DNA from: an uncultured bacterium | GTDB lineage: Bacteria; Patescibacteriota; Saccharimonadia; UBA4664 | Length of the DNA: 64,000 nucleotides | Assembly (NCBI GenBank): GCA_963720265.1 | Contig: CAVRET010000002.1 | Coordinates: forward strand, 878,069-942,068 | Direction: 5' to 3' | Shown here: positions 1-64,000 of the stretch, piece after piece | Position numbering within the stretch: position 1 is the first letter of the stretch | How the letters are laid out: every line of letters begins with the position of its first letter | Made by a program: the position numbers and the translations under genes | The notes under the pieces: generated by a model | Databases searched by the model: none | The model's input: the letters and a program-made list of their open reading frames with translations, nothing else | What the model was told of the DNA's origin: nothing

Positions 1-3000
1 GTACTCAAGTGTGATAATCTTTCCGTTTACCGGCTCAATAAAATCGATGGTGCCCGTGTCGACACTGAACTTGCCCCAGTTCCGCGAGTTTTCTACCAGT
101 ATCTTGTAGAAGATCAATTGGTTCCGGTATTGCCAGCTCTTAAGCGCCTTATATTTGTCACTTTGCTTCCAGGCCTCAAATCCGGACCCAGTCTTAAAAT
201 CGATCACGTTGATAGTCGTTTTGCTAACTTGCGTCATTTTATCGATTTTGCCCGTGAGTCGGGCCTCGCCCACTACGACTCCCTCTTTGCGGAAATCCTG
301 CTCAATATCATCGGTTGTTTTGAATGTTGCGTACTTTTCGCTCAAGTATGCACGCAAGGTGTCCTGCCCCTTCTTCAGGAAGCGCTTTTCCTCACTTTCG
401 GACAGCCGGTGTGACAAGAGTTGCTTGCGGTAGACTTCGAGTACTTCATCTTCAGTGAGCTTCTTCCCCTGCTTCAACGCCAGATATGCAATCTGAATGG
501 ATTTATGGACAGCGCTACCCATCGCGCCTGCCGGTGACTCAGCTTGCGGAAAACGCAACATATTGTGTAGCAGGAACGTGCGTGGGCCTTCGTGAGTCAC
601 GTCGAGAAAATTATTCAAGTGCGTTACGCTCAGAGCGTAATCTTCAAGCAAAGGTTGTAGCACCGCTCTATCGTCTTTGCTCTGGGGCAGTGGGTGGTAA
701 CTCTGCCATGAGACTGCCAGCGCTGCGGCGGCGAACGGCTTATCTTCGGCATCCGTTACTTCTTCAAAGTCGATACCTACCGTATCCGTTCGAAGGAACG
801 TAGCTAGCTGTGATTCTTTGCCGCGCTCATCAAAGCGGTGCCCGGTCAGATACAGTGATTGTTTAGTTCGAGTCATTGCAACGAAGAACAGGCGCAACTG
901 GTCGTCAAAGGAGTCACCAGTCGGACCAATGGGCAGATTCTTTGGCAGTCTTATGTTGTTGCGACCATGGCCACTGGCCCATACGTCCTCTTGGCAGTTC
1001 AGGATAAACACGGTTTCAAATTCTAGCCCTTTTGCTTTGTGTGCAGTCATCAAATTCACTGCATTATCCGCACCGACATATGGAGAAGAGTCGATTAGCT
1101 GGATGTCATTCTGCTCAAATAGGTCGATAAATAGTAAGAAATCCTTTAGTGTCAGGTGCTCCGTTCGCCTATACTCACGGAGGCGCGTTCGCAATAACCG
1201 CAGGGAAGATAAGAAAGCAAGATGCTTAGTGCTATGAGCGGTCAACTCTGATGCTGGAAAATAATATGAGCGATATGGGCTCACAAATGCAGTTTTGTCG
1301 GCAGCAGTATGAGTCGGTTCCTCGCCTAGCGCGTCGTCGTCTTCGGTGTCGGCGACATCAGTGGCAACCGATCCAATTAGTCGATCAAGCAAATATTCCA
1401 TGGGCTCATTTGAGGCCAACTGACTTGCCTCAAGCAAGAAATTGGCGATGCTACTTAATTGGGCATTCTTACTTGCGACCAAAGCCTGCATCCAACGGCC
1501 AGGTGCAGGCATGCTAAACGCCTCAATGCTCAACCGCCATAGGTCGAGATGGTCTATTTCCCAGAAAGGATAACTCATGACTTCGGCGAGCATGGCATCA
1601 GCTTCATCGTGGCGGCCAAGTGCTAGCAACTGCACAAGCCTAGCAAGCCCAATGAGCTGCATAATGTGTGGCTCGGTAAGAACATTTGACCGGCGTTCAT
1701 ATGCAACAGGGATGTCTAACGATTGAAGGTGCGGTAACATTTGAGCCAGGTTGCTGTGCTGGCGACCAAGAATGGCAATTTCGCTTGGGTCCTGGCCGGC
1801 ATCTAATAGGCGCTTTGCTTCTTTCGCTACCCATGAATATTCGTGCTCGGAGGTTTCTAGCTGAATAGCCTTGATCGTTGTGGGGCCTTCGCGGTTTGAG
1901 ACCAGATCCTTAACAATATAGTCGTATCGATTTTCAAGCCGATCCTCGGCCTGTGTTATGACTGCGCGGGATGCGTCCAAAATCTGCTGGCCCGATCGGT
2001 AATTTTGAACGAGCGTGATGATTTTTGTGTCGCGCCATGACCGTGCAAAATTGAGCATATTGGATAGTTCCGCACCCTGGAACTTATAGATCCCCTGATC
2101 GTCGTCTCCTACGGCCATTACATCGGGCCGTCCTTCGTGCACAGGGTTGTCAGCCACGAGACTCAGTAGCTGCATTTGCGCGTCGTTTGTATCCTGAAAT
2201 TCATCGACAAGGATGAACTGGTGGCGTTCTTGGATGTTGTAGCGTAACTCATCATTGGCCCGCAGCACGCGTACGGCTTCGAGCACCATATCCGAATAAT
2301 CAAACAATTCACGCCGAGAAAGCTCTAGCTGGTAGCCTCGATAGACTTTTGATATCGACAGAAATGTGTCACACACTTTTTTATCGGCGAATACAAACGA
2401 ACCGATGTTGTCCTTTTCGAGCCATTGGTTTTTCCAGGCCGTGACGGACTTAGTACTGCTATCTTCGGCGGCCATTGCTAAGGCTGCATCAAGTGACTCT
2501 AAGAAAATGCCGGACAGTGTGCGGAAAGGACCGACAGTCACCTCGGCGCGTTCCCGAGTAACACTTTCGGCATACTTCTCAAGTGCAGTCACGGTGGCCG
2601 CGGAGACGCGTGCAGCGAAAATGTCGTACAGGCCCGGTTCGAGTAGTTTCATACACTCCCGATTCTCGCCAATAATCTTATCCAGCCCATCTGGGTCTAA
2701 GCCCGATTTTTTCAAATCGGCAATGATACTTAAGACTGCCCGTAGCCGCGTGTACTTACCATTTAATTTTGAACTTAAAGGATCGTCATAGGGCAGGTTT
2801 GAAAATATAGATTGCAGGATATCGAGCTGCGCTAATTCATCGGTGGGCGCGAAAGTTGCACCCATATAAAAATGCTCTGGGTAACTTGCGATGATCTCGG
2901 TTCCAAAGCTATGAAATGTGTGAATAGCCACTTTGTGTGCGGCCGTACCAATGAGCCGCAAAAGGCGTTCGCGCAGGGCCATGGCAGCCGAGTCTGTAAA

Positions 3001-3186
3001 TGTTAAACACAGAATATTCGACGGTTGCGCGTCGGTTTGACGCAAGATGTTGGCCACTCTCATGGATAGTAATTGGGTCTTGCCGGACCCTGGGCCGGCA
3101 ACCACTAGCAGGGGTCCCTGGATAGTGTCGACCGCCTCGCGCTGCTCGATATTCAGTTTTGCGTATTCAAGGTCAAAATCAGCCAT
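1..3186 (-). CDS. UvrD/PcrA/Rep-family SF1 DNA helicase (possibly AddA/RecB-like given over 1060 aa); 3' end of gene runs off the left edge
   Basis: Absent from the ORF track because no stop lies inside the window. Manual translation of the complement from the ATG at 3186 gives MADFDLEYAKLNIEQREAVDTIQGPLLVVAGPGSGKTQLLS... with Walker A AGPGSGKT and motif Ia CLTFT, both typical of UvrD-like helicases. The frame stays open and protein-like down to position 1. TATAAT sits about 7 nt upstream of the ATG, so the mRNA may be leaderless. Confidence 0.75.
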   Translation of the reverse strand, partial: MADFDLEYAKLNIEQREAVDTIQGPLLVVAGPGSGKTQLLSMRVANILRQTDAQPSNILCLTFTDSAAMALRERLLRLIGTAAHKVAIHTFHSFGTEIIASYPEHFYMGATFAPTDELAQLDILQSIFSNLPYDDPLSSKLNGKYTRLRAVLSIIADLKKSGLDPDGLDKIIGENRECMKLLEPGLYDIFAARVSAATVTALEKYAESVTRERAEVTVGPFRTLSGIFLESLDAALAMAAEDSSTKSVTAWKNQWLEKDNIGSFVFADKKVCDTFLSISKVYRGYQLELSRRELFDYSDMVLEAVRVLRANDELRYNIQERHQFILVDEFQDTNDAQMQLLSLVADNPVHEGRPDVMAVGDDDQGIYKFQGAELSNMLNFARSWRDTKIITLVQNYRSGQQILDASRAVITQAEDRLENRYDYIVKDLVSNREGPTTIKAIQLETSEHEYSWVAKEAKRLLDAGQDPSEIAILGRQHSNLAQMLPHLQSLDIPVAYERRSNVLTEPHIMQLIGLARLVQLLALGRHDEADAMLAEVMSYPFWEIDHLDLWRLSIEAFSMPAPGRWMQALVASKNAQLSSIANFLLEASQLASNEPMEYLLDRLIGSVATDVADTEDDDALGEEPTHTAADKTAFVSPYRSYYFPASELTAHSTKHLAFLSSLRLLRTRLREYRRTEHLTLKDFLLFIDLFEQNDIQLIDSSPYVGADNAVNLMTAHKAKGLEFETVFILNCQEDVWASGHGRNNIRLPKNLPIGPTGDSFDDQLRLFFVAMTRTKQSLYLTGHRFDERGKESQLATFLRTDTVGIDFEEVTDAEDKPFAAAALAVSWQSYHPLPQSKDDRAVLQPLLEDYALSVTHLNNFLDVTHEGPRTFLLHNMLRFPQAESPAGAMGSAVHKSIQIAYLALKQGKKLTEDEVLEVYRKQLLSHRLSESEEKRFLKKGQDTLRAYLSEKYATFKTTDDIEQDFRKEGVVVGEARLTGKIDKMTQVSKTTINVIDFKTGSGFEAWKQSDKYKALKSWQYRNQLIFYKILVENSRNWGKFSVDTGTIDFIEPVNGKIITLEY

Positions 3187-3243
3187 GGAGCCTATTATAC
3201 GGGACAATCTCTAAATCTGGCATACTAGCAAAGTAGCCGACCA

Positions 3244-4656
3244 TTAATACGCGGCTTCAGCTGGATAGATGCTCTCATACCATAGTTGTAGGTCTTCCAT
3301 GAGGTGGCGGGCCTTGGGCTGCCCCTCAGTCCATATCCGTTCAACTTCAAGATTGAATTCTTCTGTATCGTTTAAGATACGCTTGGAGCGGTAAGTCTCC
3401 CAGATCTCGCGCTCTTGTGTCGATAAGGTATCTGGATAATTTCGAGCCTTATAGCGTATGAATAATTCTGGCAAGCGGGGGTCCGTAAAGTTTGGCGCTA
3501 GACTCACCAGCTGTTCATGGGAAGCCGCCCTGACGGTTGTGGCAGAATTGTCGCTGATAAAGCCCCCATATAGATCGGCGTCCACGTCGTTTGGCGAGAT
3601 GAATTCATGGCCGTCATAGTCGTAAGCCGCGCTGATTCTTGCGCCAAAATCGCTGCTCCTCAGTAGCTGCCGGTACTGTTCAATCTGATCGATGTCGAGA
3701 CTCAACCGCTCACTGATCATGGAGTCCATAACCGAAATTGGTGCCACAGCAGGGCATTTATTTAGAGCCAGCTCCTTTACAGGTACGCGGGCTTGGCCGT
3801 TTGCATCTAATTCTTCGCGTTTTGCGAAAATATTCTTGTTCAGTTGTTCAGTTGTCATATTGAGAAATGGTGACGGATCAATGCGCAGATCAAACACTAT
3901 ATAGCTGTCTTTGCGTTGCCCCGTCGAAATAATTTCAGCAACACTAGTAAACAAGTGCTGCTTACCATACATACGCGTGGTGTAGACGAACGGAACCGGC
4001 GATGACGGTTTAATAACTTGCGCGACTTTAGCTTTGGTGCGCAGCTGGAGCAGGTAGTCGAACAATCTGGGCTGCTTTTCCATCATCAGCTTTGCAAAGG
4101 CAATCAAGGCATTTACGTCACCCAATGCTGAGTGAGCTTCGTCGTGCTGGATGTCATTGGCCCTTGCTAGTGCCTCGAGCGTGAAGATAGCTCTACCATC
4201 TTCATCGACTGGCCAATTGATGCCATCAGGGCGTAGTGCACAAGTCATTCTGGCTACATCCAGCAGATCCCAGCGCGATCTTGCATCTTTCCATGCCCAT
4301 TCGTAAGCGTCGTAGAAGCTACGGTAAAGCAAGAAACGGATGAAATTGTCATCAAAGCGAATATTGTTGAACCCAACCATTATTGTTCCCGGCGTTAAGA
4401 CATCATTCATCAATAGCCGGACGAGGTCAACTTCGCTGATGCCGTCAGCTAATGTCTGCTGTGGAGTAATCGAGGTCGTAAGAATAGCCTGCGGAGCCGG
4501 CAGAACATCATCTGCTAATTTGACCAGGACGCTGGTTGGCTGCCCAATGGGCTGTAAATCCAAAGTTGCGCGCTGACCGGCAAATTGCATTATTCGGTGC
4601 TTGCGTGGATCAAGCCCCGATGTTTCGAGGTCATAAAAGTAAAAAGTCTCACTCAT
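3244..4656 (-). CDS. sbcB: exodeoxyribonuclease I (DEDDh 3'-5' ssDNA exonuclease)
   Basis: The ORF-track protein contains FYDLETSGLDP (DEDD Exo I motif), HSALGDV (H-x4-D Exo III motif) and is about 470 aa, as ExoI is. The likely true start is the internal Met MSETFYFYDLE at 4656, which has GGAAG upstream; the track start at 4695 is an upstream alternative. Confidence 0.75.
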   Translation of the reverse strand: MSETFYFYDLETSGLDPRKHRIMQFAGQRATLDLQPIGQPTSVLVKLADDVLPAPQAILTTSITPQQTLADGISEVDLVRLLMNDVLTPGTIMVGFNNIRFDDNFIRFLLYRSFYDAYEWAWKDARSRWDLLDVARMTCALRPDGINWPVDEDGRAIFTLEALARANDIQHDEAHSALGDVNALIAFAKLMMEKQPRLFDYLLQLRTKAKVAQVIKPSSPVPFVYTTRMYGKQHLFTSVAEIISTGQRKDSYIVFDLRIDPSPFLNMTTEQLNKNIFAKREELDANGQARVPVKELALNKCPAVAPISVMDSMISERLSLDIDQIEQYRQLLRSSDFGARISAAYDYDGHEFISPNDVDADLYGGFISDNSATTVRAASHEQLVSLAPNFTDPRLPELFIRYKARNYPDTLSTQEREIWETYRSKRILNDTEEFNLEVERIWTEGQPKARHLMEDLQLWYESIYPAEAAY

Positions 4657-4804
4657 GAGACTTCCATTATATTCCATGCGCGAGATTCGCCCCAAGCGCC
4701 GTACCCTTTGGTTGGCTTACACCCTCAAAGCGGGCGCTTCGACAAATTTGGGTAATTGAGTTCAAACGAACGAGCGGGGCCTATTTGGAGCCCCGCTCTC
4801 GCGT

Positions 4805-5056
4805 TTAGTTGGTTAAGCGGGTTACCCGTATGTTCAGGGGTGGTGCCTGAAGTGCGTCATTTAACCAAACTACTACACGCTCATCTTCACCTTTTACCTG
4901 CCAGAGACAGATATCTTCTACGTCTTTGCCCTCTGGACCTAGGTATGCCCGGCCATCTCTCCAATTAGATATCATTGCCAATCCATCGGGGGTCTTTATG
5001 ATCCACTCTGCGTCTGATTTATCCTGGTCTCCGTTGGTCGTAGGAGGACCGAACAC
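4805..5056 (-). CDS. hypothetical protein (83 aa)
   Basis: ORF track only. Composition is protein-like, but it overlaps a plus-strand ORF and I recognised no motif. Confidence 0.25.
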   Translation of the reverse strand: MFGPPTTNGDQDKSDAEWIIKTPDGLAMISNWRDGRAYLGPEGKDVEDICLWQVKGEDERVVVWLNDALQAPPLNIRVTRLTN

Positions 5057-5592
5057 AGCAACTAGGTAGTCATAGCTGACAGCGAAGGCGGCACGATATT
5101 TCGTGAAGTAGGCTCGTTCAACCGTGAGCTCAAATACAATGATCCACGATATTCTACCTTGGCGGTTTATTTTATAGGCGGGCTGCGGCTTTATTTTTTG
5201 AAACAGGACTTTATCCCTTCTTCTTATTGATATGGCACCAGAGGTGATACCAGAGATCTAATCGTGATGAAAGCTTGAGGGGGATGGCGTCGAGAAAACA
5301 TTAAAAAAGAACAGGCACTGTGCTCGTTCTATAATCTGATATGTCTATTTAATTGGTCCCCGCGTTCTGTGATCCCGAAAATGCTACAGGTCTACTATCT
5401 CGTTGCTGTCTTTTGGACCTCGCGGGCGCGGAGTACGGTATGGCTGCGGTCCGCTGCCAATTGCGCTCGAAGGTGACTCGACCGCCACGGCAACGCCTAC
5501 ATCTATTAACTCTTGCGCACGATCGGTATCTCTAACATACCTACGATCGCCCGGATTAAATTGCTTATACCCTTGGGCAAACTCAATATACT

Positions 5593-5901
5593 TCACGGTT
5601 TTTCGCTTTTCTGTAGTTCCTGAACAGCCTCTTCGAGCCATGCCATAGCAGTATTGTCGTCTAGAACAAGCTCGCGCTGATGATCCCGCAAATCTGCAAT
5701 ATGAGTCTGTAACATTAGCTTTACAGCCTCAGTTAGCTCATTTGATTCATAATTGTATCGGCCAACCAACTCCAACTCTTCGAGGTCATCGCGATCGTAC
5801 CGGATGTCGGGTCGACCTCCGCCGGGTACGCCATTTTTGTGCACCCAATATCTGACTGAGATGGATTTCGTTGCTTGATCTGGAAATATCCCAAAATCCA
5901 T
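5593..5901 (-). CDS. hypothetical protein (102 aa)
   Basis: ORF track. The acidic sequence is protein-like, the RBS is weak, and it sits in a region of low coding density (4.7-6.5 kb). Confidence 0.3.
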   Translation of the reverse strand: MDFGIFPDQATKSISVRYWVHKNGVPGGGRPDIRYDRDDLEELELVGRYNYESNELTEAVKLMLQTHIADLRDHQRELVLDDNTAMAWLEEAVQELQKSEKP

Positions 5902-6240
5902 TGAGATCGTTTCACCGTCAAGTAATACTTGCTCGTACGTGTACTCCTCCTTGTCCGGGATAGGAGTTATATCTTACCACCATTTGAAAGTTGCTGCTCA
6001 TGCTTGAATGTGACTATACGCCAAACGCCAAAACGGGCTTTATTAGAGCCCGTTTTGGTCTGGATAGTCTTTGAGCTGGACAAGTGCCTGCACGTACTCA
6101 AAGCGTGGATTTCCACCTCACACACATATGACTATCTAAGTTGGTTGTAACATTAGCCCAATACATATTCAAGATGGTTATGTATAACACGTGGCAAAGC
6201 TCGCGTTAAAATAGGTCACAGGTGATCTATAGGAGGAAAA

Positions 6241-6402
6241 ATGGCCGACGACAAAGTAACTTTATACTGTAAGAGTGACACGTGTAAGAGTGGTGGCGAG
6301 TTTACAATTACAAAAGAGGAACAAGATTACTATGAGCAACGGATCGGTCAGCTTCCCCGCTATTGTCCAACTTGTTCGAAAGAGCGAAAGAAGGCTGCCT
6401 AA
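6241..6402 (+). CDS. small zinc-ribbon protein (53 aa, below the 60-aa ORF-track cutoff)
   Basis: Strong RBS TAGGAGGAAAA directly before the ATG at 6241. Translation is MADDKVTLYCKSDTCKSGGEFTITKEEQDYYEQRIGQLPRYCPTCSKERKKAA, with two Cys pairs (C10/C15 and C42/C45). A GCTGCCT-aag-AGGCAGC hairpin overlaps the stop. Confidence 0.4.
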   Translation: MADDKVTLYCKSDTCKSGGEFTITKEEQDYYEQRIGQLPRYCPTCSKERKKAA

Positions 6403-6471
6403 GAGGCAGCGACTTAGTCTGACGAGAATAGCCATTTTTGAGTCCGATGTAAAAAATTGGACCTAGTAGCA

Positions 6472-7149
6472 TTATCGTTTGGTTTTGTGTCGCCACCAGA
6501 ATGTAGAAGGAGAATAAGGTACTGTAAGCTGCGGCGATTTGTTGACGATTGCCACTAGACCAGTACTTCGCGCCCCTAGCCCGTCGATCTGGGCGAGCGT
6601 ATCGGCAACATTGTCATAATTGACTTGCAGGAGACGCTTTTCCATTCGTAGAACGTTGATGCCCATTCGGGCATACTCTAATTGATCGCGTTTCTCCAGT
6701 AGCAGGCCCAGGTCATCTTCGTCAGGATGACCTTCTTCCAGCTCACTGACGCCGTCTGTAAGCTTTGTGAGGGCGTCACTAAGTTGGTCCTGCAGCAGCT
6801 CTTGGTATTCTTTGCTGCGGTACTGCTCGCTAGCTAGCATGAATCCGTCAATTTCGGCAACTTTATCCTTGATCTCATCCAGAGTTAGTACGCCAGATTC
6901 TGCCGTGGCCTCTCCGAACTCAATGTTCGTCCCGCGTGGAGTTTCATCCAAGCGCTCTGAAAGATCGTATGCCTGTGCCCACAAACTGATAAGAAGTACG
7001 AGGTTTGGAGGAGCCTCTTCTTCCAGATCTTTGCACCAATACATCATCCTTGCAGCTTCGACTTCAGCCATAGTGGTCGCGATTGAAGCTGTAAGCCACT
7101 GTTGTTTTAAGGGAGCATTGAAGTTATCGGCTCGCTCGTTTTGAGGCAT
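6472..7149 (-). CDS. hypothetical acidic, coiled-coil-like protein (225 aa); last gene of the helicase operon
   Basis: ORF track. Its start overlaps the upstream gene's stop (TAATG at 7149), indicating translational coupling. Confidence 0.5.
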   Translation of the reverse strand: MPQNERADNFNAPLKQQWLTASIATTMAEVEAARMMYWCKDLEEEAPPNLVLLISLWAQAYDLSERLDETPRGTNIEFGEATAESGVLTLDEIKDKVAEIDGFMLASEQYRSKEYQELLQDQLSDALTKLTDGVSELEEGHPDEDDLGLLLEKRDQLEYARMGINVLRMEKRLLQVNYDNVADTLAQIDGLGARSTGLVAIVNKSPQLTVPYSPSTFWWRHKTKR

Positions 7150-7601
7150 TAGCTAGTTTCTCGCTGCAAAACTTCAGGGAATGGCTTATGCGGGTCATAG
7201 TCGTCAGGTAACTGGATGGGCTCATCATCGCTGCTAAGGTAGTATTTGTTTGCCAGTTCGTAAAACTGAGGCAATAATGCCCAGATCATTTCGAGACTAG
7301 CGACGAATCTTTTCCGGAATTCTGCGATATTCACTTGTTTTTTGGCCAAGTAATCTAGGGCGTTGGCTATGTTTTGATAACGATCTCCTGAGTGTATTTC
7401 ATTATTTTTAGCTCCGTAGGTTGCGTCCCAACCATCTGAGTAAAACTCACTTACCAAATCAGCCGCACCAAAGTTGCGACTGCGCTGTACTGTTTCCTCC
7501 AACATGGCAGCCATTGCTTCGAGGCTGCCCAAATATTCCTCTACTACCCCCGGTGTATAGACATCTTTATCTGGTTTCGAAGCTCGCGTCTCTTCACTCA
7601 T
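7149..7601 (-). CDS. hypothetical protein (150 aa)
   Basis: ORF track. Only 8 nt separate it from the upstream gene's stop. No domain recognised. Confidence 0.5.
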   Translation of the reverse strand: MSEETRASKPDKDVYTPGVVEEYLGSLEAMAAMLEETVQRSRNFGAADLVSEFYSDGWDATYGAKNNEIHSGDRYQNIANALDYLAKKQVNIAEFRKRFVASLEMIWALLPQFYELANKYYLSSDDEPIQLPDDYDPHKPFPEVLQRETS

Positions 7602-7609
7602 AGTACTTA

Positions 7610-8551
7610 TTATTGTATAACATTAGTCACCCAACTTGCACTGGCCATCTTGCCCCCGACGTAAGCCATCCCGCGATCGGCTTCATAGACGGTTCGGATG
7701 CTCGGAGGGCTGAACTTATCGTTCAAAATAACTACAAGTTGGCTGCTTATCTCATATTTGATGAGTCTTCCGGAAGTCGAGTCGCGGAACTCCGCTACTT
7801 GGCTTGGATCGAGAGAGCTGGCGATAGGTTTGGCTAGCTGGATCATTTGCTTAAGCTTTTCCGCATCGCTTCCCTGAATATGCAGATCGTCAGCATGATT
7901 TATGATATGGTGGCCGCTGCTTTCCAGATGGCGCCAGGTGTTATCGGGTTGTTGGAAGTACCAGCTGGGATCTGCGCGAATTTCCAGGGGAGTAAGTCCG
8001 GCTACAGCACTCACGGACTGGAGGTGCTTAGCTCCTAAGGCTGGGTCTGACGACCCAAATCTAGGTTTGGGGTCAGATGCCGCAATCGCATTAGTCCAGC
8101 CATTAAAATATTTGGTGGCACGCGCAACGCTTCTAGGCGAAGGGTGCCCTGACCCATTAGCTTGAGGTTTATCAAGCAAATATGCTCTTGGATGTTGCGC
8201 CCTGCCGGTATAATACTTGCCAATCATGTCGGTGGCTTTTGTTTTTATATTGGTTCTCGCAGCATCTGATTTATTTTTCTCACATGGCGCACACAGGGCT
8301 GGCTCGATCCATTCCCCAATTTTTTTGTGATGCATGATTATGCTATTGCGCGAAAATTGTTGAGACCGCCCGCAGTTTCGACAGATGACTTGCACGCTGG
8401 ATTGGCCTTTGCGCCAGGCTATACAGGCCTTGCATGCAAGCGGCATGCTCAGGCCCCTCATCTCGTAGTACCCGACCTCTCCCTCATCAAGTTCAATGTT
8501 CCCATCCCCTTCGCAGTACGCCTGGCGGCAGGTGTCGCTGTAAGCGGCCAT
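7610..8551 (-). CDS. double zinc-ribbon protein (313 aa); C-terminal half unknown, possible degenerate HNH-like His cluster
   Basis: N-terminal Cys pairs are C-x4-C, CKAC, CRNC and CAPC. The ATG lies 1 nt after the helicase stop (cTAGcATG). A later GHHIINHADDLH His/Asn cluster is weak HNH-like evidence only. Confidence 0.55.
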   Translation of the reverse strand: MAAYSDTCRQAYCEGDGNIELDEGEVGYYEMRGLSMPLACKACIAWRKGQSSVQVICRNCGRSQQFSRNSIIMHHKKIGEWIEPALCAPCEKNKSDAARTNIKTKATDMIGKYYTGRAQHPRAYLLDKPQANGSGHPSPRSVARATKYFNGWTNAIAASDPKPRFGSSDPALGAKHLQSVSAVAGLTPLEIRADPSWYFQQPDNTWRHLESSGHHIINHADDLHIQGSDAEKLKQMIQLAKPIASSLDPSQVAEFRDSTSGRLIKYEISSQLVVILNDKFSPPSIRTVYEADRGMAYVGGKMASASWVTNVIQ

Positions 8552-8552
8552 G

Positions 8553-11500
8553 CTAGTTCAGCTCTTCGGGCTTATGCAAATGAATCAGCGACCATTTCTC
8601 GCCTTCGTCCGCGTCGTCACCAAGATAGGGTACGGCGATTGCGCTCAGAATCATTCCGTCGGCCAATTTGAGGGGCGTACCACCCTGCTTTAGATGCCCT
8701 CTACGACCGCCTTTTTCTTCTGTATCCTCACCCCAGTTGTAAAGCTCGTTATTGGTATCATTTTGAGCTTTTGAGATTCTGATTAAGATACGAGTTGTAT
8801 CTGCTGCAAGCTCCCGACAGAATTGGGCCTCCTCATGATCCGCTAGAGTCGGCAGGAAATACGTTAATAGGGATAGTTCTTCGTCTAGTTCGCACGTTTC
8901 GTGAATTAGTTGGTAATCGGCCCGGTGTTGCTTATTGATATATTTAATGGTTGCTTCGATGGCATTAAGAGATGATCGAATATTTGGCCCAAATAGACCC
9001 ATCGAAGCAGCCTCCTGGTCTAGTGCTTTCGACTGCGCATAGTATTCGAGTTCAGAGAGGTTGCCAAACAGATTGTCGCTAAACTCATTGGCGAAATAGC
9101 ACATGATCCTATAGAGCGACACCAACTCACTTTCCCTAGAGAGTGTGATTGCGTGCTTATGCGCTAGCAACACCGCTTGACTTTCGCCCGTCTCTGTCTC
9201 CACACATGTGTACCCTTCCTGGCCCAGAGAGGTCTTTAGAAGTTCCACCTGTTGCTCGTCGACGAAAAATGGTCGCTCGGTAGCGAGTTCCAGGCTGCCT
9301 CCTACACAAAAATCAGAATGTCGCTCTTGTACGTCCTTTAATCCTGTGCGAAATAAGGCCGCTAGAACAAGAAAGAACCCAAACTTATGGTCGTTGCGCT
9401 CTAATAGGGCTTCCTCGAGCCCGGCTGCGTAGCCAACGTCGGTCATTCCAATCCATGGTTGGCACATCTGCCCGCGCTCCGACAAACCGGTTCTATCTGT
9501 TAGCCCCATTTCTGTGAGGCGTCGCCGCTGTGCGAGGAATTCTTCCACGCGCGCTCTTGAGAGGTGCACCCGCGACGGAAGATTAAGGCGTGAGAGTTCT
9601 AGCTCGGGGTCTTCCCACTTTTGCTCAAAGCTGTAAAGTGCTAATGGCTCAAGTGAAGCGGTCTTGAAGGGCAGCTTGATCGGCTCGTTCTTCATGCCTT
9701 CGCTGTTGAGCTCTGCGTCCGAATAAGTAGAGAAGAATGCATCTTGCTCATTCGTGATATAGCCAATGCCTGATCTCACCCTACCTACCCGCCCTACCCG
9801 TTGATAGAGAGAGTTTACGTTGAGCGGTGCTAATCTTGGGAGCACCTCATCAGCAACCACTATATTCTCGAAAGCGCTACCCATCGTAACTACAAAGTCT
9901 AAGCTGGGAAAGGTGACGCCCATCTCAACCACATTTGTAGAAATAATGACGTATTTTGATTTTTCACTCTCAATTTGCTCCATTCTGTGTTCGAAGTCTG
10001 CTTTCAAGGTAGGGTCGCGGTTTATAGCACTTGCAAGCTTCACTACTCGGACAACTATGGCCTCTTTGTTGAGTGAACCTTCAATGAGGCCAGCAATACG
10101 ATTAATATCGCTCGTCTCCGAGGCGTAGCTGTTGGCAATAATTAGCATCCCTTGCGCTGTGTCGTTGCTACCAAGTACTGCTTTCTTCACCTCTTCGCTG
10201 TAGGGGTATGAGGTATCGGGGAAATACTTAGAGTTAGGGTCCGGTTGGACCAACGTGCCTTTCACCAAGTCGACGATGCAATCCATCATTGGCTGCTTCA
10301 TATTGTGAAGCCAGATCTTGTGGCTCTGCTTATTGGCCAGTATAAGATTTTGTACTGCTAGCATGTCCTTGATGCCACGCGTTTCGACAGTTGCCGACAT
10401 GTAATCTACTGGTATATCTCGATTCCTGCATAGAGCGATGGCCAACTCTACTTCAGAATTCTGACCGATTGTTATGTGAGCTTCATCGATGATAATTCTA
10501 TCAGCACCCGGCACTAGGTTGTTGTTCTTGGCCATTTGCGCAAACACGCCAGTAGTAATGAATTTTATGGGAGCGTCTGGATTACGAGACTTTGCGGATG
10601 TTGCGCATCCGAATATTTCCGCTGATCTCGAAGGGTTAAGTTGAGAGCTTTTTTGTGTCTTCAAAAAATCTTCGAATGAATCGTTCATATGATCCATTTC
10701 ATTGGTGGCGATAGGAATTGTGGGCTCTACGACGAATACTCGAGGTAAGTCGGTGCATTCTGAACCATCATCACGACCTTGGTAGTACTTCTCGCACATG
10801 CGAAGGAAGACGTGCACAGGTGCTGCTACAGTCTTGCCCAAGCCAGTTGCGGCCACAAGGAAAAAAGGCTCTTCTTTAATCTGGGACAGGTAATTTGCGA
10901 TGCCTAACGGCCGTGGGTAAGTCAGAATATGTCCGAGGAACTCCACTATCAGTGAGACATCATACTTGGTAGACCCGCCCCGATAGCCTCGAACAAGCAG
11001 ACTAATTTTTGGGATATTGTAAGAAATGGCGGATGTGCGCTCGTTGGAACTTGAAACAGGGGCTTTTACATGCTGGGGTACTGCACCATCTTGCACAGTC
11101 GTGCCGCTTGACTCCTGGCTCGATGGAAGTTTTTTGACGTTGGCCTGAGGCTTTGAAGCTGGTGCCGCACCGGCTATGTCAGGTTTAATGTGCGCCTCCG
11201 AAATAGATAGTCGGATTTGCTTACCAGCCGCTTCGCTAGCCATTTGCTCCAATCTAGACCGACTTAGTTCATAGGCGAAATGTTTCGGGCCAGAAGCGGT
11301 TGCTGTAATGAATGGCAGATTAATTACATACTTCTCAGCATCGGCTAACAGGACCCTTGCCTCTTCTGCTGCATCTCGCATTCGCTGCTGAGCGGCTTTA
11401 TCAAGCGATAAGTCTATGCCTTGTTCTCTTTTAAATTCACCTATCAAGTAGCTTGCAAGTACAAGGCGATAGTCACTCTCGGCGAGCCGAATGCTGTGGT

Positions 11501-11813
11501 CAATTATGGCTACACGGTCGGAACGACTGTCCGAGTTTTGTGCGGGGTGGTTGGCTGCTTTAATATCGTCGGCAACGGCGATACGCCTTATGCCTATAGC
11601 CTGCCATTTCCATTTATGATTCTGCGGGGCGCGAGAATCAAGCTCAGGGTGCTCCTTGAGCCTAAAAATGACAACCTCGCCAGCTTCGAGTGGGGATTTG
11701 ATATATACGAGAGATTCGGCATCAAACCATATTTCGCAGTCAATTTCTCCACCAATTTTAATGAAGCCCGGTGAGTTTTGAGTACTTCTTTGAAGAACCT
11801 GTCCTGCGTACAC
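8553..11813 (-). CDS. large DEAH-type SF2 RNA/DNA helicase (1086 aa), HrpA/HrpB- or NS3-like core with about 320-aa N-terminal and about 400-aa C-terminal extensions
   Basis: Motif I VAATGLGKT, motif II IIIDEAHI, motif III SAT and motif VI QRVGRVGR are all present. The start is GTG preceded by GGGGAGG. It is followed by three translationally coupled genes. Confidence 0.7.
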   Translation of the reverse strand: MYAGQVLQRSTQNSPGFIKIGGEIDCEIWFDAESLVYIKSPLEAGEVVIFRLKEHPELDSRAPQNHKWKWQAIGIRRIAVADDIKAANHPAQNSDSRSDRVAIIDHSIRLAESDYRLVLASYLIGEFKREQGIDLSLDKAAQQRMRDAAEEARVLLADAEKYVINLPFITATASGPKHFAYELSRSRLEQMASEAAGKQIRLSISEAHIKPDIAGAAPASKPQANVKKLPSSQESSGTTVQDGAVPQHVKAPVSSSNERTSAISYNIPKISLLVRGYRGGSTKYDVSLIVEFLGHILTYPRPLGIANYLSQIKEEPFFLVAATGLGKTVAAPVHVFLRMCEKYYQGRDDGSECTDLPRVFVVEPTIPIATNEMDHMNDSFEDFLKTQKSSQLNPSRSAEIFGCATSAKSRNPDAPIKFITTGVFAQMAKNNNLVPGADRIIIDEAHITIGQNSEVELAIALCRNRDIPVDYMSATVETRGIKDMLAVQNLILANKQSHKIWLHNMKQPMMDCIVDLVKGTLVQPDPNSKYFPDTSYPYSEEVKKAVLGSNDTAQGMLIIANSYASETSDINRIAGLIEGSLNKEAIVVRVVKLASAINRDPTLKADFEHRMEQIESEKSKYVIISTNVVEMGVTFPSLDFVVTMGSAFENIVVADEVLPRLAPLNVNSLYQRVGRVGRVRSGIGYITNEQDAFFSTYSDAELNSEGMKNEPIKLPFKTASLEPLALYSFEQKWEDPELELSRLNLPSRVHLSRARVEEFLAQRRRLTEMGLTDRTGLSERGQMCQPWIGMTDVGYAAGLEEALLERNDHKFGFFLVLAALFRTGLKDVQERHSDFCVGGSLELATERPFFVDEQQVELLKTSLGQEGYTCVETETGESQAVLLAHKHAITLSRESELVSLYRIMCYFANEFSDNLFGNLSELEYYAQSKALDQEAASMGLFGPNIRSSLNAIEATIKYINKQHRADYQLIHETCELDEELSLLTYFLPTLADHEEAQFCRELAADTTRILIRISKAQNDTNNELYNWGEDTEEKGGRRGHLKQGGTPLKLADGMILSAIAVPYLGDDADEGEKWSLIHLHKPEELN

Positions 11814-11962
11814 CTTTAACAGCCTCCCCTGGATTTACGCCGTGTCTGAAGACGGGAATTACTTGATAGCGATTACCATTATTGTTACCAGCTTAGTGGA
11901 CATGTCGGAACGCCTCAATAAGCTTTAGAGATCTAGTATTGCGGCACACGTTGGTCTGTCAT

Positions 11963-12187
11963 TTACAGACCTTTTAGTAGTTCGCTCGGATCTACCTTGA
12001 GCGCTTTCGCGATCTTCAGGATCTTATCAACGTTCAAATTTCGCTCGCCGCGCTCGAGTTGCCCCATGTAGCTGGCAGATATTCCAATTTTCCAGGCGAG
12101 TTCTTCTTGCGACATTTCGCGCTGTTCGCGGTAGCGCCGGATCTTCTGGCCAATCTTTTTGTGGCCGCGTGAGAGTTCTTCATTCAT
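11963..12187 (-). CDS. XRE-family helix-turn-helix transcriptional regulator (74 aa)
   Basis: Sequence ...REMSQEELAWKIGISASYMGQLERGERNLNVDKILKIAKALKV is a classic XRE/Cro-C1 HTH. It sits 149 nt upstream of the helicase on the same strand. Confidence 0.7.
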   Translation of the reverse strand: MNEELSRGHKKIGQKIRRYREQREMSQEELAWKIGISASYMGQLERGERNLNVDKILKIAKALKVDPSELLKGL

Positions 12188-12314
12188 TACTCCTTATGAA
12201 TAGATGGAACAACGCATATAGACCAGTTACTATGTGCGCTATTGCCTCTTATGGTTGTATCCGTTATAAATGCACATAGTTACTAAACTTTAGCTGTATA
12301 GAGGAGGCCGACCC
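12188..12314. promoter_or_regulatory. divergent promoter/operator region with inverted repeat AGTTACTATGTGC ... GCACATAGTTACT
   Basis: Two copies of an approximately 13-nt element in inverted orientation are spaced about 37 bp apart, between the XRE gene and the divergent 12315 gene. This is a plausible XRE operator. Confidence 0.35.
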
Positions 12315-13049
12315 ATGCCGGATATTCGTCCCCCACATCAACAAAGCCCGCCAGTGGCCAGCCCGCCGCCATCAAGCTACGGAGATGTGACGAGGTCATG
12401 GTGGAAGTCACTTACTCGCCTGCAACGCAACCGCCTTATTGGCCTCGGGGTCCTGGTGGTACTGATTGGTGGTGGCCTTGTAGCCGGCCACTATAATCGC
12501 AGTTCCGGGACCACAAGCAACGCACCCATAGTAGCGGCCAACGGCACCACCAGTATTGGTAAGGGTACAGTATTTGCCTACAACGGTATTACCTACACGG
12601 TCCAATTCGCTGGTGTAGATTTAGAAGGTCAAAGCACTCAATCGGCAACTGGCATGCAAATTGAATACTTCTTTACCATCAAGTCTCAACCTGCCAATCT
12701 GAATCGTACGCCCGATACGTTTTACATTGATGCCGCGATACCCAAAGCAGAAGCACCGGATTGTGGCGTCAGCCCGACACCAATCCCGGCAGATTCTCTT
12801 GTGCAGGAAATTAACTACTTCGTGCCCGTCCCGCAGAAAGCTGGCTGGTGTGAGTGGTTCCAAGGCCTGAATGACCAAAGCAACTCGACCGCGTCTGCGG
12901 ATGACCCGAACGTACCGGATTACTCGCCAACGCCACAGGAAATTCAGTTAAACGAACTTAATGCACCCCTCAATCGCACGAAGGTAGTGCTTGTTATCCG
13001 GCCCAGTAGTGGCGGTAGCCAGTGGATCGTGCCGTATCCCAGCAATTAA
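12315..13049 (+). CDS. membrane-anchored/secreted hypothetical protein (244 aa), Pro-rich N-terminus with one TM segment
   Basis: RBS GGAGG precedes the ATG. The hydrophobic stretch LIGLGVLVVLIGGGLVAG is a TM segment. Confidence 0.55.
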   Translation: MPDIRPPHQQSPPVASPPPSSYGDVTRSWWKSLTRLQRNRLIGLGVLVVLIGGGLVAGHYNRSSGTTSNAPIVAANGTTSIGKGTVFAYNGITYTVQFAGVDLEGQSTQSATGMQIEYFFTIKSQPANLNRTPDTFYIDAAIPKAEAPDCGVSPTPIPADSLVQEINYFVPVPQKAGWCEWFQGLNDQSNSTASADDPNVPDYSPTPQEIQLNELNAPLNRTKVVLVIRPSSGGSQWIVPYPSN

Positions 13050-14500
13050 AAGCTGTGCGGTCGATAGTCAGTGTAGGCTACGAGCTCACTGCTAAAGGCG
13101 CGAGGAACGGCGGGCGGGATTGTGGCTGCCAGAGTCTCATTGGCGTCCCTAACAGCCTCCGTCACCATCCCCCGATGCGCCTCAAATAGAGCATTCCGCT
13201 GGTGCACCGCACGGCTCTGCTGTTGAACCTGATCGCGCGCGCGACGGTAATGCGCTCTGTCCCCGAAATATTCGACGACCAGCGGAACGTCGTGGATCAA
13301 AATGGCTACGATAACTATCGCCATGAGTACGACAAATGGGTACTGCTGGATTAATACCGATATCACGCCAACTACCAGGAAGAACACCGCCATCTGCAGT
13401 CGCCGTCCCAGCATCGTGGCAAGCACCGGTTCTCGGGGAGGGGTCGGCAGGGCAACGGGATTTTTAAGACATGCACTGGCTTCGTCCCGCATATTCGACA
13501 AGCTCATCTGCATACGACGGCGGTAGATGGCCAGGTTGAGTACATTCGTTCGCGGCCCTGGCGCTCGCTTGGGCGGCGTCGGCTTCTCGCGCGTCATCGG
13601 CACGCCGGCTTGGTGGCACGCGTCGTAGAGATTGTCCCACGAAGTATTGAGTGCCCGAGCCTGGGTCACGAGCGTTCGACAGGACTCCTGGGTGGCTTCG
13701 TCAATTCGATCTAATTCCATAGACTCGGCGGCGATTACCAGCTCCGCGTCGATGAGAAAGGCTTTAGCCAGCTCCCGCTCAGCCACCTCTCGCTGCTGCG
13801 GTCCGTTGGCGTACTTCATGAGTGGCAACGCAACGTCGGGACAGTCGCGGGATATGGCGCGCCGCAGTACTTCCCAACCGGCGCGTTCGTTGCCGATTTG
13901 CGCGTAGCACCGGGCGGATAAGATGGCGGCCTCAGCGCTCAAGGCTGGGTTAGCGTCAGCAAACAAAGCGCTATCGGCAAACGCCGCCGCTGCTACATCG
14001 GGCTGATCGTTACTGGCATACAGAAAGCCCAGGGCGTGCCAGGCCACAAAGTCCGTCGGATTGAGGGCGACAGCATGTTTGAGGTGCTGGACAGCCAGTA
14101 GCAACTTATCTTTGGACGCAAGATACAGGCCCTTTTCGCGCCTGGCGGCGGCCCTGGCATCATCCCAGTTTGAGAGGATCTGCACGATTTGATCAAGCTG
14201 GGCTGAGATCTGTAGGAGCTGGCGAAGCGTCAGCACGAAGCCGACGTGTGTGATCGCAACTAAATTGCCCAGGTTGAGGGCAATGTGCCTACGGTCGGTT
14301 GCGGCTTCGGTCTCAAGTTGGGTAATCGCTCTTAGTCCAGCATCCACCCTATCGTCCATGCGGGCGATGTTACGACCGACATATTTGGTCGTGCGCCGGA
14401 GCTCAGTGAGATCCACGTGCTGCCGCGCGGCAATAGACCGCATAGTTTTTTCGTAACTGGCGGTTTGACGCTGAATCGTTTGTTCGACGGCACTAGACAT
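13046..14500 (-). CDS. TPR-like repeat protein with C-terminal transmembrane segments (484 aa)
   Basis: Ala/Leu-rich helical repeats (AWHALGFLYASNDQPDVAAAAF...) and the C-terminal hydrophobic run MAVFFLVVGVISVLIQQYPFVVLMAIVIVAILI. Confidence 0.5.
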   Translation of the reverse strand: MSSAVEQTIQRQTASYEKTMRSIAARQHVDLTELRRTTKYVGRNIARMDDRVDAGLRAITQLETEAATDRRHIALNLGNLVAITHVGFVLTLRQLLQISAQLDQIVQILSNWDDARAAARREKGLYLASKDKLLLAVQHLKHAVALNPTDFVAWHALGFLYASNDQPDVAAAAFADSALFADANPALSAEAAILSARCYAQIGNERAGWEVLRRAISRDCPDVALPLMKYANGPQQREVAERELAKAFLIDAELVIAAESMELDRIDEATQESCRTLVTQARALNTSWDNLYDACHQAGVPMTREKPTPPKRAPGPRTNVLNLAIYRRRMQMSLSNMRDEASACLKNPVALPTPPREPVLATMLGRRLQMAVFFLVVGVISVLIQQYPFVVLMAIVIVAILIHDVPLVVEYFGDRAHYRRARDQVQQQSRAVHQRNALFEAHRGMVTEAVRDANETLAATIPPAVPRAFSSELVAYTDYRPHSF

Positions 14501-14661
14501 ACTGTCTTGTTTATTTCCTCACAAACTTGGTAATCGGATAGAATTACACAAACTTTCTGTCGTGTCAATGTTTTTTGCTTTTCCAGGGCCATTTTTCAGG
14601 TTTGAAGCCTGTCATGCTTGACTGATGTAATTTTACAGCGCTATGCTCTTAGCCATCCGCT

Positions 14662-14853
14662 GTGAATTTACAGCATTTAACCGAAAGGGGGTCAGGTATG
14701 ACGAAAAAAATCAAAGTGAAGGTGGTACGGCGCGAGCCGATCGACGCCGAAAAGCTCGCCTCAGCGCTGGTAGAAATCGCCATTAGGGTGGTTAAGAAGC
14801 CGAGCGAAACGACGAGCAAGGACTCGGCTAACGGGACAACTGACCATGAATGA
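14662..14853 (+). CDS. small hypothetical protein (63 aa; probable Met start MTKKIKVKV at 14698 after GGGGG RBS)
   Basis: ORF track. First of three overlapping, translationally coupled genes that lead into the TraD-like gene. Confidence 0.35.
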   Translation: MNLQHLTERGSGMTKKIKVKVVRREPIDAEKLASALVEIAIRVVKKPSETTSKDSANGTTDHE

Positions 14854-15004
14854 TCATATTCGGGCGAGAATTGCGCGCGGCAGGTTGCCGGAGATCAAGC
14901 AGATTGGTTCGGATCGGCCGGATGTTCCAGCGATTCTGTCGCTTAACAAGAGCCGACACCGCAAGCCACGCGACGCACGGCGAGTGAGGCGGTCCGATGT
15001 TTAA
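14846..15004 (+). CDS. small Arg-rich basic protein (52 aa), not in the ORF track
   Basis: Its ATG overlaps the previous stop (ATGAATGA) and its TAA overlaps the TraD-like ATG at 14997. Translation is MNDHIRARIARGRLPEIKQIGSDRPDVPAILSLNKSRHRKPRDARRVRRSDV. Confidence 0.25.
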   Translation: MNDHIRARIARGRLPEIKQIGSDRPDVPAILSLNKSRHRKPRDARRVRRSDV

Positions 15005-17303
15005 CGCGCTTGCCGAACTACTGCTGTTAGGTGCTACCGGCGTCGTGGCCGTCCGGTGCGTGGAGCAATATCGCATCGAGATGCACCGCCTGGCCTACGA
15101 GTTATATTTTCCGCATGGGCTGAAGCCTGACGCTGTCGCTGACTACATGCGGATCGTAGCCCATATGTTGCCTCGGCCAAAATTTCGCATCCTTGCGCAC
15201 ACGTCGTTTGTGCTTGAGACCCGCGCATCTCACGAGGGCATTCGGCACGTGGTGCACCTGCCTGAAACTTATGCTGGAACGCTTCTGGCGCAATTACACG
15301 CGGTTGTTCCGGGCGTTCGAGCCGTACAACTTCACTCAGCAGGCAGAACCGTGCAACCCCTGGTAACTCGTGAGTTGCGACTGACGAACCGGCTCTACCC
15401 GCTGAATGTCGACCATGCCAATGCCGCAACCCTGGCCATGCTGGCTAGTCTGCAGCCGCTAGAGCGCGGTGAATCGGTTGTCGTCCAGATGGTTATGGCC
15501 CCGGTCACGTCTCCGAGCCTGCCCCGGCAGCGTTCGCCCAAGCCGTATCAGATCCCCCTGCCCTGGTGGTCGCGTATGTTGTTTGACGTTGTAACTTCAA
15601 ACCCGCTGACGCCGGATCAACGGGCGGCGGCCGAGCTAAAGCTAGCCGAGCCGGCCTTTAGTGGCACGCTGCGGATCGGAGCACAAGCTCGCACGCGACG
15701 CCGCAGTCGCCACCTGGTGCGGTGCCAAATCGCACCACTGCAAATTTTGAGCACCCAGCAAGCCCGGTTCGTTCGCCGCCGCGTGCCAAGCGTCGTTGCG
15801 ACGTGGGCATTTGAACGGGCGTTCCTGCCGATCGTGCTATTTCCGGTCACGCTCAATGCGGTCGAGCTGGCCAGTCTGTCAACCTGGCCGATCCTATCAC
15901 CGGTTCTCCCCGGACTTAGGATCGGAGCCAGCAGACTGGTGCCACCGCCGGTTGCTATTCCGGTTTCCGGTCACGTCTTAGGCGAAGCGAATTATCCCGG
16001 CACGACCAGACCGGTGGCGGTCAGTGTGAGCGCCAGCTTGCGACACACCTACGTCATTGGCCCGACCGGCAGCGGGAAATCTACGCTCCTCATCAACTTG
16101 GCCGTCCAGGACATGGCGGCCGGACGAGGTCTGGCGGTGTTCGATCCCAAGGGTGACCTCATTGAGGACTTACTGGCGCGCGTACCGAGACATCGGCTGG
16201 GTGACGTCGTCGTGATTGACCCGACCGACCCAACTCGCGCCGTTGGCCTCAACTTACTCGATCACAGCGCGTCAATCAGTAGCGAACTAGCGGTTGACCA
16301 GATTGTGGGGACGTTCAAGCGACTGTTTGTCGGGTTCTGGGGACCGCGCACCGACGACGTCCTGCGCTCGTGCCTCCTGACACTGGCCCACCACCCCGAT
16401 ACCACGCTGGTTGATGTGCCGCTACTGCTGCAGGATTCGAAATATCGGGATCGACTGGTCGACGCCATCGACGATCCGGTTGGACTGGCACCATTTTGGA
16501 AATGGTACAAAGCCTTAAGCGACAAAGAGCGTAGTCAAGTGGTCGGGCCGGTGCTGAACAAATTGCGGGCGTTACTGCTGCGTAAGGCCGTCCGTGACAT
16601 TGTGGGACAACCCCAGTCCACTATCCGCATGAGCGAGATTATCGCCCAGAACAAGATTCTGCTTGTGAGTTTGCCAAAAGGCCTACTGGGTGAGGATACC
16701 AGCTCGTTACTGGGCTCACTGTTGGTGATGAATTTGTACCAGGCGGCAACACAACGCGCCAGCTTGCCGGTCGAACAGCGCACCCCGTTTTTCTGCTATA
16801 TCGACGAATTTCAGGACTATCTGAACCTGCCTCAAGGAGTTGAAACGATCCTGGCCCAGGCGCGAGGGTTCGGATTTGCCCTGGTTATGGCGCATCAGCA
16901 CCTGGCTCAGTTGTCCAAAGAAGTCCGCGACGGCGTGCTGGCCAATGCCCGCACCAAGGTGGTGTTCCAGACGGCCGCCAGTGACGCTCGGACGCTGGCG
17001 GACGAATTCGAGCCTCACATTACGGCGAGCGACTTACAGAACCTCGAACCACATCAGGCGTTTGCAATGGTGGCATTGAACAACCAGCCAGCGGCGGTTA
17101 CCAGTATCGCGACCGCTCCGCCGCCACCACCGTCAAGCGATCCGCAGCGGATAAAGGCCATGTCGGCGGCCAAGTACGGAACGAGCCGCTACGACATTGA
17201 GCAATTCATGCGCTCACGCCATGTGGCCGACTATGCCACCGCCCCGGATCAGTCAACGGGGACCGACGTTGAATCTACCGAAGGGTTTACCGATGGTTTG
17301 TAG
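14997..17303 (+). CDS. TraD/TraG/VirD4-like type IV coupling protein family P-loop ATPase (FtsK/HerA superfamily), 768 aa
   Basis: Walker A VIGPTGSGKSTLLINL and Walker B FFCYIDEFQDY are present, along with a C-terminal acidic tail. A paralog lies at 40808..43432. Confidence 0.7.
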   Translation: MFNALAELLLLGATGVVAVRCVEQYRIEMHRLAYELYFPHGLKPDAVADYMRIVAHMLPRPKFRILAHTSFVLETRASHEGIRHVVHLPETYAGTLLAQLHAVVPGVRAVQLHSAGRTVQPLVTRELRLTNRLYPLNVDHANAATLAMLASLQPLERGESVVVQMVMAPVTSPSLPRQRSPKPYQIPLPWWSRMLFDVVTSNPLTPDQRAAAELKLAEPAFSGTLRIGAQARTRRRSRHLVRCQIAPLQILSTQQARFVRRRVPSVVATWAFERAFLPIVLFPVTLNAVELASLSTWPILSPVLPGLRIGASRLVPPPVAIPVSGHVLGEANYPGTTRPVAVSVSASLRHTYVIGPTGSGKSTLLINLAVQDMAAGRGLAVFDPKGDLIEDLLARVPRHRLGDVVVIDPTDPTRAVGLNLLDHSASISSELAVDQIVGTFKRLFVGFWGPRTDDVLRSCLLTLAHHPDTTLVDVPLLLQDSKYRDRLVDAIDDPVGLAPFWKWYKALSDKERSQVVGPVLNKLRALLLRKAVRDIVGQPQSTIRMSEIIAQNKILLVSLPKGLLGEDTSSLLGSLLVMNLYQAATQRASLPVEQRTPFFCYIDEFQDYLNLPQGVETILAQARGFGFALVMAHQHLAQLSKEVRDGVLANARTKVVFQTAASDARTLADEFEPHITASDLQNLEPHQAFAMVALNNQPAAVTSIATAPPPPPSSDPQRIKAMSAAKYGTSRYDIEQFMRSRHVADYATAPDQSTGTDVESTEGFTDGL

Positions 17304-18179
17304 ATGCGCTCGCATCTTCAGGCTTTGGGGCAACCTTCATCACAGATTAAGACAGGTGACTCTCTTAGTACTAAGGCATGTGCAATGACGCAGCTTCAGC
17401 GGCACAGCCGTGATGACCTGCTAACGACGGCCAAGCGCTTAACGGACCGTGACCGCGCCATTGTGGCAACGCTGGCAAGCGTGCGCCTGGCAACTGCCGA
17501 GCATATTCGACAACTCCACTTTGCGACTGGTTCACCAATTTCAACTGGCCGGGACTGCCGACGAGTCCTCAACCGCTTAATCGGGCTCGGGGTGGTGAGC
17601 GTGCTCGACCAGGGACAGCGTCGCAGTAATGGTGGCCGATGGCCTCACTACTACCGACTCGGCTCTGTCGGACAACGCTTGGTCTGGCCGGAGCGTAGGC
17701 GCTATCCCCAAATTCTGCCGATGGGCAGTCAGTTTCGCGCCCATATCCTGGCCCTGACGGATCTGTATGTGGCAATTCATGTCGCCGCTAGTTCCGGGGC
17801 GGTTGAGATCCGCAGATGCCAAACCGAACCGCGATGCTGGCGGAGAACATCGGCGCTACGATCCGGGACATTAAAGCCCGATATGTATTTACTCTTGGGT
17901 CGCCAGCGCGTAATCCAGGCTACGTTCATCGAAATGGATATGGCGACCGAGCCGCCCGTGCGGATTCGCGCCAAACTTAACCAGTATTACGACTACTGGG
18001 CCAGCGGCCGCGAACAGGAGCGCACTAAGCTATTTCCGCGGGTGCTGTTTCTGGTTCCCAACCAGACGCGTCTAACGCAAATCCAGCAAATAATTAGCGA
18101 CCAACCCAAGTACATGCAGGCCCTGTTCACGGCTGCCCTGCAAGCAGACGCCATACCAACCTTAATTGGAGGACTTTAG
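17304..18179 (+). CDS. replication-relaxation family protein (winged-helix), 291 aa
   Basis: The N-terminal wHTH LTDRDRAIVATLASVRLATAEHIRQL...RRVLNRLIGLGVV resembles the Replic_Relax family, and a paralog sits at 39958..40713 in the same position relative to a TraD-like gene. The ATG at 17304 is coupled to the TraD stop (TAGATG). An alternative start is at 17385 (MTQLQRH). Confidence 0.5.
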   Translation: MRSHLQALGQPSSQIKTGDSLSTKACAMTQLQRHSRDDLLTTAKRLTDRDRAIVATLASVRLATAEHIRQLHFATGSPISTGRDCRRVLNRLIGLGVVSVLDQGQRRSNGGRWPHYYRLGSVGQRLVWPERRRYPQILPMGSQFRAHILALTDLYVAIHVAASSGAVEIRRCQTEPRCWRRTSALRSGTLKPDMYLLLGRQRVIQATFIEMDMATEPPVRIRAKLNQYYDYWASGREQERTKLFPRVLFLVPNQTRLTQIQQIISDQPKYMQALFTAALQADAIPTLIGGL

Positions 18180-18182
18180 CCT

Positions 18183-19187
18183 ATGACCCAACTACCACGA
18201 AACGAAATCTTACTTGGTGACGCCGCAATGCGTCTGAAAGAATTGCCCGACGCCTCGATTGACTGTGTAATCACCTCCCCGCCCTATTACCGCTTGCGCG
18301 ATTATGGCGTCAACCGCCAGATCGGGGCCGAACCCGGCGTCACGGGCTGGGTTGAGGCCTTACGCGCCGTATTCCGCGAACTTGTCCGCGTCCTGAAGCC
18401 AACCGGCTCGGTGTGGCTCAACTTAGGAGATACCTATTCGGGCAAAGTCGCCGAGGGCGCACCCGCCTATTCCCTACTGCTTGGACCTGAGCGATTGCTG
18501 TTTGCCCTGGCCCAAGACGGCTGGATTGTGCGTAATAAGGTGATTTGGGACAAGACAAGAACCACGCCGCACCCGACCAAAGACCGGCTCACGCCCGCCT
18601 ATGAGGTCATTTACTACCTGGTACGCTCCCGGCCGTATCACTTTGATCTGGACGCGATTCGGGACACTCACTTACCAAAGACACTAGAGCGAGCAATCGC
18701 GGCGTTCCCAGAGCTCCAAAACGTGCCAAAGACCCAACTGCTCGGTCGTAATCCTGGCGATGTGTGGCGGTTTGCACCCAGCGTCTATGCCGGGGCGCAT
18801 TTCGCGACCTTTCCGCCAGAACTGGTCAGGCGTCCGCTGCTGGCGACGTGCCCAGAGAAGATCTGTACCGCCTGTAAGCGGCCGTGGCGGCGCATGGTTA
18901 CACCACTGTATGTCCCAACCTCGCGCTCGATTGGCGCGATCCGGCGGGCGCAAATGAACTATCCGATGCAGGATGTGATCTACATCCCGGGCGAGCTGCT
19001 ACCAGATTGTTTGTGTAATGCCCCGACCGTGCCCGGTGTGGTATTGGATCCATTCTTCGGCAGTGGCACCGTCGGCGCGGTCGCCCGCAAATTAGGTCGG
19101 GACTACATCGGCATTGAGCTCAACCCGGAGTACATCCAGCTTGCTAAGGACCGAATCAAAGCCGCTGGGGATCACGCCAATGCTTGA
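18183..19187 (+). CDS. beta-class N6-adenine/N4-cytosine DNA methyltransferase (334 aa), apparently orphan
   Basis: Motif IV CVITSPPY (D/S-PPY) is N-terminal and motif I DPFFGSGT is C-terminal, as in ParB-type/N4-N6 methyltransferases. No adjacent endonuclease gene. Confidence 0.75.
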   Translation: MTQLPRNEILLGDAAMRLKELPDASIDCVITSPPYYRLRDYGVNRQIGAEPGVTGWVEALRAVFRELVRVLKPTGSVWLNLGDTYSGKVAEGAPAYSLLLGPERLLFALAQDGWIVRNKVIWDKTRTTPHPTKDRLTPAYEVIYYLVRSRPYHFDLDAIRDTHLPKTLERAIAAFPELQNVPKTQLLGRNPGDVWRFAPSVYAGAHFATFPPELVRRPLLATCPEKICTACKRPWRRMVTPLYVPTSRSIGAIRRAQMNYPMQDVIYIPGELLPDCLCNAPTVPGVVLDPFFGSGTVGAVARKLGRDYIGIELNPEYIQLAKDRIKAAGDHANA

Positions 19188-19265
19188 TGTTTTGAGCAAT
19201 ACCTGTTGTAAACTTACAGCGATAGGTATACAATGCAAATCCAGCAATGAACTCAGGGAGATTCA

Positions 19266-19631
19266 ATGGCACCAGTTAGTCGCACTGAACTGGGCAACTA
19301 CATTCGAGAAGCGCGCGAGCGTAAGGGTATTTCCGCACGCGAACTTGGTCGGCGAACCGATATTGATTCGGCCGCTATTTCGCGTATGGAGCGCGGTGAG
19401 ACGGTTCCACGGTATGCAGTTGACCGGCTTGCACGCATTGCGGACGAGCTGGGGCTTGATAGCTACAACTTGTATGAAATGGCTGGCTACCCGATGTCTA
19501 GCAACCTGCCAGATCTTCCAGCTTACCTTAAAGCGAAGTACAAGTTGCCGGAAGGTGCTGTCGACGACATGGCCGAATATCTTAAGATTTTGGAAGCAGA
19601 GTATAAGGTTAAGCCGGACACCGAAGACTAA
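19266..19631 (+). CDS. XRE-family HTH regulator (121 aa)
   Basis: GISARELGRRTDIDSAAISRMERGE is an XRE-type HTH. The overlapping ORF 19114..19758 was rejected. Confidence 0.65.
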   Translation: MAPVSRTELGNYIREARERKGISARELGRRTDIDSAAISRMERGETVPRYAVDRLARIADELGLDSYNLYEMAGYPMSSNLPDLPAYLKAKYKLPEGAVDDMAEYLKILEAEYKVKPDTED

Positions 19632-19754
19632 GCAGTTTGCACATTTGAGGATATTGAATCGGGCACGCATGCCCGATTTTTGCGTTAGAAAGGCCTCAGT
19701 GATCCGTCGGAAGCGTGGTATCCTCCCTCCTCAATTAAGTGAGGAGAAGTGCGT

Positions 19755-21419
19755 ATGAAGAAAGCCGTTATTTATTTGAGAGTATCGACCCCGAGCCAAG
19801 GCAATACGGATCGCGACCCCGAGGGCCTATCGATCCCAGCTCAGCGCGAAGCCTGTGTTCTGAAAGCCGAGAGCCTAGGCGCTGAGGTTGTCGAGGAGTT
19901 TAAAGATCAGGGCGAATCGGCCAAGTCGGCCGATCGCGAGGAATTGCAGCGCATGATGAAATTCCTGCGTGAGCATAACGACATTGACTATATGATCGTA
20001 CATAAGCTTGACCGCTTTATCCGCCACCGAGATGATGATGTATTTCTTGGAATTGAACTGCGCAAGCTCGGCGTAAAGTTCATATCTTGTAGTGAGAATA
20101 TCGATGAGACGCCCTCGGGCAAGCTCATGCACGGCATGCTCGCAAGCTTTGCCGAGTACTATTCAAACAATCTCGCCTTGGAGGTCAAAAAGGGCATGGA
20201 TCAGAAGGCTAAGGTCGGCGGGACGCCCACCCGCGCTCCATTGGGTTATCTGAACGTGCCTGAAGTTATCGGCCAGCGGGTAATCCACTCTGTTGCTATC
20301 GACAAGGAGCGGGCTCCACTGATCCGCGAGGCATTTGAGCTATACGCTACCGGCGAATATTCGATTATCGAGTTGTGCGACCTGTTGAGCATGAAAGGTC
20401 TGCGCTCGCGAGCCGGTAAAAAAGCCATCTCACGGCCGATTACCTGGAGTACCCTCGGCAAGATCTTAAATATGCCCTACTACACCGGCGACATTGTATA
20501 TAAAGGCGTGAGGTATGAAGGTCGGCATACGCCACTGATTTCCAAAGAGTTGTTTGAGCAAGTGCAACAAGTATTGAAATCACGCGTTAATGGCGAGAAA
20601 CAGCGTGTGCATACGCATTACCTCAAAAGCAGTGTGTATTGCATGCGGTGCGGTGCTCCATTGCGTATCACGGCCGCCAAGAGCGCATATTTGTATTACT
20701 TCTGCTCAGCACGACCAAAGCGCCATAAGTGCGATCTGCCCTACGTTGAAGCCGGGCGCATCGAGGAAAGCTTGCTCAATTGTTACCGCACAGTGCAGCT
20801 CACTGATAAGGAGGTGGATGAGATTCGTGCGCAAGTCGCAATTAATCTGCAGAAAGGTCGTCATTCGGCCGAAGTCGATGCAAAACGGCAGACTTCACGC
20901 CTCAACGAACTAAAAGCAGAGCGAGCGAAGCTCATGCAGGCCTACTACGCCAATGCGATCCCGCTCGATGTGCTCACTACCGAGCAAACACGTATCAATC
21001 GGGATATTCAGGAGGCCGAATCAATCCTTGCAAAGGGCACGACGAAATTTGAGGAGTTGAGTGAGATTTTTGAAAAGGCAATCTGGCTATTACAAGACTG
21101 CTACACGACCTATGAGCAAGTGCCAGATAAGATCCGCCGCATGATGAATCAGGCGTTGTTCTCGCACGTGTACGTCGATCAAGAATCTGATACCGGGATA
21201 ACGAAAACACGGGCTGTGGACCTCTCAGAGCCGTTTGGAGTCATCATGGCGCTCACGAACCGTCCTGTGCAGCCACTAAGTAAATTAGCCTTGCCTGAAC
21301 CAAAAACAAGGCCTCGTGGCCTTGTTTTAAGCAATTCGGCTCTTTATAAAGCCGAAGGTTCTGAACATAAACTTTTGGTGGGCAATGAGGGGCTCGAACC
21401 CCCGACCTCCTCGGTGTAA
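19755..21419 (+). CDS. large serine recombinase/integrase
   Basis: Resolvase catalytic domain (AVIYLRVSTPSQ), recombinase domain and Cys zinc ribbon (CMRCGAPL...C...C). The ATG at 19755 follows a GAGGAG RBS, and the track start at 19749 is a GTG inside that RBS. The 3' end overlaps tRNA-Val on the opposite strand. Confidence 0.8.
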   Translation: MKKAVIYLRVSTPSQGNTDRDPEGLSIPAQREACVLKAESLGAEVVEEFKDQGESAKSADREELQRMMKFLREHNDIDYMIVHKLDRFIRHRDDDVFLGIELRKLGVKFISCSENIDETPSGKLMHGMLASFAEYYSNNLALEVKKGMDQKAKVGGTPTRAPLGYLNVPEVIGQRVIHSVAIDKERAPLIREAFELYATGEYSIIELCDLLSMKGLRSRAGKKAISRPITWSTLGKILNMPYYTGDIVYKGVRYEGRHTPLISKELFEQVQQVLKSRVNGEKQRVHTHYLKSSVYCMRCGAPLRITAAKSAYLYYFCSARPKRHKCDLPYVEAGRIEESLLNCYRTVQLTDKEVDEIRAQVAINLQKGRHSAEVDAKRQTSRLNELKAERAKLMQAYYANAIPLDVLTTEQTRINRDIQEAESILAKGTTKFEELSEIFEKAIWLLQDCYTTYEQVPDKIRRMMNQALFSHVYVDQESDTGITKTRAVDLSEPFGVIMALTNRPVQPLSKLALPEPKTRPRGLVLSNSALYKAEGSEHKLLVGNEGLEPPTSSV

Positions 21420-21452
21420 ACGAGGCGCTCTAGCCAGCTGAGCTAATTGCCC
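21376..21452 (-). tRNA. tRNA-Val (anticodon TAC)
   Basis: The complement reads GGGCAATTAGCTCAGCTGGCTAGAGCGCCTCGTTTACACCGAGGAGGTCGGGGGTTCGAGCCCCTCATTGCCCACCA. It has a 7-bp acceptor stem, D-arm AGCTCAGCTGG, anticodon loop TTTACAC, T-arm GGTTCGAGCC and an encoded CCA. Confidence 0.8.
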
Positions 21453-21514
21453 GGGTGGGACTGGAGGACATTATACGGTATTGTCCGCAGAGTGTGGAAA
21501 TCAGTATTTGCATT

Positions 21515-22801
21515 TTACGATCTTTGGACGGCTGTGCGGTTTTCCGGCGGAGTTTGGAGCATAATTCGGAACCGATCCGGCCGCGGCTGACCGTGTTCGT
21601 CAAAGCCTTGCATGTGAGTCGCGACAAATTGTATTCGTGGGTCGATGTCAGTACCCGAAATGCGCGAACTCACTCGATTGCGCTCTGAACGAAATTCATG
21701 TGGTTCAGCCTCGGACACATTGGCCCCCAGGAGCCACTGCAGTTCGCTCATGAGCAGTGCGATCCTAGGATCCTCGGTGGGTAAATGGGGCTCGGCACTT
21801 CCTCCAGGCCTCTTTTGATAATGAATCGGGCCCTCGTACAGAACAACCTGGCTGAGCGACTGCTCGCCGCGGCGCGGTGCAGCAAATCTAACCGCCCTTC
21901 CAATAGCAAGTGTCAGACTCTCTTCTATCCCCGCATTTGACTGGTCTTCTAATGTCGGTACCGGATGCCGCATCGCGTGGTCGGCCCTGATGTCGAGGCG
22001 CTCGCGCAGGACCGCTGCATTTTGGACGGCGTTTCTTATGCCGTCGCTATAGGTTTCTTGAGGTGATGGGACTGCGACCGCCATATCAGCGAAGAGTTGG
22101 GTTGTGGCATTGGCGGCGGGGGCTTCAGGCCACTCAGGGGTGCGTCTTGAATTCTCTGATCCGACCATAACCGTTCCTTGGTCACGAGCCGCTTCAAAGT
22201 CACGTGTCTCCGCACGTGTCTGGTCAAACGTCATTTCGATTTTTCGGCGTTGTGGGTCATTTGAATTGAGCTGCTGGTATATGATGCCCACCCCATCAAT
22301 ATCGGTTGCATATTCTTGCGGATTTTCCGTTGGGGCGGTACCAAGCAGGCGTTCCAATTCCGTATTGATGACAAGTGCCTGTTCCGGTGTGCAGTCCTCG
22401 CCGTTGAAGAGTAAGACCCTTTGCCCGGCGAATTTAGGGGCGTCGAGGAGCACTTCCACTGCCCTGCCGAGCGCTGCGCTAATTTCGTACCGGACTTTAT
22501 CATCTGCCGCGAGCCCTTGGCTCAGCTCGTTGCCACCCTGAAGGAATGATGGTTCGGAAGCACGATCCATGAGATGCGCTGCTAGGGTCATTGCCTCAAT
22601 GCCGACGTTCTCAGACTGTGCCTGCTTCCTCAGTGCTTGGACACGTGCCGCAATAGTATGCGCGACGCCTTCGTAAAACTCGCTTACCAGGACAGGCCGA
22701 CGCTCTGAGAGGTCACGTAGCTCGTGACGATTGAATGTATCGCCTGGTCTTGGGTTCGCCGGATCTCTATATCCCGGCGCTTCGGCGCTGTGGGTGCTCA
22801 T
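21515..22801 (-). CDS. hypothetical protein (428 aa)
   Basis: ORF track. Protein-like sequence, no motif recognised. Confidence 0.45.
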   Translation of the reverse strand: MSTHSAEAPGYRDPANPRPGDTFNRHELRDLSERRPVLVSEFYEGVAHTIAARVQALRKQAQSENVGIEAMTLAAHLMDRASEPSFLQGGNELSQGLAADDKVRYEISAALGRAVEVLLDAPKFAGQRVLLFNGEDCTPEQALVINTELERLLGTAPTENPQEYATDIDGVGIIYQQLNSNDPQRRKIEMTFDQTRAETRDFEAARDQGTVMVGSENSRRTPEWPEAPAANATTQLFADMAVAVPSPQETYSDGIRNAVQNAAVLRERLDIRADHAMRHPVPTLEDQSNAGIEESLTLAIGRAVRFAAPRRGEQSLSQVVLYEGPIHYQKRPGGSAEPHLPTEDPRIALLMSELQWLLGANVSEAEPHEFRSERNRVSSRISGTDIDPRIQFVATHMQGFDEHGQPRPDRFRIMLQTPPENRTAVQRS

Positions 22802-23015
22802 AGTAAGTTCCTTGCTGTGATCATCCTTAGCATAAACGATTACCCTTTACGTAGCTACAACCCGGTCGCAGATAGCATGGGCGGAATTGTGTGCATTATG
22901 CTAGCCTCAACAACTCCCGGGCCGGTACCCACGGTCGGGGGTAGGTTGTCCCATAAAAAGGGCCGCCATTGAGCCGTTGGTTATGGTAGTCTAGAAGCAT
23001 AATTAAGGTTGCCCC

Positions 23016-23411
23016 ATGTCAAAAATTCTGATCGTGGATGATGATCCGCAAATGTACAGACTTTACCAAAGGACCTTTGACATGGAAGGGTTCACGACTG
23101 AGGTGGCCGATGACGGCCGGACTGGGGTTGAACGGGTGAGAGATTTCCGTCCGGACGTGATTTTGCTCGACATTATGATGAAGAACATGAACGGCCTGGA
23201 AGTGCTTCAGACCCTGAAAGCCAGCCCTACCGCGCGGGACATTCCAGTGATTGTGCTGAGCAATATTTCAGATATGAGAATTGTGAACGAAGCCAAGGCC
23301 AAGGGTGCTATACAATTCGTGGTTAAAAGCGAGACCGAGCCGGCTACCATGGTGGCGGTTGTGAAAGACGTACTATCGAATACCGGCTCCGCTGGGGCGA
23401 GCTACATTTAA
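23016..23411 (+). CDS. stand-alone response-regulator receiver (CheY-like REC domain only)
   Basis: ILIVDDDPQ (acidic pocket), ILLDIMM (phospho-acceptor Asp) and VIVLSN. Confidence 0.75.
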   Translation: MSKILIVDDDPQMYRLYQRTFDMEGFTTEVADDGRTGVERVRDFRPDVILLDIMMKNMNGLEVLQTLKASPTARDIPVIVLSNISDMRIVNEAKAKGAIQFVVKSETEPATMVAVVKDVLSNTGSAGASYI

Positions 23412-23425
23412 GACCACCGGCGGCA

Positions 23426-24688
23426 ATGACTGACACCAATTACAATGAGCTTCTGCGGCACCAGCTGGATGAAGCCGGGGTGGAGATCTCAGACCTGCCG
23501 GCGCCGGTCGCGATGTTACTTAGCTCGGTTGCCAAATCCTATGCTCGCATGCAAACCGAGCAGGCTGAAAACCAGAAAACGATTAAGCTGCGGACCGACC
23601 AGTTAATCGCGTCGGTGTCCCAGGCTTATTCATTCTTGGACAGCCTGCATATGGGCCTCGTCATGTGCGACATCAACCCCGAGGTAGTGCTCACCAACTC
23701 CGCTATGCGGGGCATGCTGAACGGCCAATCAGGCAAGAAGTCGGCCTGGACGCTGGCGGAGATGGAGCTGGCGTTAGGACCAAAGCAGCCGTTGCGGGAA
23801 CAGGTCCAAAAGTGCCTCGAGCAAGGCACAACCATGGAGCTTAGGGAAGTGCCGTGCGGGGAGCTGGTTTTGAGGATGCTGATCGCGCCGATGGCAAACC
23901 AGGTTAACGGCGCGCAACAACAATTTGGAGCAATTATTCTGGCGGAAGATATCACGGAGCAGGTTGTAATGATGCGCTCGAAGGATGAGTTTTTCTTTAT
24001 TGCCTCGCACGAGCTGCGTACGCCGCTGACGGCTATTCGCGGCAATTCGTCGTTGATCATTACCAAAAGGGATAAGCTCAAAGCCACCGAAGTGGCGGAG
24101 ATGATGCAGGATATTCACGATTCGTCGGTGCGGCTGATTGAAATTGTGAACGACTTTTTGGACGTTTCGGCGCTTGAACAAGGCAAGATTGAGATGCGGC
24201 CGGCTAATTTTAAACTTGGCCAAGTGGTGGACGAGGTGTTGCGAGACCTCGGCAGTGTGGCCGGCGCTAAGGGCGACCGGCTGGTAGCTGATCCGAGTTT
24301 GGCATCACTGCCGGCCGTGACGGCTGACGAGCAGCGCATCAAGCAAGTCATCTACAATCTGGTCGGCAATGCCATCAAGTTTACCGATCGGGGGCAGGTG
24401 ATAGTAAGCGGCAAGGCTGAAGGCCAGATGGTGCGCTGCTTTGTCAAAGACACGGGGCTGGGCATGTCTGACGATAGCCACCGCCTGCTGTTTCGCAAAT
24501 TTCAGCAAGCAGGCACGAGTCTCCTCACTCGGGATGCCACGAAGGGCACGGGGTTGGGCCTATATATTTCCAAACTGATTGTCGAATTATCGGGCGGGTC
24601 GATTAAGCTGGAAGAGTCGAAGCCGGGTGAAGGCAGCACGTTTTCGTTTTTGCTGCCGGCGACTGTGCTAGGCTTAAACAATAATTAG
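23426..24688 (+). CDS. sensor histidine kinase, cytoplasmic (no TM segment)
   Basis: H-box HELRTPLTAIRG, N-box NLVGNAIKFT, and G boxes DTGLGM and GTGLGLYISK. The N-terminal approximately 190 aa may be a PAS/sensor domain. Confidence 0.75.
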   Translation: MTDTNYNELLRHQLDEAGVEISDLPAPVAMLLSSVAKSYARMQTEQAENQKTIKLRTDQLIASVSQAYSFLDSLHMGLVMCDINPEVVLTNSAMRGMLNGQSGKKSAWTLAEMELALGPKQPLREQVQKCLEQGTTMELREVPCGELVLRMLIAPMANQVNGAQQQFGAIILAEDITEQVVMMRSKDEFFFIASHELRTPLTAIRGNSSLIITKRDKLKATEVAEMMQDIHDSSVRLIEIVNDFLDVSALEQGKIEMRPANFKLGQVVDEVLRDLGSVAGAKGDRLVADPSLASLPAVTADEQRIKQVIYNLVGNAIKFTDRGQVIVSGKAEGQMVRCFVKDTGLGMSDDSHRLLFRKFQQAGTSLLTRDATKGTGLGLYISKLIVELSGGSIKLEESKPGEGSTFSFLLPATVLGLNNN

Positions 24689-24698
24689 GGGCTTGGGC

Positions 24699-25103
24699 AT
24701 GCAAAAAATTCTCATTATTGATGACGATCCGCAGATGTACCGGCTATACAAAACGATTTTCGCAATGGAGAACTTCGAGGTTGAGGTGGCAGAAGACGGA
24801 CAGGCCGGTCTGGACAAGGTGAAGACGTTTCAGCCTAATGTGATTTTGCTCGATATTATGATGAAAACGATGAACGGTCTCGATGTGCTGACGGCCCTGA
24901 AGGCCGACACTGCCGTGAGCCATATTCCGGTCGTGGTACTTAGTAATGTTTCGGATACGGTGGTGATTAACCAGGCCAAGGCCAAGGGTGCTGTGCAGTT
25001 TGTAGTCAAAAGCAACACCGAGCCCGGCGATATGGTGGCCTTGGTGCGGTCGGTGCTGGCGAAAGCGCACGCGGCTGATGCTGGGCCGGCCCCGAGCGCT
25101 TAG
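24699..25103 (+). CDS. stand-alone response-regulator receiver, paralog of 23016..23411
   Basis: MQKILIIDDDPQMYRLYK is nearly identical in pattern to the first REC protein. The ATG at 24699 follows AGGGG. Confidence 0.75.
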   Translation: MQKILIIDDDPQMYRLYKTIFAMENFEVEVAEDGQAGLDKVKTFQPNVILLDIMMKTMNGLDVLTALKADTAVSHIPVVVLSNVSDTVVINQAKAKGAVQFVVKSNTEPGDMVALVRSVLAKAHAADAGPAPSA

Positions 25104-25187
25104 GCCAAGAAATAATTATTGCAAAGAAACGCGTCCAAAATAGACAACTATTTGTTGGCGATAATGGAACTGGTTTTTGGAAGCTCC

Positions 25188-25225
25188 GGCCGGCCCCAGG
25201 TTTTCGTGTGAACCTGGGGCCGGCC
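25188..25225. terminator. GC-rich perfect hairpin (15-bp stem GGCCGGCCCCAGGTT / AACCTGGGGCCGGCC, loop TTCGTGTG) between convergent genes
   Basis: Read directly from the sequence. There is no clear U-tract on either side, so this may be a bidirectional terminator or an RNA-stability element. Confidence 0.35.
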
Positions 25226-25275
25226 AAACGGGCTGTACACGACATGGCGGCCGTATACTCTGATGCCTCCGGTCG

Positions 25276-25537
25276 TTAGTCGTCGGTGAGCGCGCGCCTG
25301 CGACGGGCGGGGCCCGGGTACAGTGGCCCATCGGACGCGCCCGCTGGTCCAGATCCGGCGCCCTGCGCTGCACCGGATGTCGCTCCGGCCGGCGCGCTGG
25401 CAGCTGTGCCCTTAGCCGGTGTCCCTGCAGCCGGGGCACCAGTCCCGGGTAGGGGGCGGCCGAGCATCTCCTCGGCAGGCTGGGGCCGGGCACTCGGGTC
25501 CTGACCGGCCGGAGGCTGGTCTTTGTCGTCAGGCATG
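25276..25537 (-). CDS. small Pro/Ala/Gly-rich intrinsically disordered protein (about 87 aa from the Met at 25537)
   Basis: GGAGGG RBS then ATG (MPDDKDQPPAGQDPSARPQ...). It overlaps the stop of the upstream 500-aa gene. Confidence 0.3.
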
Positions 25538-27031
25538 AAGCCCTCCTTGTTGGTCGCATGCAGCCAGCAGCTGCATGACACGGGGATGGAGGAGATTTGG
25601 CGATGTGGCTCGCAAGGCTTCCTCCCGTTGCCTAAGCCTATCTTCGACGTCCGGGGCCTGCATTCCCACGTGCGCGTACAAGTGTGAGTTATACCACATG
25701 GCTTGACTGTCACTGTAACGCACAAGCTCGGCACCGATGTCCACCGGCTCGTCGTAGAAGCATCTTACGTTATTCAAGACACCTACGGCGATACGAGTGG
25801 CAGCGCTCTGGATTTCCAGGGCGGGATGCGGCATCTGAAGCGCAAGATTGTCTTGTTCGTCTGAGACGCGTTGGTACCACTGCCGAAACACAAAGTGCAC
25901 CAGCCGCCCAACGATAAACTCGGCAAACTCCGGCTCCTGATCGAGTCGAGCCCAGAGATCGTCTGCGGACTCGGATGAAGGTTCGACGCGTAGGCCCTTC
26001 TCCACCAGCTCCGCAGTCGTCAGCTTGCCGACGTCTGTGCTCAGAAACTCAAGCGCTCCTCCTGCTCGGCAATTGCGTTTGAACGTCGTAGCGGCACTGC
26101 ACAGACTAGAGCCCGAAAACGCCTGCTCTCCCAGACGTGCGAGCAGGCGGTCGGTGACGCGGGTGAGGGCGTCCCACTCGCGGTTCCAGCGAGCAATAGG
26201 TTCCGCCAGCACTGAAATTTGGAGATTTGCAACCGCATGGGGCGGCGCGGTGCTGAGTTTTTCAACCACCGCCTCTACAGCCTGCTGGTCGCGCTCCAGG
26301 GCCATGATGGCCTCGAAATAGACGTCCAGCAGCACCCACTGCCCATCTGAGAGCTGTACAATGAGAGCCGGATGGAAACTATAATCGGCGATCTCAGCCA
26401 AGGCTTCTTTGATTTCTCTCAGCTCAGACCGCATGCCTCCGAGCCGGGTTTGCTTAGCAAAGACCGGGATTTTTTGTTCTAGATACTTTATTGTCTGCGA
26501 TCTGAACTGGGTGTCCAGCGCGTAGATTTCGTAGTATCTAGGGCGCAGGACCAGCGCAACCCAGTGCGGCGCACCCGCTGTGGCCGCAAAGCCCGCGAGC
26601 ATTGTAGCCATGCCCAAACAACTTGGTATGACTGGACCAGTCCGCCAGCGCCCGAACTGCTTGGGCAATGCGTCTTGGTAGACCTGCTCGTGGCCGTAGT
26701 TAACTTTGCGGTCCCGGACCTTGTACCATTGATAGGAGCGGAGCGTACGCCCGACTTCCCGGAGTACTTCGAGCTGCCGGTAGGGGTCATAGCGCCGCCA
26801 GTGCTTAGCGTGCGTCTTAAGGCTCCGAGGCAGTGAATCCGCGGCTGCTGTGATGAGGGATTCACCGAGCAGCTGGACGTGGGCGGCCGTGTTGGGCTGG
26901 GCGTGGTTCGCGAAGCTTGCTAGAAGCTCGTTAAAGCGCTCGGTTGCTTCGACGTCGGTGACGTCGATGTCGCAGCCCAATTTGTACGTCAAAGCCATGA
27001 GCTCGGCCATGCCAAGACCCACAATTCCCAC
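25529..27031 (-). CDS. hypothetical protein (500 aa), possible transglutaminase-like Cys-His-Asp peptidase core
   Basis: VIPSCLGMATMLAGF followed by HWVALVL and YALD resembles the transglutaminase-like catalytic arrangement. This is weak, motif-only evidence. Confidence 0.45.
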   Translation of the reverse strand: MGIVGLGMAELMALTYKLGCDIDVTDVEATERFNELLASFANHAQPNTAAHVQLLGESLITAAADSLPRSLKTHAKHWRRYDPYRQLEVLREVGRTLRSYQWYKVRDRKVNYGHEQVYQDALPKQFGRWRTGPVIPSCLGMATMLAGFAATAGAPHWVALVLRPRYYEIYALDTQFRSQTIKYLEQKIPVFAKQTRLGGMRSELREIKEALAEIADYSFHPALIVQLSDGQWVLLDVYFEAIMALERDQQAVEAVVEKLSTAPPHAVANLQISVLAEPIARWNREWDALTRVTDRLLARLGEQAFSGSSLCSAATTFKRNCRAGGALEFLSTDVGKLTTAELVEKGLRVEPSSESADDLWARLDQEPEFAEFIVGRLVHFVFRQWYQRVSDEQDNLALQMPHPALEIQSAATRIAVGVLNNVRCFYDEPVDIGAELVRYSDSQAMWYNSHLYAHVGMQAPDVEDRLRQREEALRATSPNLLHPRVMQLLAACDQQGGLHA

Positions 27032-27163
27032 CTCGATCCTGTTCTGTTAAGGGGCTTGCCATATTTTGCAATATATCTGTGCTATTTTCAAGTATTAACA
27101 TCCTTTTGAGCCCGAAAGAGCAATGCACTTCACAGGCCTTCTGTGGCACTTGTTTTTGTTAGG

Positions 27164-27265
27164 ACGCTATTGGTTTGTTGAATAATTCCATGGTGCCCCT
27201 GAGTGGTCTCCAGTCGAACACCTTTTAGGATGGTTTGATAGGATTATGTCAGCTTTTGCGTAAAT
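27164..27265. repeat. approximately 100-bp direct repeat, copy A (overlaps last codons of the PIN gene)
   Basis: ACGCTATTGGTTTGTTGAATAATTCCATGGTGCCCCTGAGTGGTCTCCAGTCGAACACCTTTTAGGATGGTTTGATAGGATTATGTCAGCTTTT is about 86% identical to copy B at 28067..28170. Confidence 0.6.
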
Positions 27266-27636
27266 TCGTTTGGCGACATTATCTGAGTATTTTTGTGAGC
27301 CTTAAGAGTAAGGAGGTCGTTGTCTGCAGTTACGAGATAATCCACTCTGCCCTCTATTGCTGCGGCTAGTACATAATCGTCGAGTGGATCGCGAGAGATG
27401 TGCTCGACGATTTTGGGGACCACAACTTCAGACAGCTTTCCTAGGGCGTTACTGGTCACTTTGGCTTTTTGACTCGTGAAGCCAAATTTTGTCCGGAGAA
27501 CAGCCTCGAGTTCGGCCAGGATGTAATCTGACGTTACGTGAACGTTTGCCGGGGTCTCCAACAGATTTCTAAACCGAGCGAGCTCTTCTCTCCTTGTCAT
27601 AGTGGCCAGAACGTTTGTATCGTACAGAAACCGCAT
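27244..27636 (-). CDS. PIN-domain ribonuclease toxin (VapC-like)
   Basis: MRFLYDTNVL... opens with the N-terminal PIN acidic residue, and later TADNDLL provides another. It lies immediately downstream of an RHH antitoxin gene. Confidence 0.7.
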   Translation of the reverse strand: MRFLYDTNVLATMTRREELARFRNLLETPANVHVTSDYILAELEAVLRTKFGFTSQKAKVTSNALGKLSEVVVPKIVEHISRDPLDDYVLAAAIEGRVDYLVTADNDLLTLKAHKNTQIMSPNEFTQKLT

Positions 27637-27643
27637 TCGCTGC

Positions 27644-27928
27644 TCAGCTCGAACTTTCGGGCGACAAGTATTCGCGGCGAACTTCTTTTACTGCCCGCAC
27701 GAAATCATCATCCGTGACGTAGCCACGTTCGGCGGCGGCCACACCAGCATCCGCCATCATTGCCTCGAGAACTGCCCAGTCTTGCTGAACTGATTGCTCA
27801 GATTTTAGCTTCTTCACCACCGCTTGGCGAATGTATTCGCTCCTGTTTGTGTATTCAGCCCTGGCCACTTTATCAACCTGGCTTACTAGCTCCTCTGGAA
27901 GGGAAATATTAATTGTTTGACTCGGCAT
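27644..27928 (-). CDS. ribbon-helix-helix (CopG/VapB-like) antitoxin
   Basis: MPSQTINISLPEELVSQVDKVARAEY is an RHH beta-strand plus helix. The track start at 27949 is upstream, and the Met at 27928 is the likely start. Confidence 0.55.
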   Translation of the reverse strand: MPSQTINISLPEELVSQVDKVARAEYTNRSEYIRQAVVKKLKSEQSVQQDWAVLEAMMADAGVAAAERGYVTDDDFVRAVKEVRREYLSPESSS

Positions 27929-28066
27929 ATGTATCTGCTCCACATACATGATATATACATATATTGTATATATTGGCTACACTGCGGTCAAGAAATTACG
28001 CGTTGGTGTGCAGTACAAAAACACAATGGTTTGAACATAGCGTTGAACATAGCGTTTTTGTATTAA

Positions 28067-28170
28067 ACGCTATAGATTTGTTGAATAATTCCTCTGGTGC
28101 CCCTGAGTGGTCTCCAGTCGAACACCTTTTACAGTGGCTTGATGGCCTTATGTCAACTTTTCGAGGGGAA
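28067..28170. repeat. approximately 100-bp direct repeat, copy B (preceded by tandem TTGAACATAGCG x2)
   Basis: ACGCTATAGATTTGTTGAATAATTCCTCTGGTGCCCCTGAGTGGTCTCCAGTCGAACACCTTTTACAGTGGCTTGATGGCCTTATGTCAACTTTT. Confidence 0.6.
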
Positions 28171-28190
28171 AGTTGATGTTTACGCCGGGT

Positions 28191-28406
28191 TTACAGTTCC
28201 AGCGACTTAATGCCGAGGGCCTTCATAATGCGTTGGAGTTTCTCAAAGGATGGGTTTTCCTCGCCGCGCTCGATGCGGGCGTAGTAGTTAGTATTGAGGT
28301 CGGCGGCGGAAGCGACTGCGGCCTGGGTCAGGCCGGCCTGTTCACGGGCCTTCCTGAGCTTTTCGCCGAGCTCTTTGCGTGGGTTTTCTTGATCTTTTGT
28401 AGCCAT
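28191..28406 (-). CDS. XRE-family HTH regulator
   Basis: LGEKLRKAREQAGLTQAAVASAADLNTNYYARIERGE. It is divergent from the Mrr-type gene, and the Met at 28406 (MATKDQ) is the likely start. Confidence 0.6.
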   Translation of the reverse strand: MATKDQENPRKELGEKLRKAREQAGLTQAAVASAADLNTNYYARIERGEENPSFEKLQRIMKALGIKSLEL

Positions 28407-28443
28407 ATATGGATAACTATACCATTTCAGGGGGATTGTCGGC

Positions 28444-28971
28444 ATGCTTAGGCGGTATAGGCGCCGATCCAGGAGCGATGCTTGGGCAATTCTTGGTGTC
28501 CTGGTGCTGGCTTCACTTTATCACAAGGGCTATTTGCGTGACTTCGATCAGCTCCTGTTTCTGGCCGTCAAAGTCGGCGCAGTAGTTTGTACCCTTGTGG
28601 CTATAGTTTGGCTGCTTCGGCGACGGCAAGCCAAGAAGAGCTCTGGGAAGATGGACGGCTTGGCATTTGAACGCCATGTGGCGTCACTGCTTCCCGGACT
28701 TGGTTTTACCAACATTAGACTTACAGAGCGATATGACCTTGGAATCGATATTATCGCTGTGAAGGGCGGCGTGACGTGGGGCATTCAGGTTAAGTATTAC
28801 CGCGGGCTCGTGAAGGCCTCGGCCGTGCGCCAGGTCGTGACCGCACTGAATTACTATGGCTGCCAGCGAGCTATGGTGGTGACCAATAGCAAATTTAGCC
28901 GACCAGCCGAAAAGCTGGCATTAAGTAATGACTGTGCGCTAGTGGACGGCAAGGAATTGGCTCGTTGGTAG
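28444..28971 (+). CDS. membrane-anchored restriction-endonuclease-domain protein (2 TM + Mrr_cat-type PD-(D/E)XK)
   Basis: Two hydrophobic segments, then FERHVASLL...DLGIDIIAVKGG...IQVKYY, which matches the Mrr catalytic-domain pattern (D..(E/Q)VK). Confidence 0.6.
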   Translation: MLRRYRRRSRSDAWAILGVLVLASLYHKGYLRDFDQLLFLAVKVGAVVCTLVAIVWLLRRRQAKKSSGKMDGLAFERHVASLLPGLGFTNIRLTERYDLGIDIIAVKGGVTWGIQVKYYRGLVKASAVRQVVTALNYYGCQRAMVVTNSKFSRPAEKLALSNDCALVDGKELARW

Positions 28972-29044
28972 TGGACGAAACCAACGGCTTGCCCTGGAGG
29001 CCCGCATCCGCGACTATATCTTTAACATAAGTGGAGAGGGTGCG

Positions 29045-29692
29045 ATGAATGTGTTAAGAAGCCGTTTTGGGCGGGGGCTTGCGGCGGTAATGGCCGTGAC
29101 ATTAACCTCAGCATTTAGTTTTAGCAGTGCGAATGCAGCCAGTGGGCTAGAAAACGGAGGGTTTGAGCAGGCGACAAGCTACGGCTCAACAACCGATTTC
29201 GGGCCGGGCTGGTCGTATATTCAGACTCAGTATTCATATGGCACAGGCCATCTAACGCTTGACCCGTATCCGGGGTGTCATGGGGGCAGCAAGTGCGCGT
29301 CTGTAATTTCCGGTGAGACTGAAAACAATACCGGCTCGATAATTCAGGCGGTAACGCTTGCGAACGGGACGTACAATTTCACGCTGTCGGGCTGGACATG
29401 GCAGTATGACAGCGACAATGCGAACAATGCCGCCTGGGTACGAGGTGACCTCTACACAGAGCCGAGCGACCACATTGTGGGCGATCCGGGTTGGTTTGGC
29501 GCCGTGGGATCTGATTCACACAGCTACAACGGGGGCAGCTGGGTCCACCTAACCAACACGTTCAACAACGTAGCGGTGAACGGCGGCAGCGTGTCGCTGG
29601 TCGTAACGCAGCGCGCCAACGGCTACGGCAACACCGGCCACGGCGCGGCGTTGTCGGATGATTGGTCACTTAAAGTTAAGAAGGTGAAGTAG
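29045..29692 (+). CDS. secreted protein with CBM4_9-like carbohydrate-binding domain
   Basis: Signal peptide (MNVLRSRFGRGLAAVMAVTLTSAFSFSSANA) and motifs NGGFE, YNFTLSGW and DDWSL. It is paralogous to three internal domains of the giant protein at 55296+. Confidence 0.5.
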   Translation: MNVLRSRFGRGLAAVMAVTLTSAFSFSSANAASGLENGGFEQATSYGSTTDFGPGWSYIQTQYSYGTGHLTLDPYPGCHGGSKCASVISGETENNTGSIIQAVTLANGTYNFTLSGWTWQYDSDNANNAAWVRGDLYTEPSDHIVGDPGWFGAVGSDSHSYNGGSWVHLTNTFNNVAVNGGSVSLVVTQRANGYGNTGHGAALSDDWSLKVKKVK

Positions 29693-30500
29693 TCATCGCT
29701 TCCAGCCCTTGCCGTGCGTCCGAGTATGCGCAATATTCGCAGGCCTCGGCTGGTTTGGGTGCTTTTGCAGAGGCAATGGCTCTTTGAGCCTTAATTAGCG
29801 CCGGCTCCACCCACGAATCGTCGGCCTCATACGGAATTAGCTCAATATTGAACTCCAGCTTGGCATCGAATCTGTCGAGGTCGGTGCGGCCGTTGCAGTA
29901 GACGAAGTAGCCGGTGGGGCTGACGTCGTGGCCGAGGCGGCGGAAGATCCATTGGTAGACCTCCATCTGGCGCTTGTAGGACGCCTTCCAATGGTCGTTG
30001 AGGGTGATCTCCTTAGTAGTGCTGGTGGCTTTGTAGTCGGCGATGATGAGCCGTCCGTCCACGCGGAGCAGCCAAATGTCGTCGATGATGCCCTTCACCA
30101 AAAAACCCGTGGGCTCGTGCAGGTAGGCCGCGCCGCCGGACGGGGTTTTGCGCCACTCGTCGAGCTCGGCGTGTGTGAACGGGATAGCACCTACGCCGTA
30201 CTTCGCGAACAACGGGTGCACCGTGCCGGCCGTGCGATGGATGTCGAACTCCTTTTTGAGCAGTGTGTCGACGGCGGAATTGAGAGTGAAGGCCGGGATG
30301 CTCGGACGGCGCAGGCCCAGCCGCCGGTCGAGGTAGAAGCAACGCGGGCAGCGCACGAAGTCTTCGAGCTTGGACCGGCTGAGCGTGAACGGCTTGTTTC
30401 CGGGACCGGGCGCGTTGGCGGCGGGGTCATACAGGCCGCGGGTGCGGATGGGCGCGAAAGGCGGCGGGGCGTTAGTCGGTTGATTCTGCTGGCTTGGCAT
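29676..30500 (-). CDS. Cas4/RecB-like PD-(D/E)XK nuclease with four Fe-S-type cysteines (DUF83-like)
   Basis: N-terminal CPRC, core IIDDIWLL...IADYKAT (D...DxK) and C-terminal CEYC. The start is probably the Met at 30500 (MPSQQNQ), and the ORF overlaps the upstream gene by about 29 nt. Confidence 0.5.
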   Translation of the reverse strand: MPSQQNQPTNAPPPFAPIRTRGLYDPAANAPGPGNKPFTLSRSKLEDFVRCPRCFYLDRRLGLRRPSIPAFTLNSAVDTLLKKEFDIHRTAGTVHPLFAKYGVGAIPFTHAELDEWRKTPSGGAAYLHEPTGFLVKGIIDDIWLLRVDGRLIIADYKATSTTKEITLNDHWKASYKRQMEVYQWIFRRLGHDVSPTGYFVYCNGRTDLDRFDAKLEFNIELIPYEADDSWVEPALIKAQRAIASAKAPKPAEACEYCAYSDARQGLEAMTTSPS

Positions 30501-31113
30501 GCCGATCCCGATAAAGTTTAGGCTTGATATACAACGTACTGCAGAGTGCTTCAGCCAGTTCGATAACGTTCTGCGCATCCTCTTCTGTAACCTCTACCTT
30601 GTCTTCTGCGTCTCCCGGATGTGCACCTGCATTTCCCACCACTCTTACCTCGTGCGCCCAATCTTTCAACTCGGTGGTTATGATTCGCTGCTCGTGGAGC
30701 CAATCAATCTGTCGCGCCAAGTCATTTTTTAGGCTCTTCGTTTTTTCACCGTCCTTAACCTCTCTGGTGGCTGGCGCTCCCCGTTCCAGGCAGATGTTTT
30801 GCACTGCGCGCCTTGCCATCGTGGCCGCAGCGCGGAATGCACCTACCGAGACGCAAAGCAGAGATTCCTCGAGGTCTTTCTTGATTGGAGCTGGGACGCT
30901 GTCGTCCACGGCTCTCGGCAATGAGGTGGGGTAAGTGCGCACAATTGAGCCGGACGGGATGGCCCGGACGACCAGCAGGCATTGAGAGCAATTGTTGCAC
31001 TCGCCTATCTCGTAAAGGAATGATTCCCCATTTGTGGGCTGGTATCTCGCCCGCTCGGATATGCTGGTGTGTCTTTCACAGCTTGGGCAGTAAATTGATT
31101 TGTGGTCTGCCAT
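30472..31113 (-). CDS. DUF4145-domain protein with N-terminal zinc ribbon
   Basis: CPSCERH...CNNCSQC is followed by VRVVGNAGAHPGD, the DUF4145 hallmark. AGGAG lies 6 nt before the ATG at 31113, and the track's earlier MRGARM start is the RBS read in frame. Confidence 0.55.
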   Translation of the reverse strand: MADHKSIYCPSCERHTSISERARYQPTNGESFLYEIGECNNCSQCLLVVRAIPSGSIVRTYPTSLPRAVDDSVPAPIKKDLEESLLCVSVGAFRAAATMARRAVQNICLERGAPATREVKDGEKTKSLKNDLARQIDWLHEQRIITTELKDWAHEVRVVGNAGAHPGDAEDKVEVTEEDAQNVIELAEALCSTLYIKPKLYRDRHAKPAESTD

Positions 31114-31209
31114 ACGTGCTCCTCTCATCCCCGGCTTGCGGCCGTCGTTATTGTAGGTGGCTCCGCTGCGGCGTCGGCAATATCGCCGGCCCCGCAGCGA
31201 GTCCCGGAC

Positions 31210-31368
31210 CTACACGTATTGCCAGACACAACCGCGCGGGTGGTGGTCACCCCAGTGGTCGCATGGCGCGAATTTGGTGCCTTTTTTCACCCTGTCGCGC
31301 GTACCTGGGTACTGCAGGCATTGGACGATGCCGTCGCGCGGCACCGTGTCGCCAGGCTTGTAAGTCAT
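31210..31368 (-). CDS. small Cys/His-containing protein (52 aa), not in the ORF track
   Basis: GGAGGG lies 5 nt before the ATG at 31368. Translation is MTYKPGDTVPRDGIVQCLQYPGTRDRVKKGTKFAPCDHWGDHHPRGCVWQYV. The plus-strand ORFs here are Ala/Arg-rich antisense artefacts. Confidence 0.3.
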   Translation of the reverse strand: MTYKPGDTVPRDGIVQCLQYPGTRDRVKKGTKFAPCDHWGDHHPRGCVWQYV

Positions 31369-31608
31369 GGCGCCCTCCTACTTTGCGCTGCCCCGCGTAA
31401 ATAATGTACGATGGATGGGCAGTTCCATTCTCGGCCTGCGCAGACTGCCGGTTCACGCCGGCGGTTTTTGTCTACGGGTTTTATTATTGAGCCGTAGAAC
31501 TTTATCGTCAAGTTTTTTTCTAAATACTGTTTGTATGCTTCGGTTTGTGCTCTAAGACTAATTACTTAGAGATTGCATATCTTGCTCACTTGTGCTATCG
31601 TGTGATTT

Positions 31609-31869
31609 ATGGACGATAAGAATACCGCATATAATAAAGCGGACTATACCCCAGAGGCTAAGAGGGCTCGCTTTCTTCGGGTTGCTGAGCGCCGCACGAA
31701 CATGATTATCAACGACATTAGGCTGATCGCAAATACTAGCAATAAGACGCTGTACCAATATACTGAGGCTGATATAGATAAAATTTTTGACGTCATCAAT
31801 GAGAAGCTGGCTGAAGCAAAGATGAAATTTACGGCTTCAAAGAAGTCGGAGCCGTTCCGGCTGGAGTGA
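31609..31869 (+). CDS. hypothetical protein (86 aa)
   Basis: ORF track. Its stop overlaps the next gene's start, and it is AT-rich. Confidence 0.4.
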   Translation: MDDKNTAYNKADYTPEAKRARFLRVAERRTNMIINDIRLIANTSNKTLYQYTEADIDKIFDVINEKLAEAKMKFTASKKSEPFRLE

Positions 31870-32342
31870 GCATGGCGAATAATAAGCTACATGGAGACGA
31901 CGGCGAGAAGGAGGTGGTTTCGCTGATCCCCTGCCCCAACTGTTCGAAACCGCTAATGCTACTTCCACCGAACTATCCTCTATATGATGTTCAATGCACC
32001 GGGTGCTCGTTTCGGGCCCAGGTAAAGACAAACCACTCGAGGCCGAAAGACGTAATCTTCGGGGCCGGCTGGGACATCATGGAGAAGGTCTTAAAGTCTG
32101 GTTACTTAGTACCCCCGCTCATCGCAAACTTTAAATGGCAGGAGAAAGGGGCGGAATATCAGACTGTGCTCTTCTACCCTTTCGTAGCGAAGAAGAATTT
32201 ATTCACCTACTCACTTCCAGAAACTGCGCGGCGCGCAAACTACCGTATGTTCCGGTATGTTGGCCTCCGGGATTTGCCACACTTTGTGCTATATTCCGGC
32301 AATGGGGCGACCACTGATGTTGAGGCTGATCAGGCAGGTTAG
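31866..32342 (+). CDS. zinc-ribbon protein (158 aa), unknown function
   Basis: CPNC...CTGC ribbon. It precedes the Type IIG gene in the same orientation. Confidence 0.45.
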   Translation: MSMANNKLHGDDGEKEVVSLIPCPNCSKPLMLLPPNYPLYDVQCTGCSFRAQVKTNHSRPKDVIFGAGWDIMEKVLKSGYLVPPLIANFKWQEKGAEYQTVLFYPFVAKKNLFTYSLPETARRANYRMFRYVGLRDLPHFVLYSGNGATTDVEADQAG

Positions 32343-32487
32343 GCTGTAGCGGCTTCTACTGTCGGTTCCCTTTTGCGCAGTTTATGCATTGCGCACAGTG
32401 TGAAGAGGATGGGTCGACGCTAAGTGAAACCATATACGCTAACTTTCAAGCGTTTTAGATGGCTTACGTTTCAGATACAATAAGCTC

Positions 32488-35460
32488 ATGCCTAGAGCAA
32501 CCTCCACCGACTTAGAGCAGCTAGTGGCGAATTTTGCTGCTAACGAATCCGCATATTGCGGCGCGGGTTCAACTTATAATGAGTCGGAGGCAAGATCGGA
32601 TTTTATCAATCCACTGTTTGAGGCTCTTGGCTGGGATGTGACCAATCGTCGTGGTTTGGCCCGTCCGTTGCGTGAGGTAATTCTTGAAGCCAATGTACGG
32701 GTTAATGAAGCAACGAAGAAACCCGATTATGAGTTCAGACACAACGGTTACCGTAAGTTTTTTGTTGAAGCGAAAAAGCCGTCAGTAGACATATCTTCCG
32801 ACCCAGCGCCTGCGCTTCAGTTGCGTCGCTATGGCTGGAGCGCCGGCTTGGCAGTTTCGGTACTCACTAATTTCAGACAATTCTACGTTTACGATTGCAC
32901 GGTTCAACCACTGGAAGGCGACAATCCGCGCGTTGCGCTTCTGGCAACGTTTGATTATCACGAGTTTGTTTCAAAGTTCGATGAGCTGAAAGGCCTAGTT
33001 TCTCACGAGCTTGTAACATCCGGTGACTTTGACTCCAAGTTTGCCGAGTTAATCTCAAAAGCCCGGGGTGATCAAGCCTTTGATAAGTTCTTTCTCGACC
33101 AAACCGAGAAATGGCGACTACTTCTGGCCAACGATATTCACAAACACGACTCAAGCCTGCCAGCGCATGAGGTGGATAGATTAACCCAGTTATTTTTAAA
33201 TCGAATTGTGTTTCTTCGCATTTGCGAAGATCGAAATCTGGAAGAATACGAAACTCTAAAAAACATCCCCGCTGCGGAGGCAGTTCCGAGGTTAATGGAT
33301 CTGTTCAAACACGCTGATAGTAAATATGACTCTGGGCTATTTGAATTGCTTAAGGGGAAGCTGACGCCGTCGGTCCTTCTGTCCAATGAGGTGATTATGG
33401 CAATAGTTGGAGATCTCTATTACCCAAAAAGTCCTTACTCCTTCAGTGTTGTAAGCCCAGCCATTTTAGGGTCCATTTATGAGAGGTTTATCGCGCGCGC
33501 AATAACTATCGAAAACGGCAAAGCCCAGGCGGTTGAGAAGCCGGAGGTTCGTGAGTCAAACGGCGTGTTTCCAACTCCCGAGTACATAGTGCGGACAATT
33601 GTTGAGGATACCTTTGCCTTAAAGGGAGATGTGCTTGAGGCAAAGGTACTTGATCCCGCTGCCGGGTCCGGTGTTTTTATTACCGAGGCATTTGACAAAC
33701 TACTCCAGGCGCACCTGGATAATTACGTAAAGGCGGGCGAAGAGGCAAAGCTTAGGCATGATGACAACGGTGACTGGTACCTTTCACTGGATACTAAAAA
33801 AAATATCCTCATAAGCCAGATCTTTGGGGTGGATATTGACCACCAAGCCGTTGAAGTTGCGAAGTTTAGTCTTTATTTAAAGTTGCTGGAAGACGTTCCT
33901 AGTGGAGAAATTGCCGCAGTGATGGCGAGGGGTGAAAATGCACTTCCGCATCTAGAGAACAATATTAAACCGGGAAATTCGCTAATTGATAGCCGATCCT
34001 ATTTTCAATTCCACGATATCGGTCAGATACAACCTGGAGAGTTGGACAAGATATCGCCGTTTGATTGGGGGGAGCAGTTTCAGCCCGTAATGGACAGCGG
34101 CGGCTTCGATGTAGTTGTTGCCAACCCTCCATACATTCGCATACAGAACATAGTGCATTATTCGCCCTTAGAAGCTGAATTCTACACTAGCGATGCGAGC
34201 CCTTACGTGTCATCGCATGGCGGAAACTTTGATAAATACCAGCTTTTTGTTGAACGAGGATACCAATTACTGAATGGGGAGGGAATTCTTGCGTATATTG
34301 TCCCCCATAAGTTTGCAACCAATGCGGCCGGTCGACCTTTAAGGAGACTGATATCGAAAGCTAATGCATTGGCAGAATTTGTTCATTTTGGATCGCTCCA
34401 ATTGTTCCCTGGTCAGGCTACAACTTACACATGTCTGCTATTTATATCTCGAAAGCAGCGGGAATCCTTTCAATTCGAAAGAGTTGACTCCTTGCAAGAA
34501 TGGCAGTCAGGCGATAGAAGTTCTGAAACTTTGAGCTCCGATAGTATCTCAGAAGAGCCGTGGACATTTTTGTCTCATGACGATAAGGAGCTTTTCAACA
34601 AGATCGAGGGCGAGAACCCAGGGAGGCTCGGAACGAGTGCTGCAAAGATCTTTGTTCCGCTTCAAACGAGCGCTGATAACATTTACATCGTTACTCCTTT
34701 GCGTGCAGAGAATGGTAAGCTTATGTTCCGCGATAAGGATGGTCGGGAGTGGACTGTCGAGGAATCAATCACCAGGCCAGCCATTCTCGATATTGACGAC
34801 TTCGACTCGCTCCGCGGTCTAGCGCCGAACAAGATTATGATCTTCCCGTATGCTATGGAAGGCGGCCAAAATCGCCCGATTCCCGAAGCGGTAATGAAAA
34901 GCAGATTCCCCTTAGCCTATAAATACTTGTTGGCATTCAAGGCTAAGTTGAGCAGCCGATCCATGCAAGGAAGTGGGCCGTGGTACCGCTTTGGTAGATC
35001 ACAAAACCTAAATTTGTTCAGTGCAGGCACAAGCGGCAAGTTAATCATTAAAAATCCTGCGCTTAGAGCGACAGTGGCCCTAGATACAGCCGATATTCAT
35101 TTCACCGGCGGCGGGAATGGGCCCTATTATGGCGTCCTCCCAAACGAAGGCGTGCCTATTTATTTCGTGCATGCCTTACTGAATAGTGAGCTTTTTGACC
35201 GATGGGTAAAGGCCAGAAGTAGCGTTTTTAGAGGGGGGTACTACTCGTACGGCAAGCAGTTTATTGAGAACTTTCCTGTTATTGACTTGGTGAAAAATTC
35301 TGCTCAAGTTAATGAGATAGCCTTGGCATGGAAGGGGGTGCTTGATTCGCCACCTGCCGATCCTGAGCGAAGAAAGCAACTACTTTTGCGTGTTAACGAG
35401 AAAATAAACAGTCTGTACGGCATAGCAACGGAGGGGGAAATGAATGGTAGTAGCAGCTGA
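32488..35460 (+). CDS. Type IIG restriction-modification enzyme (fused PD-ExK endonuclease + gamma-class N6-adenine methyltransferase + target-recognition domain), Eco57I/MmeI-like
   Basis: N-terminal KPDYEF...FVEAKKP is a PD-ExK nuclease motif, motif I is VLDPAAGSGVF, motif IV is VVANPPYIRIQ, and the protein is 990 aa. It overlaps a second methyltransferase gene downstream. Confidence 0.75.
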   Translation: MPRATSTDLEQLVANFAANESAYCGAGSTYNESEARSDFINPLFEALGWDVTNRRGLARPLREVILEANVRVNEATKKPDYEFRHNGYRKFFVEAKKPSVDISSDPAPALQLRRYGWSAGLAVSVLTNFRQFYVYDCTVQPLEGDNPRVALLATFDYHEFVSKFDELKGLVSHELVTSGDFDSKFAELISKARGDQAFDKFFLDQTEKWRLLLANDIHKHDSSLPAHEVDRLTQLFLNRIVFLRICEDRNLEEYETLKNIPAAEAVPRLMDLFKHADSKYDSGLFELLKGKLTPSVLLSNEVIMAIVGDLYYPKSPYSFSVVSPAILGSIYERFIARAITIENGKAQAVEKPEVRESNGVFPTPEYIVRTIVEDTFALKGDVLEAKVLDPAAGSGVFITEAFDKLLQAHLDNYVKAGEEAKLRHDDNGDWYLSLDTKKNILISQIFGVDIDHQAVEVAKFSLYLKLLEDVPSGEIAAVMARGENALPHLENNIKPGNSLIDSRSYFQFHDIGQIQPGELDKISPFDWGEQFQPVMDSGGFDVVVANPPYIRIQNIVHYSPLEAEFYTSDASPYVSSHGGNFDKYQLFVERGYQLLNGEGILAYIVPHKFATNAAGRPLRRLISKANALAEFVHFGSLQLFPGQATTYTCLLFISRKQRESFQFERVDSLQEWQSGDRSSETLSSDSISEEPWTFLSHDDKELFNKIEGENPGRLGTSAAKIFVPLQTSADNIYIVTPLRAENGKLMFRDKDGREWTVEESITRPAILDIDDFDSLRGLAPNKIMIFPYAMEGGQNRPIPEAVMKSRFPLAYKYLLAFKAKLSSRSMQGSGPWYRFGRSQNLNLFSAGTSGKLIIKNPALRATVALDTADIHFTGGGNGPYYGVLPNEGVPIYFVHALLNSELFDRWVKARSSVFRGGYYSYGKQFIENFPVIDLVKNSAQVNEIALAWKGVLDSPPADPERRKQLLLRVNEKINSLYGIATEGEMNGSSS

Positions 35461-37099
35461 AGAGGCCGACAAGCAGAAACTTAGAGGCGGTTATTACACA
35501 CCTCAACCCATAGCGCGATTTCTGGTAGATTGGGCGTTGAATGGAGGCGAATCCGTGCCCCGCGTTTTAGAGCCAAGTATGGGTGATGGTGCCTTTGTGA
35601 TAGAACTCGCTAGAGCTTTGAGAGATCGAGGTGTTAAGGCGGGACAAATTGGCCCCACTATACACGGCGTCGAGTTATTCCCCGAAGAGATCGAGACTGC
35701 AAAGCAAAGACTCGAAGGGAGTGCCTTTGATTCCAGCTCCTTCAGTTTTTACTCTGGCGACTTTTTTGAAACTTCCAGGACGTATTTGGAAAATCAGAAA
35801 TTTGATATCGTCCTTGGCAACCCTCCATTCATTAGGTACCAAAGTTTTCCAGACGCGCAACGTGACGAAGCGATGTCGCAGCTGTCGGCACTGGGTTTTA
35901 AGCTCAATAAGCTTACGAACGCTTGGCTGTTCTTCTTGCTGAGGAGCATCACCATGATGAAGGACAAAAGCCGTTTAGCAATGGTCATTCCTGCTGAACT
36001 TCTTCAGGTAAAGTACGCTGCCGAAGCGCGAGAATTTATTGCGGAGCATTTTAGTTCAGTTACCGTCGTAACATTTAAGAGTCTGGTCTTCGATGGCATT
36101 CAACAAGAGGTAGTACTTCTGCTGGCCGAGAAAAATCCTGCATCGCCATCTCATGGAATCGACGTAGTTGAAATTGAAAACCTAGTCGCCTTAAAGAATT
36201 TTAAACATGCACTTAAAGATCCGGGGCACCTTAAGCCGATAGAACATCAGACCGACAAGTGGACGCAATACTTCCTGAGTAAAGAGGAGATCCTTCTTTT
36301 ACGGAAGATTAGGGCATTGCAAGGACTTACAGAAATGCGGCAGCTTGCTTCGGTCGACGTGGGTATCGTTACTGGCAACAACAAATTTTTCGTAGTGAGC
36401 CAAGATCAGGCTGAACAACACAATATTCTCAATAGTACGGTGCCTCTGGTCGGAAAGAGCGCAAGCCTGATGGGACTAGATTTCGGTAAAGATAAGTGGA
36501 AGGAGTTAGCCACGCTTGGACTTCCCTCACACCTGCTATTCCTAAAGGATTCTGACCCTGTAGGTGAAAGAGTTAGCGAATACCTTGATCTCGGTATTCA
36601 AGCTGAAGTTCACAAAGGCTACAAATGCAGAATACGTAAGAACTGGTACGTTGTGCCATCAACATGGATTTCTGATGCTTTCCTTCTAAGACAAATCCAC
36701 GGCTTCCCGAAGCTTATCCTAAACTCCGCCGGAGCGGCTTGCACAGATACAATACACAGGGTTCGCTTCGCAGAACACGTAAATCCCAACGCCATGGCAG
36801 TTAGTTTCTTTAATTCACTGACATTCGCAATGTCTGAGGTTATCGGGCGCAGCTACGGCGGCGGGGTGCTAGAGCTCGAGCCGAATGAGGCAGAGGAACT
36901 GTTGATACCATACATGGAAGGCTCAGGCGGCCTGTTTCAGAAGATAGACGGGCTGGTGCGAGCCAGCAAGATCGAAGAGGCTCTCGACATTGTGGATGCC
37001 GCAGTGCTGAGCGCGGGGATAGGGCTAGAGCGAGACGACCTCACCCGAATGAGAGGAATCTGGAGAAAGCTTTCCGCAAGACGTATCGGCAGAAGGTGA
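35444..37099 (+). CDS. N6-adenine DNA methyltransferase (companion methylase of the Type IIG system)
   Basis: Motif I EPSMGDGAFV and motif IV LGNPPFIRYQ. Its start overlaps the Type IIG gene's stop by 17 nt. The arrangement matches Eco57I plus M.Eco57I. Confidence 0.7.
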   Translation: MVVAAEEADKQKLRGGYYTPQPIARFLVDWALNGGESVPRVLEPSMGDGAFVIELARALRDRGVKAGQIGPTIHGVELFPEEIETAKQRLEGSAFDSSSFSFYSGDFFETSRTYLENQKFDIVLGNPPFIRYQSFPDAQRDEAMSQLSALGFKLNKLTNAWLFFLLRSITMMKDKSRLAMVIPAELLQVKYAAEAREFIAEHFSSVTVVTFKSLVFDGIQQEVVLLLAEKNPASPSHGIDVVEIENLVALKNFKHALKDPGHLKPIEHQTDKWTQYFLSKEEILLLRKIRALQGLTEMRQLASVDVGIVTGNNKFFVVSQDQAEQHNILNSTVPLVGKSASLMGLDFGKDKWKELATLGLPSHLLFLKDSDPVGERVSEYLDLGIQAEVHKGYKCRIRKNWYVVPSTWISDAFLLRQIHGFPKLILNSAGAACTDTIHRVRFAEHVNPNAMAVSFFNSLTFAMSEVIGRSYGGGVLELEPNEAEELLIPYMEGSGGLFQKIDGLVRASKIEEALDIVDAAVLSAGIGLERDDLTRMRGIWRKLSARRIGRR

Positions 37100-37108
37100 A
37101 CAGACCGA

Positions 37109-37447
37109 CTAGGATTTCCGAACCTGACCTTTTCGCAACCTCTTCACTAAGTGGTTTACTTCGGCAACGTTAACTTCTGTTGTCTTCCATCCTTGGGGGG
37201 TCAGCTCCCAGCGAGCAGTGCCTGTGGATTTAATCAAACCATACATTCGCAGATATGTCCTTGCCCAGGAGGCGCGGTAGGATAGCTTTGTTGCCTTATC
37301 CTTGTGAATCTCTTGCCGCTGAGCCTCAGTTAGGCCCATTAGATCAGCTATTTCAGCGTTAATCTCGGCGTTGACGCCAGAACCACCAAGCTCCTTAAGT
37401 GATTGGATGGTGGGGTTGAACATCTCAAAATATTGGGGCACTGCCAT
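37109..37447 (-). CDS. stand-alone Mrr_N-like winged-helix protein (112 aa)
   Basis: MAVPQYFEMFNPTIQSLKELGGSGVNAEINAEIADLMGLTEAQRQEIHKDKATKLSYRASWARTYLRMYGLIKSTGTARWELTPQGW follows the Mrr N-terminal domain pattern (conserved W-A-RTYL...GLI...G.W.LT..G). Confidence 0.55.
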   Translation of the reverse strand: MAVPQYFEMFNPTIQSLKELGGSGVNAEINAEIADLMGLTEAQRQEIHKDKATKLSYRASWARTYLRMYGLIKSTGTARWELTPQGWKTTEVNVAEVNHLVKRLRKGQVRKS

Positions 37448-37544
37448 CTGGAGTATTCGTTACAAGCGTTATTATGCATGCGCATGCAAAATTGAGCAAA
37501 CACGAAGTCACCAGGAAGAGCAGTGCGATTGCGTCATAAGTGGT

Positions 37545-38393
37545 TTACTGAGACGAAGCTAATCTGCTCGTTGCACGTGCCTCCATCTTGTCTCCGGTTA
37601 TTTCGGATGTATAGTACCGACCACTAAGCAAGTTCAAAACACCATCAAGAGATTTGGTAGTGTTTACGACCAATTTCCCACTTGTATTCGTTTCGACGCC
37701 ACACTCAGGATATCGCGTAGCGTATTGCCGTATTTTTTCTTGGGTTTCTTCGTCGTCTAGGTTAATTGATTCGTCTGCGAGAATTGCAGCGATACGGCGA
37801 GAGGCCCTCATACCGATTCGGCCTATGTCTAAGCCGTTGCTGTCAAATAGGCTATAGTTGGCAAATTTCTCCTTGTCCTCTCTTGTGGCTTCTTTGAAAA
37901 AGTCTTCGATCCCAGCAAATAATGTCCTGATTTTTGAGAAGTTTCTAAAATATAGTCGGCCATTCCCGTCATAATATGTATCTACTAAACCCGTGAACTC
38001 TATGGCATGTTCCTCTTTGTCCATCTTAGGGGTGCCACTAAAGTTCAAGAAACGCTTGTTTTCAATCCGGTATTTTCCTGTGATCTTCGTGAAGAGTATC
38101 TCATTATCACGGATTAGGAACACAACGTCGACTTCGTTATAGTCCTGCCGGCTAACTCGATTTTGGTCACCACTGCTCTCGGCGCTTTCGTAGTACGGGC
38201 CCATCATACTATTCTGCTGCTCGGTATCTAAGTCTACGTAATACCATTCATCTGCCTCAAGTCCCTGCTCCGGATCGAAGTTACGCAACCTAGTGAGGTC
38301 CTCCGGAGCTCGGTAAAAATTCAACTCGCTTATGTCATTGGCGTCGCTGAAAACAACTTTGAAGCTTTTAGATTTTAGCTTAGCAAGAAACAT
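37545..38393 (-). CDS. hypothetical cytoplasmic protein (282 aa); candidate KwaB-like partner
   Basis: ORF track. AT-rich. It starts 4 nt after the upstream 4-TM gene. No motif recognised. Confidence 0.45.
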   Translation of the reverse strand: MFLAKLKSKSFKVVFSDANDISELNFYRAPEDLTRLRNFDPEQGLEADEWYYVDLDTEQQNSMMGPYYESAESSGDQNRVSRQDYNEVDVVFLIRDNEILFTKITGKYRIENKRFLNFSGTPKMDKEEHAIEFTGLVDTYYDGNGRLYFRNFSKIRTLFAGIEDFFKEATREDKEKFANYSLFDSNGLDIGRIGMRASRRIAAILADESINLDDEETQEKIRQYATRYPECGVETNTSGKLVVNTTKSLDGVLNLLSGRYYTSEITGDKMEARATSRLASSQ

Positions 38394-38397
38394 TGCA

Positions 38398-38970
38398 CTA
38401 TTTTACCTCCAGGAAGGTGTATTCATTGATTCGGCGAAGCCCATTGAACTGCTGAGATTGCTTTAAATCTTGCCGTTTCGTTATCAATGTAAATGTGTTC
38501 TCCTGAGCAGTTTTAGCCTCATAGAACCTGAAGCCAAACAGAATCCAGATTGGGTTAAAATAAAACACTCTTTCGAAGTAGCCCCACAGAATGAGCAGGA
38601 CGGCGAGGACTACGAATGATTGTGCAATTTTGTCGTCCTTTAGACCGAGTGCAATTACGAAAAGTCCAATATATGTGGGCATTGCTGTACTTTCGATGGG
38701 TTTTATCTCCCGAACATCGAGCGTGTCGCCAGATTTGAATACGCTCGAGGCAATTTTCAGTGTAACCCAGGAAAATATAACGAAGATTACTGTTAGAAAA
38801 ACGATTTTGGCAACATAGCCCTCCCAGTTTGCCTGAAAACTGGGAGGCAATGACGCATAAGGGACATCAAACGGAGTCACAATCAGAAAAAAATAAATCA
38901 CGCCGAGGAACGAGCTCAAGGTGAGCAGGCGTTTTGTTAGCAATTCGATTAGAGCAAGTACAGTGCTCAC
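38398..38970 (-). CDS. 4-TM small membrane protein (190 aa); candidate KwaA-like
   Basis: Four hydrophobic segments (LGVIYFFLIVTP, IVFLTVIFVIFSWVTL, YIGLFVIALGL and FVVLAVLLILWGYF) are followed by a cytoplasmic tail. Confidence 0.5.
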   Translation of the reverse strand: MSTVLALIELLTKRLLTLSSFLGVIYFFLIVTPFDVPYASLPPSFQANWEGYVAKIVFLTVIFVIFSWVTLKIASSVFKSGDTLDVREIKPIESTAMPTYIGLFVIALGLKDDKIAQSFVVLAVLLILWGYFERVFYFNPIWILFGFRFYEAKTAQENTFTLITKRQDLKQSQQFNGLRRINEYTFLEVK

Positions 38971-39190
38971 CCCACCCTGCCCCTCTGCCTTGGTTCGATA
39001 TGCTTCTTCATTTCGCTACTATAAGGCATTTACCTCTCCCCTGTCTTCCCATCGTAAGGACAGCTCTGGGGCCATCAATGTCGTTCTGCCGTGGGGAGCT
39101 CCACATTGACGGCCAGCCCGCGCTGTCCTTGCCCTTGGGCCAGGGCGAGAGGTCGACTCGGCCGGAGTTAATAAGAAAGGAGTGTGTGAT

Positions 39191-39511
39191 ATGGAGACTC
39201 AAACAGAGCAACGGAAGATGATCGCGGAGTTAAATGATGCGTTTCGGCGCGGAGGGTTTGGTGTGACGGTGACGCAAGGAGTGAGGGCAATTGAGGACTT
39301 GCCGGGGTTGATGCGGGCGGTGAGGGCGTTTGATACGTTTACCGAGGATAACGATCCGTACGGTGAACACGATTTCGGCAGCATCGTTTGGCATGACGAG
39401 ACGGTGCTGTGGAAGGTAGATTACTACGACCGGGCGCTGAAAGGGGGTGAGAATCCGCTGTCACGGCATTGCCGGCGGGTGCTGACGGTGATGTTGGCCG
39501 AAGAGTATTAG
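39191..39511 (+). CDS. DUF3768-like protein (107 aa)
   Basis: AAAGGAG lies 8 nt before the ATG at 39191. The motif FDTFTEDNDPYGEHDFG matches my recollection of the DUF3768 conserved core found on conjugative plasmids and ICEs. Confidence 0.45.
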   Translation: METQTEQRKMIAELNDAFRRGGFGVTVTQGVRAIEDLPGLMRAVRAFDTFTEDNDPYGEHDFGSIVWHDETVLWKVDYYDRALKGGENPLSRHCRRVLTVMLAEEY

Positions 39512-39526
39512 AGAAGGGCCCGGAGC

Positions 39527-39961
39527 TTACGAGGCTTCCGGGCCTTTTTCTTGGGTCGAAGGAAATTCCGCTATGCCGCCGCCGCCTTGCGCGACCAATA
39601 GCCTATTTGAACCCTCAAACGTCCACGCTTCGTAGCCTGAGGAAGAAATGTATATCTCGAGCTCATTCTTGTTGCCAAACGTGATTCTAACGTCACCAAG
39701 GGCCTCAATGATTGCAGTCGTCACTTTACCGCCAAGCAGCTTTTTTGCATCAACCGCTGCGTCAATTGGCTCAGGCATACCAAACTTCTGGCTATGATCC
39801 ATGTCGCAGAGCAATACTTGTCCATTGCCAGTTATGCGCCAAAACGATGCAACCCTAAATTGGTTTCCAGAATCAAACTTGAAAATCCAATCGCGCGTCT
39901 GCTCGCCGTATGTTATTACCTCCAGACTGGATCCGATAATTTCCGAGATTAGGCTCTTCAT
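39527..39961 (-). CDS. hypothetical protein (144 aa)
   Basis: ORF track. It overlaps the upstream gene's stop (39958..39961). Confidence 0.4.
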   Translation of the reverse strand: MKSLISEIIGSSLEVITYGEQTRDWIFKFDSGNQFRVASFWRITGNGQVLLCDMDHSQKFGMPEPIDAAVDAKKLLGGKVTTAIIEALGDVRITFGNKNELEIYISSSGYEAWTFEGSNRLLVAQGGGGIAEFPSTQEKGPEAS

Positions 39962-40713
39962 TGGCTAATTGTAGCAAATGCCGGGACCAACTGGCCGAGG
40001 GCTACCACCTTGAAATGGATGTCGTCCTCGAACGTATTCTCAAGCTCAGCGGCGGCAAATCGCTGGAGGCGACGGCGCAAGTTGTCGGATTCGCAGATCA
40101 GTAGCACGGTTGGCAGTTTGGTGTGGGTGGCCGCCTCCCACTCCCCTTCTTCGGCGTACTCAATGTACTCTTGGATGCGCTTTTTGTGCTGGAAGCTGGG
40201 AGTGGCCTCGAGGCAGATCTCGAGGAAGTACTGCCTTTCCTGGTTGCCCTTGCCGATACGGGAATAGGCGTCCGGGCGGGATTCGGGGAAGTCCTCATAA
40301 TGGTAGAGCTCTGCCTTGGTGAAGAATTCCAGTCGGTCACCGAAACGCCGTTCGAGCTCAACGTTAGCGTCCCCGGCCATCAGGCAGCGGCGGATGAAGG
40401 GCTCCTGGGCGTCTTTATCCTTGTACATGTTGTGCAGGACGGACTTGCTGACATCCGGGTCGAATTGTTTGAGGGCCTTCATGCCGGCCGGCAGCAGGTA
40501 GTACGAAGCGGGAAGTCCAGCAAGCCTTTGGGATCCGTCGTAGTTGCGGCCGATAAGACCTTTCTCAACTAACGAGTTTAGTCTTGGCTGGACATTGCTG
40601 ATGTGTTTGATCCCTAAGGCTTGCTGGACGTGTTTGGTACTGATGAACCGGAATCGGTAGATTAGGGTGAGGATTGTTTGTTGTTGTTTTGTGAGTGGTT
40701 GTGTTTTGTTCAT
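39958..40713 (-). CDS. replication-relaxation family protein (251 aa), paralog of 17304..18179
   Basis: LTKQQQTILTLIYRFRFISTKHVQQALGIKHISNVQPRLNSLVEKGLIG aligns with the N-terminus of the element-1 protein. Confidence 0.5.
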   Translation of the reverse strand: MNKTQPLTKQQQTILTLIYRFRFISTKHVQQALGIKHISNVQPRLNSLVEKGLIGRNYDGSQRLAGLPASYYLLPAGMKALKQFDPDVSKSVLHNMYKDKDAQEPFIRRCLMAGDANVELERRFGDRLEFFTKAELYHYEDFPESRPDAYSRIGKGNQERQYFLEICLEATPSFQHKKRIQEYIEYAEEGEWEAATHTKLPTVLLICESDNLRRRLQRFAAAELENTFEDDIHFKVVALGQLVPAFATISQ

Positions 40714-40807
40714 AGCGAATGCGCATATACGTAAGTATATAGGAGGGAGACTGTTTTGGTGCCTTCACATCTGGCGCAGGATAGCATAAAAGCATAAACC
40801 GATTTAT

Positions 40808-43432
40808 TCACTTGGCCACCTTGTGCTTCTTCTGCGGCCGGCGGTCTTCGGGTTTGCGGTCCGGGTCTTTTTCGGCCGGTTTGTCCTTGGGCTGCGAGGA
40901 TGGCTGACTAGTTGATGGGGGTGCCGGCTTGCGGCTGTAGTGCTCACGCGAGTAATCGACTACGCGCCGCGCCACTGAGTCACTCCCCTCTTCCGGCGGC
41001 AGGATAGTTTCGCCCGAGAATGGTTCCTGGGTCTTGATACCGGCGATGCGCATGTAGAAGTTGTACGCCGGGAGGTTTGCGATCTCGCCGGCATCGATGT
41101 AGGGCGCGAAGAACGGCAGCAGGAGCTTCTCGTCGGCCGGGTTGCCGGTACGGAAGCAGACGAGCGTGCCGACGTTGGCCAGGATGACCTGTACCATGAG
41201 CTGGTCTTTTTGCTGGGAGGTGGATTGCTCGGCCAGAGTCATGTATAGGCGGTACTTTCTGGCTTCGGATAGCATTTGGACAAACGAGGCGGTGGCGAAA
41301 TTCTGGAACTCGTCAACATACAGATAGAATGGCCGGCGGTCTTCTTGAAGAATTCGGGCGCGGCGGAGTGCTGCCATTTGCAGTTTGGCCAATACAGTTA
41401 TTCCGAAAAGCTCGGAAGTATCTTCACCTAGCAAGCCTTTGGAGAAGTTGCAGACCAGGACTTTGCCGGAATTCATGATGTCGTCGAAGTCGATGGTGGA
41501 TTTGGGCTGTTCGAGGATGCGCTTGGCGGAGGCCGAGAACAAGAAGCGGCCGATCTTGGCGGTGATGCCGGCGGCCATCTTGACTCGCTGGAAGTTGCCG
41601 GCCTTGCCTAGCTCGTTTTGCCAGAAGTTTTTAAGGTCTTTATCTTGGAGCTTGGAGACGACTTGCTTGCGGTACCTGGGATCGTTCAGGAGGTCAAAGA
41701 CCGTGAACAGGGTTGCGCCCTGCTGGGTTAGCGCCGTCTGGACGGCGTTTCGGAGCACATATTCAATCCGGTGGCCGCCTTCGTCTTCTTCCGAGAAGAT
41801 TTTGCGGAATACGGATATGGTCGCTTCCGTCACCAGGTCCTTTTCGCGCAAGAGTTCATCGTCCGTTAAGCCCTCCCGCAGCTCAAGTAGATTGAGGCCG
41901 ATAGGGTGGCCGAGGTCGTCGGGGCTGAAATATATAACGTCTTTTACTCGCTCTTCCGGGATATGGCTGATGAGCGTTTCCGCCGCATCGCCGTGCGGGT
42001 CGATGAACGCAAAGCCCTTCCCCTTATGAGCATCCTGAATCATGGCCCCAAGCATCAAGGTGGTTTTACCGTTACCGGTACCGCCGATGATGTAGGCATG
42101 CCGCTCGCGATCTTTGGCGGTGAGGCCAATTTCGGTGGCGGTTCCATGATGGTGGTTAACCCCTATCGGTATGACGAATTCGTTGGCATCGGCATACTGC
42201 TTAAGGAGGAGAGGCGCGGGAAGCGTTCTGCTATGTGACTTAACCAAATTTTCGGTCTGAGAGCTATCGGCATACGGGAAGTGGTAAAGGTCTCCCATTT
42301 CTGACGCCGCCAGCACGCTAGAACGCCACATTAGAATTGACGGCAGACGGTGCCGGAATTTGAACAAACTGTATCTTTGCCAAAGTCTGCGGGGAAATGT
42401 CCGACCAACTCCAAGGCTCTGGTAACCCGGCATCCTCAGCGGGGCCAGTGACGCGTAGAGCGCGGCGATCTTCTTGTACCGGCTGTACTGGCTCGATGCG
42501 GCAACATAGCCCCTGATATCTGCCCGAAAAAGATCATGCCCTAGCTTTTCAAGCATCCTGTCGTGTATGCGCTGCTGGGCGGCAGTTCTTTCGTCGTTGG
42601 CTGCTGATTTCTGGCTGGGACGAGGTGATGGAAGGTCCATACCCGCTACCGCTGCGATCAGGCCTACAATGAAGGCTAGGAATAGAAATGCAGCTAGCAG
42701 TGCCAAGCCAACGGCAACTAGCACAATGAGCAGCGTAGTAGCGAGGAAGTAACGCCTGAACTTATGCTCTAGGAGCGGGCTCGATCCTCTGAGCAGCTTT
42801 TTATGAACCTTACGGGCCTCCCGGCCGAAGTACGGCGTGAGCACCACCTGAAGCGCCACGGTCTCGCCTGGTTCTAGTTTGGTCATGGCGCCGGCGATGT
42901 AAGCTATTGGGTCATGCTGGCCGAGCGAGTCTTGGGCGTTCAGTGGGTGCGCAAAGTGACGATTTTGGCTGTACTCGAGCACCCGGACATACGGCGCAGC
43001 CTGATCCGATACGCTGTACGGAGGCTCTTTTACCACCTGAAAGCGTGCGTTGGGGAGGTAGGCTGCCAAGCTCTGCTGCAATACAGCAATGTCTGCCTGG
43101 TGAACTTGAATCAAGTAACGGATGCCGTGCTCTCGGGTGGACAGTACTTCAAGTGAGACTATCTGGCTGCGATTCAAGAGTCGGTCGCGCCAGGATCGCC
43201 ACGAAGTGATGCTATGCAGTACGGCGAACAAGTGTTTCGTTGCAAGCGGGCTTTTATCTGAGAAGGCCGGCGGCGTAACTTCGAGGAAGACTAGATTTCG
43301 CTGAAGATTGCGCCGGAGATTGAGTAGGCGGATCGCTAGGTCGAGCAGGATGAAGAATACAAGCAAAACGACCGCCACCAGTAGCCAGTGGCGCAAGAGT
43401 AGCTCTCGCAAAAGCTCGATATTCCGCTGCAT
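40808..43432 (-). CDS. TraD/TraG/VirD4-like coupling-protein family P-loop ATPase with N-terminal TM segments (874 aa)
   Basis: N-terminal hydrophobic helices, Walker A YIIGGTGNGKTT and Walker B FYLYVDEFQNF. It is paralogous to 14997..17303. Confidence 0.7.
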   Translation of the reverse strand: MQRNIELLRELLLRHWLLVAVVLLVFFILLDLAIRLLNLRRNLQRNLVFLEVTPPAFSDKSPLATKHLFAVLHSITSWRSWRDRLLNRSQIVSLEVLSTREHGIRYLIQVHQADIAVLQQSLAAYLPNARFQVVKEPPYSVSDQAAPYVRVLEYSQNRHFAHPLNAQDSLGQHDPIAYIAGAMTKLEPGETVALQVVLTPYFGREARKVHKKLLRGSSPLLEHKFRRYFLATTLLIVLVAVGLALLAAFLFLAFIVGLIAAVAGMDLPSPRPSQKSAANDERTAAQQRIHDRMLEKLGHDLFRADIRGYVAASSQYSRYKKIAALYASLAPLRMPGYQSLGVGRTFPRRLWQRYSLFKFRHRLPSILMWRSSVLAASEMGDLYHFPYADSSQTENLVKSHSRTLPAPLLLKQYADANEFVIPIGVNHHHGTATEIGLTAKDRERHAYIIGGTGNGKTTLMLGAMIQDAHKGKGFAFIDPHGDAAETLISHIPEERVKDVIYFSPDDLGHPIGLNLLELREGLTDDELLREKDLVTEATISVFRKIFSEEDEGGHRIEYVLRNAVQTALTQQGATLFTVFDLLNDPRYRKQVVSKLQDKDLKNFWQNELGKAGNFQRVKMAAGITAKIGRFLFSASAKRILEQPKSTIDFDDIMNSGKVLVCNFSKGLLGEDTSELFGITVLAKLQMAALRRARILQEDRRPFYLYVDEFQNFATASFVQMLSEARKYRLYMTLAEQSTSQQKDQLMVQVILANVGTLVCFRTGNPADEKLLLPFFAPYIDAGEIANLPAYNFYMRIAGIKTQEPFSGETILPPEEGSDSVARRVVDYSREHYSRKPAPPSTSQPSSQPKDKPAEKDPDRKPEDRRPQKKHKVAK

Positions 43433-43530
43433 AATCGCAAAATCACCTTACAGATTTGTAGCACAATGCTAACGGATAGCGAACGCGACGACAAATATTA
43501 AAACTCACACCATGTATCCAGACACGAAGA

Positions 43531-43552
43531 TGGACCCTGGTTTCCCAGGGTC
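43531..43552. terminator. perfect hairpin GGACCCTGG-tttc-CCAGGGTCC between the 162-aa gene and the TraD-like gene
   Basis: Read directly from the sequence. On the minus-strand transcript it is followed by a moderately U-rich stretch. Confidence 0.4.
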
Positions 43553-43595
43553 CACTCGCTAGTGCTTGTTCCTTCTGTCCCTCCTGCCGCGGGGG

Positions 43596-44084
43596 CTAGG
43601 CCGCCTTGGTCGTGATGGCCGTCGCATCCCGGAAGATGAGGTCGTGGCACTCCGGGAAGTTGAAGCTCGACGGCCGGTCGTCGCGCATCATCCGGTAGAG
43701 CCGCTCCACCATCTCGGGCCAGTGCGGGAAGGCCCGCATGTACCGGGCAACCTCTTCGGCGAAGGGGTTGGAGGTGTGGCCGCTGTGCAGCATGACCAGG
43801 ACGGCGTTCGACGAGTAGCGGTGCGCGGCGGCCTGGGCGGCCGCGATGCCGGTGTAGCGCCGGCTGATGCGGCCCCGGGGGCCAACGTAGAGGTAAACGC
43901 CCCAATACTCGTCCAGCAGGGCGTTGATGATGGGGCGGGCGGCGCGGTAGTCGAACTCGCGCAGGCTCTTGCCGTGCTTGGTCATCAGGATCTTGAGGAT
44001 CTGCAGCCAGACATCGCGGCGGCCGTGCTGGATGACGGCCGGGCGGGCGATGTCGGAAGTGATCCATTCCGGGCTGTCGGCCAT
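43596..44084 (-). CDS. hypothetical protein (162 aa), markedly high GC (mid 60s %)
   Basis: The minus-strand reading is protein-like (MADSPEWITSDIARPAVIQHGRRDVWLQILK...). The overlapping plus-strand and alternative-frame ORFs look like GC-rich artefacts. Confidence 0.4.
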   Translation of the reverse strand: MADSPEWITSDIARPAVIQHGRRDVWLQILKILMTKHGKSLREFDYRAARPIINALLDEYWGVYLYVGPRGRISRRYTGIAAAQAAAHRYSSNAVLVMLHSGHTSNPFAEEVARYMRAFPHWPEMVERLYRMMRDDRPSSFNFPECHDLIFRDATAITTKAA

Positions 44085-44391
44085 GGAGATCTCCTGTTTC
44101 TGCCGGGTCGAAGGGGTCGGGTTGTAAAGCGTTCTAGCAATGAGAATTACTAACTTCTCAGGAGTTAATTATAGCATAAATTGCCGCTTTACACAAGTCT
44201 CGGAGCAGGCTGGGCTTCGATGACTGAGTTTTTACGCGCGTTTTTTTTGATTGTAGAGCCATTTCTTGATTGGATAGCCACAATACTAAACCGAGGTGGG
44301 CATAGGAGACACTTGTGCCTACTGATTTTGTGACATCTGAGCAAATGCGATCATTCCAGTATATTTATGGCTCGCCCGCATCAACATACAC

Positions 44392-45825
44392 CTAAGGGGT
44401 TTTGACCCTTCGCTCAATCAGTAAGCCAATGCCTGATACCCTGAGGTGTAGGCCCAGGTTTGACATAATTACGCGCTTTTCTCCTGGCGAGCTGTTGATG
44501 TACAGTCGCACGATTGGGTTGGGCGCTTCAATCTCGGGCCTTGTGGTACCGTTAATGCCCTCGGCCTCATGAAGCCTTTGGAGCCGCTCTGCGAGTTGAG
44601 CCAACTGAGATTCGAGCTCTTGGGCCTTGCCCGCATAGCGGTCTTGGCTAATCTCTCCAGCCAGTTTCTCTTCGTAAAGCCTTTCTTGCATACGTTTGGT
44701 ACGTTGAACTTGGGCGTTAATGGATTCAACCACTTTTGCCCGGTACGCACCGACTGTCTCGGCCGGCCGGCTTTTTTCTATCGCCTGCTTGAGACCTGTG
44801 ATCACGGCTCCGTTTGAGTCATGGATCTTCTCAAGTAGGTCAATAACCTTTTGCTCAACCCGGTCTTCGCGCAAGCCCTTCCCACTACAAGCTGCCTTTG
44901 TGCGCTGGCAGTATCCATAATAGCGCCCTTTTTGCTTTTCCCAGCTAACCAGCCCGCCACAAGAGTCGCATCGAACCATGCCCTTAAAGACAGGGTCGTG
45001 TTTCCTGGACCTACTGAGGGACTTGCGGTGTAGTTTTGCCTGCACCTGATCAAATAGCTCTTGGCTTATGATTGGTTCCTGCGCGCCGGGATATTCCTTG
45101 CCATCGAGCCGGTTGATTCCGATGTAGAACGGGTTGCCCAACATCTTGGCCACAGCACTCTTTACATGCGGATGCCCATGCTTGGTAACAATGCCCATCG
45201 CGGCCATCTCCAATGTAATGGATTGGACGCTGTGATTGGGCGTCATGTATAGCTCGAATACACGCTGGACAAGGGCCATGGTTGCAGGATTGGGCACGTG
45301 AATGCGCTTGCCGGCTTCGGTGATGGTCATGTACCCCGGCGGCGGCGGAGCGGGCAGCCAACCTTGCGCAAGTTTTTCGGCCCATCCCTTCATGACTTCT
45401 TCCCGGAGATTGTCCGTGTACTTCTTGGCCAGGGCCAGATTGATACTCCACATAAACTTGGTGTCGGATCGAGACTTCTTTTGTAGGACTTGTCCCTCCT
45501 TTACCAGATGCAACGTGCGGCGCTCATCGCTTTCGAGCCAATCATCGATGCGAGCGGCGTCGCGGAGGTTGCGGGTAAGGCGGTCGGTTTTTTCTACCAC
45601 CAGGTGGAGGACTCTGTCCTTTGTAATTACCTTCAGCATCTCCTGGAACACGGTGCGTCGCAGTTGTTTGGAAGCGGTTTCAGTGATGCGGAATTCCCGA
45701 ACCACTGTAAGCTCTTTGGCGGCGCAATAGTCGCGAAGGAGTTTGATTTGTGAATCAAGGGAGTAGCCTTCGTCTTCTTGTGACTTACTCGAAACCCTAG
45801 CCAGAATGATGGCTTTTGTCTGCAT
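44392..45825 (-). CDS. large serine recombinase
   Basis: AIILARVSSKSQ catalytic motif and a C-terminal zinc ribbon (CDSCGG...YCQRTKAAC), 477 aa. Confidence 0.8.
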   Translation of the reverse strand: MQTKAIILARVSSKSQEDEGYSLDSQIKLLRDYCAAKELTVVREFRITETASKQLRRTVFQEMLKVITKDRVLHLVVEKTDRLTRNLRDAARIDDWLESDERRTLHLVKEGQVLQKKSRSDTKFMWSINLALAKKYTDNLREEVMKGWAEKLAQGWLPAPPPPGYMTITEAGKRIHVPNPATMALVQRVFELYMTPNHSVQSITLEMAAMGIVTKHGHPHVKSAVAKMLGNPFYIGINRLDGKEYPGAQEPIISQELFDQVQAKLHRKSLSRSRKHDPVFKGMVRCDSCGGLVSWEKQKGRYYGYCQRTKAACSGKGLREDRVEQKVIDLLEKIHDSNGAVITGLKQAIEKSRPAETVGAYRAKVVESINAQVQRTKRMQERLYEEKLAGEISQDRYAGKAQELESQLAQLAERLQRLHEAEGINGTTRPEIEAPNPIVRLYINSSPGEKRVIMSNLGLHLRVSGIGLLIERRVKTP

Positions 45826-45908
45826 GTATCCCTCCTATGTGGGTTATATTTTGTCTTTGACACTATCAATATTTGGATATATTATCAATATATGGATAGC
45901 TCGGAGGG

Positions 45909-46235
45909 ATGAGCATGTTACAGCAACAGATGGAGCTACTGCCCACAGCGGGGACCGCATTAGCGTTAGTGCCGCCCGTCAGCGACAAGGCCCCGGCTCC
46001 GGTCGTCAAGGACCGCTCGCTTGAAGGCGCGATGATGCGAATTTTTCCTAAGAGTCAGGATGAAGCGCGACTGGAGCAGGCCCGCCGGATTATGGGCGAC
46101 GAGATTAATGCGCTTAGTGATGCGGAGCTGACCGAGCACTTGGCGCAGTTCCAGTACTTAATCGACCAGTGGCTTGATGAATTCGAGCGGCAAGCATTCG
46201 AGGGCCGGACGCTGCGGCAGATGATTGGGGGCTGA
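45909..46235 (+). CDS. hypothetical protein (108 aa) preceding the second recombinase
   Basis: ORF track. Its stop overlaps the recombinase start region. Confidence 0.35.
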   Translation: MSMLQQQMELLPTAGTALALVPPVSDKAPAPVVKDRSLEGAMMRIFPKSQDEARLEQARRIMGDEINALSDAELTEHLAQFQYLIDQWLDEFERQAFEGRTLRQMIGG

Positions 46236-46236
46236 C

Positions 46237-47871
46237 ATGGGTGGGCTTGCAGTGAAATCGGTGGTTCCGGAAACACGGCAAGCAGTACTGTATTTGCGCG
46301 TTTCGACCGAAGAGCAGGTCGAGAATTATTCCCTTGAGACGCAGGCTGAAATCTGCAAACGGGAGGCCGATCGGCGCGGACTTGAGATTGCCCAAGTCTT
46401 TCGAGAGGAGGGCCGATCGGCCAAAACCATGAAGGATAGGCCGGCACTTATTCAGCTTTTGGAGTTCTGCAGAAGGCACAAGCGTGAGGTTAATTCCGTT
46501 ATCGTTTACCGCTTGGATCGTATTTCGCGGCAGACGGCGGACTACCTGGCAATTCGCAAGAAACTGGCGGATTACGAAATTACTATCATTTCGGCCACGG
46601 AACCGACCGGCGACACTCCAACTGAGAAGTTCGTCGAGACACTATTGGCCGGCTTTGCTCAGATGGACAACGACGTCCGCAGCGAGCGAACTAAAAACGG
46701 GTTGCGGGCTAGGTTCCTGGCTGGACTACACAATGCGACTGCCCCGATGGGGTACAGGGCGCAAAACGGATATGTGGTGAAAGACCCCGAAACGTTTGAA
46801 AACATAAGGGCCGCTTGGGAGCTGATGGCGACCGGGACCAAGAGTTTGGGTGAGATTATTCAGTTTCTCAATGAGGCTGGCGTCCGGAACCGGCGCAAAG
46901 ATTATGGGGAGCGTACCTTGCGAAAGCAGACAGTCAGCAAGATGTTCCGGAACAAGTTTTACGCCGGCAAAGTTGTGTCGCGAAAGCACGGGCTTGAGGC
47001 ACAGGGGCAGCACGTACCGATGATTACCGAGGAGCTGTTTTACAAGGTGCAGGCCATACTGGACGGTCGGCTGACGGCATCCCCCGATCTTAGCCACCGC
47101 GTTCAGGACAAAGAGGACTTTCCGCTTCGCCGCGTCATTAAATGCTCAATTTGCTTGGAGCCCTTTACCGGCGCATGGAGCAAGGGTCGGCTGCGGCGGT
47201 ACGGGTACTACTTCTGCCACAAACGCTGTTATATGGGCAAGTCGGTGCCAGTTGATTTGGCCGAGGAGCACTTGGCCAAGCTGCTGACAAGTATCAGCCT
47301 AAAGTCCGAAACCATTGACCTGATCATGGACCGGATTCGCAAGCGCTACCAGGAGCGGTTAGCCCCGATCCTGAGGCTGCGAGACCAGGCCGACGCCGAG
47401 ATTAAGCGGCTCAAGGAGCTGCGGCAGGCCCTAATCACAAAGAACTTAACCGGCGTCTATTCCGACGACGTCTACAAGGAGCAGAATGCCATGCTTGAGG
47501 ACCAGCTAAAGACTGTCTACGAGGCTAAGAATGAAACAACGCTCGAGAAATACAAGCTCGAGGATATAAGCGCATTCATGCACGCCAAGTTCGAGGATTG
47601 GAACAAAACGTACCAGAAAGCGAGTCTGGAGCAGAAAAAAATTTTGCTGTGTTCGACATTCCCGGAAGGCATGATGTGGCAGTATCCAGGCTTGTCGAAC
47701 ACCAAAATAAGCCCTTTCTATAGGGCTTTTCTGGACGTTGAACAGGGGGATAAATTCTCTGGTGCGCGAGAGAGGAGTCGAACCTCCACGCCTTGCGGCA
47801 CTTGCCCCTCAGACAAGCGTGTCTACCATTCCACCACTCGCGCGGGTGGTAACCGGACAACTATAGCATAA
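46237..47871 (+). CDS. large serine recombinase/integrase; 3' end antisense across tRNA-Leu
   Basis: AVLYLRVSTEEQ and a C-terminal zinc ribbon (CSICLEPF...FCHKRC). The ATG at 46237 is the likely start, and the track start at 46225 is TTG. The last approximately 37 codons lie opposite the tRNA. Confidence 0.75.
   Translation: MGGLAVKSVVPETRQAVLYLRVSTEEQVENYSLETQAEICKREADRRGLEIAQVFREEGRSAKTMKDRPALIQLLEFCRRHKREVNSVIVYRLDRISRQTADYLAIRKKLADYEITIISATEPTGDTPTEKFVETLLAGFAQMDNDVRSERTKNGLRARFLAGLHNATAPMGYRAQNGYVVKDPETFENIRAAWELMATGTKSLGEIIQFLNEAGVRNRRKDYGERTLRKQTVSKMFRNKFYAGKVVSRKHGLEAQGQHVPMITEELFYKVQAILDGRLTASPDLSHRVQDKEDFPLRRVIKCSICLEPFTGAWSKGRLRRYGYYFCHKRCYMGKSVPVDLAEEHLAKLLTSISLKSETIDLIMDRIRKRYQERLAPILRLRDQADAEIKRLKELRQALITKNLTGVYSDDVYKEQNAMLEDQLKTVYEAKNETTLEKYKLEDISAFMHAKFEDWNKTYQKASLEQKKILLCSTFPEGMMWQYPGLSNTKISPFYRAFLDVEQGDKFSGARERSRTSTPCGTCPSDKRVYHSTTRAGGNRTTIA
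47760..47843 (-). tRNA. tRNA-Leu (anticodon GAG), long variable arm
   Basis: The complement reads GCGCGAGTGGTGGAATGGTAGACACGCTTGTCTGAGGGGCAAGTGCCGCAAGGCGTGGAGGTTCGACTCCTCTCTCGCGCACCA. It has acceptor stem GCGCGAG/CTCGCGC, anticodon loop CTGAGGG (GAG), an approximately 13-nt variable arm, T-loop TTCGACT and an encoded CCA. Confidence 0.75.
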
Positions 47872-47892
47872 CCATGGCCGCGGCACTAGGCG

Positions 47893-48234
47893 CTACGACA
47901 CTATGTAGGCGACCCATAGGCAAATTAAGCCCAGGAACATGGTGAACGGCCAGAGAAAGTAGACGTTGATGTTGTAATAGACTGGGTCGGGGCGGCGCCA
48001 AAACGCCTCGCCTTTGGATTTCTTGTGATTTTTGAGATACAACTCCCAGATGCGATCGCGGTTGACTTCAACTAATGCGCCGGCTACAAGGAGCGTTGTG
48101 CCAATGCCCACCAGACCAAAGACCGGCCGGCCCTGGCCGAGCAAGGCAAAGATCGCCAGTAGGAGTAAAAACAGTCCGGGCGCAAACCGCGGCGGCGGGA
48201 CTTTGTGGCGAATGAACAAACTTGAGATTAGCAT
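47893..48234 (-). CDS. small membrane protein (113 aa, 3 hydrophobic segments)
   Basis: ORF track, with hydrophobic stretches. Confidence 0.4.
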   Translation of the reverse strand: MLISSLFIRHKVPPPRFAPGLFLLLLAIFALLGQGRPVFGLVGIGTTLLVAGALVEVNRDRIWELYLKNHKKSKGEAFWRRPDPVYYNINVYFLWPFTMFLGLICLWVAYIVS

Positions 48235-48258
48235 GATGCCTCCTTAACTATTAATTCG

Positions 48259-49887
48259 CTACGAACTCGGTGGATAATCGGCGAAGCGGGCGGCAGAATA
48301 GTCGCCGCGCAAGTGGGACCGGGCGTAACTGTCGGTGGCGCCGGTTTTGACGAGCGGGCTAAACAGGCCGTGGGGATCAAAGACGGTTTTTACCTCGGCC
48401 TGCACGGCTGCCAGTTCGTCGCCGTAGACTCCGGCCAGCAGCGGGCCGTGCAGCAGGCCGTCGCCGGCACCGCCCGTGGGTGTGCCGCCAAGTGAGACGA
48501 CCATGTCGGTGAATTCGCGGCCAAGGTTGAGCAGCTTGTCGACGTCCCGTTTGCGGCCAAGATCAAGGACTGGGTGCAGGCTCACCTGGCCGTCACCAGC
48601 CGCGCCGGATAATGGGGTAGCAAGATCGTATTTGGTTAGTAATTTGGCGGTTTTATCGAGAGCCATAGTCCACTTGGCCGGTGGCACAAAAGCGTCATCC
48701 GCTAGCGGCAACGCCGGCTTGGAACCGGCGACAGGCCAAACCGTTTCGCCAACTGAGCGGCGAATTTTCCACCACTGCACTTGCTCAAGCGGATCAACCG
48801 TGGTGTGGGGCTTGCCCCCGCCGCGAGTCAGCAATCGGGCCGCCCGGACGGATTTGAATTTTTGCGCCAGCTGCGACACATCATCGAATTCAACTAAGAA
48901 GAAGAGCCGCGGGGTGTGATCTTTAATGAGGTCGGCGAGATAGCCGGGGTGATGCTCCCGGAGCTCGTCAAGCCAGGCCCGGTCGACGAATTCAAGCGTG
49001 CTGGGGCCGAGCTCGCGCAATTTGGTCAAGGTGCTGTCGGCGTGGTCGAGTGAATCACAACCGCCCGCCACGAGCGTCGTGCGGGAATGAAACGGTGCGG
49101 TCGCGAGTGTTACCTCAGTGATGAGGCCGAGCGTACCTTCGGAGCCGATAATAATTTGGCTGAGGTCAAAGGCGGCACCGGCGTTGCGCACAGCACTCAG
49201 CGCATAGCCACAAGCGTTGCGCGTGGCAGACGGTGCATGCGCGGCGATGAGCAGGCCGTTGTCGGATAGTAGATTTGAGAGTTTGCGGTAGACCTCACCT
49301 TCGAAGGTGGCGAGGCCACGCTTACGGCTGAGTTCGCGGGTAGTTAACTTCCTGGTCGTAACCACCGAGCCGTCGGCCAGCACCACTTTGAGGTTTTTAA
49401 CAAAATGGCGGAGGCCGCCATATTTGAGCGCCTTAGGACCGGCCGCACCGGTGGCCACGGCCCCGCCCACCGTAGTGTGGCGGCCAAGCCCATGGGCCGG
49501 CGGTAACCAGCGACCGTGTGTGACTAATACTTGTTGCAAGGCATGGAGGCTCATACCGGGCTGAACGGTGACGGCGCTTGGTTCAAGCCTAAGGAGCTTG
49601 TCCATGTGGCCTGGAAACACTACCCCAACCCCCTCGCCGAGCGCCCCGCCTGTGGTGCCGGCGCCAAATCCACGCGCAGTCAGGCTTAGAGGCTTGCCGG
49701 AAGCCGTGCGGTCGCGCGCAAACTCGACCAGGCGGCGCACGTCGGCGGTATTGGCCGGATAGGCGACGGCCGTTGGTGTAACCTCAAAAATGCTGGCATC
49801 AGTTGAGAAATACTCAAGCGTGGCCGGATCGTCGGTAACTGATCCGAGCAAGCCGCTCGCCAACTCTTTGAGATAGGCCTTCTTCAT
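48259..49887 (-). CDS. FAD-linked oxidase (GlcD/D-lactate dehydrogenase family; FAD_binding_4 + FAD-oxidase C-terminal)
   Basis: YSTDASIFEVTP...AVAYPANTADV...TARGFGAGTTGGAL...TVQPGMSLHALQQVL...HTTVGGAVATGAAG follows the PCMH-type FAD-binding pattern. Confidence 0.75.
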   Translation of the reverse strand: MKKAYLKELASGLLGSVTDDPATLEYFSTDASIFEVTPTAVAYPANTADVRRLVEFARDRTASGKPLSLTARGFGAGTTGGALGEGVGVVFPGHMDKLLRLEPSAVTVQPGMSLHALQQVLVTHGRWLPPAHGLGRHTTVGGAVATGAAGPKALKYGGLRHFVKNLKVVLADGSVVTTRKLTTRELSRKRGLATFEGEVYRKLSNLLSDNGLLIAAHAPSATRNACGYALSAVRNAGAAFDLSQIIIGSEGTLGLITEVTLATAPFHSRTTLVAGGCDSLDHADSTLTKLRELGPSTLEFVDRAWLDELREHHPGYLADLIKDHTPRLFFLVEFDDVSQLAQKFKSVRAARLLTRGGGKPHTTVDPLEQVQWWKIRRSVGETVWPVAGSKPALPLADDAFVPPAKWTMALDKTAKLLTKYDLATPLSGAAGDGQVSLHPVLDLGRKRDVDKLLNLGREFTDMVVSLGGTPTGGAGDGLLHGPLLAGVYGDELAAVQAEVKTVFDPHGLFSPLVKTGATDSYARSHLRGDYSAARFADYPPSS

Positions 49888-49994
49888 GGCCTCATAATAC
49901 GGTCAAATGGGTAAAATTACAAAGCGCTTGGCTTAGCGCGGGCGGGACGCCGGGTATTTGATACCTACCCGGCGTCCCGCCATTGTTGTGGTCC

Positions 49995-50375
49995 TCACGA
50001 CCCGTCGGTGGCCGCCGCAGTCAGCACATAGACTGACTCAACCAGGCTCCCCGATTCCAGGACGTGTAGGGTGCGGCCCATCAGGCCAATGTAGACATCC
50101 GGCCCGATATCGCTGGCGCGGCAGACCATGATGTAGCCGAGGCGGCGGTTGGGGTCGTGAAACGTCAGCGTGAGGAAACCCTGACCGTCGCCTACGAGCT
50201 TTACGAAACTCAGCCCGGCGAACCAGGTTTGGATTGCGACGGTTGAGCTCGCTAGCTCAGATTGTATGCGGCGCATTGCATCGGCAATCGCTTCCTCGAC
50301 TGATCCGGGGCTCGCACTGCCTGCGGCTCCGGGCGCTGGTGGATCCGGTGTCATTTGCCTATCCGCCCTTCTCAC
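49995..50375 (-). CDS. hypothetical protein (126 aa)
   Basis: ORF track. Confidence 0.35.
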   Translation of the reverse strand: MRRADRQMTPDPPAPGAAGSASPGSVEEAIADAMRRIQSELASSTVAIQTWFAGLSFVKLVGDGQGFLTLTFHDPNRRLGYIMVCRASDIGPDVYIGLMGRTLHVLESGSLVESVYVLTAAATDGS

Positions 50376-50415
50376 TCATAACGTGGGTTATGCTTAGCTG
50401 GTTATAGCATTATTA

Positions 50416-50444
50416 TTGACAAAATGTCAATCAGTGTGTATTGT
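50416..50444 (+). promoter_or_regulatory. sigma70-like promoter (TTGACA - 17 bp - TATTGT) with palindrome TTGACAAAATGTCAA overlapping the -35
   Basis: Read directly from the sequence. It lies about 150 nt upstream of the RecA-like gene start, which has a GGAGGTG RBS. Confidence 0.3.
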
Positions 50445-50590
50445 AATAGCGAAGACAGGCGGAGCCAATATTGAGGTGTGATAGCCTCAGGTTTTGTTTG
50501 TCATCGTTCGACACAATTTGGCAATCCAACCCACCGACGGGTTCGGCGGGTTTGTAGCCCGTAGCCATCGACATCAGGAGGTGTTGTTTC

Positions 50591-51541
50591 ATGTCGGACT
50601 CCGCGGACGATGGCCTTGCCGCCTTCGAGCCCGTGGCGCACGCCGTGAATCAGCGTCGCGCAAACAGCAAGAAGAGCGGTCGAATCGGCCGCGCTTCGGA
50701 CCTGCCCCCAGACGACGAGATACTGCAGGTCGGCATCCCGTGGCTTGCCAGTATCACCGGCGGCGGGATCGTGATGGGCAAAGTGGTCCTCGCCTACGGC
50801 GAAGAGCAGTGCGGCAAGACCGACGACGCGCTCAGAGCCTGCAAGCAGGTCATTGATGATGGCGGGACCGCGGTTATCTACCCGACCGAGCCGCTCAGCC
50901 TGGCGCACATCAAGGCCGTGGGCATCAAGCCGCACGACCTGCTGATAGTCGTGGCCGACAACGGCGACGATGCCCTTGAGACGATCACGGACTACCTGGA
51001 GGACTGCTTCAAGGAGCGTGGACGCGGACCCGAGCTGGTCGTCATCGACTCGGTGACGGCTATGCGAAGCCGCAAGGAGGCCACAACACACCGCGCCGCC
51101 AATGGCGCAATCACCCGTGGCTTCAATGCCTGGCTGCGCCTTCTCGAAGACGACCTTCCGAAGTACAAGACGTGTCTCTGGGTTATCAGCCAGTTGCGCA
51201 CGATTCCGCGCGGCGACGACGCCGAGAACGTTTACACCGGCGGACGCATGCTGGTTCACGCCGCCTGGCTGAAGGTTCGCTACCGCAAGGTGTGCGAAAT
51301 CTTCGACCCGAAGACTGTGGACGCAGCTGATCCTGAACCGATCGGCCGGGTCGTCGGGATCGTCGTGGAGAAGCTCAAGGGCGTGCGGATGCGAAGCAGC
51401 ACCAGGTTCACGCTGACGTATAACCGTGACGAAAGTGTGGCTCAGGTATCAGCAGGTGACGAACAGTCTGAGGCTGATGGACCCGCCCAGCCGGACGAAC
51501 GGCTCAACGGCCACCATCGTGGTCAGCCCGTTTCGGTCTAG
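50591..51541 (+). CDS. RecA-superfamily (KaiC/RadA/RecA-like) ATPase, non-canonical (316 aa)
   Basis: P-loop VLAYGEEQCGKTD and a Walker B-like hydrophobic strand ELVVIDSVTAM. It is not a canonical RecA (no GPESSGKTT). Confidence 0.55.
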   Translation: MSDSADDGLAAFEPVAHAVNQRRANSKKSGRIGRASDLPPDDEILQVGIPWLASITGGGIVMGKVVLAYGEEQCGKTDDALRACKQVIDDGGTAVIYPTEPLSLAHIKAVGIKPHDLLIVVADNGDDALETITDYLEDCFKERGRGPELVVIDSVTAMRSRKEATTHRAANGAITRGFNAWLRLLEDDLPKYKTCLWVISQLRTIPRGDDAENVYTGGRMLVHAAWLKVRYRKVCEIFDPKTVDAADPEPIGRVVGIVVEKLKGVRMRSSTRFTLTYNRDESVAQVSAGDEQSEADGPAQPDERLNGHHRGQPVSV

Positions 51542-51806
51542 CCGACCGACCGGGGAGGAGTCCAGCAACTACAATAAGAGGTGAGAAACAGAGGTGAGAT
51601 CGCGGCTACCGGATCCTGAAGTTCAGGACACCGGGGCCGCTGTCTCGTTTTTATTAGGCCTTGTATGACAAAAACGAGCCTTTCGGCTCGCTTTGCGGAT
51701 AGTCACATGTTGGTGAAGTGATACCTGCAAGTACCCACAAACAAATAAGAATATCCTAAATGTTCCACCCACACTCTTTCGACTACCTGGTACGTTTTTA
51801 TCACGG

Positions 51807-51815
51807 TGGTATGAT
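51807..51815 (+). promoter_or_regulatory. extended -10 element TGGTATGAT upstream of the G1 peptidase gene
   Basis: TGnTATGAT lies about 45 nt before the start codon. No clear -35. Confidence 0.25.
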
Positions 51816-51860
51816 AGTGGCAAGAGTAAAATTCTTGGCACCACAAAATTTGGTGCAGTC

Positions 51861-52889
51861 ATGCGAAAAAAGTCGAAAAGAAAAACCAGATCAATAGTTC
51901 GATCAAGACTCGCGGCCGTCGTGGTGATTGGCGGCGGGCTTTTGTTGGCGAGCCAGGTGCGGGCCGATCTTGCCACGCGCTCGAGCATGTTGGCTCGTGG
52001 CTCGGATGTAACCCTTATGGGGCCAACGGCCGACAAAGCGCCGAGTGCTGCCCCGACTGCCACGCCGGCCCCTAAAACAACGCCTGCGCCAAGCCGCGTA
52101 CCGGTGGCAACGCCGCATGTGAGAACCATTGTAAAAACGGTGCCGGCCGTCAAGACGTCACCCCATAGCAGTGTAAATAACCTGGTGCCGGTGGCGGAAG
52201 TGCCAGTTCCCAGCACGACTCCCACCCCCGGCCCCACAAGTACACCCGCTCCCCCACCGACGTACGCTTACACGTCGTCAAACTGGTCTGGGTATTTGGC
52301 TTCGGCCGGCACGTTTACCGGCGTGAGCGGAGGCTGGTCGGTGCCACAAGTTTCCGGCAACGGCCACTCCACCTCGGCTGATGCGACCTGGGTTGGCATT
52401 GGCGGGGTGACATCGTCGGATTTGATTCAGGTGGGCACGCAGGATTCGGTTTCTAGCCGCGGGCAAGTGAGCTCCGAAGCATTTTATGAGATGTTGCCGG
52501 CAGTGTCGACTCCGGTGCCGGGTATGACGGTGACGCCGGGCGACGTCATGAGCGCGAACATTACCCAGGTATCATCTGGGCAGTGGAAAATTAGCATCAC
52601 GGACGTGACCCAGAGCGAATCATACAACATTACGGTGTCGTATTCGTCGTCGCTGTCAACGGCCGAGTGGATTGAGGAAGATCCGAGCTATGCGGCTGGG
52701 CGCCAGATTCCGTTTGATGATTTTGGCTCGGTGAACTTTACCGGCGCGACTATGATTGAAAATGGCGGCGCTCAAACGCTCACCGGCGCCGGCGCGCAGG
52801 CTATTATTATGCAGATTCCGACCGGCAATACCGTGGCTTCGCCGTCGGGTATATCGGGGGACGGTGAAGGCTTTACGGTTAGCGGCTAA
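51861..52889 (+). CDS. secreted peptidase G1 (eqolisin / scytalidoglutamic peptidase) family protein with Pro/Thr-rich linker
   Basis: N-terminal TM/signal segment, YTSSNWSGY...GVSGGWSVP, Q-containing WVGIGG...LIQVGTQ and AFYEMLP (catalytic Gln/Glu context of the G1 family). Confidence 0.65.
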   Translation: MRKKSKRKTRSIVRSRLAAVVVIGGGLLLASQVRADLATRSSMLARGSDVTLMGPTADKAPSAAPTATPAPKTTPAPSRVPVATPHVRTIVKTVPAVKTSPHSSVNNLVPVAEVPVPSTTPTPGPTSTPAPPPTYAYTSSNWSGYLASAGTFTGVSGGWSVPQVSGNGHSTSADATWVGIGGVTSSDLIQVGTQDSVSSRGQVSSEAFYEMLPAVSTPVPGMTVTPGDVMSANITQVSSGQWKISITDVTQSESYNITVSYSSSLSTAEWIEEDPSYAAGRQIPFDDFGSVNFTGATMIENGGAQTLTGAGAQAIIMQIPTGNTVASPSGISGDGEGFTVSG

Positions 52890-53923
52890 TTGCCACTGGA
52901 TTTGTCGGCCAGGTTGCTTACCGCCTGGGTGAAAGCGGTGAGCGTACTCGAAGGCTCGAGCGCTTTGAGCTGTGCGACTGCTGCATTGCCGAGTGATAGT
53001 TGATCGTTGCTAAACGCGGTGGCGGGAGCAACAACATTCGCGCCGTCAGCGGCAATGACACTGGCGCTTTTTCCGTGCGCAGCATCGCTGGCAGTCTGCG
53101 CAAGGGCGGCGTTTGAACTGCTCACCAGGGTTCGTAAATCGCTCAGCAGTTGTTGGTCGGGCCCAGTTTGCATCTTTAGACTGGCGGCCTGCTTGCCGGT
53201 CGTGCTCATGAGCGTCATATATTGTCCGATCTCAACCGAGAGCGAGGCTGATGGCTGGCGTTCGGCGGATTGAATGGCTTGCTGGGAGTTGGTGAGGTTA
53301 ATAAGCAACGGGCCGAGGACTTTGTAGTCGTTGTAAGTACCTTGGGCAAAATCGATGTAGGCCGGCCATTTGTTTTGCAAGGTCGCGAAGGTGCTCTTGA
53401 TAGTAGCATTTTTGAGCACTGGCGAGTCTTTGAGGAGCTGATACTGTTTGTTTGCATCAGTCATGTCGCTCGAAAGAGCCATGCTGGCAGTATTAAACTC
53501 GGGTACTGAGGTGGCGGAAGTCATACTCGAAACATCCGCGGCAACATCCGTGACATCAAGACCCAGCTCAGAGGCGGAATTATTGGCTGCCAGCATATCC
53601 CAGCTGCTGATTGAATAGTGAGCGACAACTGCGACTACGATGACCGTGAGGACGACGGTGAGAACAGCGCCACCTAAAATGATAAGTTGCTGGTTTTTCG
53701 GTAGGGCGCGATATGTAGTAGTCGGCTGCGTGCGTGGCGGTAACTGTGTGGCTGCGGGAACGATTGGCTGCGACACAACGGCATTGAGTGACGGCGGCGG
53801 GGATGATTGGGGCGCAGCCGGTGCCGGCGGCGGCGTTGGAGGCGGCGTTGGCGACGCCGGTACAGCCGGTGTAGTCACCGGGGCCGGTGTTGGCGCAGGT
53901 TGGGTGCCCGGTGGCTGTTCCAT
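52886..53923 (-). CDS. Pro-rich, membrane-anchored hypothetical protein (345 aa)
   Basis: N-terminal PTPAP repeats, one TM segment (LIILGGAVLTVVLTVIVVAVVA), then a Ser/Ala-rich extracellular domain. Confidence 0.5.
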   Translation of the reverse strand: MEQPPGTQPAPTPAPVTTPAVPASPTPPPTPPPAPAAPQSSPPPSLNAVVSQPIVPAATQLPPRTQPTTTYRALPKNQQLIILGGAVLTVVLTVIVVAVVAHYSISSWDMLAANNSASELGLDVTDVAADVSSMTSATSVPEFNTASMALSSDMTDANKQYQLLKDSPVLKNATIKSTFATLQNKWPAYIDFAQGTYNDYKVLGPLLINLTNSQQAIQSAERQPSASLSVEIGQYMTLMSTTGKQAASLKMQTGPDQQLLSDLRTLVSSSNAALAQTASDAAHGKSASVIAADGANVVAPATAFSNDQLSLGNAAVAQLKALEPSSTLTAFTQAVSNLADKSSGN

Positions 53924-54040
53924 AGTGCTTATGGTAACGGTTCTCGTTGACGAAATCTAGTTTATGCGTAATGGACCGGCGGCTCGTAATTGTGAAATAT
54001 GCCCCTTGAGAAAGCCCGGTCGTGTTGCCATAGTGAGGGC

Positions 54041-55279
54041 ATGGATAAGCGTGCGTTTGCAAAACTGCTTGTAGCTTCGGCTGCGATCGGCCTGATCGTA
54101 GGCGTGGTTTCGGACCTGTTTATCCGAGCGATCCAGGTTGTGAGCCGCCTTGTATGGAAGAGCTCGCTGGCCGTAGCACATCATCAAGTACTGGCCGTAG
54201 TTATGGGCGTGCTGGGTGGGGTCATTATGGGCCTGTGCGTGAAATATTTTGGCACTAACGACGACGGAGTTGGCTTCGAGGCGGTCATGAGCTCGGTCGT
54301 GCACGACGGCGCGGTTGGCGCCAAGCAGCTAAAACGAGTGGTACTGAATGCCTACGTCGGCCTTGTGACCGGGGCCAGTATCGGCCCGGAAGCGCCACTC
54401 ATTACGCTTGGCGCATGGTGTGGTGAGTTTTTGGCCAAGGCGCTTAAGGTAAGTCGTCAGCAAGTCATGGCGTTTATTACGATTGCACTGGGCGGATCAA
54501 TGGGCGTGCTGGTGGATTCGCCGGTGGCCGGACCGATTTTGTTTGCTGAGCGGCCGCCGACCAAGGATACGCCGACTAATCAGGTGCTGGTGTTTGCCAG
54601 TATGATCGCGGCTAGCGTGGGTTTTGCGATTTACTACCTGCTCGGGGCCGCACTGTTGAAAGGCACTGAGTTGGTGCCGGCGTACAACGGATTCCGGCCG
54701 GTGGATTTGCTGTATGGACTCGTCATTGGGCTTGTGGGGCTGGCGATTGGCGCGGCTGTGAAATGGTTGATTTTTGCGGTGCGGGGCGTCTTGCGGCAGT
54801 ATGTTCCGAGCCCAATTGGGCGGGGGCTGGTGGCCGGGTTGATTTTGGGCGTGGCCGGCGCAATTTGGCCGCTCGTGATGTTCGACGGCAGCGCTCAGCT
54901 CAACCAGCTGGTGACACATATGGGCATGTATTCGGTGGGCGCGCTCATCGTGCTGGCGGTCGTGCGCATCGTGTGCACGGGAGTGGCGCTGGGCGCAGGG
55001 TACCAGGGCGGTAATATTTTTCCTACCATTTTTATTTGTGGCGCGGTTGGGCTGGCTATTCACGGCCTATTTGGGTTTGTGCCGGCGGCGGTCGCGATGG
55101 TGGCTTGCATGGCGAGCGCCATGTACGAAGCCGTGCCGCTGCCGCTGTTTACCATCTTTTTGTTCACAGAAATTTCGAGCTTTAACCTCGTGCCGGTGAT
55201 GGCCATGTCACTGGTGGCGGCGTACGTGGTGCAGATTTTGCGCGGCCAAATTTCATTACCGCAGGGACGCACCTCCTAG
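54041..55279 (+). CDS. ClC-family chloride channel / H+-Cl- antiporter
   Basis: About 10 hydrophobic helices, GASIGPEAP (GxEGP-like motif with gating Glu) and GGNIFPTIF (GxFxP). TGAGGG RBS lies before the ATG at 54041. Confidence 0.6.
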   Translation: MDKRAFAKLLVASAAIGLIVGVVSDLFIRAIQVVSRLVWKSSLAVAHHQVLAVVMGVLGGVIMGLCVKYFGTNDDGVGFEAVMSSVVHDGAVGAKQLKRVVLNAYVGLVTGASIGPEAPLITLGAWCGEFLAKALKVSRQQVMAFITIALGGSMGVLVDSPVAGPILFAERPPTKDTPTNQVLVFASMIAASVGFAIYYLLGAALLKGTELVPAYNGFRPVDLLYGLVIGLVGLAIGAAVKWLIFAVRGVLRQYVPSPIGRGLVAGLILGVAGAIWPLVMFDGSAQLNQLVTHMGMYSVGALIVLAVVRIVCTGVALGAGYQGGNIFPTIFICGAVGLAIHGLFGFVPAAVAMVACMASAMYEAVPLPLFTIFLFTEISSFNLVPVMAMSLVAAYVVQILRGQISLPQGRTS

Positions 55280-55295
55280 ACCGGTCGCCTGCGGT

Positions 55296-58200
55296 CTACT
55301 GAATGACTTGGTAGTACCATTTGTAGGTCTTGGTGGCCGGGAGGCTACTGGTTAGTGCGTCAATGTCAAACCCAGTTGCCGAAACAGTGTCACTGTCGAC
55401 GTAGGTCGAAAGTGTAGCGGCATCGGCGTCAGCCGGAGTTAGGGTAACGTGCGGGGCGGCCGTAAAGGGTTTGGCAAATGCAAGCGAGGCAAGTTTTGCA
55501 GTTATGTCGCAGCCCGCGCCTGACGTAACCGTGATAAGGCCAGCTGTATCGGTGCCGGAAATGGTAACGGTAGCGCACGAGGCATCGCTCGTTGCGGACG
55601 GGGCGTTTCCGCCGGTCGTTATGTGCCCGTTGACGGTCAGGTTGGCGGCAGTCAACGTGCCGGTTACCGTCAGGTTGGCAATTTCGGCCGTGCCCGTCAC
55701 GGTCAGATCGGTTAGTGTGGCCATGCCGGAGACGTTCAGTGAGCTGAAGGCGGCAGCGTCGCCGTCGAGCACGGCACTGCCCTCGGCCGGCTGGGTCGTA
55801 CTTGAACCATCCGGATCGTAATAGCCGATGTTCAAATAAACATCTACTGATCCGACGCCTGTACCTGAGTAGCTGGTCATCGCGGTCCCGATTGACATAC
55901 CAGGCCCAGTCTGGAGCTCGGCGACTCCGCTTTGGGTTGAATAGGTCAGCCGATCACCGACGTTAATCGGGCCGTTGGCGGTTGATACGCTAACCGGCAC
56001 CTGACCAACCAGGCTGACAAGCGCGGTAGCACCGGGGTCTTTGGCGTTATAGATCCTGGAGTTACCGACGTATCCCGGCGAAGTTGATACTACTCCGACC
56101 AGCATTTGTGCACTGCCTGCGCCACAAGGGTCAACTTTTCCGGTTGCACTATCAAGGCAAACCGGCTCGCCCGGCTGCAGTTGCCCGTTTGTGACTTGCT
56201 CGAAGTACTCGGCATAGTCGCCGAGACCGCCGGCGATGGTGCCGTAGGCTGTAATTGAATAGCCGGAAGAAGAATCTTCGCCAACCTCAAGTGTGGCGGT
56301 CGTGCCGCCGGCATAGGCCGTGACATTGTTGGTGCTGACGGCTAGGGCGGTAACGCTTGATGCGTCGTCGACCTGAAGTGCAGTGGCTGAATCACTGAAG
56401 GTCTGGACCGTGGCGCCGGTGTTGGCTACGGTGACGCCGGTCTGGCCACCCTGGAGGTTGACGATGGTGCCGGCAGATGAGCCGCCGCTCGTGGCATCGC
56501 CGCCAATGTCCACGAGCTGGTCGGAAGTTGAAGTGCTATCGATTTCGACGTCGTCGTCGTTGTAATCTGTGCCGACCGCACCAATATTCACATTGTTTTG
56601 GTTTACGGTACCAAGTGAGATGATCCCGCTGTCCACCGCCTGTAGTGAAATGCCATCGCCGCCGCCATAGATGGTGGTGTAGCCGCCCTCGTTCTCGTTG
56701 CCAACGGTGACGTCCTGGGCGTTGGTGGTGCCGATGTGAATGTAAGGCGCTGAGACATACCCAAGGTCGGTGACAGTGATGTCGTCAATGTAATCGGTGG
56801 TGCCACCGCCAGAGCCAGTAAAGTTCAAGTAGGCATTGGTCGATCCGGGCGGAGCCGTGATATTGCCGGTCAGCTCGGTCCAGCCGGTGGTCGTGTCGGT
56901 GACGCTATCCCAATTACCGCCACCGACGCCGGGGCCATCCCAGGTAATATTACCGTTGACCGTTTCGGCTGTGGTGCCCCGAACCCAAGCCGTGAAGGCG
57001 TAGTCATGGCCGGCGGTAACGCTGATGTTGGCGTAACCTTCTTGAATACCCCAGGACCCGGCGGTCTCAGCCACTGCCAAGCTGTGCGTGGGGCTGTGAG
57101 CCTCGGCGGTTGATAGGCTTAACGGCGAGCAGCTGAACCAGCAGGTGAACGTGGCGGTGGTGCCAGTTTCAAAGTCGTCGTCTTCGATTTGGGTGCCGGA
57201 TTGCACGTTGGTGCCGTTATCGATCGTGATATTGCCGGAGGCGGTCGTTGATGAATTGCCGGTGGTGATGGCGACGGAGCCGGTCGTGCCCGAACCCGCG
57301 CCGGTGCCAATTGTTACACCGCCGGTGCCGGCCTGAACGGCCGTGGCCGAGGCGCCGTCGGTGGAGCCGGCGGTAACGGTTTGAGCCGCGCCGGTAGATG
57401 TGCCGACATTAATGGTGCTGGCAAGGGCCGTGGTGCCGGTGGCGCCGACGTTGACATTGGCGCCTGAGGTGTCGACTTGCAGTAGGTTCGCGCCGCCTGA
57501 GTTTTGGACCAAGAAGGCGGTTGTGGAATCGTTACCCGAGGTGGGCTCAACTTCTTCCGTGCCGGCGACCAGGAGGTTGACGTTTTGGCCCGTGCTCCAG
57601 CCGCTGGTGCCGGCGACGGTAACACCGATGCGCAAGGTGGAGTCGGTGGTGTTACTGTTCGGGCCAATGCCCCAGGTACCAGAACTATCCCATTGGCCGA
57701 CGACGAGGGCGTTGCCGGTGGATTGACTAGAAACGTCGTTGAGGTAGAGATACGCCGGGTTGGTGGTGCCGTCGATGTTGGAGCCAACCGTGAGCTCAGA
57801 CTGACTGCTGACGACGCCGTTTGCTGTATCGACGTTAAAGAGCGTGCTGCCGGAAGCATTTTGGATCTGGAAAGCCCCGGTGGAGTTGCTTGTGCCTTGA
57901 ATCACAACCGGCGAGGTGACATCGCCGTTTAACTGAGTTGAGCCGTTAATATTGAGAGAGCTTACGGAAGCCGTGATGATCATGGCCACGGCATCTGATA
58001 CGGCCGAGGTGGTAGTGGCGGTGGGGCTATAACTTGTGCCGGCGGCCATAGTTGGATCGTAGGCAATGACGTTGGTTCCGACACTGGTCACTTTGTAGCT
58101 AAATCCGCTGGTACTGCCGGCCGAGCCGGTACCGCCCGTGTAACCGTAGCCCCAATACAGGCCGCCGGTTTCTGGTGCCTTGAGGGTTGGATACGTCATG

Positions 58201-61200
58201 GTTGTTGACGCTACGTTTGTGATGCTGCCCTGCGCTGCGACAAACCAGTTGGTGTTTGCGCCAAGGCCTGAGGTAAACTCCTGGGCTGCGAGCTCACAGT
58301 TAATGCCCGGCGTGGTCCGATACGTTACGGTAATGGCCGAGGCGCCGGTCGTGGTGACGGTGCCTTCCCAGATTTCTTCGTGCAGATTGCCGTCGTGACG
58401 AGTCACCACATGCCACTGGCTGACGCCGCCGCCCGAGACTGAGGCCACATAGACGTTATCCTTAATCGCCAGTGCCATGAGGTTGCCAACGGTGTGCGGC
58501 GCAACACTGAGCGTCGTGAGACTTGAGGCTTGGTTGTCCCATTCCTGGACGGCGCTTGGTGCGGCCGAATTCCCCACGCCCACGATAGAGTTTGATGTGT
58601 CGGCGTTTAAGACGCTGGCTCCGTTGGTGTTTTGCACCTGGAAAGCGGTAGTGGAGTTGCCGGCCGTTGACGACTTTACCAGCGCATTGCCGTTGATTGT
58701 CGTCAGGTTGTTGGCGGCGGCGTTGCCGATCGTCACGCCGGTGGCGTTGGTTCCCGCAATTATCAGCCCGGTGCTGGCCGTAGTGTCGATGGCGGATTTT
58801 ACTTTTACGACGTCGCCACTGGTATCGACTGCGAGTTCGTCTACTCCGGCCGAATTCTGAACTTGGAAGGCTGTGTTAGATGTGTTCTGGACATAGGCAC
58901 TACCCGCGTTTGTGACCTGGAAGCCGATTGCCTGGATCCGGTAATTTGAGTTTCCCGTGATTGGCTGCGAAGCGTTAAGGGTGAGGCTCGTACCGCTGCC
59001 AACCGCCGTAATGATGCCGCTTTGGCCGTCACCAAAAATCATCTGCATGCCTATCATGGCGCTCGTCCAGGTGGTGCCGAGACCGGTGACGGTAGTCCCG
59101 GCTGAGAGTACCTCAGCCTGTCCGGTGCTGTAATAGACTGGACTGACACTGAACGTATTGAGCGGGATGGTCGTGCCGATGCCGACATTGACTGCATTGG
59201 CTCCCTGTCCGCCGAGAACAAGACTGTTGTTGGCCTGGACTTGGGCTTCGTAGCCAATCGCGGTCGAACCCTGGATTGACCCAGGCGTATCGAACCCATC
59301 CGAGTCAATTCCGGCCGTCTCATAGCCAAGAGCGGTGTCATCTTCGCTGCCGCTGGTCATGTCGTATGGAGTTAGTGCCCAGGCGCCGACTGCCGTGTTG
59401 TCGTTTGAGTTGCTGTAATACAGCGAGTAGCTGCCGATTGCAGTGTTAGAAATGCCGTCTATTGAGTTATTTGCTGAGTTATTGCCCAAAGCCGTATCGA
59501 AATCAGCGGTAGAGTTGTCCAGGTTCTGCAGGCTGCCGTTTCCGACCGCCGTATCGTATGATCCCGCATGATTGGCGTGTAAGGTGTACATGCCGAGCCC
59601 GGTATTGTATGAGCCGGTTGTGTTGTCTGCAAGGGACCCGTTGCCAAAGGCGCTATTTTGGAAGCCTTGTGTCGAACCGACGTTAAGCGCGTTATTGGCG
59701 CCAGCGCCGTCACCAACGAATGAATTGTAGCCGCCGCTGCCGCCGGATCTGACCTCAATGGCCGGGGTGCCGTCTGAGTTATCAACCACTAGGCCGGGAG
59801 CCGTGTTGCTGGCAGTGGCGATTACCACCTTGGCATTGGTAGTGTCGACCGTGAGCTCAGCAACACCAGATGTGTTCTGCACCTGGAATGCGGTAGTGGA
59901 ATCGGTAGTCGTCTTAATAATATCCGAGGGTGCTGTGCTGCTACCCGTAATGGTCTGACTAATGCCGTCACCTCGCAGTGTCAGTGGTTCGGTGCCGGCG
60001 CTATCACCCACGGTAACAATGCTATCGGTATCGGTGCCGACGTTGAGATTGCTGCCGGCGGCCGTAACGATATCAATGCCGCCGGCACCGCCTTGCAGAG
60101 TCGTAGTACCAGCCTCGTTGCCGTTGCCGATGAGCACGGCGGCCGCGTTGGTGGAGCCGAGCAGCACGGCGGGTGTCGATGTGCCACCGCTGACCACGAC
60201 GTCATCCAGATAGGTTGTAACAAAGCCACCATCATTGCCGTAGATGCTCAAAGTTTCACCAGTCGCACCAGCCGGTGCCACGGCAGATCCCGTAATCTCG
60301 GTCCAGCCGGTGGTCGAGTCCGTGACAGCGCCAATGGTTTGGAAGCCACCAGATCCACCGACCCACGTAACTCCGAGGGTAAGCAATTCGGCACTTGTGC
60401 CCCGCACCCAGGCCGAGAAATTGTACAGCTGACCGGCCGTAACGGCGTTACCGGGATAGTCGGTGGTGGCGGCCCAAGTGCTACCTGCGCCGTGATCCAT
60501 GGCCAGGCTGTGTGTACCGCCGTGAGCTTGAGCCGTTGACTGGGTAACCGTCGCGTTATAGTAATAGCCCCAGTTGTTGGTACCGGATTCAAAAGTGTCA
60601 TTTTCTACGTTGGACCCGCTCGATATCGCCCCGCTGCCGGCATCGATGGAAATGCTGCCCGCCGTGCCACTTGCAGAGTTGCCGGTTTGGATGATGATGG
60701 AGCCCGTATTGCCGGTGGCCGCGCCAGTGTTTATCGCCACGTTGCCCGTTCCACCTTCGATGGTAGTGGCAGATGCTCCATCCCCGCTGCCAAGGTTGGT
60801 GGTCTTGGCAGCACTGCCACCGCTGTAGCTATTGATGTTGACCGTGCTGGCTTCGTCGTTGAAGACCGCGCCAAGGTTCAGCGTGTTAGCCGCGACTGAG
60901 TTGGCGACGTTGATGGTGCCGCCGCTCGACGCCAGAATGTCCACGGCTTGCGAGGTGCCGCCGCCCTGGAGGGTGGTTGTACCAAGCTGATTGGCATTTC
61001 CAACGGTAATGGTCTGGGCGTTGGACGTGCCAATGTCAAGCGCCGGCGCACCTGCATTGGTCGTGGCGGTTATATCATCGAGGTAGGTCGTGGAACTGCC
61101 GTTGCCGTCGCCGCTATTGTAGAACTGGAAGTAGGCGTAGTTATAGCCACCGGACGGCGCCACGCCCGAACCGGTCATTTCCGTCCAGCCGATGGTGGTG

Positions 61201-64000
61201 TCGGTGACCGTTGAGAGCGTGACGCTGCCAACTACCCCGCCCCATTGCACGATTCCTTGAATAGCCTGCGGCAGGCTGCCGGCTCGCACCCAAGCTGTGA
61301 AATTGTACTGCTCGCCGGGGGTAATGGCAAAATTAGTTGATTGGATCCCCCAGTAGCCGCCGTCAGTAGCACTTTCGGTTACCGCCAGGGAGCACGAGCC
61401 GCCATGGGCCTGGGCGCTGGAACCGACGATTGAACTTGCACCGCCTCCCCAGGGGCCAAAGTTGGTAGTAACTGACGAGCATGGGCTGTCTTCGAATGTG
61501 TCGTCCAGGGCGCTCGAGCCGGAGTTGAAGGCGCCGGCGCCGTTGTCGATCAAGATGTTGCCGGAGGTGCCGCTGGCCGCGCCGGTCTCGAGAATTATAG
61601 AGCCGCTGTCGCCCGAAGCATTCCCGCCAGTCTGGATAGCGATGCCGCCGGTGCCGCCTTGGATGTTGGTGGTGCTCGTATCGTCCGTAGAGCCGAGGTT
61701 GAGCGTTTGGGCCGCACCGGTGGAGGTGCCGACATTGATAGTACTGGCCAAGGCCGTGGTGCCGGTGGCGCCGACGTTGACATTGTCGCCTGCAGTATCG
61801 ACGGTCAGTAGATCGTTGCTGCTGGCATCTTGGACCTGGAAGGCGGTGGTGGAGTTATTGGCGTTTTCGAAGGTGGTTGCACCGGTCGCGGTTAGGTTGC
61901 CCAGGGGGTCGATCGCGACGTCCGCCACGCTGCCGGTGGTGTAGGTAGCGTAGATGCTGGCGTTGAGACCGGTAATCGCCCCGCCGCCCGGCCAGGTGGC
62001 CGGGAAGCCATTGTCCGGGCCACTGTGGAAGGCGTACGAGGTGTTGTTGGCGTCCGAGGCGCCGGCCCCGGTATAGAAGTTGACGCCGGTGCCGCCGCTG
62101 GCGTTGAACACCAGCCAGTAGGTCGTACTCGGCGCCAAGGTCGCTGTAATCGGCAGCGTGTACCAGCCGCCGCCGCCCGAGCCGAAAGTGCCGACGCCCG
62201 ACGAGGCGATGTAACTGCCGGGGGCGCCGCCTGAGTCTGCGTAGATGGCGTACGCGTACTGATCGCCCGAACTCGGGGAACTGAAGTAGACCGACATTGA
62301 TGCGATCGTGCCGCCGGCGCCGGTCGTGAACTTAGAGCCCGACAGACAGGTGCCGGCGCAGCCGCCCGTGTTGTTGCCGGTGCCGGCATAGCCGAACGCC
62401 GAGCCGCTCAATGGGGTCTGGCCGATGGTGATGTTGCCGGTTGAAAGTACGTTGACGTTGCCGGTGCCGCCCTGAATTGTGGTCGCCGATGCCCCGTCGT
62501 TTGAGCCGACGTTGACGGTCTGGGCCGCACCGGTGGAGGTGCCGACGTTGATAGTACTGGCCAGCGCCGTGGATCCCGTAGAGCCGACGTTAACATTGTC
62601 GCCTGAGGTGTCGATACCGAGCAGATTGGCCCCAGCCGCATTCTGCACCTGGAAGGCGGTGGAGGAATTGGCCGAGTTCTCAAAGGTGGCGGCACCATTG
62701 GCGCCATTGATACTTGCCACAGTGCCGAGCGTATTAGGCGTTGAGCTGGACGAGCCGCTCGGTTGGGCCACCTGGAAGTTGATGTTGCCGCCGTCGCCAG
62801 TGCCGGTGCCAATACCGCCCGCGATGGCGATGTTCGCACCCGCCACATTCGAGCCCGAGCCGCCGGTAGCGTGAATGGTGATGCTTTGTGGGGCGATATC
62901 GGTGATGCCGGAGCCAATGTAGGCGTCTTGGATAAAGGAGCCATCTGACTGCGAGCCCCCGATGACCAGCTGGTTGTAGGCCGTAGCAGAGGAGTCTTCG
63001 CCAATGGCAATACTTTCGTCGATGGCCGAAGCATTCGCACCCAGGGCAACTGATTTCTGGTTGGCAGTGGAATAAGAGCCAATGGCTGTGCCCTGCCAGG
63101 CACTTAAACTACTGGTACCGACTGAGACCGCACCGGAGTTGGCAGCCACGGCACCCGTGCCTAGCGCTGTAGTGTCGCACCAGCCGGCAACTGCACTGTA
63201 GCCAATGGCGGTTTCGTCACTGCACGGGCCAAGTGTGGCGTCCAGTCCAAAGGCTTCGCCGTTAGCTTCGCCCTGGGGATTGGAGATGAACGAAGTCGTA
63301 TTGTACTCCGGCTGGGGGGCGCCGAGAGATGAGTCAGGAGCGTTATCGGTGTAGGTGGTGGTCGTGTTGTCGTTGATCGTAGTAAGTAGATAGCCAGTAT
63401 ACGGCCAGGGTGGATTGCCCGGGGACCGGTAGATCCGGCGACCAATTACGCCCGCTGGGCCAATCGGGATATTGGTGAGGGCAACTTGTTGACTGGCTGG
63501 CGTGACGGAGGTTGCGTTGGGCCCAACCGTAGTTTCACCGCTTTGGGTTAGGTAGCTCACATAGTAGTAATAAGTGCCGTTAAGTACGCCGGATCCGGTG
63601 GTATTGGCGGTGACTGCGGTGTTGGGCGGGGCTATGCCCGATACATCAACACCGCCGTAATTGACGTTGAGGTTGCCATTGGTCACCTGCGCGTTGCCAC
63701 CGGAGACTTCAAGGAGCTGCGAGGGCGTAGCAGTGCCGATGCCGACACGGTTGTCGGTCGTATCCGCCACCAGCAGGTTGGATGTGCCGGCAGCGTCTTG
63801 TATCTGGAATGCGTTCGTCGAGTCGGAAGCGTTCTGGAAACTGGCATTGCCGCTCACGTCCAGGGTATGGGTCGGATTTTCATTATCAATGCCAACGTCT
63901 CCTGAAGGTGCCAGATCTAGCGTGTCCGTGAGACTGTCGGCCGTAGTGTTTGCGACCGGGTTGAGTGGTACGCCGATGTCGGCCCAGTCAGCGCCACTTA
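55296..64000 (-). CDS. giant repetitive surface/adhesin-like protein (over 2900 aa; N-terminus beyond the right edge) with three CBM4_9-like domains and about 10 copies of a T(A/T)AFQ(V/I)Q(N/D)A(A/S)G repeat
   Basis: The frame is open from 55296 to position 64000; the track start at 63857 is only the first GTG. Repeats read ...STTAFQVQNAAG...VDTSGDNVNVGATGTTALASTINVGTSTGAAQT... CBM-like blocks read FE...AHGG.HSLA...YNF.AWVRG...YLDD. Confidence 0.75.
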   Translation of the reverse strand, partial: SGADWADIGVPLNPVANTTADSLTDTLDLAPSGDVGIDNENPTHTLDVSGNASFQNASDSTNAFQIQDAAGTSNLLVADTTDNRVGIGTATPSQLLEVSGGNAQVTNGNLNVNYGGVDVSGIAPPNTAVTANTTGSGVLNGTYYYYVSYLTQSGETTVGPNATSVTPASQQVALTNIPIGPAGVIGRRIYRSPGNPPWPYTGYLLTTINDNTTTTYTDNAPDSSLGAPQPEYNTTSFISNPQGEANGEAFGLDATLGPCSDETAIGYSAVAGWCDTTALGTGAVAANSGAVSVGTSSLSAWQGTAIGSYSTANQKSVALGANASAIDESIAIGEDSSATAYNQLVIGGSQSDGSFIQDAYIGSGITDIAPQSITIHATGGSGSNVAGANIAIAGGIGTGTGDGGNINFQVAQPSGSSSSTPNTLGTVASINGANGAATFENSANSSTAFQVQNAAGANLLGIDTSGDNVNVGSTGSTALASTINVGTSTGAAQTVNVGSNDGASATTIQGGTGNVNVLSTGNITIGQTPLSGSAFGYAGTGNNTGGCAGTCLSGSKFTTGAGGTIASMSVYFSSPSSGDQYAYAIYADSGGAPGSYIASSGVGTFGSGGGGWYTLPITATLAPSTTYWLVFNASGGTGVNFYTGAGASDANNTSYAFHSGPDNGFPATWPGGGAITGLNASIYATYTTGSVADVAIDPLGNLTATGATTFENANNSTTAFQVQDASSNDLLTVDTAGDNVNVGATGTTALASTINVGTSTGAAQTLNLGSTDDTSTTNIQGGTGGIAIQTGGNASGDSGSIILETGAASGTSGNILIDNGAGAFNSGSSALDDTFEDSPCSSVTTNFGPWGGGASSIVGSSAQAHGGSCSLAVTESATDGGYWGIQSTNFAITPGEQYNFTAWVRAGSLPQAIQGIVQWGGVVGSVTLSTVTDTTIGWTEMTGSGVAPSGGYNYAYFQFYNSGDGNGSSTTYLDDITATTNAGAPALDIGTSNAQTITVGNANQLGTTTLQGGGTSQAVDILASSGGTINVANSVAANTLNLGAVFNDEASTVNINSYSGGSAAKTTNLGSGDGASATTIEGGTGNVAINTGAATGNTGSIIIQTGNSASGTAGSISIDAGSGAISSGSNVENDTFESGTNNWGYYYNATVTQSTAQAHGGTHSLAMDHGAGSTWAATTDYPGNAVTAGQLYNFSAWVRGTSAELLTLGVTWVGGSGGFQTIGAVTDSTTGWTEITGSAVAPAGATGETLSIYGNDGGFVTTYLDDVVVSGGTSTPAVLLGSTNAAAVLIGNGNEAGTTTLQGGAGGIDIVTAAGSNLNVGTDTDSIVTVGDSAGTEPLTLRGDGISQTITGSSTAPSDIIKTTTDSTTAFQVQNTSGVAELTVDTTNAKVVIATASNTAPGLVVDNSDGTPAIEVRSGGSGGYNSFVGDGAGANNALNVGSTQGFQNSAFGNGSLADNTTGSYNTGLGMYTLHANHAGSYDTAVGNGSLQNLDNSTADFDTALGNNSANNSIDGISNTAIGSYSLYYSNSNDNTAVGAWALTPYDMTSGSEDDTALGYETAGIDSDGFDTPGSIQGSTAIGYEAQVQANNSLVLGGQGANAVNVGIGTTIPLNTFSVSPVYYSTGQAEVLSAGTTVTGLGTTWTSAMIGMQMIFGDGQSGIITAVGSGTSLTLNASQPITGNSNYRIQAIGFQVTNAGSAYVQNTSNTAFQVQNSAGVDELAVDTSGDVVKVKSAIDTTASTGLIIAGTNATGVTIGNAAANNLTTINGNALVKSSTAGNSTTAFQVQNTNGASVLNADTSNSIVGVGNSAAPSAVQEWDNQASSLTTLSVAPHTVGNLMALAIKDNVYVASVSGGGVSQWHVVTRHDGNLHEEIWEGTVTTTGASAITVTYRTTPGINCELAAQEFTSGLGANTNWFVAAQGSITNVASTTMTYPTLKAPETGGLYWGYGYTGGTGSAGSTSGFSYKVTSVGTNVIAYDPTMAAGTSYSPTATTTSAVSDAVAMIITASVSSLNINGSTQLNGDVTSPVVIQGTSNSTGAFQIQNASGSTLFNVDTANGVVSSQSELTVGSNIDGTTNPAYLYLNDVSSQSTGNALVVGQWDSSGTWGIGPNSNTTDSTLRIGVTVAGTSGWSTGQNVNLLVAGTEEVEPTSGNDSTTAFLVQNSGGANLLQVDTSGANVNVGATGTTALASTINVGTSTGAAQTVTAGSTDGASATAVQAGTGGVTIGTGAGSGTTGSVAITTGNSSTTASGNITIDNGTNVQSGTQIEDDDFETGTTATFTCWFSCSPLSLSTAEAHSPTHSLAVAETAGSWGIQEGYANISVTAGHDYAFTAWVRGTTAETVNGNITWDGPGVGGGNWDSVTDTTTGWTELTGNITAPPGSTNAYLNFTGSGGGTTDYIDDITVTDLGYVSAPYIHIGTTNAQDVTVGNENEGGYTTIYGGGDGISLQAVDSGIISLGTVNQNNVNIGAVGTDYNDDDVEIDSTSTSDQLVDIGGDATSGGSSAGTIVNLQGGQTGVTVANTGATVQTFSDSATALQVDDASSVTALAVSTNNVTAYAGGTTATLEVGEDSSSGYSITAYGTIAGGLGDYAEYFEQVTNGQLQPGEPVCLDSATGKVDPCGAGSAQMLVGVVSTSPGYVGNSRIYNAKDPGATALVSLVGQVPVSVSTANGPINVGDRLTYSTQSGVAELQTGPGMSIGTAMTSYSGTGVGSVDVYLNIGYYDPDGSSTTQPAEGSAVLDGDAAAFSSLNVSGMATLTDLTVTGTAEIANLTVTGTLTAANLTVNGHITTGGNAPSATSDASCATVTISGTDTAGLITVTSGAGCDITAKLASLAFAKPFTAAPHVTLTPADADAATLSTYVDSDTVSATGFDIDALTSSLPATKTYKWYYQVIQ

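What the first reader, a model, noticed from the sequence alone, without database searches (positions are those of the whole stretch)
37545..38970. Kiwa-like two-gene module: 4-TM 190-aa membrane protein followed 4 nt later by a 282-aa soluble protein, in an AT-rich insert
Gene order, sizes and membrane topology match KwaA (small 4-TM protein) and KwaB (about 300-aa DUF4868) of the Kiwa anti-phage system. I cannot confirm DUF4868 by eye, so it could equally be an uncharacterised membrane-sensor/effector pair. Its low GC and position inside the defense island support a defense role.
Basis: inference. Interest (0 to 1): 0.55.

Follow-up and report, generated by a model that had tools for sequence, protein, structure and literature searches.

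The report
Divergent Kiwa anti-phage gene pair
This is an intact but distant copy of the known two-gene Kiwa phage-defence system (membrane sensor KwaA plus DNA-binding KwaB), carried next to restriction-modification genes on an integrated conjugative-type element, so it is an ordinary new member of a known family.

Summary
On the minus strand, a 190-aa four-helix membrane protein (38970..38398) is followed 4 nt later by a 282-aa soluble protein (38393..37545). Both lie in a low-GC block.

The Kiwa interpretation is supported:
- 13 PADLOC KwaA models (best 8e-14) hit the first protein and 7 KwaB models (best 4e-14) hit the second.
- The first protein carries a precomputed Pfam PF28043 (KwaA) hit.
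- AlphaFold models (pLDDT 91 and 88) match only solved Kiwa chains in the PDB: KwaA 9mrx_A at E 1.6e-6 and KwaB 9mrx_D at E 2.7e-10. The next hits have E of about 1.
- kwaA directly precedes kwaB in every related locus fetched, always near restriction or mobile-element genes.

The pair is a distant branch, 14-19% identical to the E. coli proteins. It scores below the curated cut-offs of NCBIfam KwaA (37.6 vs 100 bits) and Pfam KwaB (23.7 vs 26.3 bits).

It sits beside the relaxase and coupling-protein genes of a serine-recombinase integrative element. That backbone carries Kiwa in two other metagenomic loci.

The mechanism is inferred from E. coli Kiwa: KwaA senses phage attachment at the membrane, and KwaB binds incoming DNA and blocks replication and late transcription.

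Verdict: new member of a known kind, modest interest.

The parts
38398..38970 (-). kwaA: 190-aa inner-membrane protein with 4 TM helices. A cytoplasmic beta-sheet module is formed by the TM2-TM3 loop and the C-terminus.
   Evidence: ORF. 13 PADLOC KwaA models hit, best PDLC00221 at 8.1e-14. Precomputed PF28043:KwaA. NCBIfam NF041622 scores 37.6 bits, below its cut-off of 100. AlphaFold pLDDT 91. The top 6 Foldseek PDB hits are all KwaA, with 9mrx_A at E 1.6e-6. The family profile hits KwaA 9mrg at E 0.0023 as the only PDB family.
37545..38393 (-). kwaB: 282-aa cytoplasmic protein with a compact N-terminal alpha/beta domain and a C-terminal DUF4868/KwaB domain.
   Evidence: ORF. 7 PADLOC KwaB models hit, best PDLC00229 at 4e-14 over residues 87-272. 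Pfam PF16162 scores 23.7 bits against a cut-off of 26.3. 26 of 35 family members hit PF16162. AlphaFold pLDDT 88. The top 6 Foldseek PDB hits are all KwaB (9mrx_D at 2.7e-10, then 9mtn and 9nyu), aligned over the full length.
38394..38410 (-). kwaA-kwaB junction: GGAGG (38410-38406) inside the end of kwaA, stop TAG (38400-38398), and the 4-nt spacer TGCA (38397-38394) before the kwaB ATG.
   Evidence: Read directly from the sequence. The tight spacing implies co-transcription and coupled translation (inference). In related loci the two genes abut or overlap by 1 nt.
38971..39181 (-). 211-nt region upstream of kwaA, shared with the divergent DUF3768 gene. It holds purine-rich Shine-Dalgarno candidates (38985-38975) and one sigma-70-like match, AAGACA-18-TATAGT (39047 to 39018).
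   Evidence: Sequence and a consensus scan scoring 9 of 12. This is a consensus match only, and the host's promoter type is unknown.

Best explanation
The two genes are a divergent but intact Kiwa defence operon, kwaA then kwaB.

Shown here: homology, fold, gene order and context.

Inferred from the E. coli system (Zhang, Todeschini et al., PMC11785009; Cell 2025):
- KwaA inserts in the cytoplasmic membrane through four helices. Its cytoplasmic beta module docks KwaB.
- KwaA oligomers and KwaB dimers build a membrane-attached array.
- KwaB then binds the incoming DNA through its DUF4868 domain without cutting it. This stalls replication forks and blocks late transcription.
- The infected cell survives.

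The operon is cargo, acquired together with or next to a Type IIG restriction-modification cassette. It sits beside the relaxase gene of an integrated serine-recombinase mobilisable or conjugative element.
For: Sequence profiles:
- 13 KwaA and 7 KwaB PADLOC models hit, best 8.1e-14 and 4e-14.
- PF28043:KwaA is on record for this exact protein. The locus carrying it, L001, is 100% identical to window 28118-39165.
- PF16162 KwaB gives E 5.5e-5, and 26 of 35 relatives match it.
- One relative, P0067, is named a KwaB-like domain protein by NCBI.

Structure:
- The KwaA model (pLDDT 91) has 4 TM helices, a beta hairpin in the TM2-TM3 loop and C-terminal strands. This is the architecture described for solved KwaA.
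- The only significant PDB matches are KwaA chains at E 1.6e-6 to 3e-3. The next hit has E 1.3.
- The KwaB model (pLDDT 88) matches only KwaB chains at E 2.7e-10 to 4e-9 over about 307 columns. The next hit has E 0.9.
- The motif after TM4, FYxNP...G[FY][RK]x[FY], is shared with RefSeq-annotated KwaA from Salmonella and Emticicia.

Synteny:
- kwaA directly precedes kwaB in all 13 related loci held, about 8 distinct places apart from the window's own copy. They include Campylobacterota, Saccharibacteria and Persicobacter.

Context:
- The window has a Type IIG enzyme, a methyltransferase, a DpnI-like gene, a PD-T7-4-like gene and separate Mrr-domain ORFs.
- Related loci carry DruA/NurA/HerA, Type IIG or ISP-like enzymes, C5-methylase with HNH, and PD-(D/E)XK genes.

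Intactness:
- Both ORFs are full length relative to their homologues, and the family-invariant residues are kept.
Against: - The pair is only 14-19% identical to the solved E. coli proteins.
- Single-sequence phmmer against the PDB finds nothing.
- The KwaB family profile against solved KwaB is not significant, E 1.4.
- hhalign against a Salmonella Kiwa is weak, E 0.005-0.009 with probability 4-8%.
- The NCBIfam KwaA equivalog cut-off is missed by far, and the Pfam KwaB gathering score narrowly.
- KwaB is acidic overall, pI 4.9. I could not map the DNA-contacting or KwaA-contacting residues of E. coli KwaB onto it.
- Global TM-scores are only 0.45-0.55.
- No terminator-like site was found, and the promoter evidence is a consensus match only.
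- Oligomeric state, DNA binding and anti-phage activity are untested.
- The host organism is unknown.
Confidence: 0.88

Rival explanations
1. The proteins are Kiwa homologues, but the main role of this clade is to serve the mobile element. It would exclude or limit incoming conjugative DNA and competing elements rather than phages, by sensing mating-pair or pilus contact at the membrane.
For: - The pair lies within about 1 kb of the Replic_Relax relaxase gene and 1.8 kb of the coupling-protein gene.
- The same backbone carries Kiwa in L002 and L009. Coupling protein identity is 56-62%, recombinase 53% and relaxase 25-36%.
- E. coli Kiwa systems lower conjugation more than twofold.
Against: - About 5 of the 8 or so other distinct related places held show no such backbone. 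They sit among restriction genes or ordinary genes instead.
- Defence cargo on conjugative elements is common and does not imply an exclusion role.
- All tested Kiwa systems are anti-phage.
Confidence: 0.07
2. An inactive relic of Kiwa that is still open-reading but no longer functional.
For: - It scores below curated thresholds.
- It has foreign composition inside a patchwork of mobile DNA.
- Neighbouring Mrr-domain ORFs are separate pieces.
Against: - Both ORFs are full length.
- All family-invariant residues are present.
- Both AlphaFold models are high-confidence.
- Ribosome-binding sites and the tight gene junction are intact.
- The low scores reflect distance from the seed families, since close relatives score the same way.
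Confidence: 0.04
3. An unrelated membrane-sensor/effector pair that merely resembles Kiwa in size and gene order.
For: Only the weak pairwise sequence statistics against enterobacterial Kiwa support this.
Against: - For both proteins independently, profile hits go only to KwaA or KwaB models.
- For both proteins independently, structural hits go only to Kiwa chains, with a gap of about 6-9 orders of magnitude in E-value to the next hit.
Confidence: 0.01

Closest known systems
Kiwa of Escherichia coli (O55:H7 RM12579 / ECOR strains). Solved as KwaA (9mrg, 9mrr), KwaB (9mtn, 9nyu) and the KwaAB complex (9mrx, 9o0i). Zhang, Todeschini et al., PMC11785009 / Cell 2025.
   Same: - Two-gene operon in the order kwaA then kwaB.
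- KwaA has four TM helices plus a cytoplasmic beta module built from the TM2-TM3 loop and the C-terminus.
- KwaB has an N-terminal alpha/beta domain plus a C-terminal DUF4868 domain.
- The FYxNP...G[FY][RK]x[FY] motif follows TM4.
- Location among mobile-element and defence genes.
   Different: - 14-19% identity in the Foldseek alignments.
- KwaB is 282 aa against 315 aa. hhalign offsets place the missing 30-40 residues in the N-terminal half, but the exact loops are not resolved.
- Below the NCBIfam and Pfam curated cut-offs.
- Carried on a monoderm-type conjugative backbone rather than in an enterobacterial prophage or island.
PADLOC-DB Kiwa sub-families PDLC00221 (KwaA, 173 positions) and PDLC00229 / PDLC00222 (KwaB, 282 / 292 positions)
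   Same: These are the best-scoring models. The KwaA model is covered almost end to end (5-170 of 173). The KwaB models have the same short length as this protein.
   Different: Scores are only about 50 bits. The first ~85 residues of KwaB match no PADLOC KwaB model. The clade is therefore not one of the seed sub-families (inference).
Metagenomic short-KwaB clade (for example P0004/P0018 on a 331-kb JGI contig; P0067/P0043 in Saccharimonadia MAG GCA_035317825.1; P0072/P0052 in a Campylobacterota MAG)
   Same: - 39-67% identity, the same lengths and the same kwaA-kwaB adjacency.
- P0004 and P0067 loci share the same coupling-protein, relaxase and recombinase backbone.
- NCBI already names P0067 a KwaB-like domain protein.
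   Different: - The window's copy has a 4-nt spacer instead of a 1-nt overlap.
- It is followed by an Mrr_N-only ORF and a Type IIG cassette that are not seen in the other loci.
Other membrane-anchored phage-entry sensors with cytoplasmic effectors (for example Zorya ZorAB with its effectors), as reviewed in PMC13434031
   Same: General logic only: a membrane complex detects phage entry and a cytoplasmic partner acts on the invading DNA.
   Different: No sequence or fold relation. No Zorya model hit either protein. Kiwa's KwaB binds DNA without cutting it.

Membership tests
Kiwa (KwaA/KwaB) | Two adjacent co-oriented genes, kwaA immediately upstream of kwaB | tested here: met
   There is a 4-nt spacer in the window. 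The same order and adjacency hold in all 13 related loci held.
Kiwa (KwaA/KwaB) | [quoted passage not shown] | tested here: met
   The AlphaFold model (pLDDT 91) has helices at 3-31, 49-77, 93-112 and 115-132 and strands at 80-91, 148-154, 159-164, 173-182 and 185-187. Foldseek's top 6 hits are KwaA chains, E 1.6e-6 with probability 1.00. The feature is described.
Kiwa (KwaA/KwaB) | KwaA sequence-family membership (Pfam PF28043; PADLOC KwaA) | tested here: met
   PF28043:KwaA is on record without a 'weak' mark for this exact protein. 13 PADLOC KwaA models hit, best 8.1e-14 with near-full coverage. The family profile hits solved KwaA at E 0.0023, the only PDB family found.
Kiwa (KwaA/KwaB) | KwaA reaches the NCBIfam equivalog NF041622 cut-off (100 bits) | tested here: not met
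   37.6 bits, E 1.9e-9. This fails the criterion for 'equivalog of the enterobacterial type', not the criterion for homology.
Kiwa (KwaA/KwaB) | KwaB carries the DUF4868 / KwaB domain (Pfam PF16162) | tested here: inconclusive
   23.7 bits against a gathering score of 26.3, E 5.5e-5, covering profile positions 21-186 of 186. 26 of 35 relatives match, best 5.8e-12. 7 PADLOC KwaB (DUF4868) models hit, best 4e-14. It is sub-threshold by Pfam's own rule, but supported by the other profiles and by structure.
Kiwa (KwaA/KwaB) | KwaB two-domain fold (N-terminal Rossmann-like domain plus C-terminal DUF4868) | tested here: met
   The AlphaFold model has pLDDT 88. Foldseek's top 6 hits are KwaB chains (9mrx_D, 9mtn, 9nyu) at E 2.7e-10 to 4e-9 over 302-312 columns, and the next hit has E 0.9. 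The global TM-score of about 0.45 may reflect a different domain orientation; this was not resolved.
Kiwa (KwaA/KwaB) | KwaA tetramer binding KwaB dimers in a membrane supercomplex; interface residues conserved | not testable with these tools
   No multimer prediction or coordinate superposition was available. A conserved C-terminal N-x-Y-T-F-x-E motif (residues 182-188) resembles the Y181/F183 interface motif of E. coli KwaA, but the alignment there is unverified.
Kiwa (KwaA/KwaB) | KwaB binds DNA through a basic channel (E. coli R142, R167, K187, R233, N134, D169) | not testable with these tools
   The family has conserved basic positions (K103, K113, R146, R150, K167, R200, K240, K269). They could not be mapped onto the E. 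coli residues. Overall pI is 4.9.
Kiwa (KwaA/KwaB) | Protects against phages and needs both genes | not testable with these tools
   This needs an experiment.

The most novel reading that the evidence does not exclude
The short-KwaB clade to which this pair belongs has 868 cluster representatives at 50% identity. It could be a distinct Kiwa subtype that travels in the cargo slot beside the relaxase of serine-recombinase conjugative elements of monoderm or candidate-phyla bacteria. Its compact KwaB N-terminal domain might dock on KwaA differently from the E. coli complex. Its main target might be incoming conjugative DNA rather than phage DNA.
Probability: 0.1. Interest if true: 0.45.

Novelty: new member of a known kind. 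Interest (0 to 1): 0.25.

Why it matters
The finding mainly improves annotation. They miss the NCBIfam and Pfam curated cut-offs that were scanned (a copy of Pfam PF28043 was not available for scanning here), so a threshold-based annotation pipeline would probably leave them unnamed, yet profile and structure evidence identify them as Kiwa.

It adds a distant, compact KwaB variant that could help define which parts of the KwaA-KwaB interface and the DNA-binding channel are truly essential.

It also documents Kiwa as recurrent cargo next to the relaxase gene of one family of integrative elements that also occurs in Saccharibacteria genomes.

It does not open a new mechanistic question on its own.

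Tried and rejected
Searches that gave nothing or little:
- Single-sequence phmmer of both proteins against PDB sequences found no hits.
- The KwaB family profile against PDB sequences put KwaB 9o0i_H on top, but at E 1.4, which is not significant.
- hhalign of the family alignments against a RefSeq-annotated Salmonella Kiwa gave only weak local matches, E 0.005-0.009 with probability 4-8%.
- NCBIfam has KwaA below cut-off and no KwaB model hit.
- tblastn of KwaB against the phage collection found no match. Against plasmids it found one distant pair in Persicobacter.

Host identification failed:
- Every window protein looked up is a nameless singleton cluster.
- One further look-up was not on record.
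- The window's genome is not among the species representatives scanned.

Ideas rejected:
- The Mrr_N ORF (37109-37447) as a third Kiwa gene. It is absent from all other loci.
- Mrr_N and the Mrr_cat ORF (28444-28971) as halves of one gene split by an inversion. The geometry fits, but there are no inverted repeats at the ends, and the two ORFs hit different PADLOC models. This is left open.

Also noted: no intrinsic-terminator-like site lies near the operon.

Full report
**Observation**

The two ORFs are present on the minus strand.
- The first runs 38970..38398, starts with GTG and encodes 190 aa.
- The second runs 38393..37545, starts with ATG and encodes 282 aa.
- The stop codon TAG of the first gene and the ATG of the second are separated by four bases, TGCA. 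A GGAGG lies inside the end of the first gene, 12 nt upstream of the ATG.
- The GTG start is preceded by purine-rich GAGGGG and AGGG. It coincides with the N-termini of 32 aligned homologues.

The pair is compositionally distinct.
- It is 43-45% GC with GC3 of 0.49.
- GC3 is 0.61-0.69 in the adjacent element backbone genes (recombinase, coupling protein, relaxase) and 0.68-0.69 in the chromosomal genes sampled further right.
- The low-GC block is wider than the pair, about 31.6-38.9 kb. It also includes a DpnI-like gene, a 990-aa Type IIG enzyme, a 551-aa methyltransferase and an Mrr_N-only ORF.

**Identity by sequence**

- The 190-aa protein hits 13 different KwaA models in PADLOC-DB. The best is PDLC00221 at 8.1e-14, covering positions 5-170 of 173.
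- The 282-aa protein hits 7 KwaB (DUF4868) models. The best is PDLC00229 at 4e-14, covering residues 87-272. Apart from one marginal hit to a PADLOC 'Effector' (2TM) model at E 0.04, no other defence family appears for either protein.
- The collection's precomputed Pfam table lists PF28043, labelled KwaA, for this exact protein. The locus carrying that label is 100% identical to window 28118-39165.
- Pfam PF16162 (KwaB) matches residues 101-266 at E 5.5e-5, but with 23.7 bits against a gathering score of 26.3. Among 35 aligned relatives, 26 match PF16162, best 5.8e-12.
- NCBIfam's KwaA equivalog NF041622 scores 37.6 bits against a cut-off of 100, and no NCBIfam model matches the second protein.
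- Against PDB sequences, single-sequence searches find nothing.
- The KwaA family profile finds only solved KwaA chains, E 0.0023.
- The KwaB family profile puts solved KwaB on top, but without significance, E 1.4.
- Comparison with a RefSeq-annotated Salmonella Kiwa is weak.
- A multiple alignment with annotated KwaA from Salmonella and Emticicia shows a shared invariant motif after the fourth helix, F-Y-x-N-P ... G.

**Identity by structure**

- The AlphaFold model of the first protein has pLDDT 91 and pTM 0.84.
  - Helices lie at 3-31, 49-77, 93-112 and 115-132.
  - A beta hairpin lies at 80-91 in the loop between helices 2 and 3.
  - Four further strands lie in the C-terminal 45 residues.
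- In a Foldseek search of the PDB, its six best hits are all KwaA chains, with 9mrx_A at E 1.6e-6, TM 0.55 and probability 1.00. The seventh hit has E 1.3.
- The model of the second protein has pLDDT 88.
- Its six best hits are all KwaB chains (9mrx_D at 2.7e-10, then 9mtn and 9nyu), aligned over 302-312 columns. The seventh hit has E 0.9.
- Identity in these alignments is 14-19%. The global TM-score for KwaB is about 0.45, which may reflect a different angle between its two domains. I could not check this.

**Family and context**

- The word-indexed search returned 48 homologues of KwaA and, with a profile, 34 of KwaB. Many come from the same contigs.
- An exhaustive profile search found 868 KwaB-like cluster representatives at E <= 0.001 and 162 at E <= 1e-30. 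Most of the 150 best hits listed are full length at about 265-305 aa.
- In all 13 related loci held, kwaA lies directly upstream of kwaB on the same strand. These are about 8 distinct places apart from the window's own copy. They include Campylobacterota MAGs, Saccharibacteria MAGs and a Persicobacter replicon.
- The neighbours are defence or mobile-element genes:
  - DruA, NurA, HerA, RadC, Zeta toxin and a serine recombinase.
  - A 1331-aa ResIII/Eco57I enzyme.
  - T4SS genes, Vsr, a C5-methylase and HNH.
  - PD-(D/E)XK nucleases and a Type IIG-like enzyme.
- In the window the pair lies beside a Replic_Relax relaxase gene (39958-40713), a TraD-like coupling-protein gene (40808-43432) and a large serine recombinase gene (44392-45825).
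- These backbone genes are shared with two of the related Kiwa loci. Coupling protein identity is 56-62%, recombinase 53% and relaxase 25-36%.
- Kiwa is therefore recurrent cargo of one family of integrative elements. The coupling protein resembles those of Bacillus and Streptomyces plasmids at about 30%.
- The host of the window could not be named.

**Mechanism**

No part of the mechanism is shown here. It is transferred from E. coli Kiwa on the strength of homology.
- In E. coli, KwaA tetramers and KwaB dimers form a fence-like membrane supercomplex.
- Both genes are needed, and defence does not kill the cell.
- KwaB foci form at phage attachment sites.
- KwaB binds ssDNA and dsDNA without cutting, through DUF4868 residues lining a basic channel.
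- Phage replication and late transcription fail, and lambda Gam inhibits KwaB.

For this pair I infer the same sequence of events, with about 0.75 confidence that it is an active defence system of this kind.

Points that could differ:
- The N-terminal half of KwaB is 30-40 residues shorter than in the enterobacterial proteins.
- KwaB is acidic overall, pI 4.9.
- The family's conserved basic and aromatic residues could not be mapped onto the E. coli interface or DNA-binding residues.

**Rivals**

- A role centred on excluding conjugative DNA is possible, because of the position next to the relaxase and the reported anti-conjugation effect of Kiwa. However, most related loci lack that backbone.
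- A decayed relic is unlikely, given full-length ORFs, retained invariant residues and confident models.
- An unrelated look-alike pair is contradicted by two independent sets of exclusive profile and fold matches.

**Verdict**

This is a new, distant member of a known and mechanistically characterised system. It is of modest interest, mainly for annotation and for comparative analysis of the KwaA-KwaB interface.

Noticed in passing
window 19749-21452 and 46225-47871: Two tRNA genes lie antisense to the 3' ends of large serine recombinase ORFs. tRNA-Val(TAC) at 21376-21452(-) overlaps the ORF 19749-21419(+). tRNA-Leu(GAG) at 47760-47843(-) lies wholly inside the ORF 46225-47871(+). These look like integration junctions at tRNA genes.
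   Followed up: partly
window ~13000-48000: The window holds three large serine recombinases (19749-21419+, 44392-45825-, 46225-47871+). It also holds two coupling-protein plus Replic_Relax backbones (14997-18179+ and 39958-43432-), whose coupling proteins are only about 29% identical to each other. This suggests an array of different integrated mobilisable elements at one hotspot.
   Followed up: partly
window 6472-11813 (-): A low-GC (about 47%) operon encodes a 1086-aa protein with an Hsp70-like fragment, a DEAD/ResIII helicase and Helicase_C (weak SngC hit at 6e-5). Three ORFs of 313, 150 and 225 aa follow, with no Pfam or PADLOC match. It may be an uncharacterised defence operon.
   Followed up: partly
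window 37109-37447 (-) and 28444-28971 (+): An Mrr_N-only ORF (112 aa) lies 97 nt downstream of kwaB, and an Mrr_cat-only ORF (175 aa) lies 8 kb away on the other strand. Inverting 28444-37108 would join them head to tail, but no inverted repeats mark those ends. The Mrr_N ORF is not found next to Kiwa elsewhere.
   Followed up: partly
window 37470-37500 (- strand intergenic): A perfect 14-nt palindrome, TGCATGCGCATGCA, lies between kwaB and the Mrr_N ORF, about 25 nt upstream of the latter's start. It could be an operator or a weak hairpin, and it has no T-tract.
   Followed up: no
window 27164-27257 and 28067-28161: A 94-nt direct repeat (88-92% identical, 903 nt apart) brackets a PIN-domain gene (27244-27636-). 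An independent 11-kb assembly of the same sequence (L001, 100% identical to 28118-39165) breaks inside the second copy.
   Followed up: partly
window 28400-28418 and 45883-45901: A 19-nt imperfect direct repeat (84%, core ATATATGGATA) would bracket a 17.5-kb unit. That unit runs from the Mrr_cat gene to just beyond the recombinase gene 44392-45825. These could be attachment-site remnants or a chance match.
   Followed up: no
window 29676-31128 (-): A DUF4145 protein (30472-31128) matches the PADLOC candidate system PD-T7-4 at 3e-9. It overlaps the start of a Cas4-like PD-(D/E)XK nuclease gene (29676-30578). This may be a further defence pair in the same island.
   Followed up: no
L007 5213-5797: In one related Kiwa locus, a 194-aa gene with a weak Phage_Mu_Gam (Ku-like DNA-end binding) hit lies 2.2 kb upstream of kwaA. 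This is of possible interest because E. coli Kiwa interacts functionally with DNA-end biology through RecBCD and lambda Gam.
   Followed up: no

What the first reader, a model, noticed from the sequence alone, without database searches (positions are those of the whole stretch)
39182..47871. Second integrative element at tRNA-Leu with paralogous TraD-like and replication-relaxation genes, two divergent serine recombinases and a strikingly high-GC gene
Element 2 repeats the element-1 core but adds a DUF3768 gene (typical of conjugative plasmids), a second oppositely oriented serine recombinase (44392..45825, possibly a nested or tandem element, or an inversion system), and a 162-aa gene at 43596..44084 whose GC (mid 60s %) far exceeds the genome background. 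Replication-relaxation and TraD/TraB-like proteins are hallmarks of high-GC actinobacterial AICEs. One hypothesis is cross-phylum acquisition from a high-GC (for example actinobacterial) donor. The stable hairpin at 43531..43552 separates the high-GC gene from the ATPase gene.
Basis: partly seen in the sequence, partly recalled or inferred. Interest (0 to 1): 0.6.

Follow-up and report, generated by a model that had tools for sequence, protein, structure and literature searches.

The report
Mobilizable island in a Saccharibacteria genome
This is a small integrated mobile element in what appears to be a tiny parasitic bacterium (Saccharibacteria): it carries its own DNA-transfer genes and one oddly GC-rich cargo gene, and the evidence does not support import from a high-GC actinobacterial donor.

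Summary
Every listed gene is present at the stated coordinates, and the 162-aa gene is a real compositional outlier (GC 67.5%, GC3 94.5%).

[quoted passage not shown] It has:
- a MOBC-type (Replic_Relax) relaxase
- a VirD4-type coupling ATPase
- DUF3768
- two large serine recombinases, next to tRNA-Leu(GAG)

The backbone's relatives are overwhelmingly Candidatus Saccharibacteria, and its codon composition matches the host flank. Cross-phylum origin of the element is therefore not supported.

The GC-rich gene is a self-contained cassette: a -10 box, a conserved AT-rich 5' UTR, the CDS and a hairpin terminator. It sits in a variable cargo slot. Only six relatives exist among 1.84 billion representative proteins. 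The nearest (75% aa identity) is chromosomal in another Saccharimonadia genome. Every relative whose context could be read is GC-richer than most or all of its neighbours.

Other findings:
- The outer recombinase belongs to a large family whose genes run into the 3' end of many different tRNAs.
- A covarying ~120-nt hairpin precedes DUF3768 (candidate oriT).
- The left attachment site was not found.
- Defence genes and att-like relics suggest a composite island from about 27.2 to 47.8 kb.

The parts
47760..47843 (-). tRNA-Leu(GAG). This is the integration target. Its 3' end faces the element.
   Evidence: ARAGORN and Rfam RF00005 at 51.9 bits. The acceptor strands are complementary in the sequence.
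46225..47871 (+). Outer large serine recombinase (548-aa ORF). The last ~37 codons are read antisense through the tRNA. It is the presumed integrase for the tRNA-Leu site.
   Evidence: Pfam Resolvase and Recombinase above cut-off, Zn_ribbon_recom below cut-off. At least 141 relatives in metagenomes; 66 of 80 loci have an opposite-strand tRNA at the gene's 3' end, and in 58 the ORF's stop lies inside or beyond the tRNA.
45909..46235 (+). 108-aa protein that overlaps the recombinase start by 11 nt. It is a conserved partner of this recombinase family; a role as a directionality or accessory factor is inferred.
   Evidence: tblastn homologue in 75 of 80 related loci; where coordinates were listed it lies directly upstream of the recombinase. 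No Pfam, PHROG, NCBIfam or PDB match.
44392..45825 (-). Inner large serine recombinase (477 aa), divergent from the outer one. Its 3' end abuts the variable cargo slot.
   Evidence: Pfam. It is 25% identical to the outer recombinase. Close homologues occur only in L017 (73%) and L023 (74%), in the same divergent arrangement.
43525..44179 (-). GC3-extreme cargo cassette. It comprises a -10-like TGCTATAAT box and an ~85-nt 5' UTR (44085-44179, 44% GC), the 162-aa CDS (43596-44084, GC3 94.5%) and a hairpin terminator (43531-43554).
   Evidence: 83% DNA identity to L001-L004 over exactly this span and nothing beyond it. Composition, fold. dN/dS is 0.54.
40808..43432 (-). VirD4-type type IV coupling protein (874 aa) with an N-terminal DUF8128 region and a Walker A motif, GGTGNGKT.
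   Evidence: Pfam TraG-D_C and TrwB_AAD_bind above cut-off. NCBIfam TraD/VirD4-like hits, all far below their curated cut-offs. 638 homologues.
39958..40713 (-). Replic_Relax (PF13814, MOBC-family) putative relaxase, 251 aa.
   Evidence: Pfam 45.7 bits against a cut-off of 25.3. PF13814 is equated with MobC in PMC5357655. Homologues occur in 35 of 80 related loci.
39527..39961 (-). DUF6188 protein (144 aa). It is variable accessory content and is replaced by other genes in L017 and L018.
   Evidence: Pfam. tblastn finds no homologue of it in L017 or L018, and the gene tables show other genes at that position.
39182..39511 (+). DUF3768 protein (109 aa). It is the most conserved gene of the element.
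   Evidence: Pfam E 1.7e-25. 99% and 96% aa identity in L017 and L018. Present on 461 plasmids.
39033..39152 (+). Conserved ~120-nt imperfect hairpin immediately upstream of DUF3768, at the left end of the backbone. Candidate oriT, single-strand promoter or mRNA leader.
   Evidence: Nine sequences, 34 pairs. 88.9% of cells are paired against 37-52% when partners are slid. 15 pairs show compensatory changes; 0 of 500 shuffles reach the observed score. G-T wobbles number 24 against 7 A-C. DNA fold z = -2.59. No Rfam match.
28162..39024 (.). Defence-gene stretch adjoining the backbone: Mrr_cat, a PD-(D/E)XK/Cas4-like nuclease, a DpnI-like protein, a type IIG R-M enzyme plus methyltransferase (32488-37099), Mrr_N, and Kiwa KwaB/KwaA (37545-38970). 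It is either variable cargo of the same element or a neighbouring island.
   Evidence: Pfam, NCBIfam and PADLOC. Related elements have different defence genes at the same place.
27164..28161 (+). Two ~94-nt direct repeats (27164-27257 and 28067-28161) flanking a PIN/RHH toxin-antitoxin pair. Each repeat contains a degenerate copy of the junction between the recombinase 3' end and the tRNA-Leu 3' end. They are read as att-like relics.
   Evidence: the repeat finder families D1/D2. 28085-28123 aligns with 47750-47783 at score 25, against shuffles of 14.7 +/- 1.9 (0 of 300 reach it). TA domains.

Best explanation
[quoted passage not shown] It lies in what is most likely a Saccharibacteria (Patescibacteria) chromosome, beside the 3' end of tRNA-Leu(GAG).

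**Inferred mechanism.**
- The outer large serine recombinase, with its 108-aa partner, recombines an attP that overlaps the 3' end of its own gene with the 3' part of the tRNA.
- After excision, the MOBC-type Replic_Relax protein nicks an oriT. The conserved ~120-nt hairpin upstream of DUF3768 is the best candidate for that site.
- The element's own VirD4-type coupling protein then hands the DNA to a type IV secretion system encoded elsewhere in the genome.
- The element carries no mating-pore genes, so it must be mobilized by that other system.

**Cargo.**
- Variable cargo sits at two places. One is the slot downstream of the inner recombinase. The other, probably, is the defence-gene stretch to the left of DUF3768.
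- The 162-aa gene is a moron-like cassette in the first slot, with its own promoter, leader and terminator.
- Its extreme GC3 is a conserved property of this small gene family inside mid-GC genomes.
- That property is more likely kept by selection on synonymous sites (the host's preferred C/G-ending codons pushed to the limit, as for a highly expressed gene) than left over from recent import from Actinobacteria.

**Shown versus inferred.** Shown: gene content, relatives, composition, conservation and covariation. Inferred: excision, nicking, transfer, expression level and the protein's function.
For: **Host**
- The ATPase has 638 homologues with E <= 1e-10; of the best hits that carry an organism name, nearly all are Candidatus Saccharimonadales/Saccharibacteria.
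- The four closest GTDB loci are Candidatus Saccharibacteria MAGs; the weaker ones carry other labels.
- The source contig is 1,108,292 bp.

**IME identity**
- Pfam gives Replic_Relax, TrwB_AAD_bind/TraG-D_C and two large serine recombinases. None of the eight proteins scanned in 39-48 kb matches a mating-pore family.
- IMEs that combine a MobC relaxase, their own VirD4 coupling protein and a serine integrase are described in streptococci (PMC5357655, PMC5704250).
- 5,713 VirD4-like coupling proteins are reported in Patescibacteria, mostly far from virB4, and 39 relaxase genes lie next to a coupling-protein gene (PMC12102498).

**Related elements**
- L017 and L018 share the module of coupling protein, relaxase and DUF3768 at 77-99% aa identity.
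- DNA similarity ends at window 39033-39041 in both.

**Recombinase family**
- In 66 of 80 loci the relatives have an opposite-strand tRNA at the gene's 3' end, and in 58 the ORF's stop lies inside or beyond it. At least 12 tRNA amino-acid types are involved.
- Direct repeats of the terminal 19-21 nt of the tRNA bound 9.6- and 10.5-kb elements in L024 and L071.

**Hairpin**
- Strong covariation across nine sequences.

**Cassette**
- Conservation stops exactly at the promoter and at the terminator.
- The slot holds three unrelated genes in the window, L017 (146 aa, GC3 0.905) and L023 (GC3 0.43).
- Codon choice is the host's favoured set taken to the extreme: C3 61%, G3 33%. L33 in L001 has GC3 0.83.
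- Family members in the four other contexts that could be read (L001-L004, L019, L020, L103) are GC3-richer than most or all neighbours: 0.91, 0.79, 0.66 and 0.71.
- The co-inherited 5' UTR is 44% GC.
- 13 of the 28 third-position differences from the L001 copy are G<->C changes.
Against: - No displaced copy of the tRNA-Leu 3' end (at most 3 mismatches in 21 nt) exists anywhere in the window. There are no significant terminal repeats. attL is therefore unidentified and the element may be immobile.
- The assembly graph of run ERR11523669 gives no sign of an excised circle or an empty site. Its contig breaks are explained by the tRNA and by a conserved 33-nt motif.
- No type IV secretion genes are in the window, and the rest of the genome could not be inspected.
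- Host assignment rests on homologue labels, not on a marker gene in the window.
- Codon optimisation is inferred from one 53-codon ribosomal gene in a different genome.
- The protein's Arg/Lys ratio (11.1% against 2.5%) looks like that of a high-GC proteome.
- The function of the 162-aa protein is unknown. The AlphaFold model is weak (pLDDT 64) and Foldseek against PDB gave nothing.
Confidence: 0.7

Rival explanations
1. The 162-aa cassette (or the whole element) was recently acquired across phyla from a high-GC donor of about 70% GC, such as an actinobacterium. Actinobacteria are known hosts of Saccharibacteria (my own knowledge; not checked in the papers read here). On this view the GC3 is an unameliorated donor signature.
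For: - GC3 of 94.5% corresponds to a genome of about 70% GC.
- The codon set (GCC, GGC, CGC/CGG, CTG, ATC, AAG, GAG) is also the typical actinobacterial set (the actinobacterial comparison is from memory).
- Arg is 11% and Lys 2.5%.
- A second, unrelated GC3-rich gene (0.905) occupies the same slot in L017.
- One distant relative, L103, sits beside an F420H2-dependent quinone reductase gene. From memory, that gene type is commoner in Actinobacteria and Chloroflexi.
Against: - The backbone's relatives are nearly all Saccharibacteria, and its GC3 equals the host's.
- A full HMMER scan of 1.84 billion representatives found only six relatives. Every one whose context could be read lies in a contig of 47-54% GC.
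- Nothing was found in 72,556 plasmids or 50,697 phages.
- The nearest copy is in another Saccharimonadia chromosome and has kept GC3 at 0.91 despite dS of 0.27.
- The cassette's own promoter and UTR are 44% GC.
Confidence: 0.2
2. The region is a decayed, no longer mobile remnant. It would be part of a composite island built by successive integrations at tRNA-Leu (about 27.2-47.8 kb), with the original left attachment site lost.
For: - No tRNA-Leu direct repeat exists.
- Degenerate att-like repeats at 27164-27257 and 28067-28161 resemble the right junction.
- Different defence genes lie next to the same backbone end in L017 and L018.
- Logan contig L008 runs uninterrupted across 39041.
Against: - All backbone ORFs are intact and long. 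The nearest relatives keep 73-99% protein identity, which suggests recent activity.
- Serine recombinases need only a 2-bp shared core, so a missing long repeat is not proof of decay.
- The att-like repeats do not match the present tRNA acceptor stem.
Confidence: 0.35
3. The inner recombinase marks a nested or independent mini-element (inner recombinase plus cargo cassette), or it drives capture and exchange of cassettes at its own 3' end. On this view it is not a second integrase for the whole element.
For: - The variable slot starts at or near the 3' end of the inner recombinase gene. This parallels the outer recombinase, whose attachment site overlaps its own 3' end.
- Three related elements carry three unrelated genes there, in both orientations and with GC3 from 0.43 to 0.95.
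Against: - No repeats or tRNA-like sequence bound the slot.
- In L001-L004, whose short contigs carry no called recombinase gene, the same cassette is present.
- The pair occurs only in one small clade.
Confidence: 0.25

Closest known systems
Streptococcal IMEs that encode a MobC (PF13814) relaxase, their own VirD4 coupling protein and a serine integrase (Coluzzi et al. 2017, PMC5357655; review PMC5704250)
   Same: The same three-part module: Replic_Relax/MOBC relaxase, VirD4-type coupling protein and serine recombinase. Both are small and lack mating-pore genes, so they are presumed to hijack a resident type IV secretion system.
   Different: - The host phylum is Patescibacteria.
- The target is the 3' end of a tRNA gene, not the interior of a protein-coding gene. 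In those papers the tRNA-targeting IMEs all use tyrosine recombinases.
- There are two divergent large serine recombinases plus a conserved 108-aa partner.
- A DUF3768 gene and a covarying hairpin are present.
Orphan VirD4-like coupling proteins and scattered MOBC relaxases of Patescibacteria (Quinonero-Coronel et al. 2025, PMC12102498)
   Same: The 874-aa ATPase belongs to this population. It lies far from any virB4 and next to a MOBC-like gene.
   Different: That study did not place these genes in delimited integrative elements. It considered the coupling proteins possibly exapted. Here they sit in recombinase-bounded, tRNA-associated elements.
[quoted passage not shown]
   Same: Small size (~9-17 kb), integration at tRNA genes, and one ATPase for DNA transfer.
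   Different: From my own knowledge, AICEs use an FtsK-like TraB double-strand DNA translocase, a Rep protein, and mostly tyrosine integrases in Actinobacteria. Here the ATPase is VirD4/TrwB-type, a relaxase is present and the host is not an actinomycete.
Phage 'morons' (independent promoter-gene-terminator units of deviant composition inserted between backbone genes; from memory, Hendrix and colleagues)
   Same: The 162-aa cassette has its own -10 box, leader and terminator and a deviant composition. It sits between two backbone genes and is absent from a related element (L018).
   Different: The carrier is an IME, not a phage. The same cassette also occurs in a chromosome. The compositional deviation is confined to third codon positions.
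Tycheposons of Prochlorococcus (bioRxiv 10.1101/2020.12.28.424599)
   Same: They are tRNA-associated integrative elements with cargo, and a minority (27 of 937) carry a large serine recombinase instead of a tyrosine recombinase.
   Different: They have no relaxase or coupling-protein module. Many carry replication or capsid-interference genes. No overlap of the recombinase gene with the tRNA was mentioned in the passages I read.
pAD1 oriT2/TraX/TraW system of Enterococcus faecalis (Francia and Clewell 2002; from memory, not read here)
   Same: It is the MOBC prototype: a relaxase plus a TraG-like coupling protein, with an oriT that contains a large (~140 bp) inverted repeat. That resembles the ~120-nt hairpin found here.
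   Different: It is a conjugative plasmid of Firmicutes. Sequence similarity of the repeats was not tested, and the nick site here is unknown.

Membership tests
Integrative and mobilizable element (IME) | Encodes its own site-specific recombinase for integration and excision | tested here: met
   Two large serine recombinases with Resolvase and Recombinase domains above cut-off (Zn_ribbon_recom above cut-off only for the inner one) and the catalytic-serine context RVS(T/S).
Integrative and mobilizable element (IME) | Carries a relaxase and/or oriT but no mating-pore (VirB4 etc.) genes | tested here: met
   Replic_Relax scores 45.7 bits against a cut-off of 25.3. None of the eight proteins scanned in 39-48 kb matches a mating-pore family; the coupling protein's only VirB4-like hit is 23 bits against a cut-off of 643.
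Integrative and mobilizable element (IME) | Bounded by attL and attR at a specific target site | tested here: inconclusive
   The right end lies at the tRNA-Leu 3' end. No displaced tRNA copy or terminal repeat was found. Related elements L071 and L024 do show 19-21-nt repeats.
Integrative and mobilizable element (IME) | Excises and is transferred with the help of a conjugative system | not testable with these tools
   Needs junction reads or mating experiments. The Logan contigs give no evidence of alternative junctions.
Actinomycete ICE (AICE) | FtsK/SpoIIIE-like TraB double-strand DNA translocase | tested here: not met
   The ATPase matches TrwB_AAD_bind, TraG-D_C and, well below their cut-offs, SXT_TraD/VirD4-like models. 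No FtsK/SpoIIIE family was reported.
Actinomycete ICE (AICE) | Replication initiator (RepSA, RepAM or prim-pol) and an actinobacterial host | tested here: not met
   No Rep family was found among the element proteins. Nearly all labelled homologues are Saccharibacteria.
MOBC relaxase (PF13814, TraX-like) | Significant match to the Replic_Relax profile over most of its length | tested here: met
   Residues 15-195 match profile positions 1-184 of 191, E 1e-11.
MOBC relaxase (PF13814, TraX-like) | Restriction-endonuclease-like catalytic residues and site-specific nicking at oriT | not tested
   Catalytic motifs were not examined. Nicking needs biochemistry.
VirD4-type type IV coupling protein | Walker A/B NTPase with TrwB/TraG domains and an N-terminal membrane anchor | tested here: met
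   GGTGNGKT and DEFQ motifs, and a hydrophobic stretch at about residues 230-265, are visible in the alignment. Pfam domains are above cut-off.
Large serine recombinase | Resolvase N-terminal domain, Recombinase domain and zinc ribbon | tested here: met
   Both proteins. The outer one's zinc ribbon is below the Pfam cut-off (18.6 against 25.3 bits). NCBIfam CcrB/XisF-like hits are well below their equivalog cut-offs.
Moron-like cargo cassette | Own promoter and terminator, deviant composition, and presence/absence polymorphism between related elements | tested here: met
   TGCTATAAT box, AGGAG ribosome-binding site and hairpin terminator. GC3 z = 3.9. The slot is empty in L018 and holds other genes in L017 and L023. 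The consensus promoter scan found no full sigma-70 site, and expression was not tested.

The most novel reading that the evidence does not exclude
The cargo slot of these Saccharibacteria elements collects self-contained genes written in near-pure G/C-ending codons (the window's 162-aa gene and L017's 146-aa gene) because they are meant to be expressed in the high-GC host bacterium. On this reading the episymbiont's type IV secretion system, together with the element's own relaxase and coupling protein, delivers the element DNA into the host cell. The strand-specific hairpin upstream of DUF3768 would serve as an early single-strand promoter. This would be cross-phylum delivery of effector genes by a parasite.
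Probability: 0.04. Interest if true: 0.9.

Novelty: new variant of a known kind. Interest (0 to 1): 0.55.

Why it matters
**An open question becomes testable.** Patescibacteria carry thousands of orphan VirD4-like coupling proteins, and their type IV secretion system is thought to have lost its role in conjugation because relaxases seemed absent (PMC12102498). This locus and its relatives place such coupling proteins inside compact elements that lie next to tRNAs and are bounded by a recombinase. These elements also carry a divergent MOBC-like protein and a covarying hairpin. That supports the idea that DNA mobilisation through the patescibacterial secretion system is still in use, and it supplies concrete parts to test: the relaxase, a candidate oriT and the attachment sites.

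**A recombinase family of wider interest.** The finding also exposes a large family of serine recombinases that has been retargeted to many different tRNA 3' ends. This bears on integrase specificity and on tools for the few genetically tractable Saccharibacteria.

**A caution on method.** Extreme GC3 in a single gene is not by itself evidence of a high-GC donor.

Tried and rejected
1. **Logan contig as an excision product.** The 8,651-bp Logan contig (window 39139-47789) looked like evidence of excision. I rejected this. Its right break, and the start of the next contig, coincide with the two ends of the tRNA, which acts as a repeat node. Its left break falls in a 33-nt motif that is identical in L017 and differs by one base in L018.
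2. **Displaced tRNA-Leu 3' end.** Searches with 33-, 21- and 16-mers allowing mismatches found nothing. The single 3-mismatch hit at 27385 is at chance level.
3. **Repeats between the element ends.** Direct and inverted alignments scored within the shuffle range.
4. **Crossover at the CCA end.** I considered a crossover there, with 'CCTCTCCCC' as an attB arm. I dropped it because that stretch is the outer 5' arm of the conserved hairpin.
5. **A tRNA-like reading of 39136-39168.** The similarity score was at chance level.
7. **Plasmid and phage searches.** tblastn of the 162-aa protein against plasmids and phages gave no match.
8. **Look-ups that failed.** P0134 and P0096 (the third coupling-protein paralogue on the source contig) were not on record.
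9. **Left-end motif in viral contigs.** The DNA pattern for the left end found nothing in IMG/VR.
10. **PDB sequence searches.** The 108-aa protein and DUF3768 gave nothing significant.
11. **DUF3768 neighbourhoods.** Two plasmids showed no consistent functional context.

Full report
**1. What is in the sequence**

Pfam assigns:

| Coordinates | Product |
|---|---|
| 39182-39511 (+) | DUF3768 |
| 39527-39961 (-) | DUF6188 |
| 39958-40713 (-) | Replic_Relax |
| 40808-43432 (-) | 874-aa ATPase with TrwB_AAD_bind and TraG-D_C |
| 44392-45825 (-) | large serine recombinase |
| 46225-47871 (+) | large serine recombinase |

- tRNA-Leu(GAG) lies at 47760-47843 on the minus strand.
- The outer recombinase ORF reaches 47871 only because it reads antisense through the whole tRNA.
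- The 162-aa ORF at 43596-44084(-) has no family match in Pfam, PHROGs, NCBIfam or PADLOC.

**2. The GC claim**

- Per codon position, the 162-aa gene has GC1 0.61, GC2 0.47 and GC3 0.945.
- The 44 other genes of the window average GC3 0.603 +/- 0.087, with a maximum of 0.779.
- Recoding the same protein with local codon usage gives 0.684 +/- 0.036. The maximum of 5000 draws is 0.809.
- The outlier is therefore real, and it is a third-position phenomenon.
- The window itself is a mosaic: ~48% GC at 1-12 kb, ~59% at 13-19 kb, 46-50% at 31-39 kb, ~54% in the element and ~59% at 48-64 kb.
- The hairpin at 43531-43554 has an 11-bp stem and a GAAA loop. It lies 45 nt past the stop codon and folds well (z = -2.96).

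**3. Host and backbone relatives**

- The ATPase has 638 homologues with E <= 1e-10. The top 120 are all at least 50% identical. Of those that carry an organism name, all but one are Candidatus Saccharimonadales/Saccharibacteria; one is labelled Verrucomicrobiae.
- The four closest loci in one-genome-per-species GTDB contigs are Candidatus Saccharibacteria MAGs; the weaker matches carry other labels.
- Every window protein I looked up is a singleton on one 1,108,292-bp contig. That contig also carries a further paralogue of the ATPase, P0096.
- A 1.1-Mb contig fits a complete Saccharibacteria genome (my own knowledge of typical sizes). The assignment remains an inference, because no marker gene lies in the window.
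- Backbone GC3 (0.61-0.71 for the conserved genes; the variable DUF6188 gene is 0.52) equals that of the right flank (0.60-0.78).

**4. What kind of element**

- PF13814 is the MOBC relaxase family.
- Streptococcal IMEs with a MobC relaxase, their own VirD4 coupling protein and a serine integrase have been described (PMC5357655, PMC5704250).
- The ATPase is VirD4/TrwB-like, with a Walker A motif (GGTGNGKT) and a DEFQ motif. It is not an FtsK-like TraB.
- No replication initiator and no mating-pore protein was found among the eight proteins scanned in 39-48 kb.
- This is therefore an IME and not an AICE.
- It fits the report of 5,713 VirD4-like coupling proteins in Patescibacteria, mostly far from virB4, with a few MOBC genes next to them (PMC12102498).
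- Element 1 (about 13-21.4 kb, at tRNA-Val) has the same architecture but is deeply divergent:
  - ATPases: 29% identity.
  - Replic_Relax proteins: barely alignable.
  - Recombinases: 29% identity.

**5. Related elements and the left end**

- L017 has the same gene order, with these protein identities:

| Protein | Identity to window |
|---|---|
| ATPase | 83% |
| Replic_Relax | 88% |
| DUF3768 | 99% |
| Outer recombinase | 95% |
| 108-aa protein | 90% |
| Inner recombinase | 73% |

- L018 shares only the ATPase, relaxase and DUF3768 module, and tblastn finds no homologue of either recombinase in it.
- DNA similarity to both ends at window 39033-39041.
- Beyond that point each locus has different defence genes:
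  - Window: Kiwa, Mrr_N and a type IIG R-M system.
  - L017: GmrSD, Vsr and Dcm.
  - L018: IS110, an rve-family integrase/transposase, a UvrD-like helicase and an Eco57I-like enzyme.

**6. A conserved hairpin**

- The ~140 nt between the backbone end and the DUF3768 start are the most conserved DNA of the element (89-91% identity).
- Upstream regions of DUF3768 genes from six more distant loci (56-61% aa identity) align to it.
- They share a long imperfect hairpin, at window 39033-39152. The counts are:
  - 34 pairs, with 88.9% of cells paired, against 37-52% when the partners are slid.
  - 15 pairs with compensatory changes, against 3-8 in the slid controls.
  - Covariation score 0.40, against 0.10-0.19.
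  - 0 of 500 shuffles reach the observed values.
- G-T wobbles outnumber A-C cells 24 to 7, so the structure is favoured on the DUF3768 sense strand.
- Rfam has no match.
- My preferred reading is oriT. From memory, the MOBC prototype pAD1 has an oriT with a ~140-bp inverted repeat. A single-strand promoter or an mRNA leader are alternatives.

**7. The outer recombinase family and the right end**

- A metagenome scan found at least 141 relatives at 50-66% identity.
- In 66 of the 80 loci kept, an opposite-strand tRNA gene sits at the recombinase gene's 3' end. In 58 of them the ORF's stop lies inside or beyond the tRNA.
- Conserved similarity ends at fixed offsets (-24, +18 or +27 nt) from the tRNA 3' end.
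- The tRNAs include Leu, Arg, Gly, Met, Phe, Lys, Asp, Glu, Pro, Ala, Ser and Tyr.
- A homologue of the 108-aa gene is found in 75 of 80 loci; where coordinates were listed it lies just upstream of the recombinase. Replic_Relax occurs in 35 loci and the ATPase in 19.
- Two loci show the displaced tRNA end:
  - L071 has 21 nt, exact, bounding a 10.5-kb element.
  - L024 has about 19 nt, bounding a 9.6-kb element.
  - These place the crossover within the last ~21 nt of the tRNA, up to the T-loop.
- By analogy, the window's right end lies at about 47760-47780.
- In the reviews I read, IMEs that target tRNA 3' ends use tyrosine recombinases, and serine-recombinase IMEs disrupt protein-coding genes.
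- A minority of tycheposons, which are tRNA-associated, carry large serine recombinases. The behaviour is therefore unusual but not without precedent.

**8. The missing left attachment site**

- No copy of the tRNA-Leu 3' end exists elsewhere in the window.
- There are no terminal repeats.
- There is no alternative junction in the Logan assembly of the same run.
- However, two ~94-nt direct repeats (27164-27257 and 28067-28161) flank a PIN/RHH toxin-antitoxin pair. Positions 28085-28123 align with the right junction at 47750-47783. This span includes 10 nt of recombinase-side sequence. The score is 25 against 14.7 +/- 1.9 in shuffles, and 0 of 300 shuffles reach it.
- I read these as att-like relics.
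- The island at tRNA-Leu may therefore be composite (27.2-47.8 kb). The defence stretch would be either cargo of the IME or an older neighbour.

**9. The GC-rich cassette**

- Relatives are very few:
  - Only two proteins in 5.8 billion match by word search.
  - Only six relatives appear in a full HMMER scan of 1.84 billion representatives.
  - None is found in plasmids or phages.
- The nearest relative is P0002, at 75% aa and 83% nt identity. It lies in contigs L001-L004.
  - The L33 protein of those contigs clusters at 90% identity with a Candidatus Saccharimonadia L33.
  - The context there is chromosomal (tRNAs, rpmG, rpiB, a HicB-like gene) and is not an IME.
  - The gene there has GC3 0.914 in a 54% GC contig.
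- DNA conservation between the two contexts covers exactly the -10 box, the ~85-nt leader, the CDS and the terminator.
- Part of the leader, and the terminator stem with paired changes, persist in a 42%-identical relative, L103.
- More distant members are also GC3-richer than most or all neighbours:
  - L019: 0.79 against ~0.45.
  - L020: 0.66 against ~0.45.
  - L103: 0.71 against 0.47-0.72.
- dN/dS is 0.54 and dS is 0.27. 13 of the 28 third-position differences are G<->C.
- Codon choice is the host's own preferred set pushed to the limit. The only ribosomal gene available, L33 in L001, has GC3 0.83.
- The co-inherited leader is 44% GC.
- Together these points favour a stable, selected property of the coding sequence over a fresh donor signature. 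The Arg-rich, Lys-poor composition keeps the foreign-origin idea alive.
- The same slot holds an unrelated 146-aa gene with GC3 0.905 in L017, a low-GC3 gene in L023 and nothing in L018. It is a cargo hot spot next to the 3' end of the inner recombinase.
- The protein's function is unknown. AlphaFold models are weak and there was no fold match.

**10. Verdict**

- It is wrong about the AICE analogy and about an actinobacterial origin of the element.
- The origin of the cassette is unproven, and the evidence leans against a recent high-GC donor.
- The element is a new variant of a known kind: an IME with a MOBC relaxase, a VirD4-type coupling protein and serine recombinases.
- It has several features worth following up:
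  - the recombinase family that overlaps tRNA genes;
  - the covarying hairpin;
  - the cargo slot.

Noticed in passing
window 13046-21452: Element 1 has the same architecture: a 768-aa VirD4-like ATPase, Replic_Relax, an N6/N4 DNA methylase and a large serine recombinase. The recombinase ORF (19749-21419) overlaps tRNA-Val(TAC) (21376-21452, minus strand) by 44 nt. All proteins are at most 29% identical to those of element 2.
   Followed up: partly
loci L023-L102 (metagenome contigs): Relatives of the outer recombinase have a tRNA gene on the opposite strand at their 3' end in 66 of 80 loci; in 58 the ORF runs into or through the tRNA's 3' end. At least 12 tRNA amino-acid types are involved. 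Direct repeats of the tRNA 3' end were found only in L071 (21 nt) and L024 (~19 nt).
   Followed up: partly
window 45909-46235, and related loci: A ~108-aa protein with no known domain has a homologue in 75 of 80 loci and overlaps the recombinase start in the window. It may be a directionality or accessory factor.
   Followed up: partly
window 39033-39152; L017, L018, L045, L053, L065, L070, L075, L083: A strongly covarying ~120-nt hairpin lies immediately upstream of DUF3768 genes. The invariant motifs include TCAAGGT / ACCTTGA and GAGGTCGAC. It is not in Rfam.
   Followed up: yes
L017 3488-3928 (minus strand): In the closest related element the same cargo slot holds an unrelated 146-aa gene. 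It has GC 67% and GC3 0.905, its own AT-rich promoter region and a terminator, and lies in the opposite orientation. It has no Pfam match.
   Followed up: partly
window 27164-28161: A PIN (27244-27636) and RHH/HicB-like (27644-27949) toxin-antitoxin pair is flanked by ~94-nt direct repeats at about 88-92% identity. The repeats contain a degenerate tRNA-3'-end-like motif. A Logan contig also breaks at 28118, inside the second repeat.
   Followed up: partly
window 28444-38970: A dense defence island: Mrr_cat nuclease, a PD-(D/E)XK/Cas4-like protein, a DpnI-like protein, a type IIG restriction-methylase (990 aa, PADLOC E 5e-256) plus a methyltransferase, Mrr_N, and Kiwa KwaB/KwaA. Much of it has 44-50% GC.
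   Followed up: partly
window 3244-11813: The low-GC left part of the window (~48%) carries an exonuclease I-like gene (3244-4695) and a 1086-aa protein that combines an Hsp70-like segment with a DEAD/ResIII helicase (8553-11813). Unannotated neighbours follow. This may be another defence or mobile region.
   Followed up: no
window 55296-63857: A very large ORF (2853 aa) whose only match is CBM_4_9 carbohydrate-binding repeats. It has a high GC2 (0.57). It is probably a surface protein.
   Followed up: no
source contig outside the window (protein P0096): A further ATPase of the same family (872 aa, 53% identical) is encoded on the same 1.1-Mb contig. The genome therefore carries at least three such coupling-protein genes. 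Its context could not be retrieved.
   Followed up: partly
window 25116-25559: A 147-aa ORF with 66% GC spread evenly over the three codon positions (0.69/0.62/0.67). It overlaps the 5' end of the 500-aa gene at 25529-27031. It is probably not a real gene.
   Followed up: no
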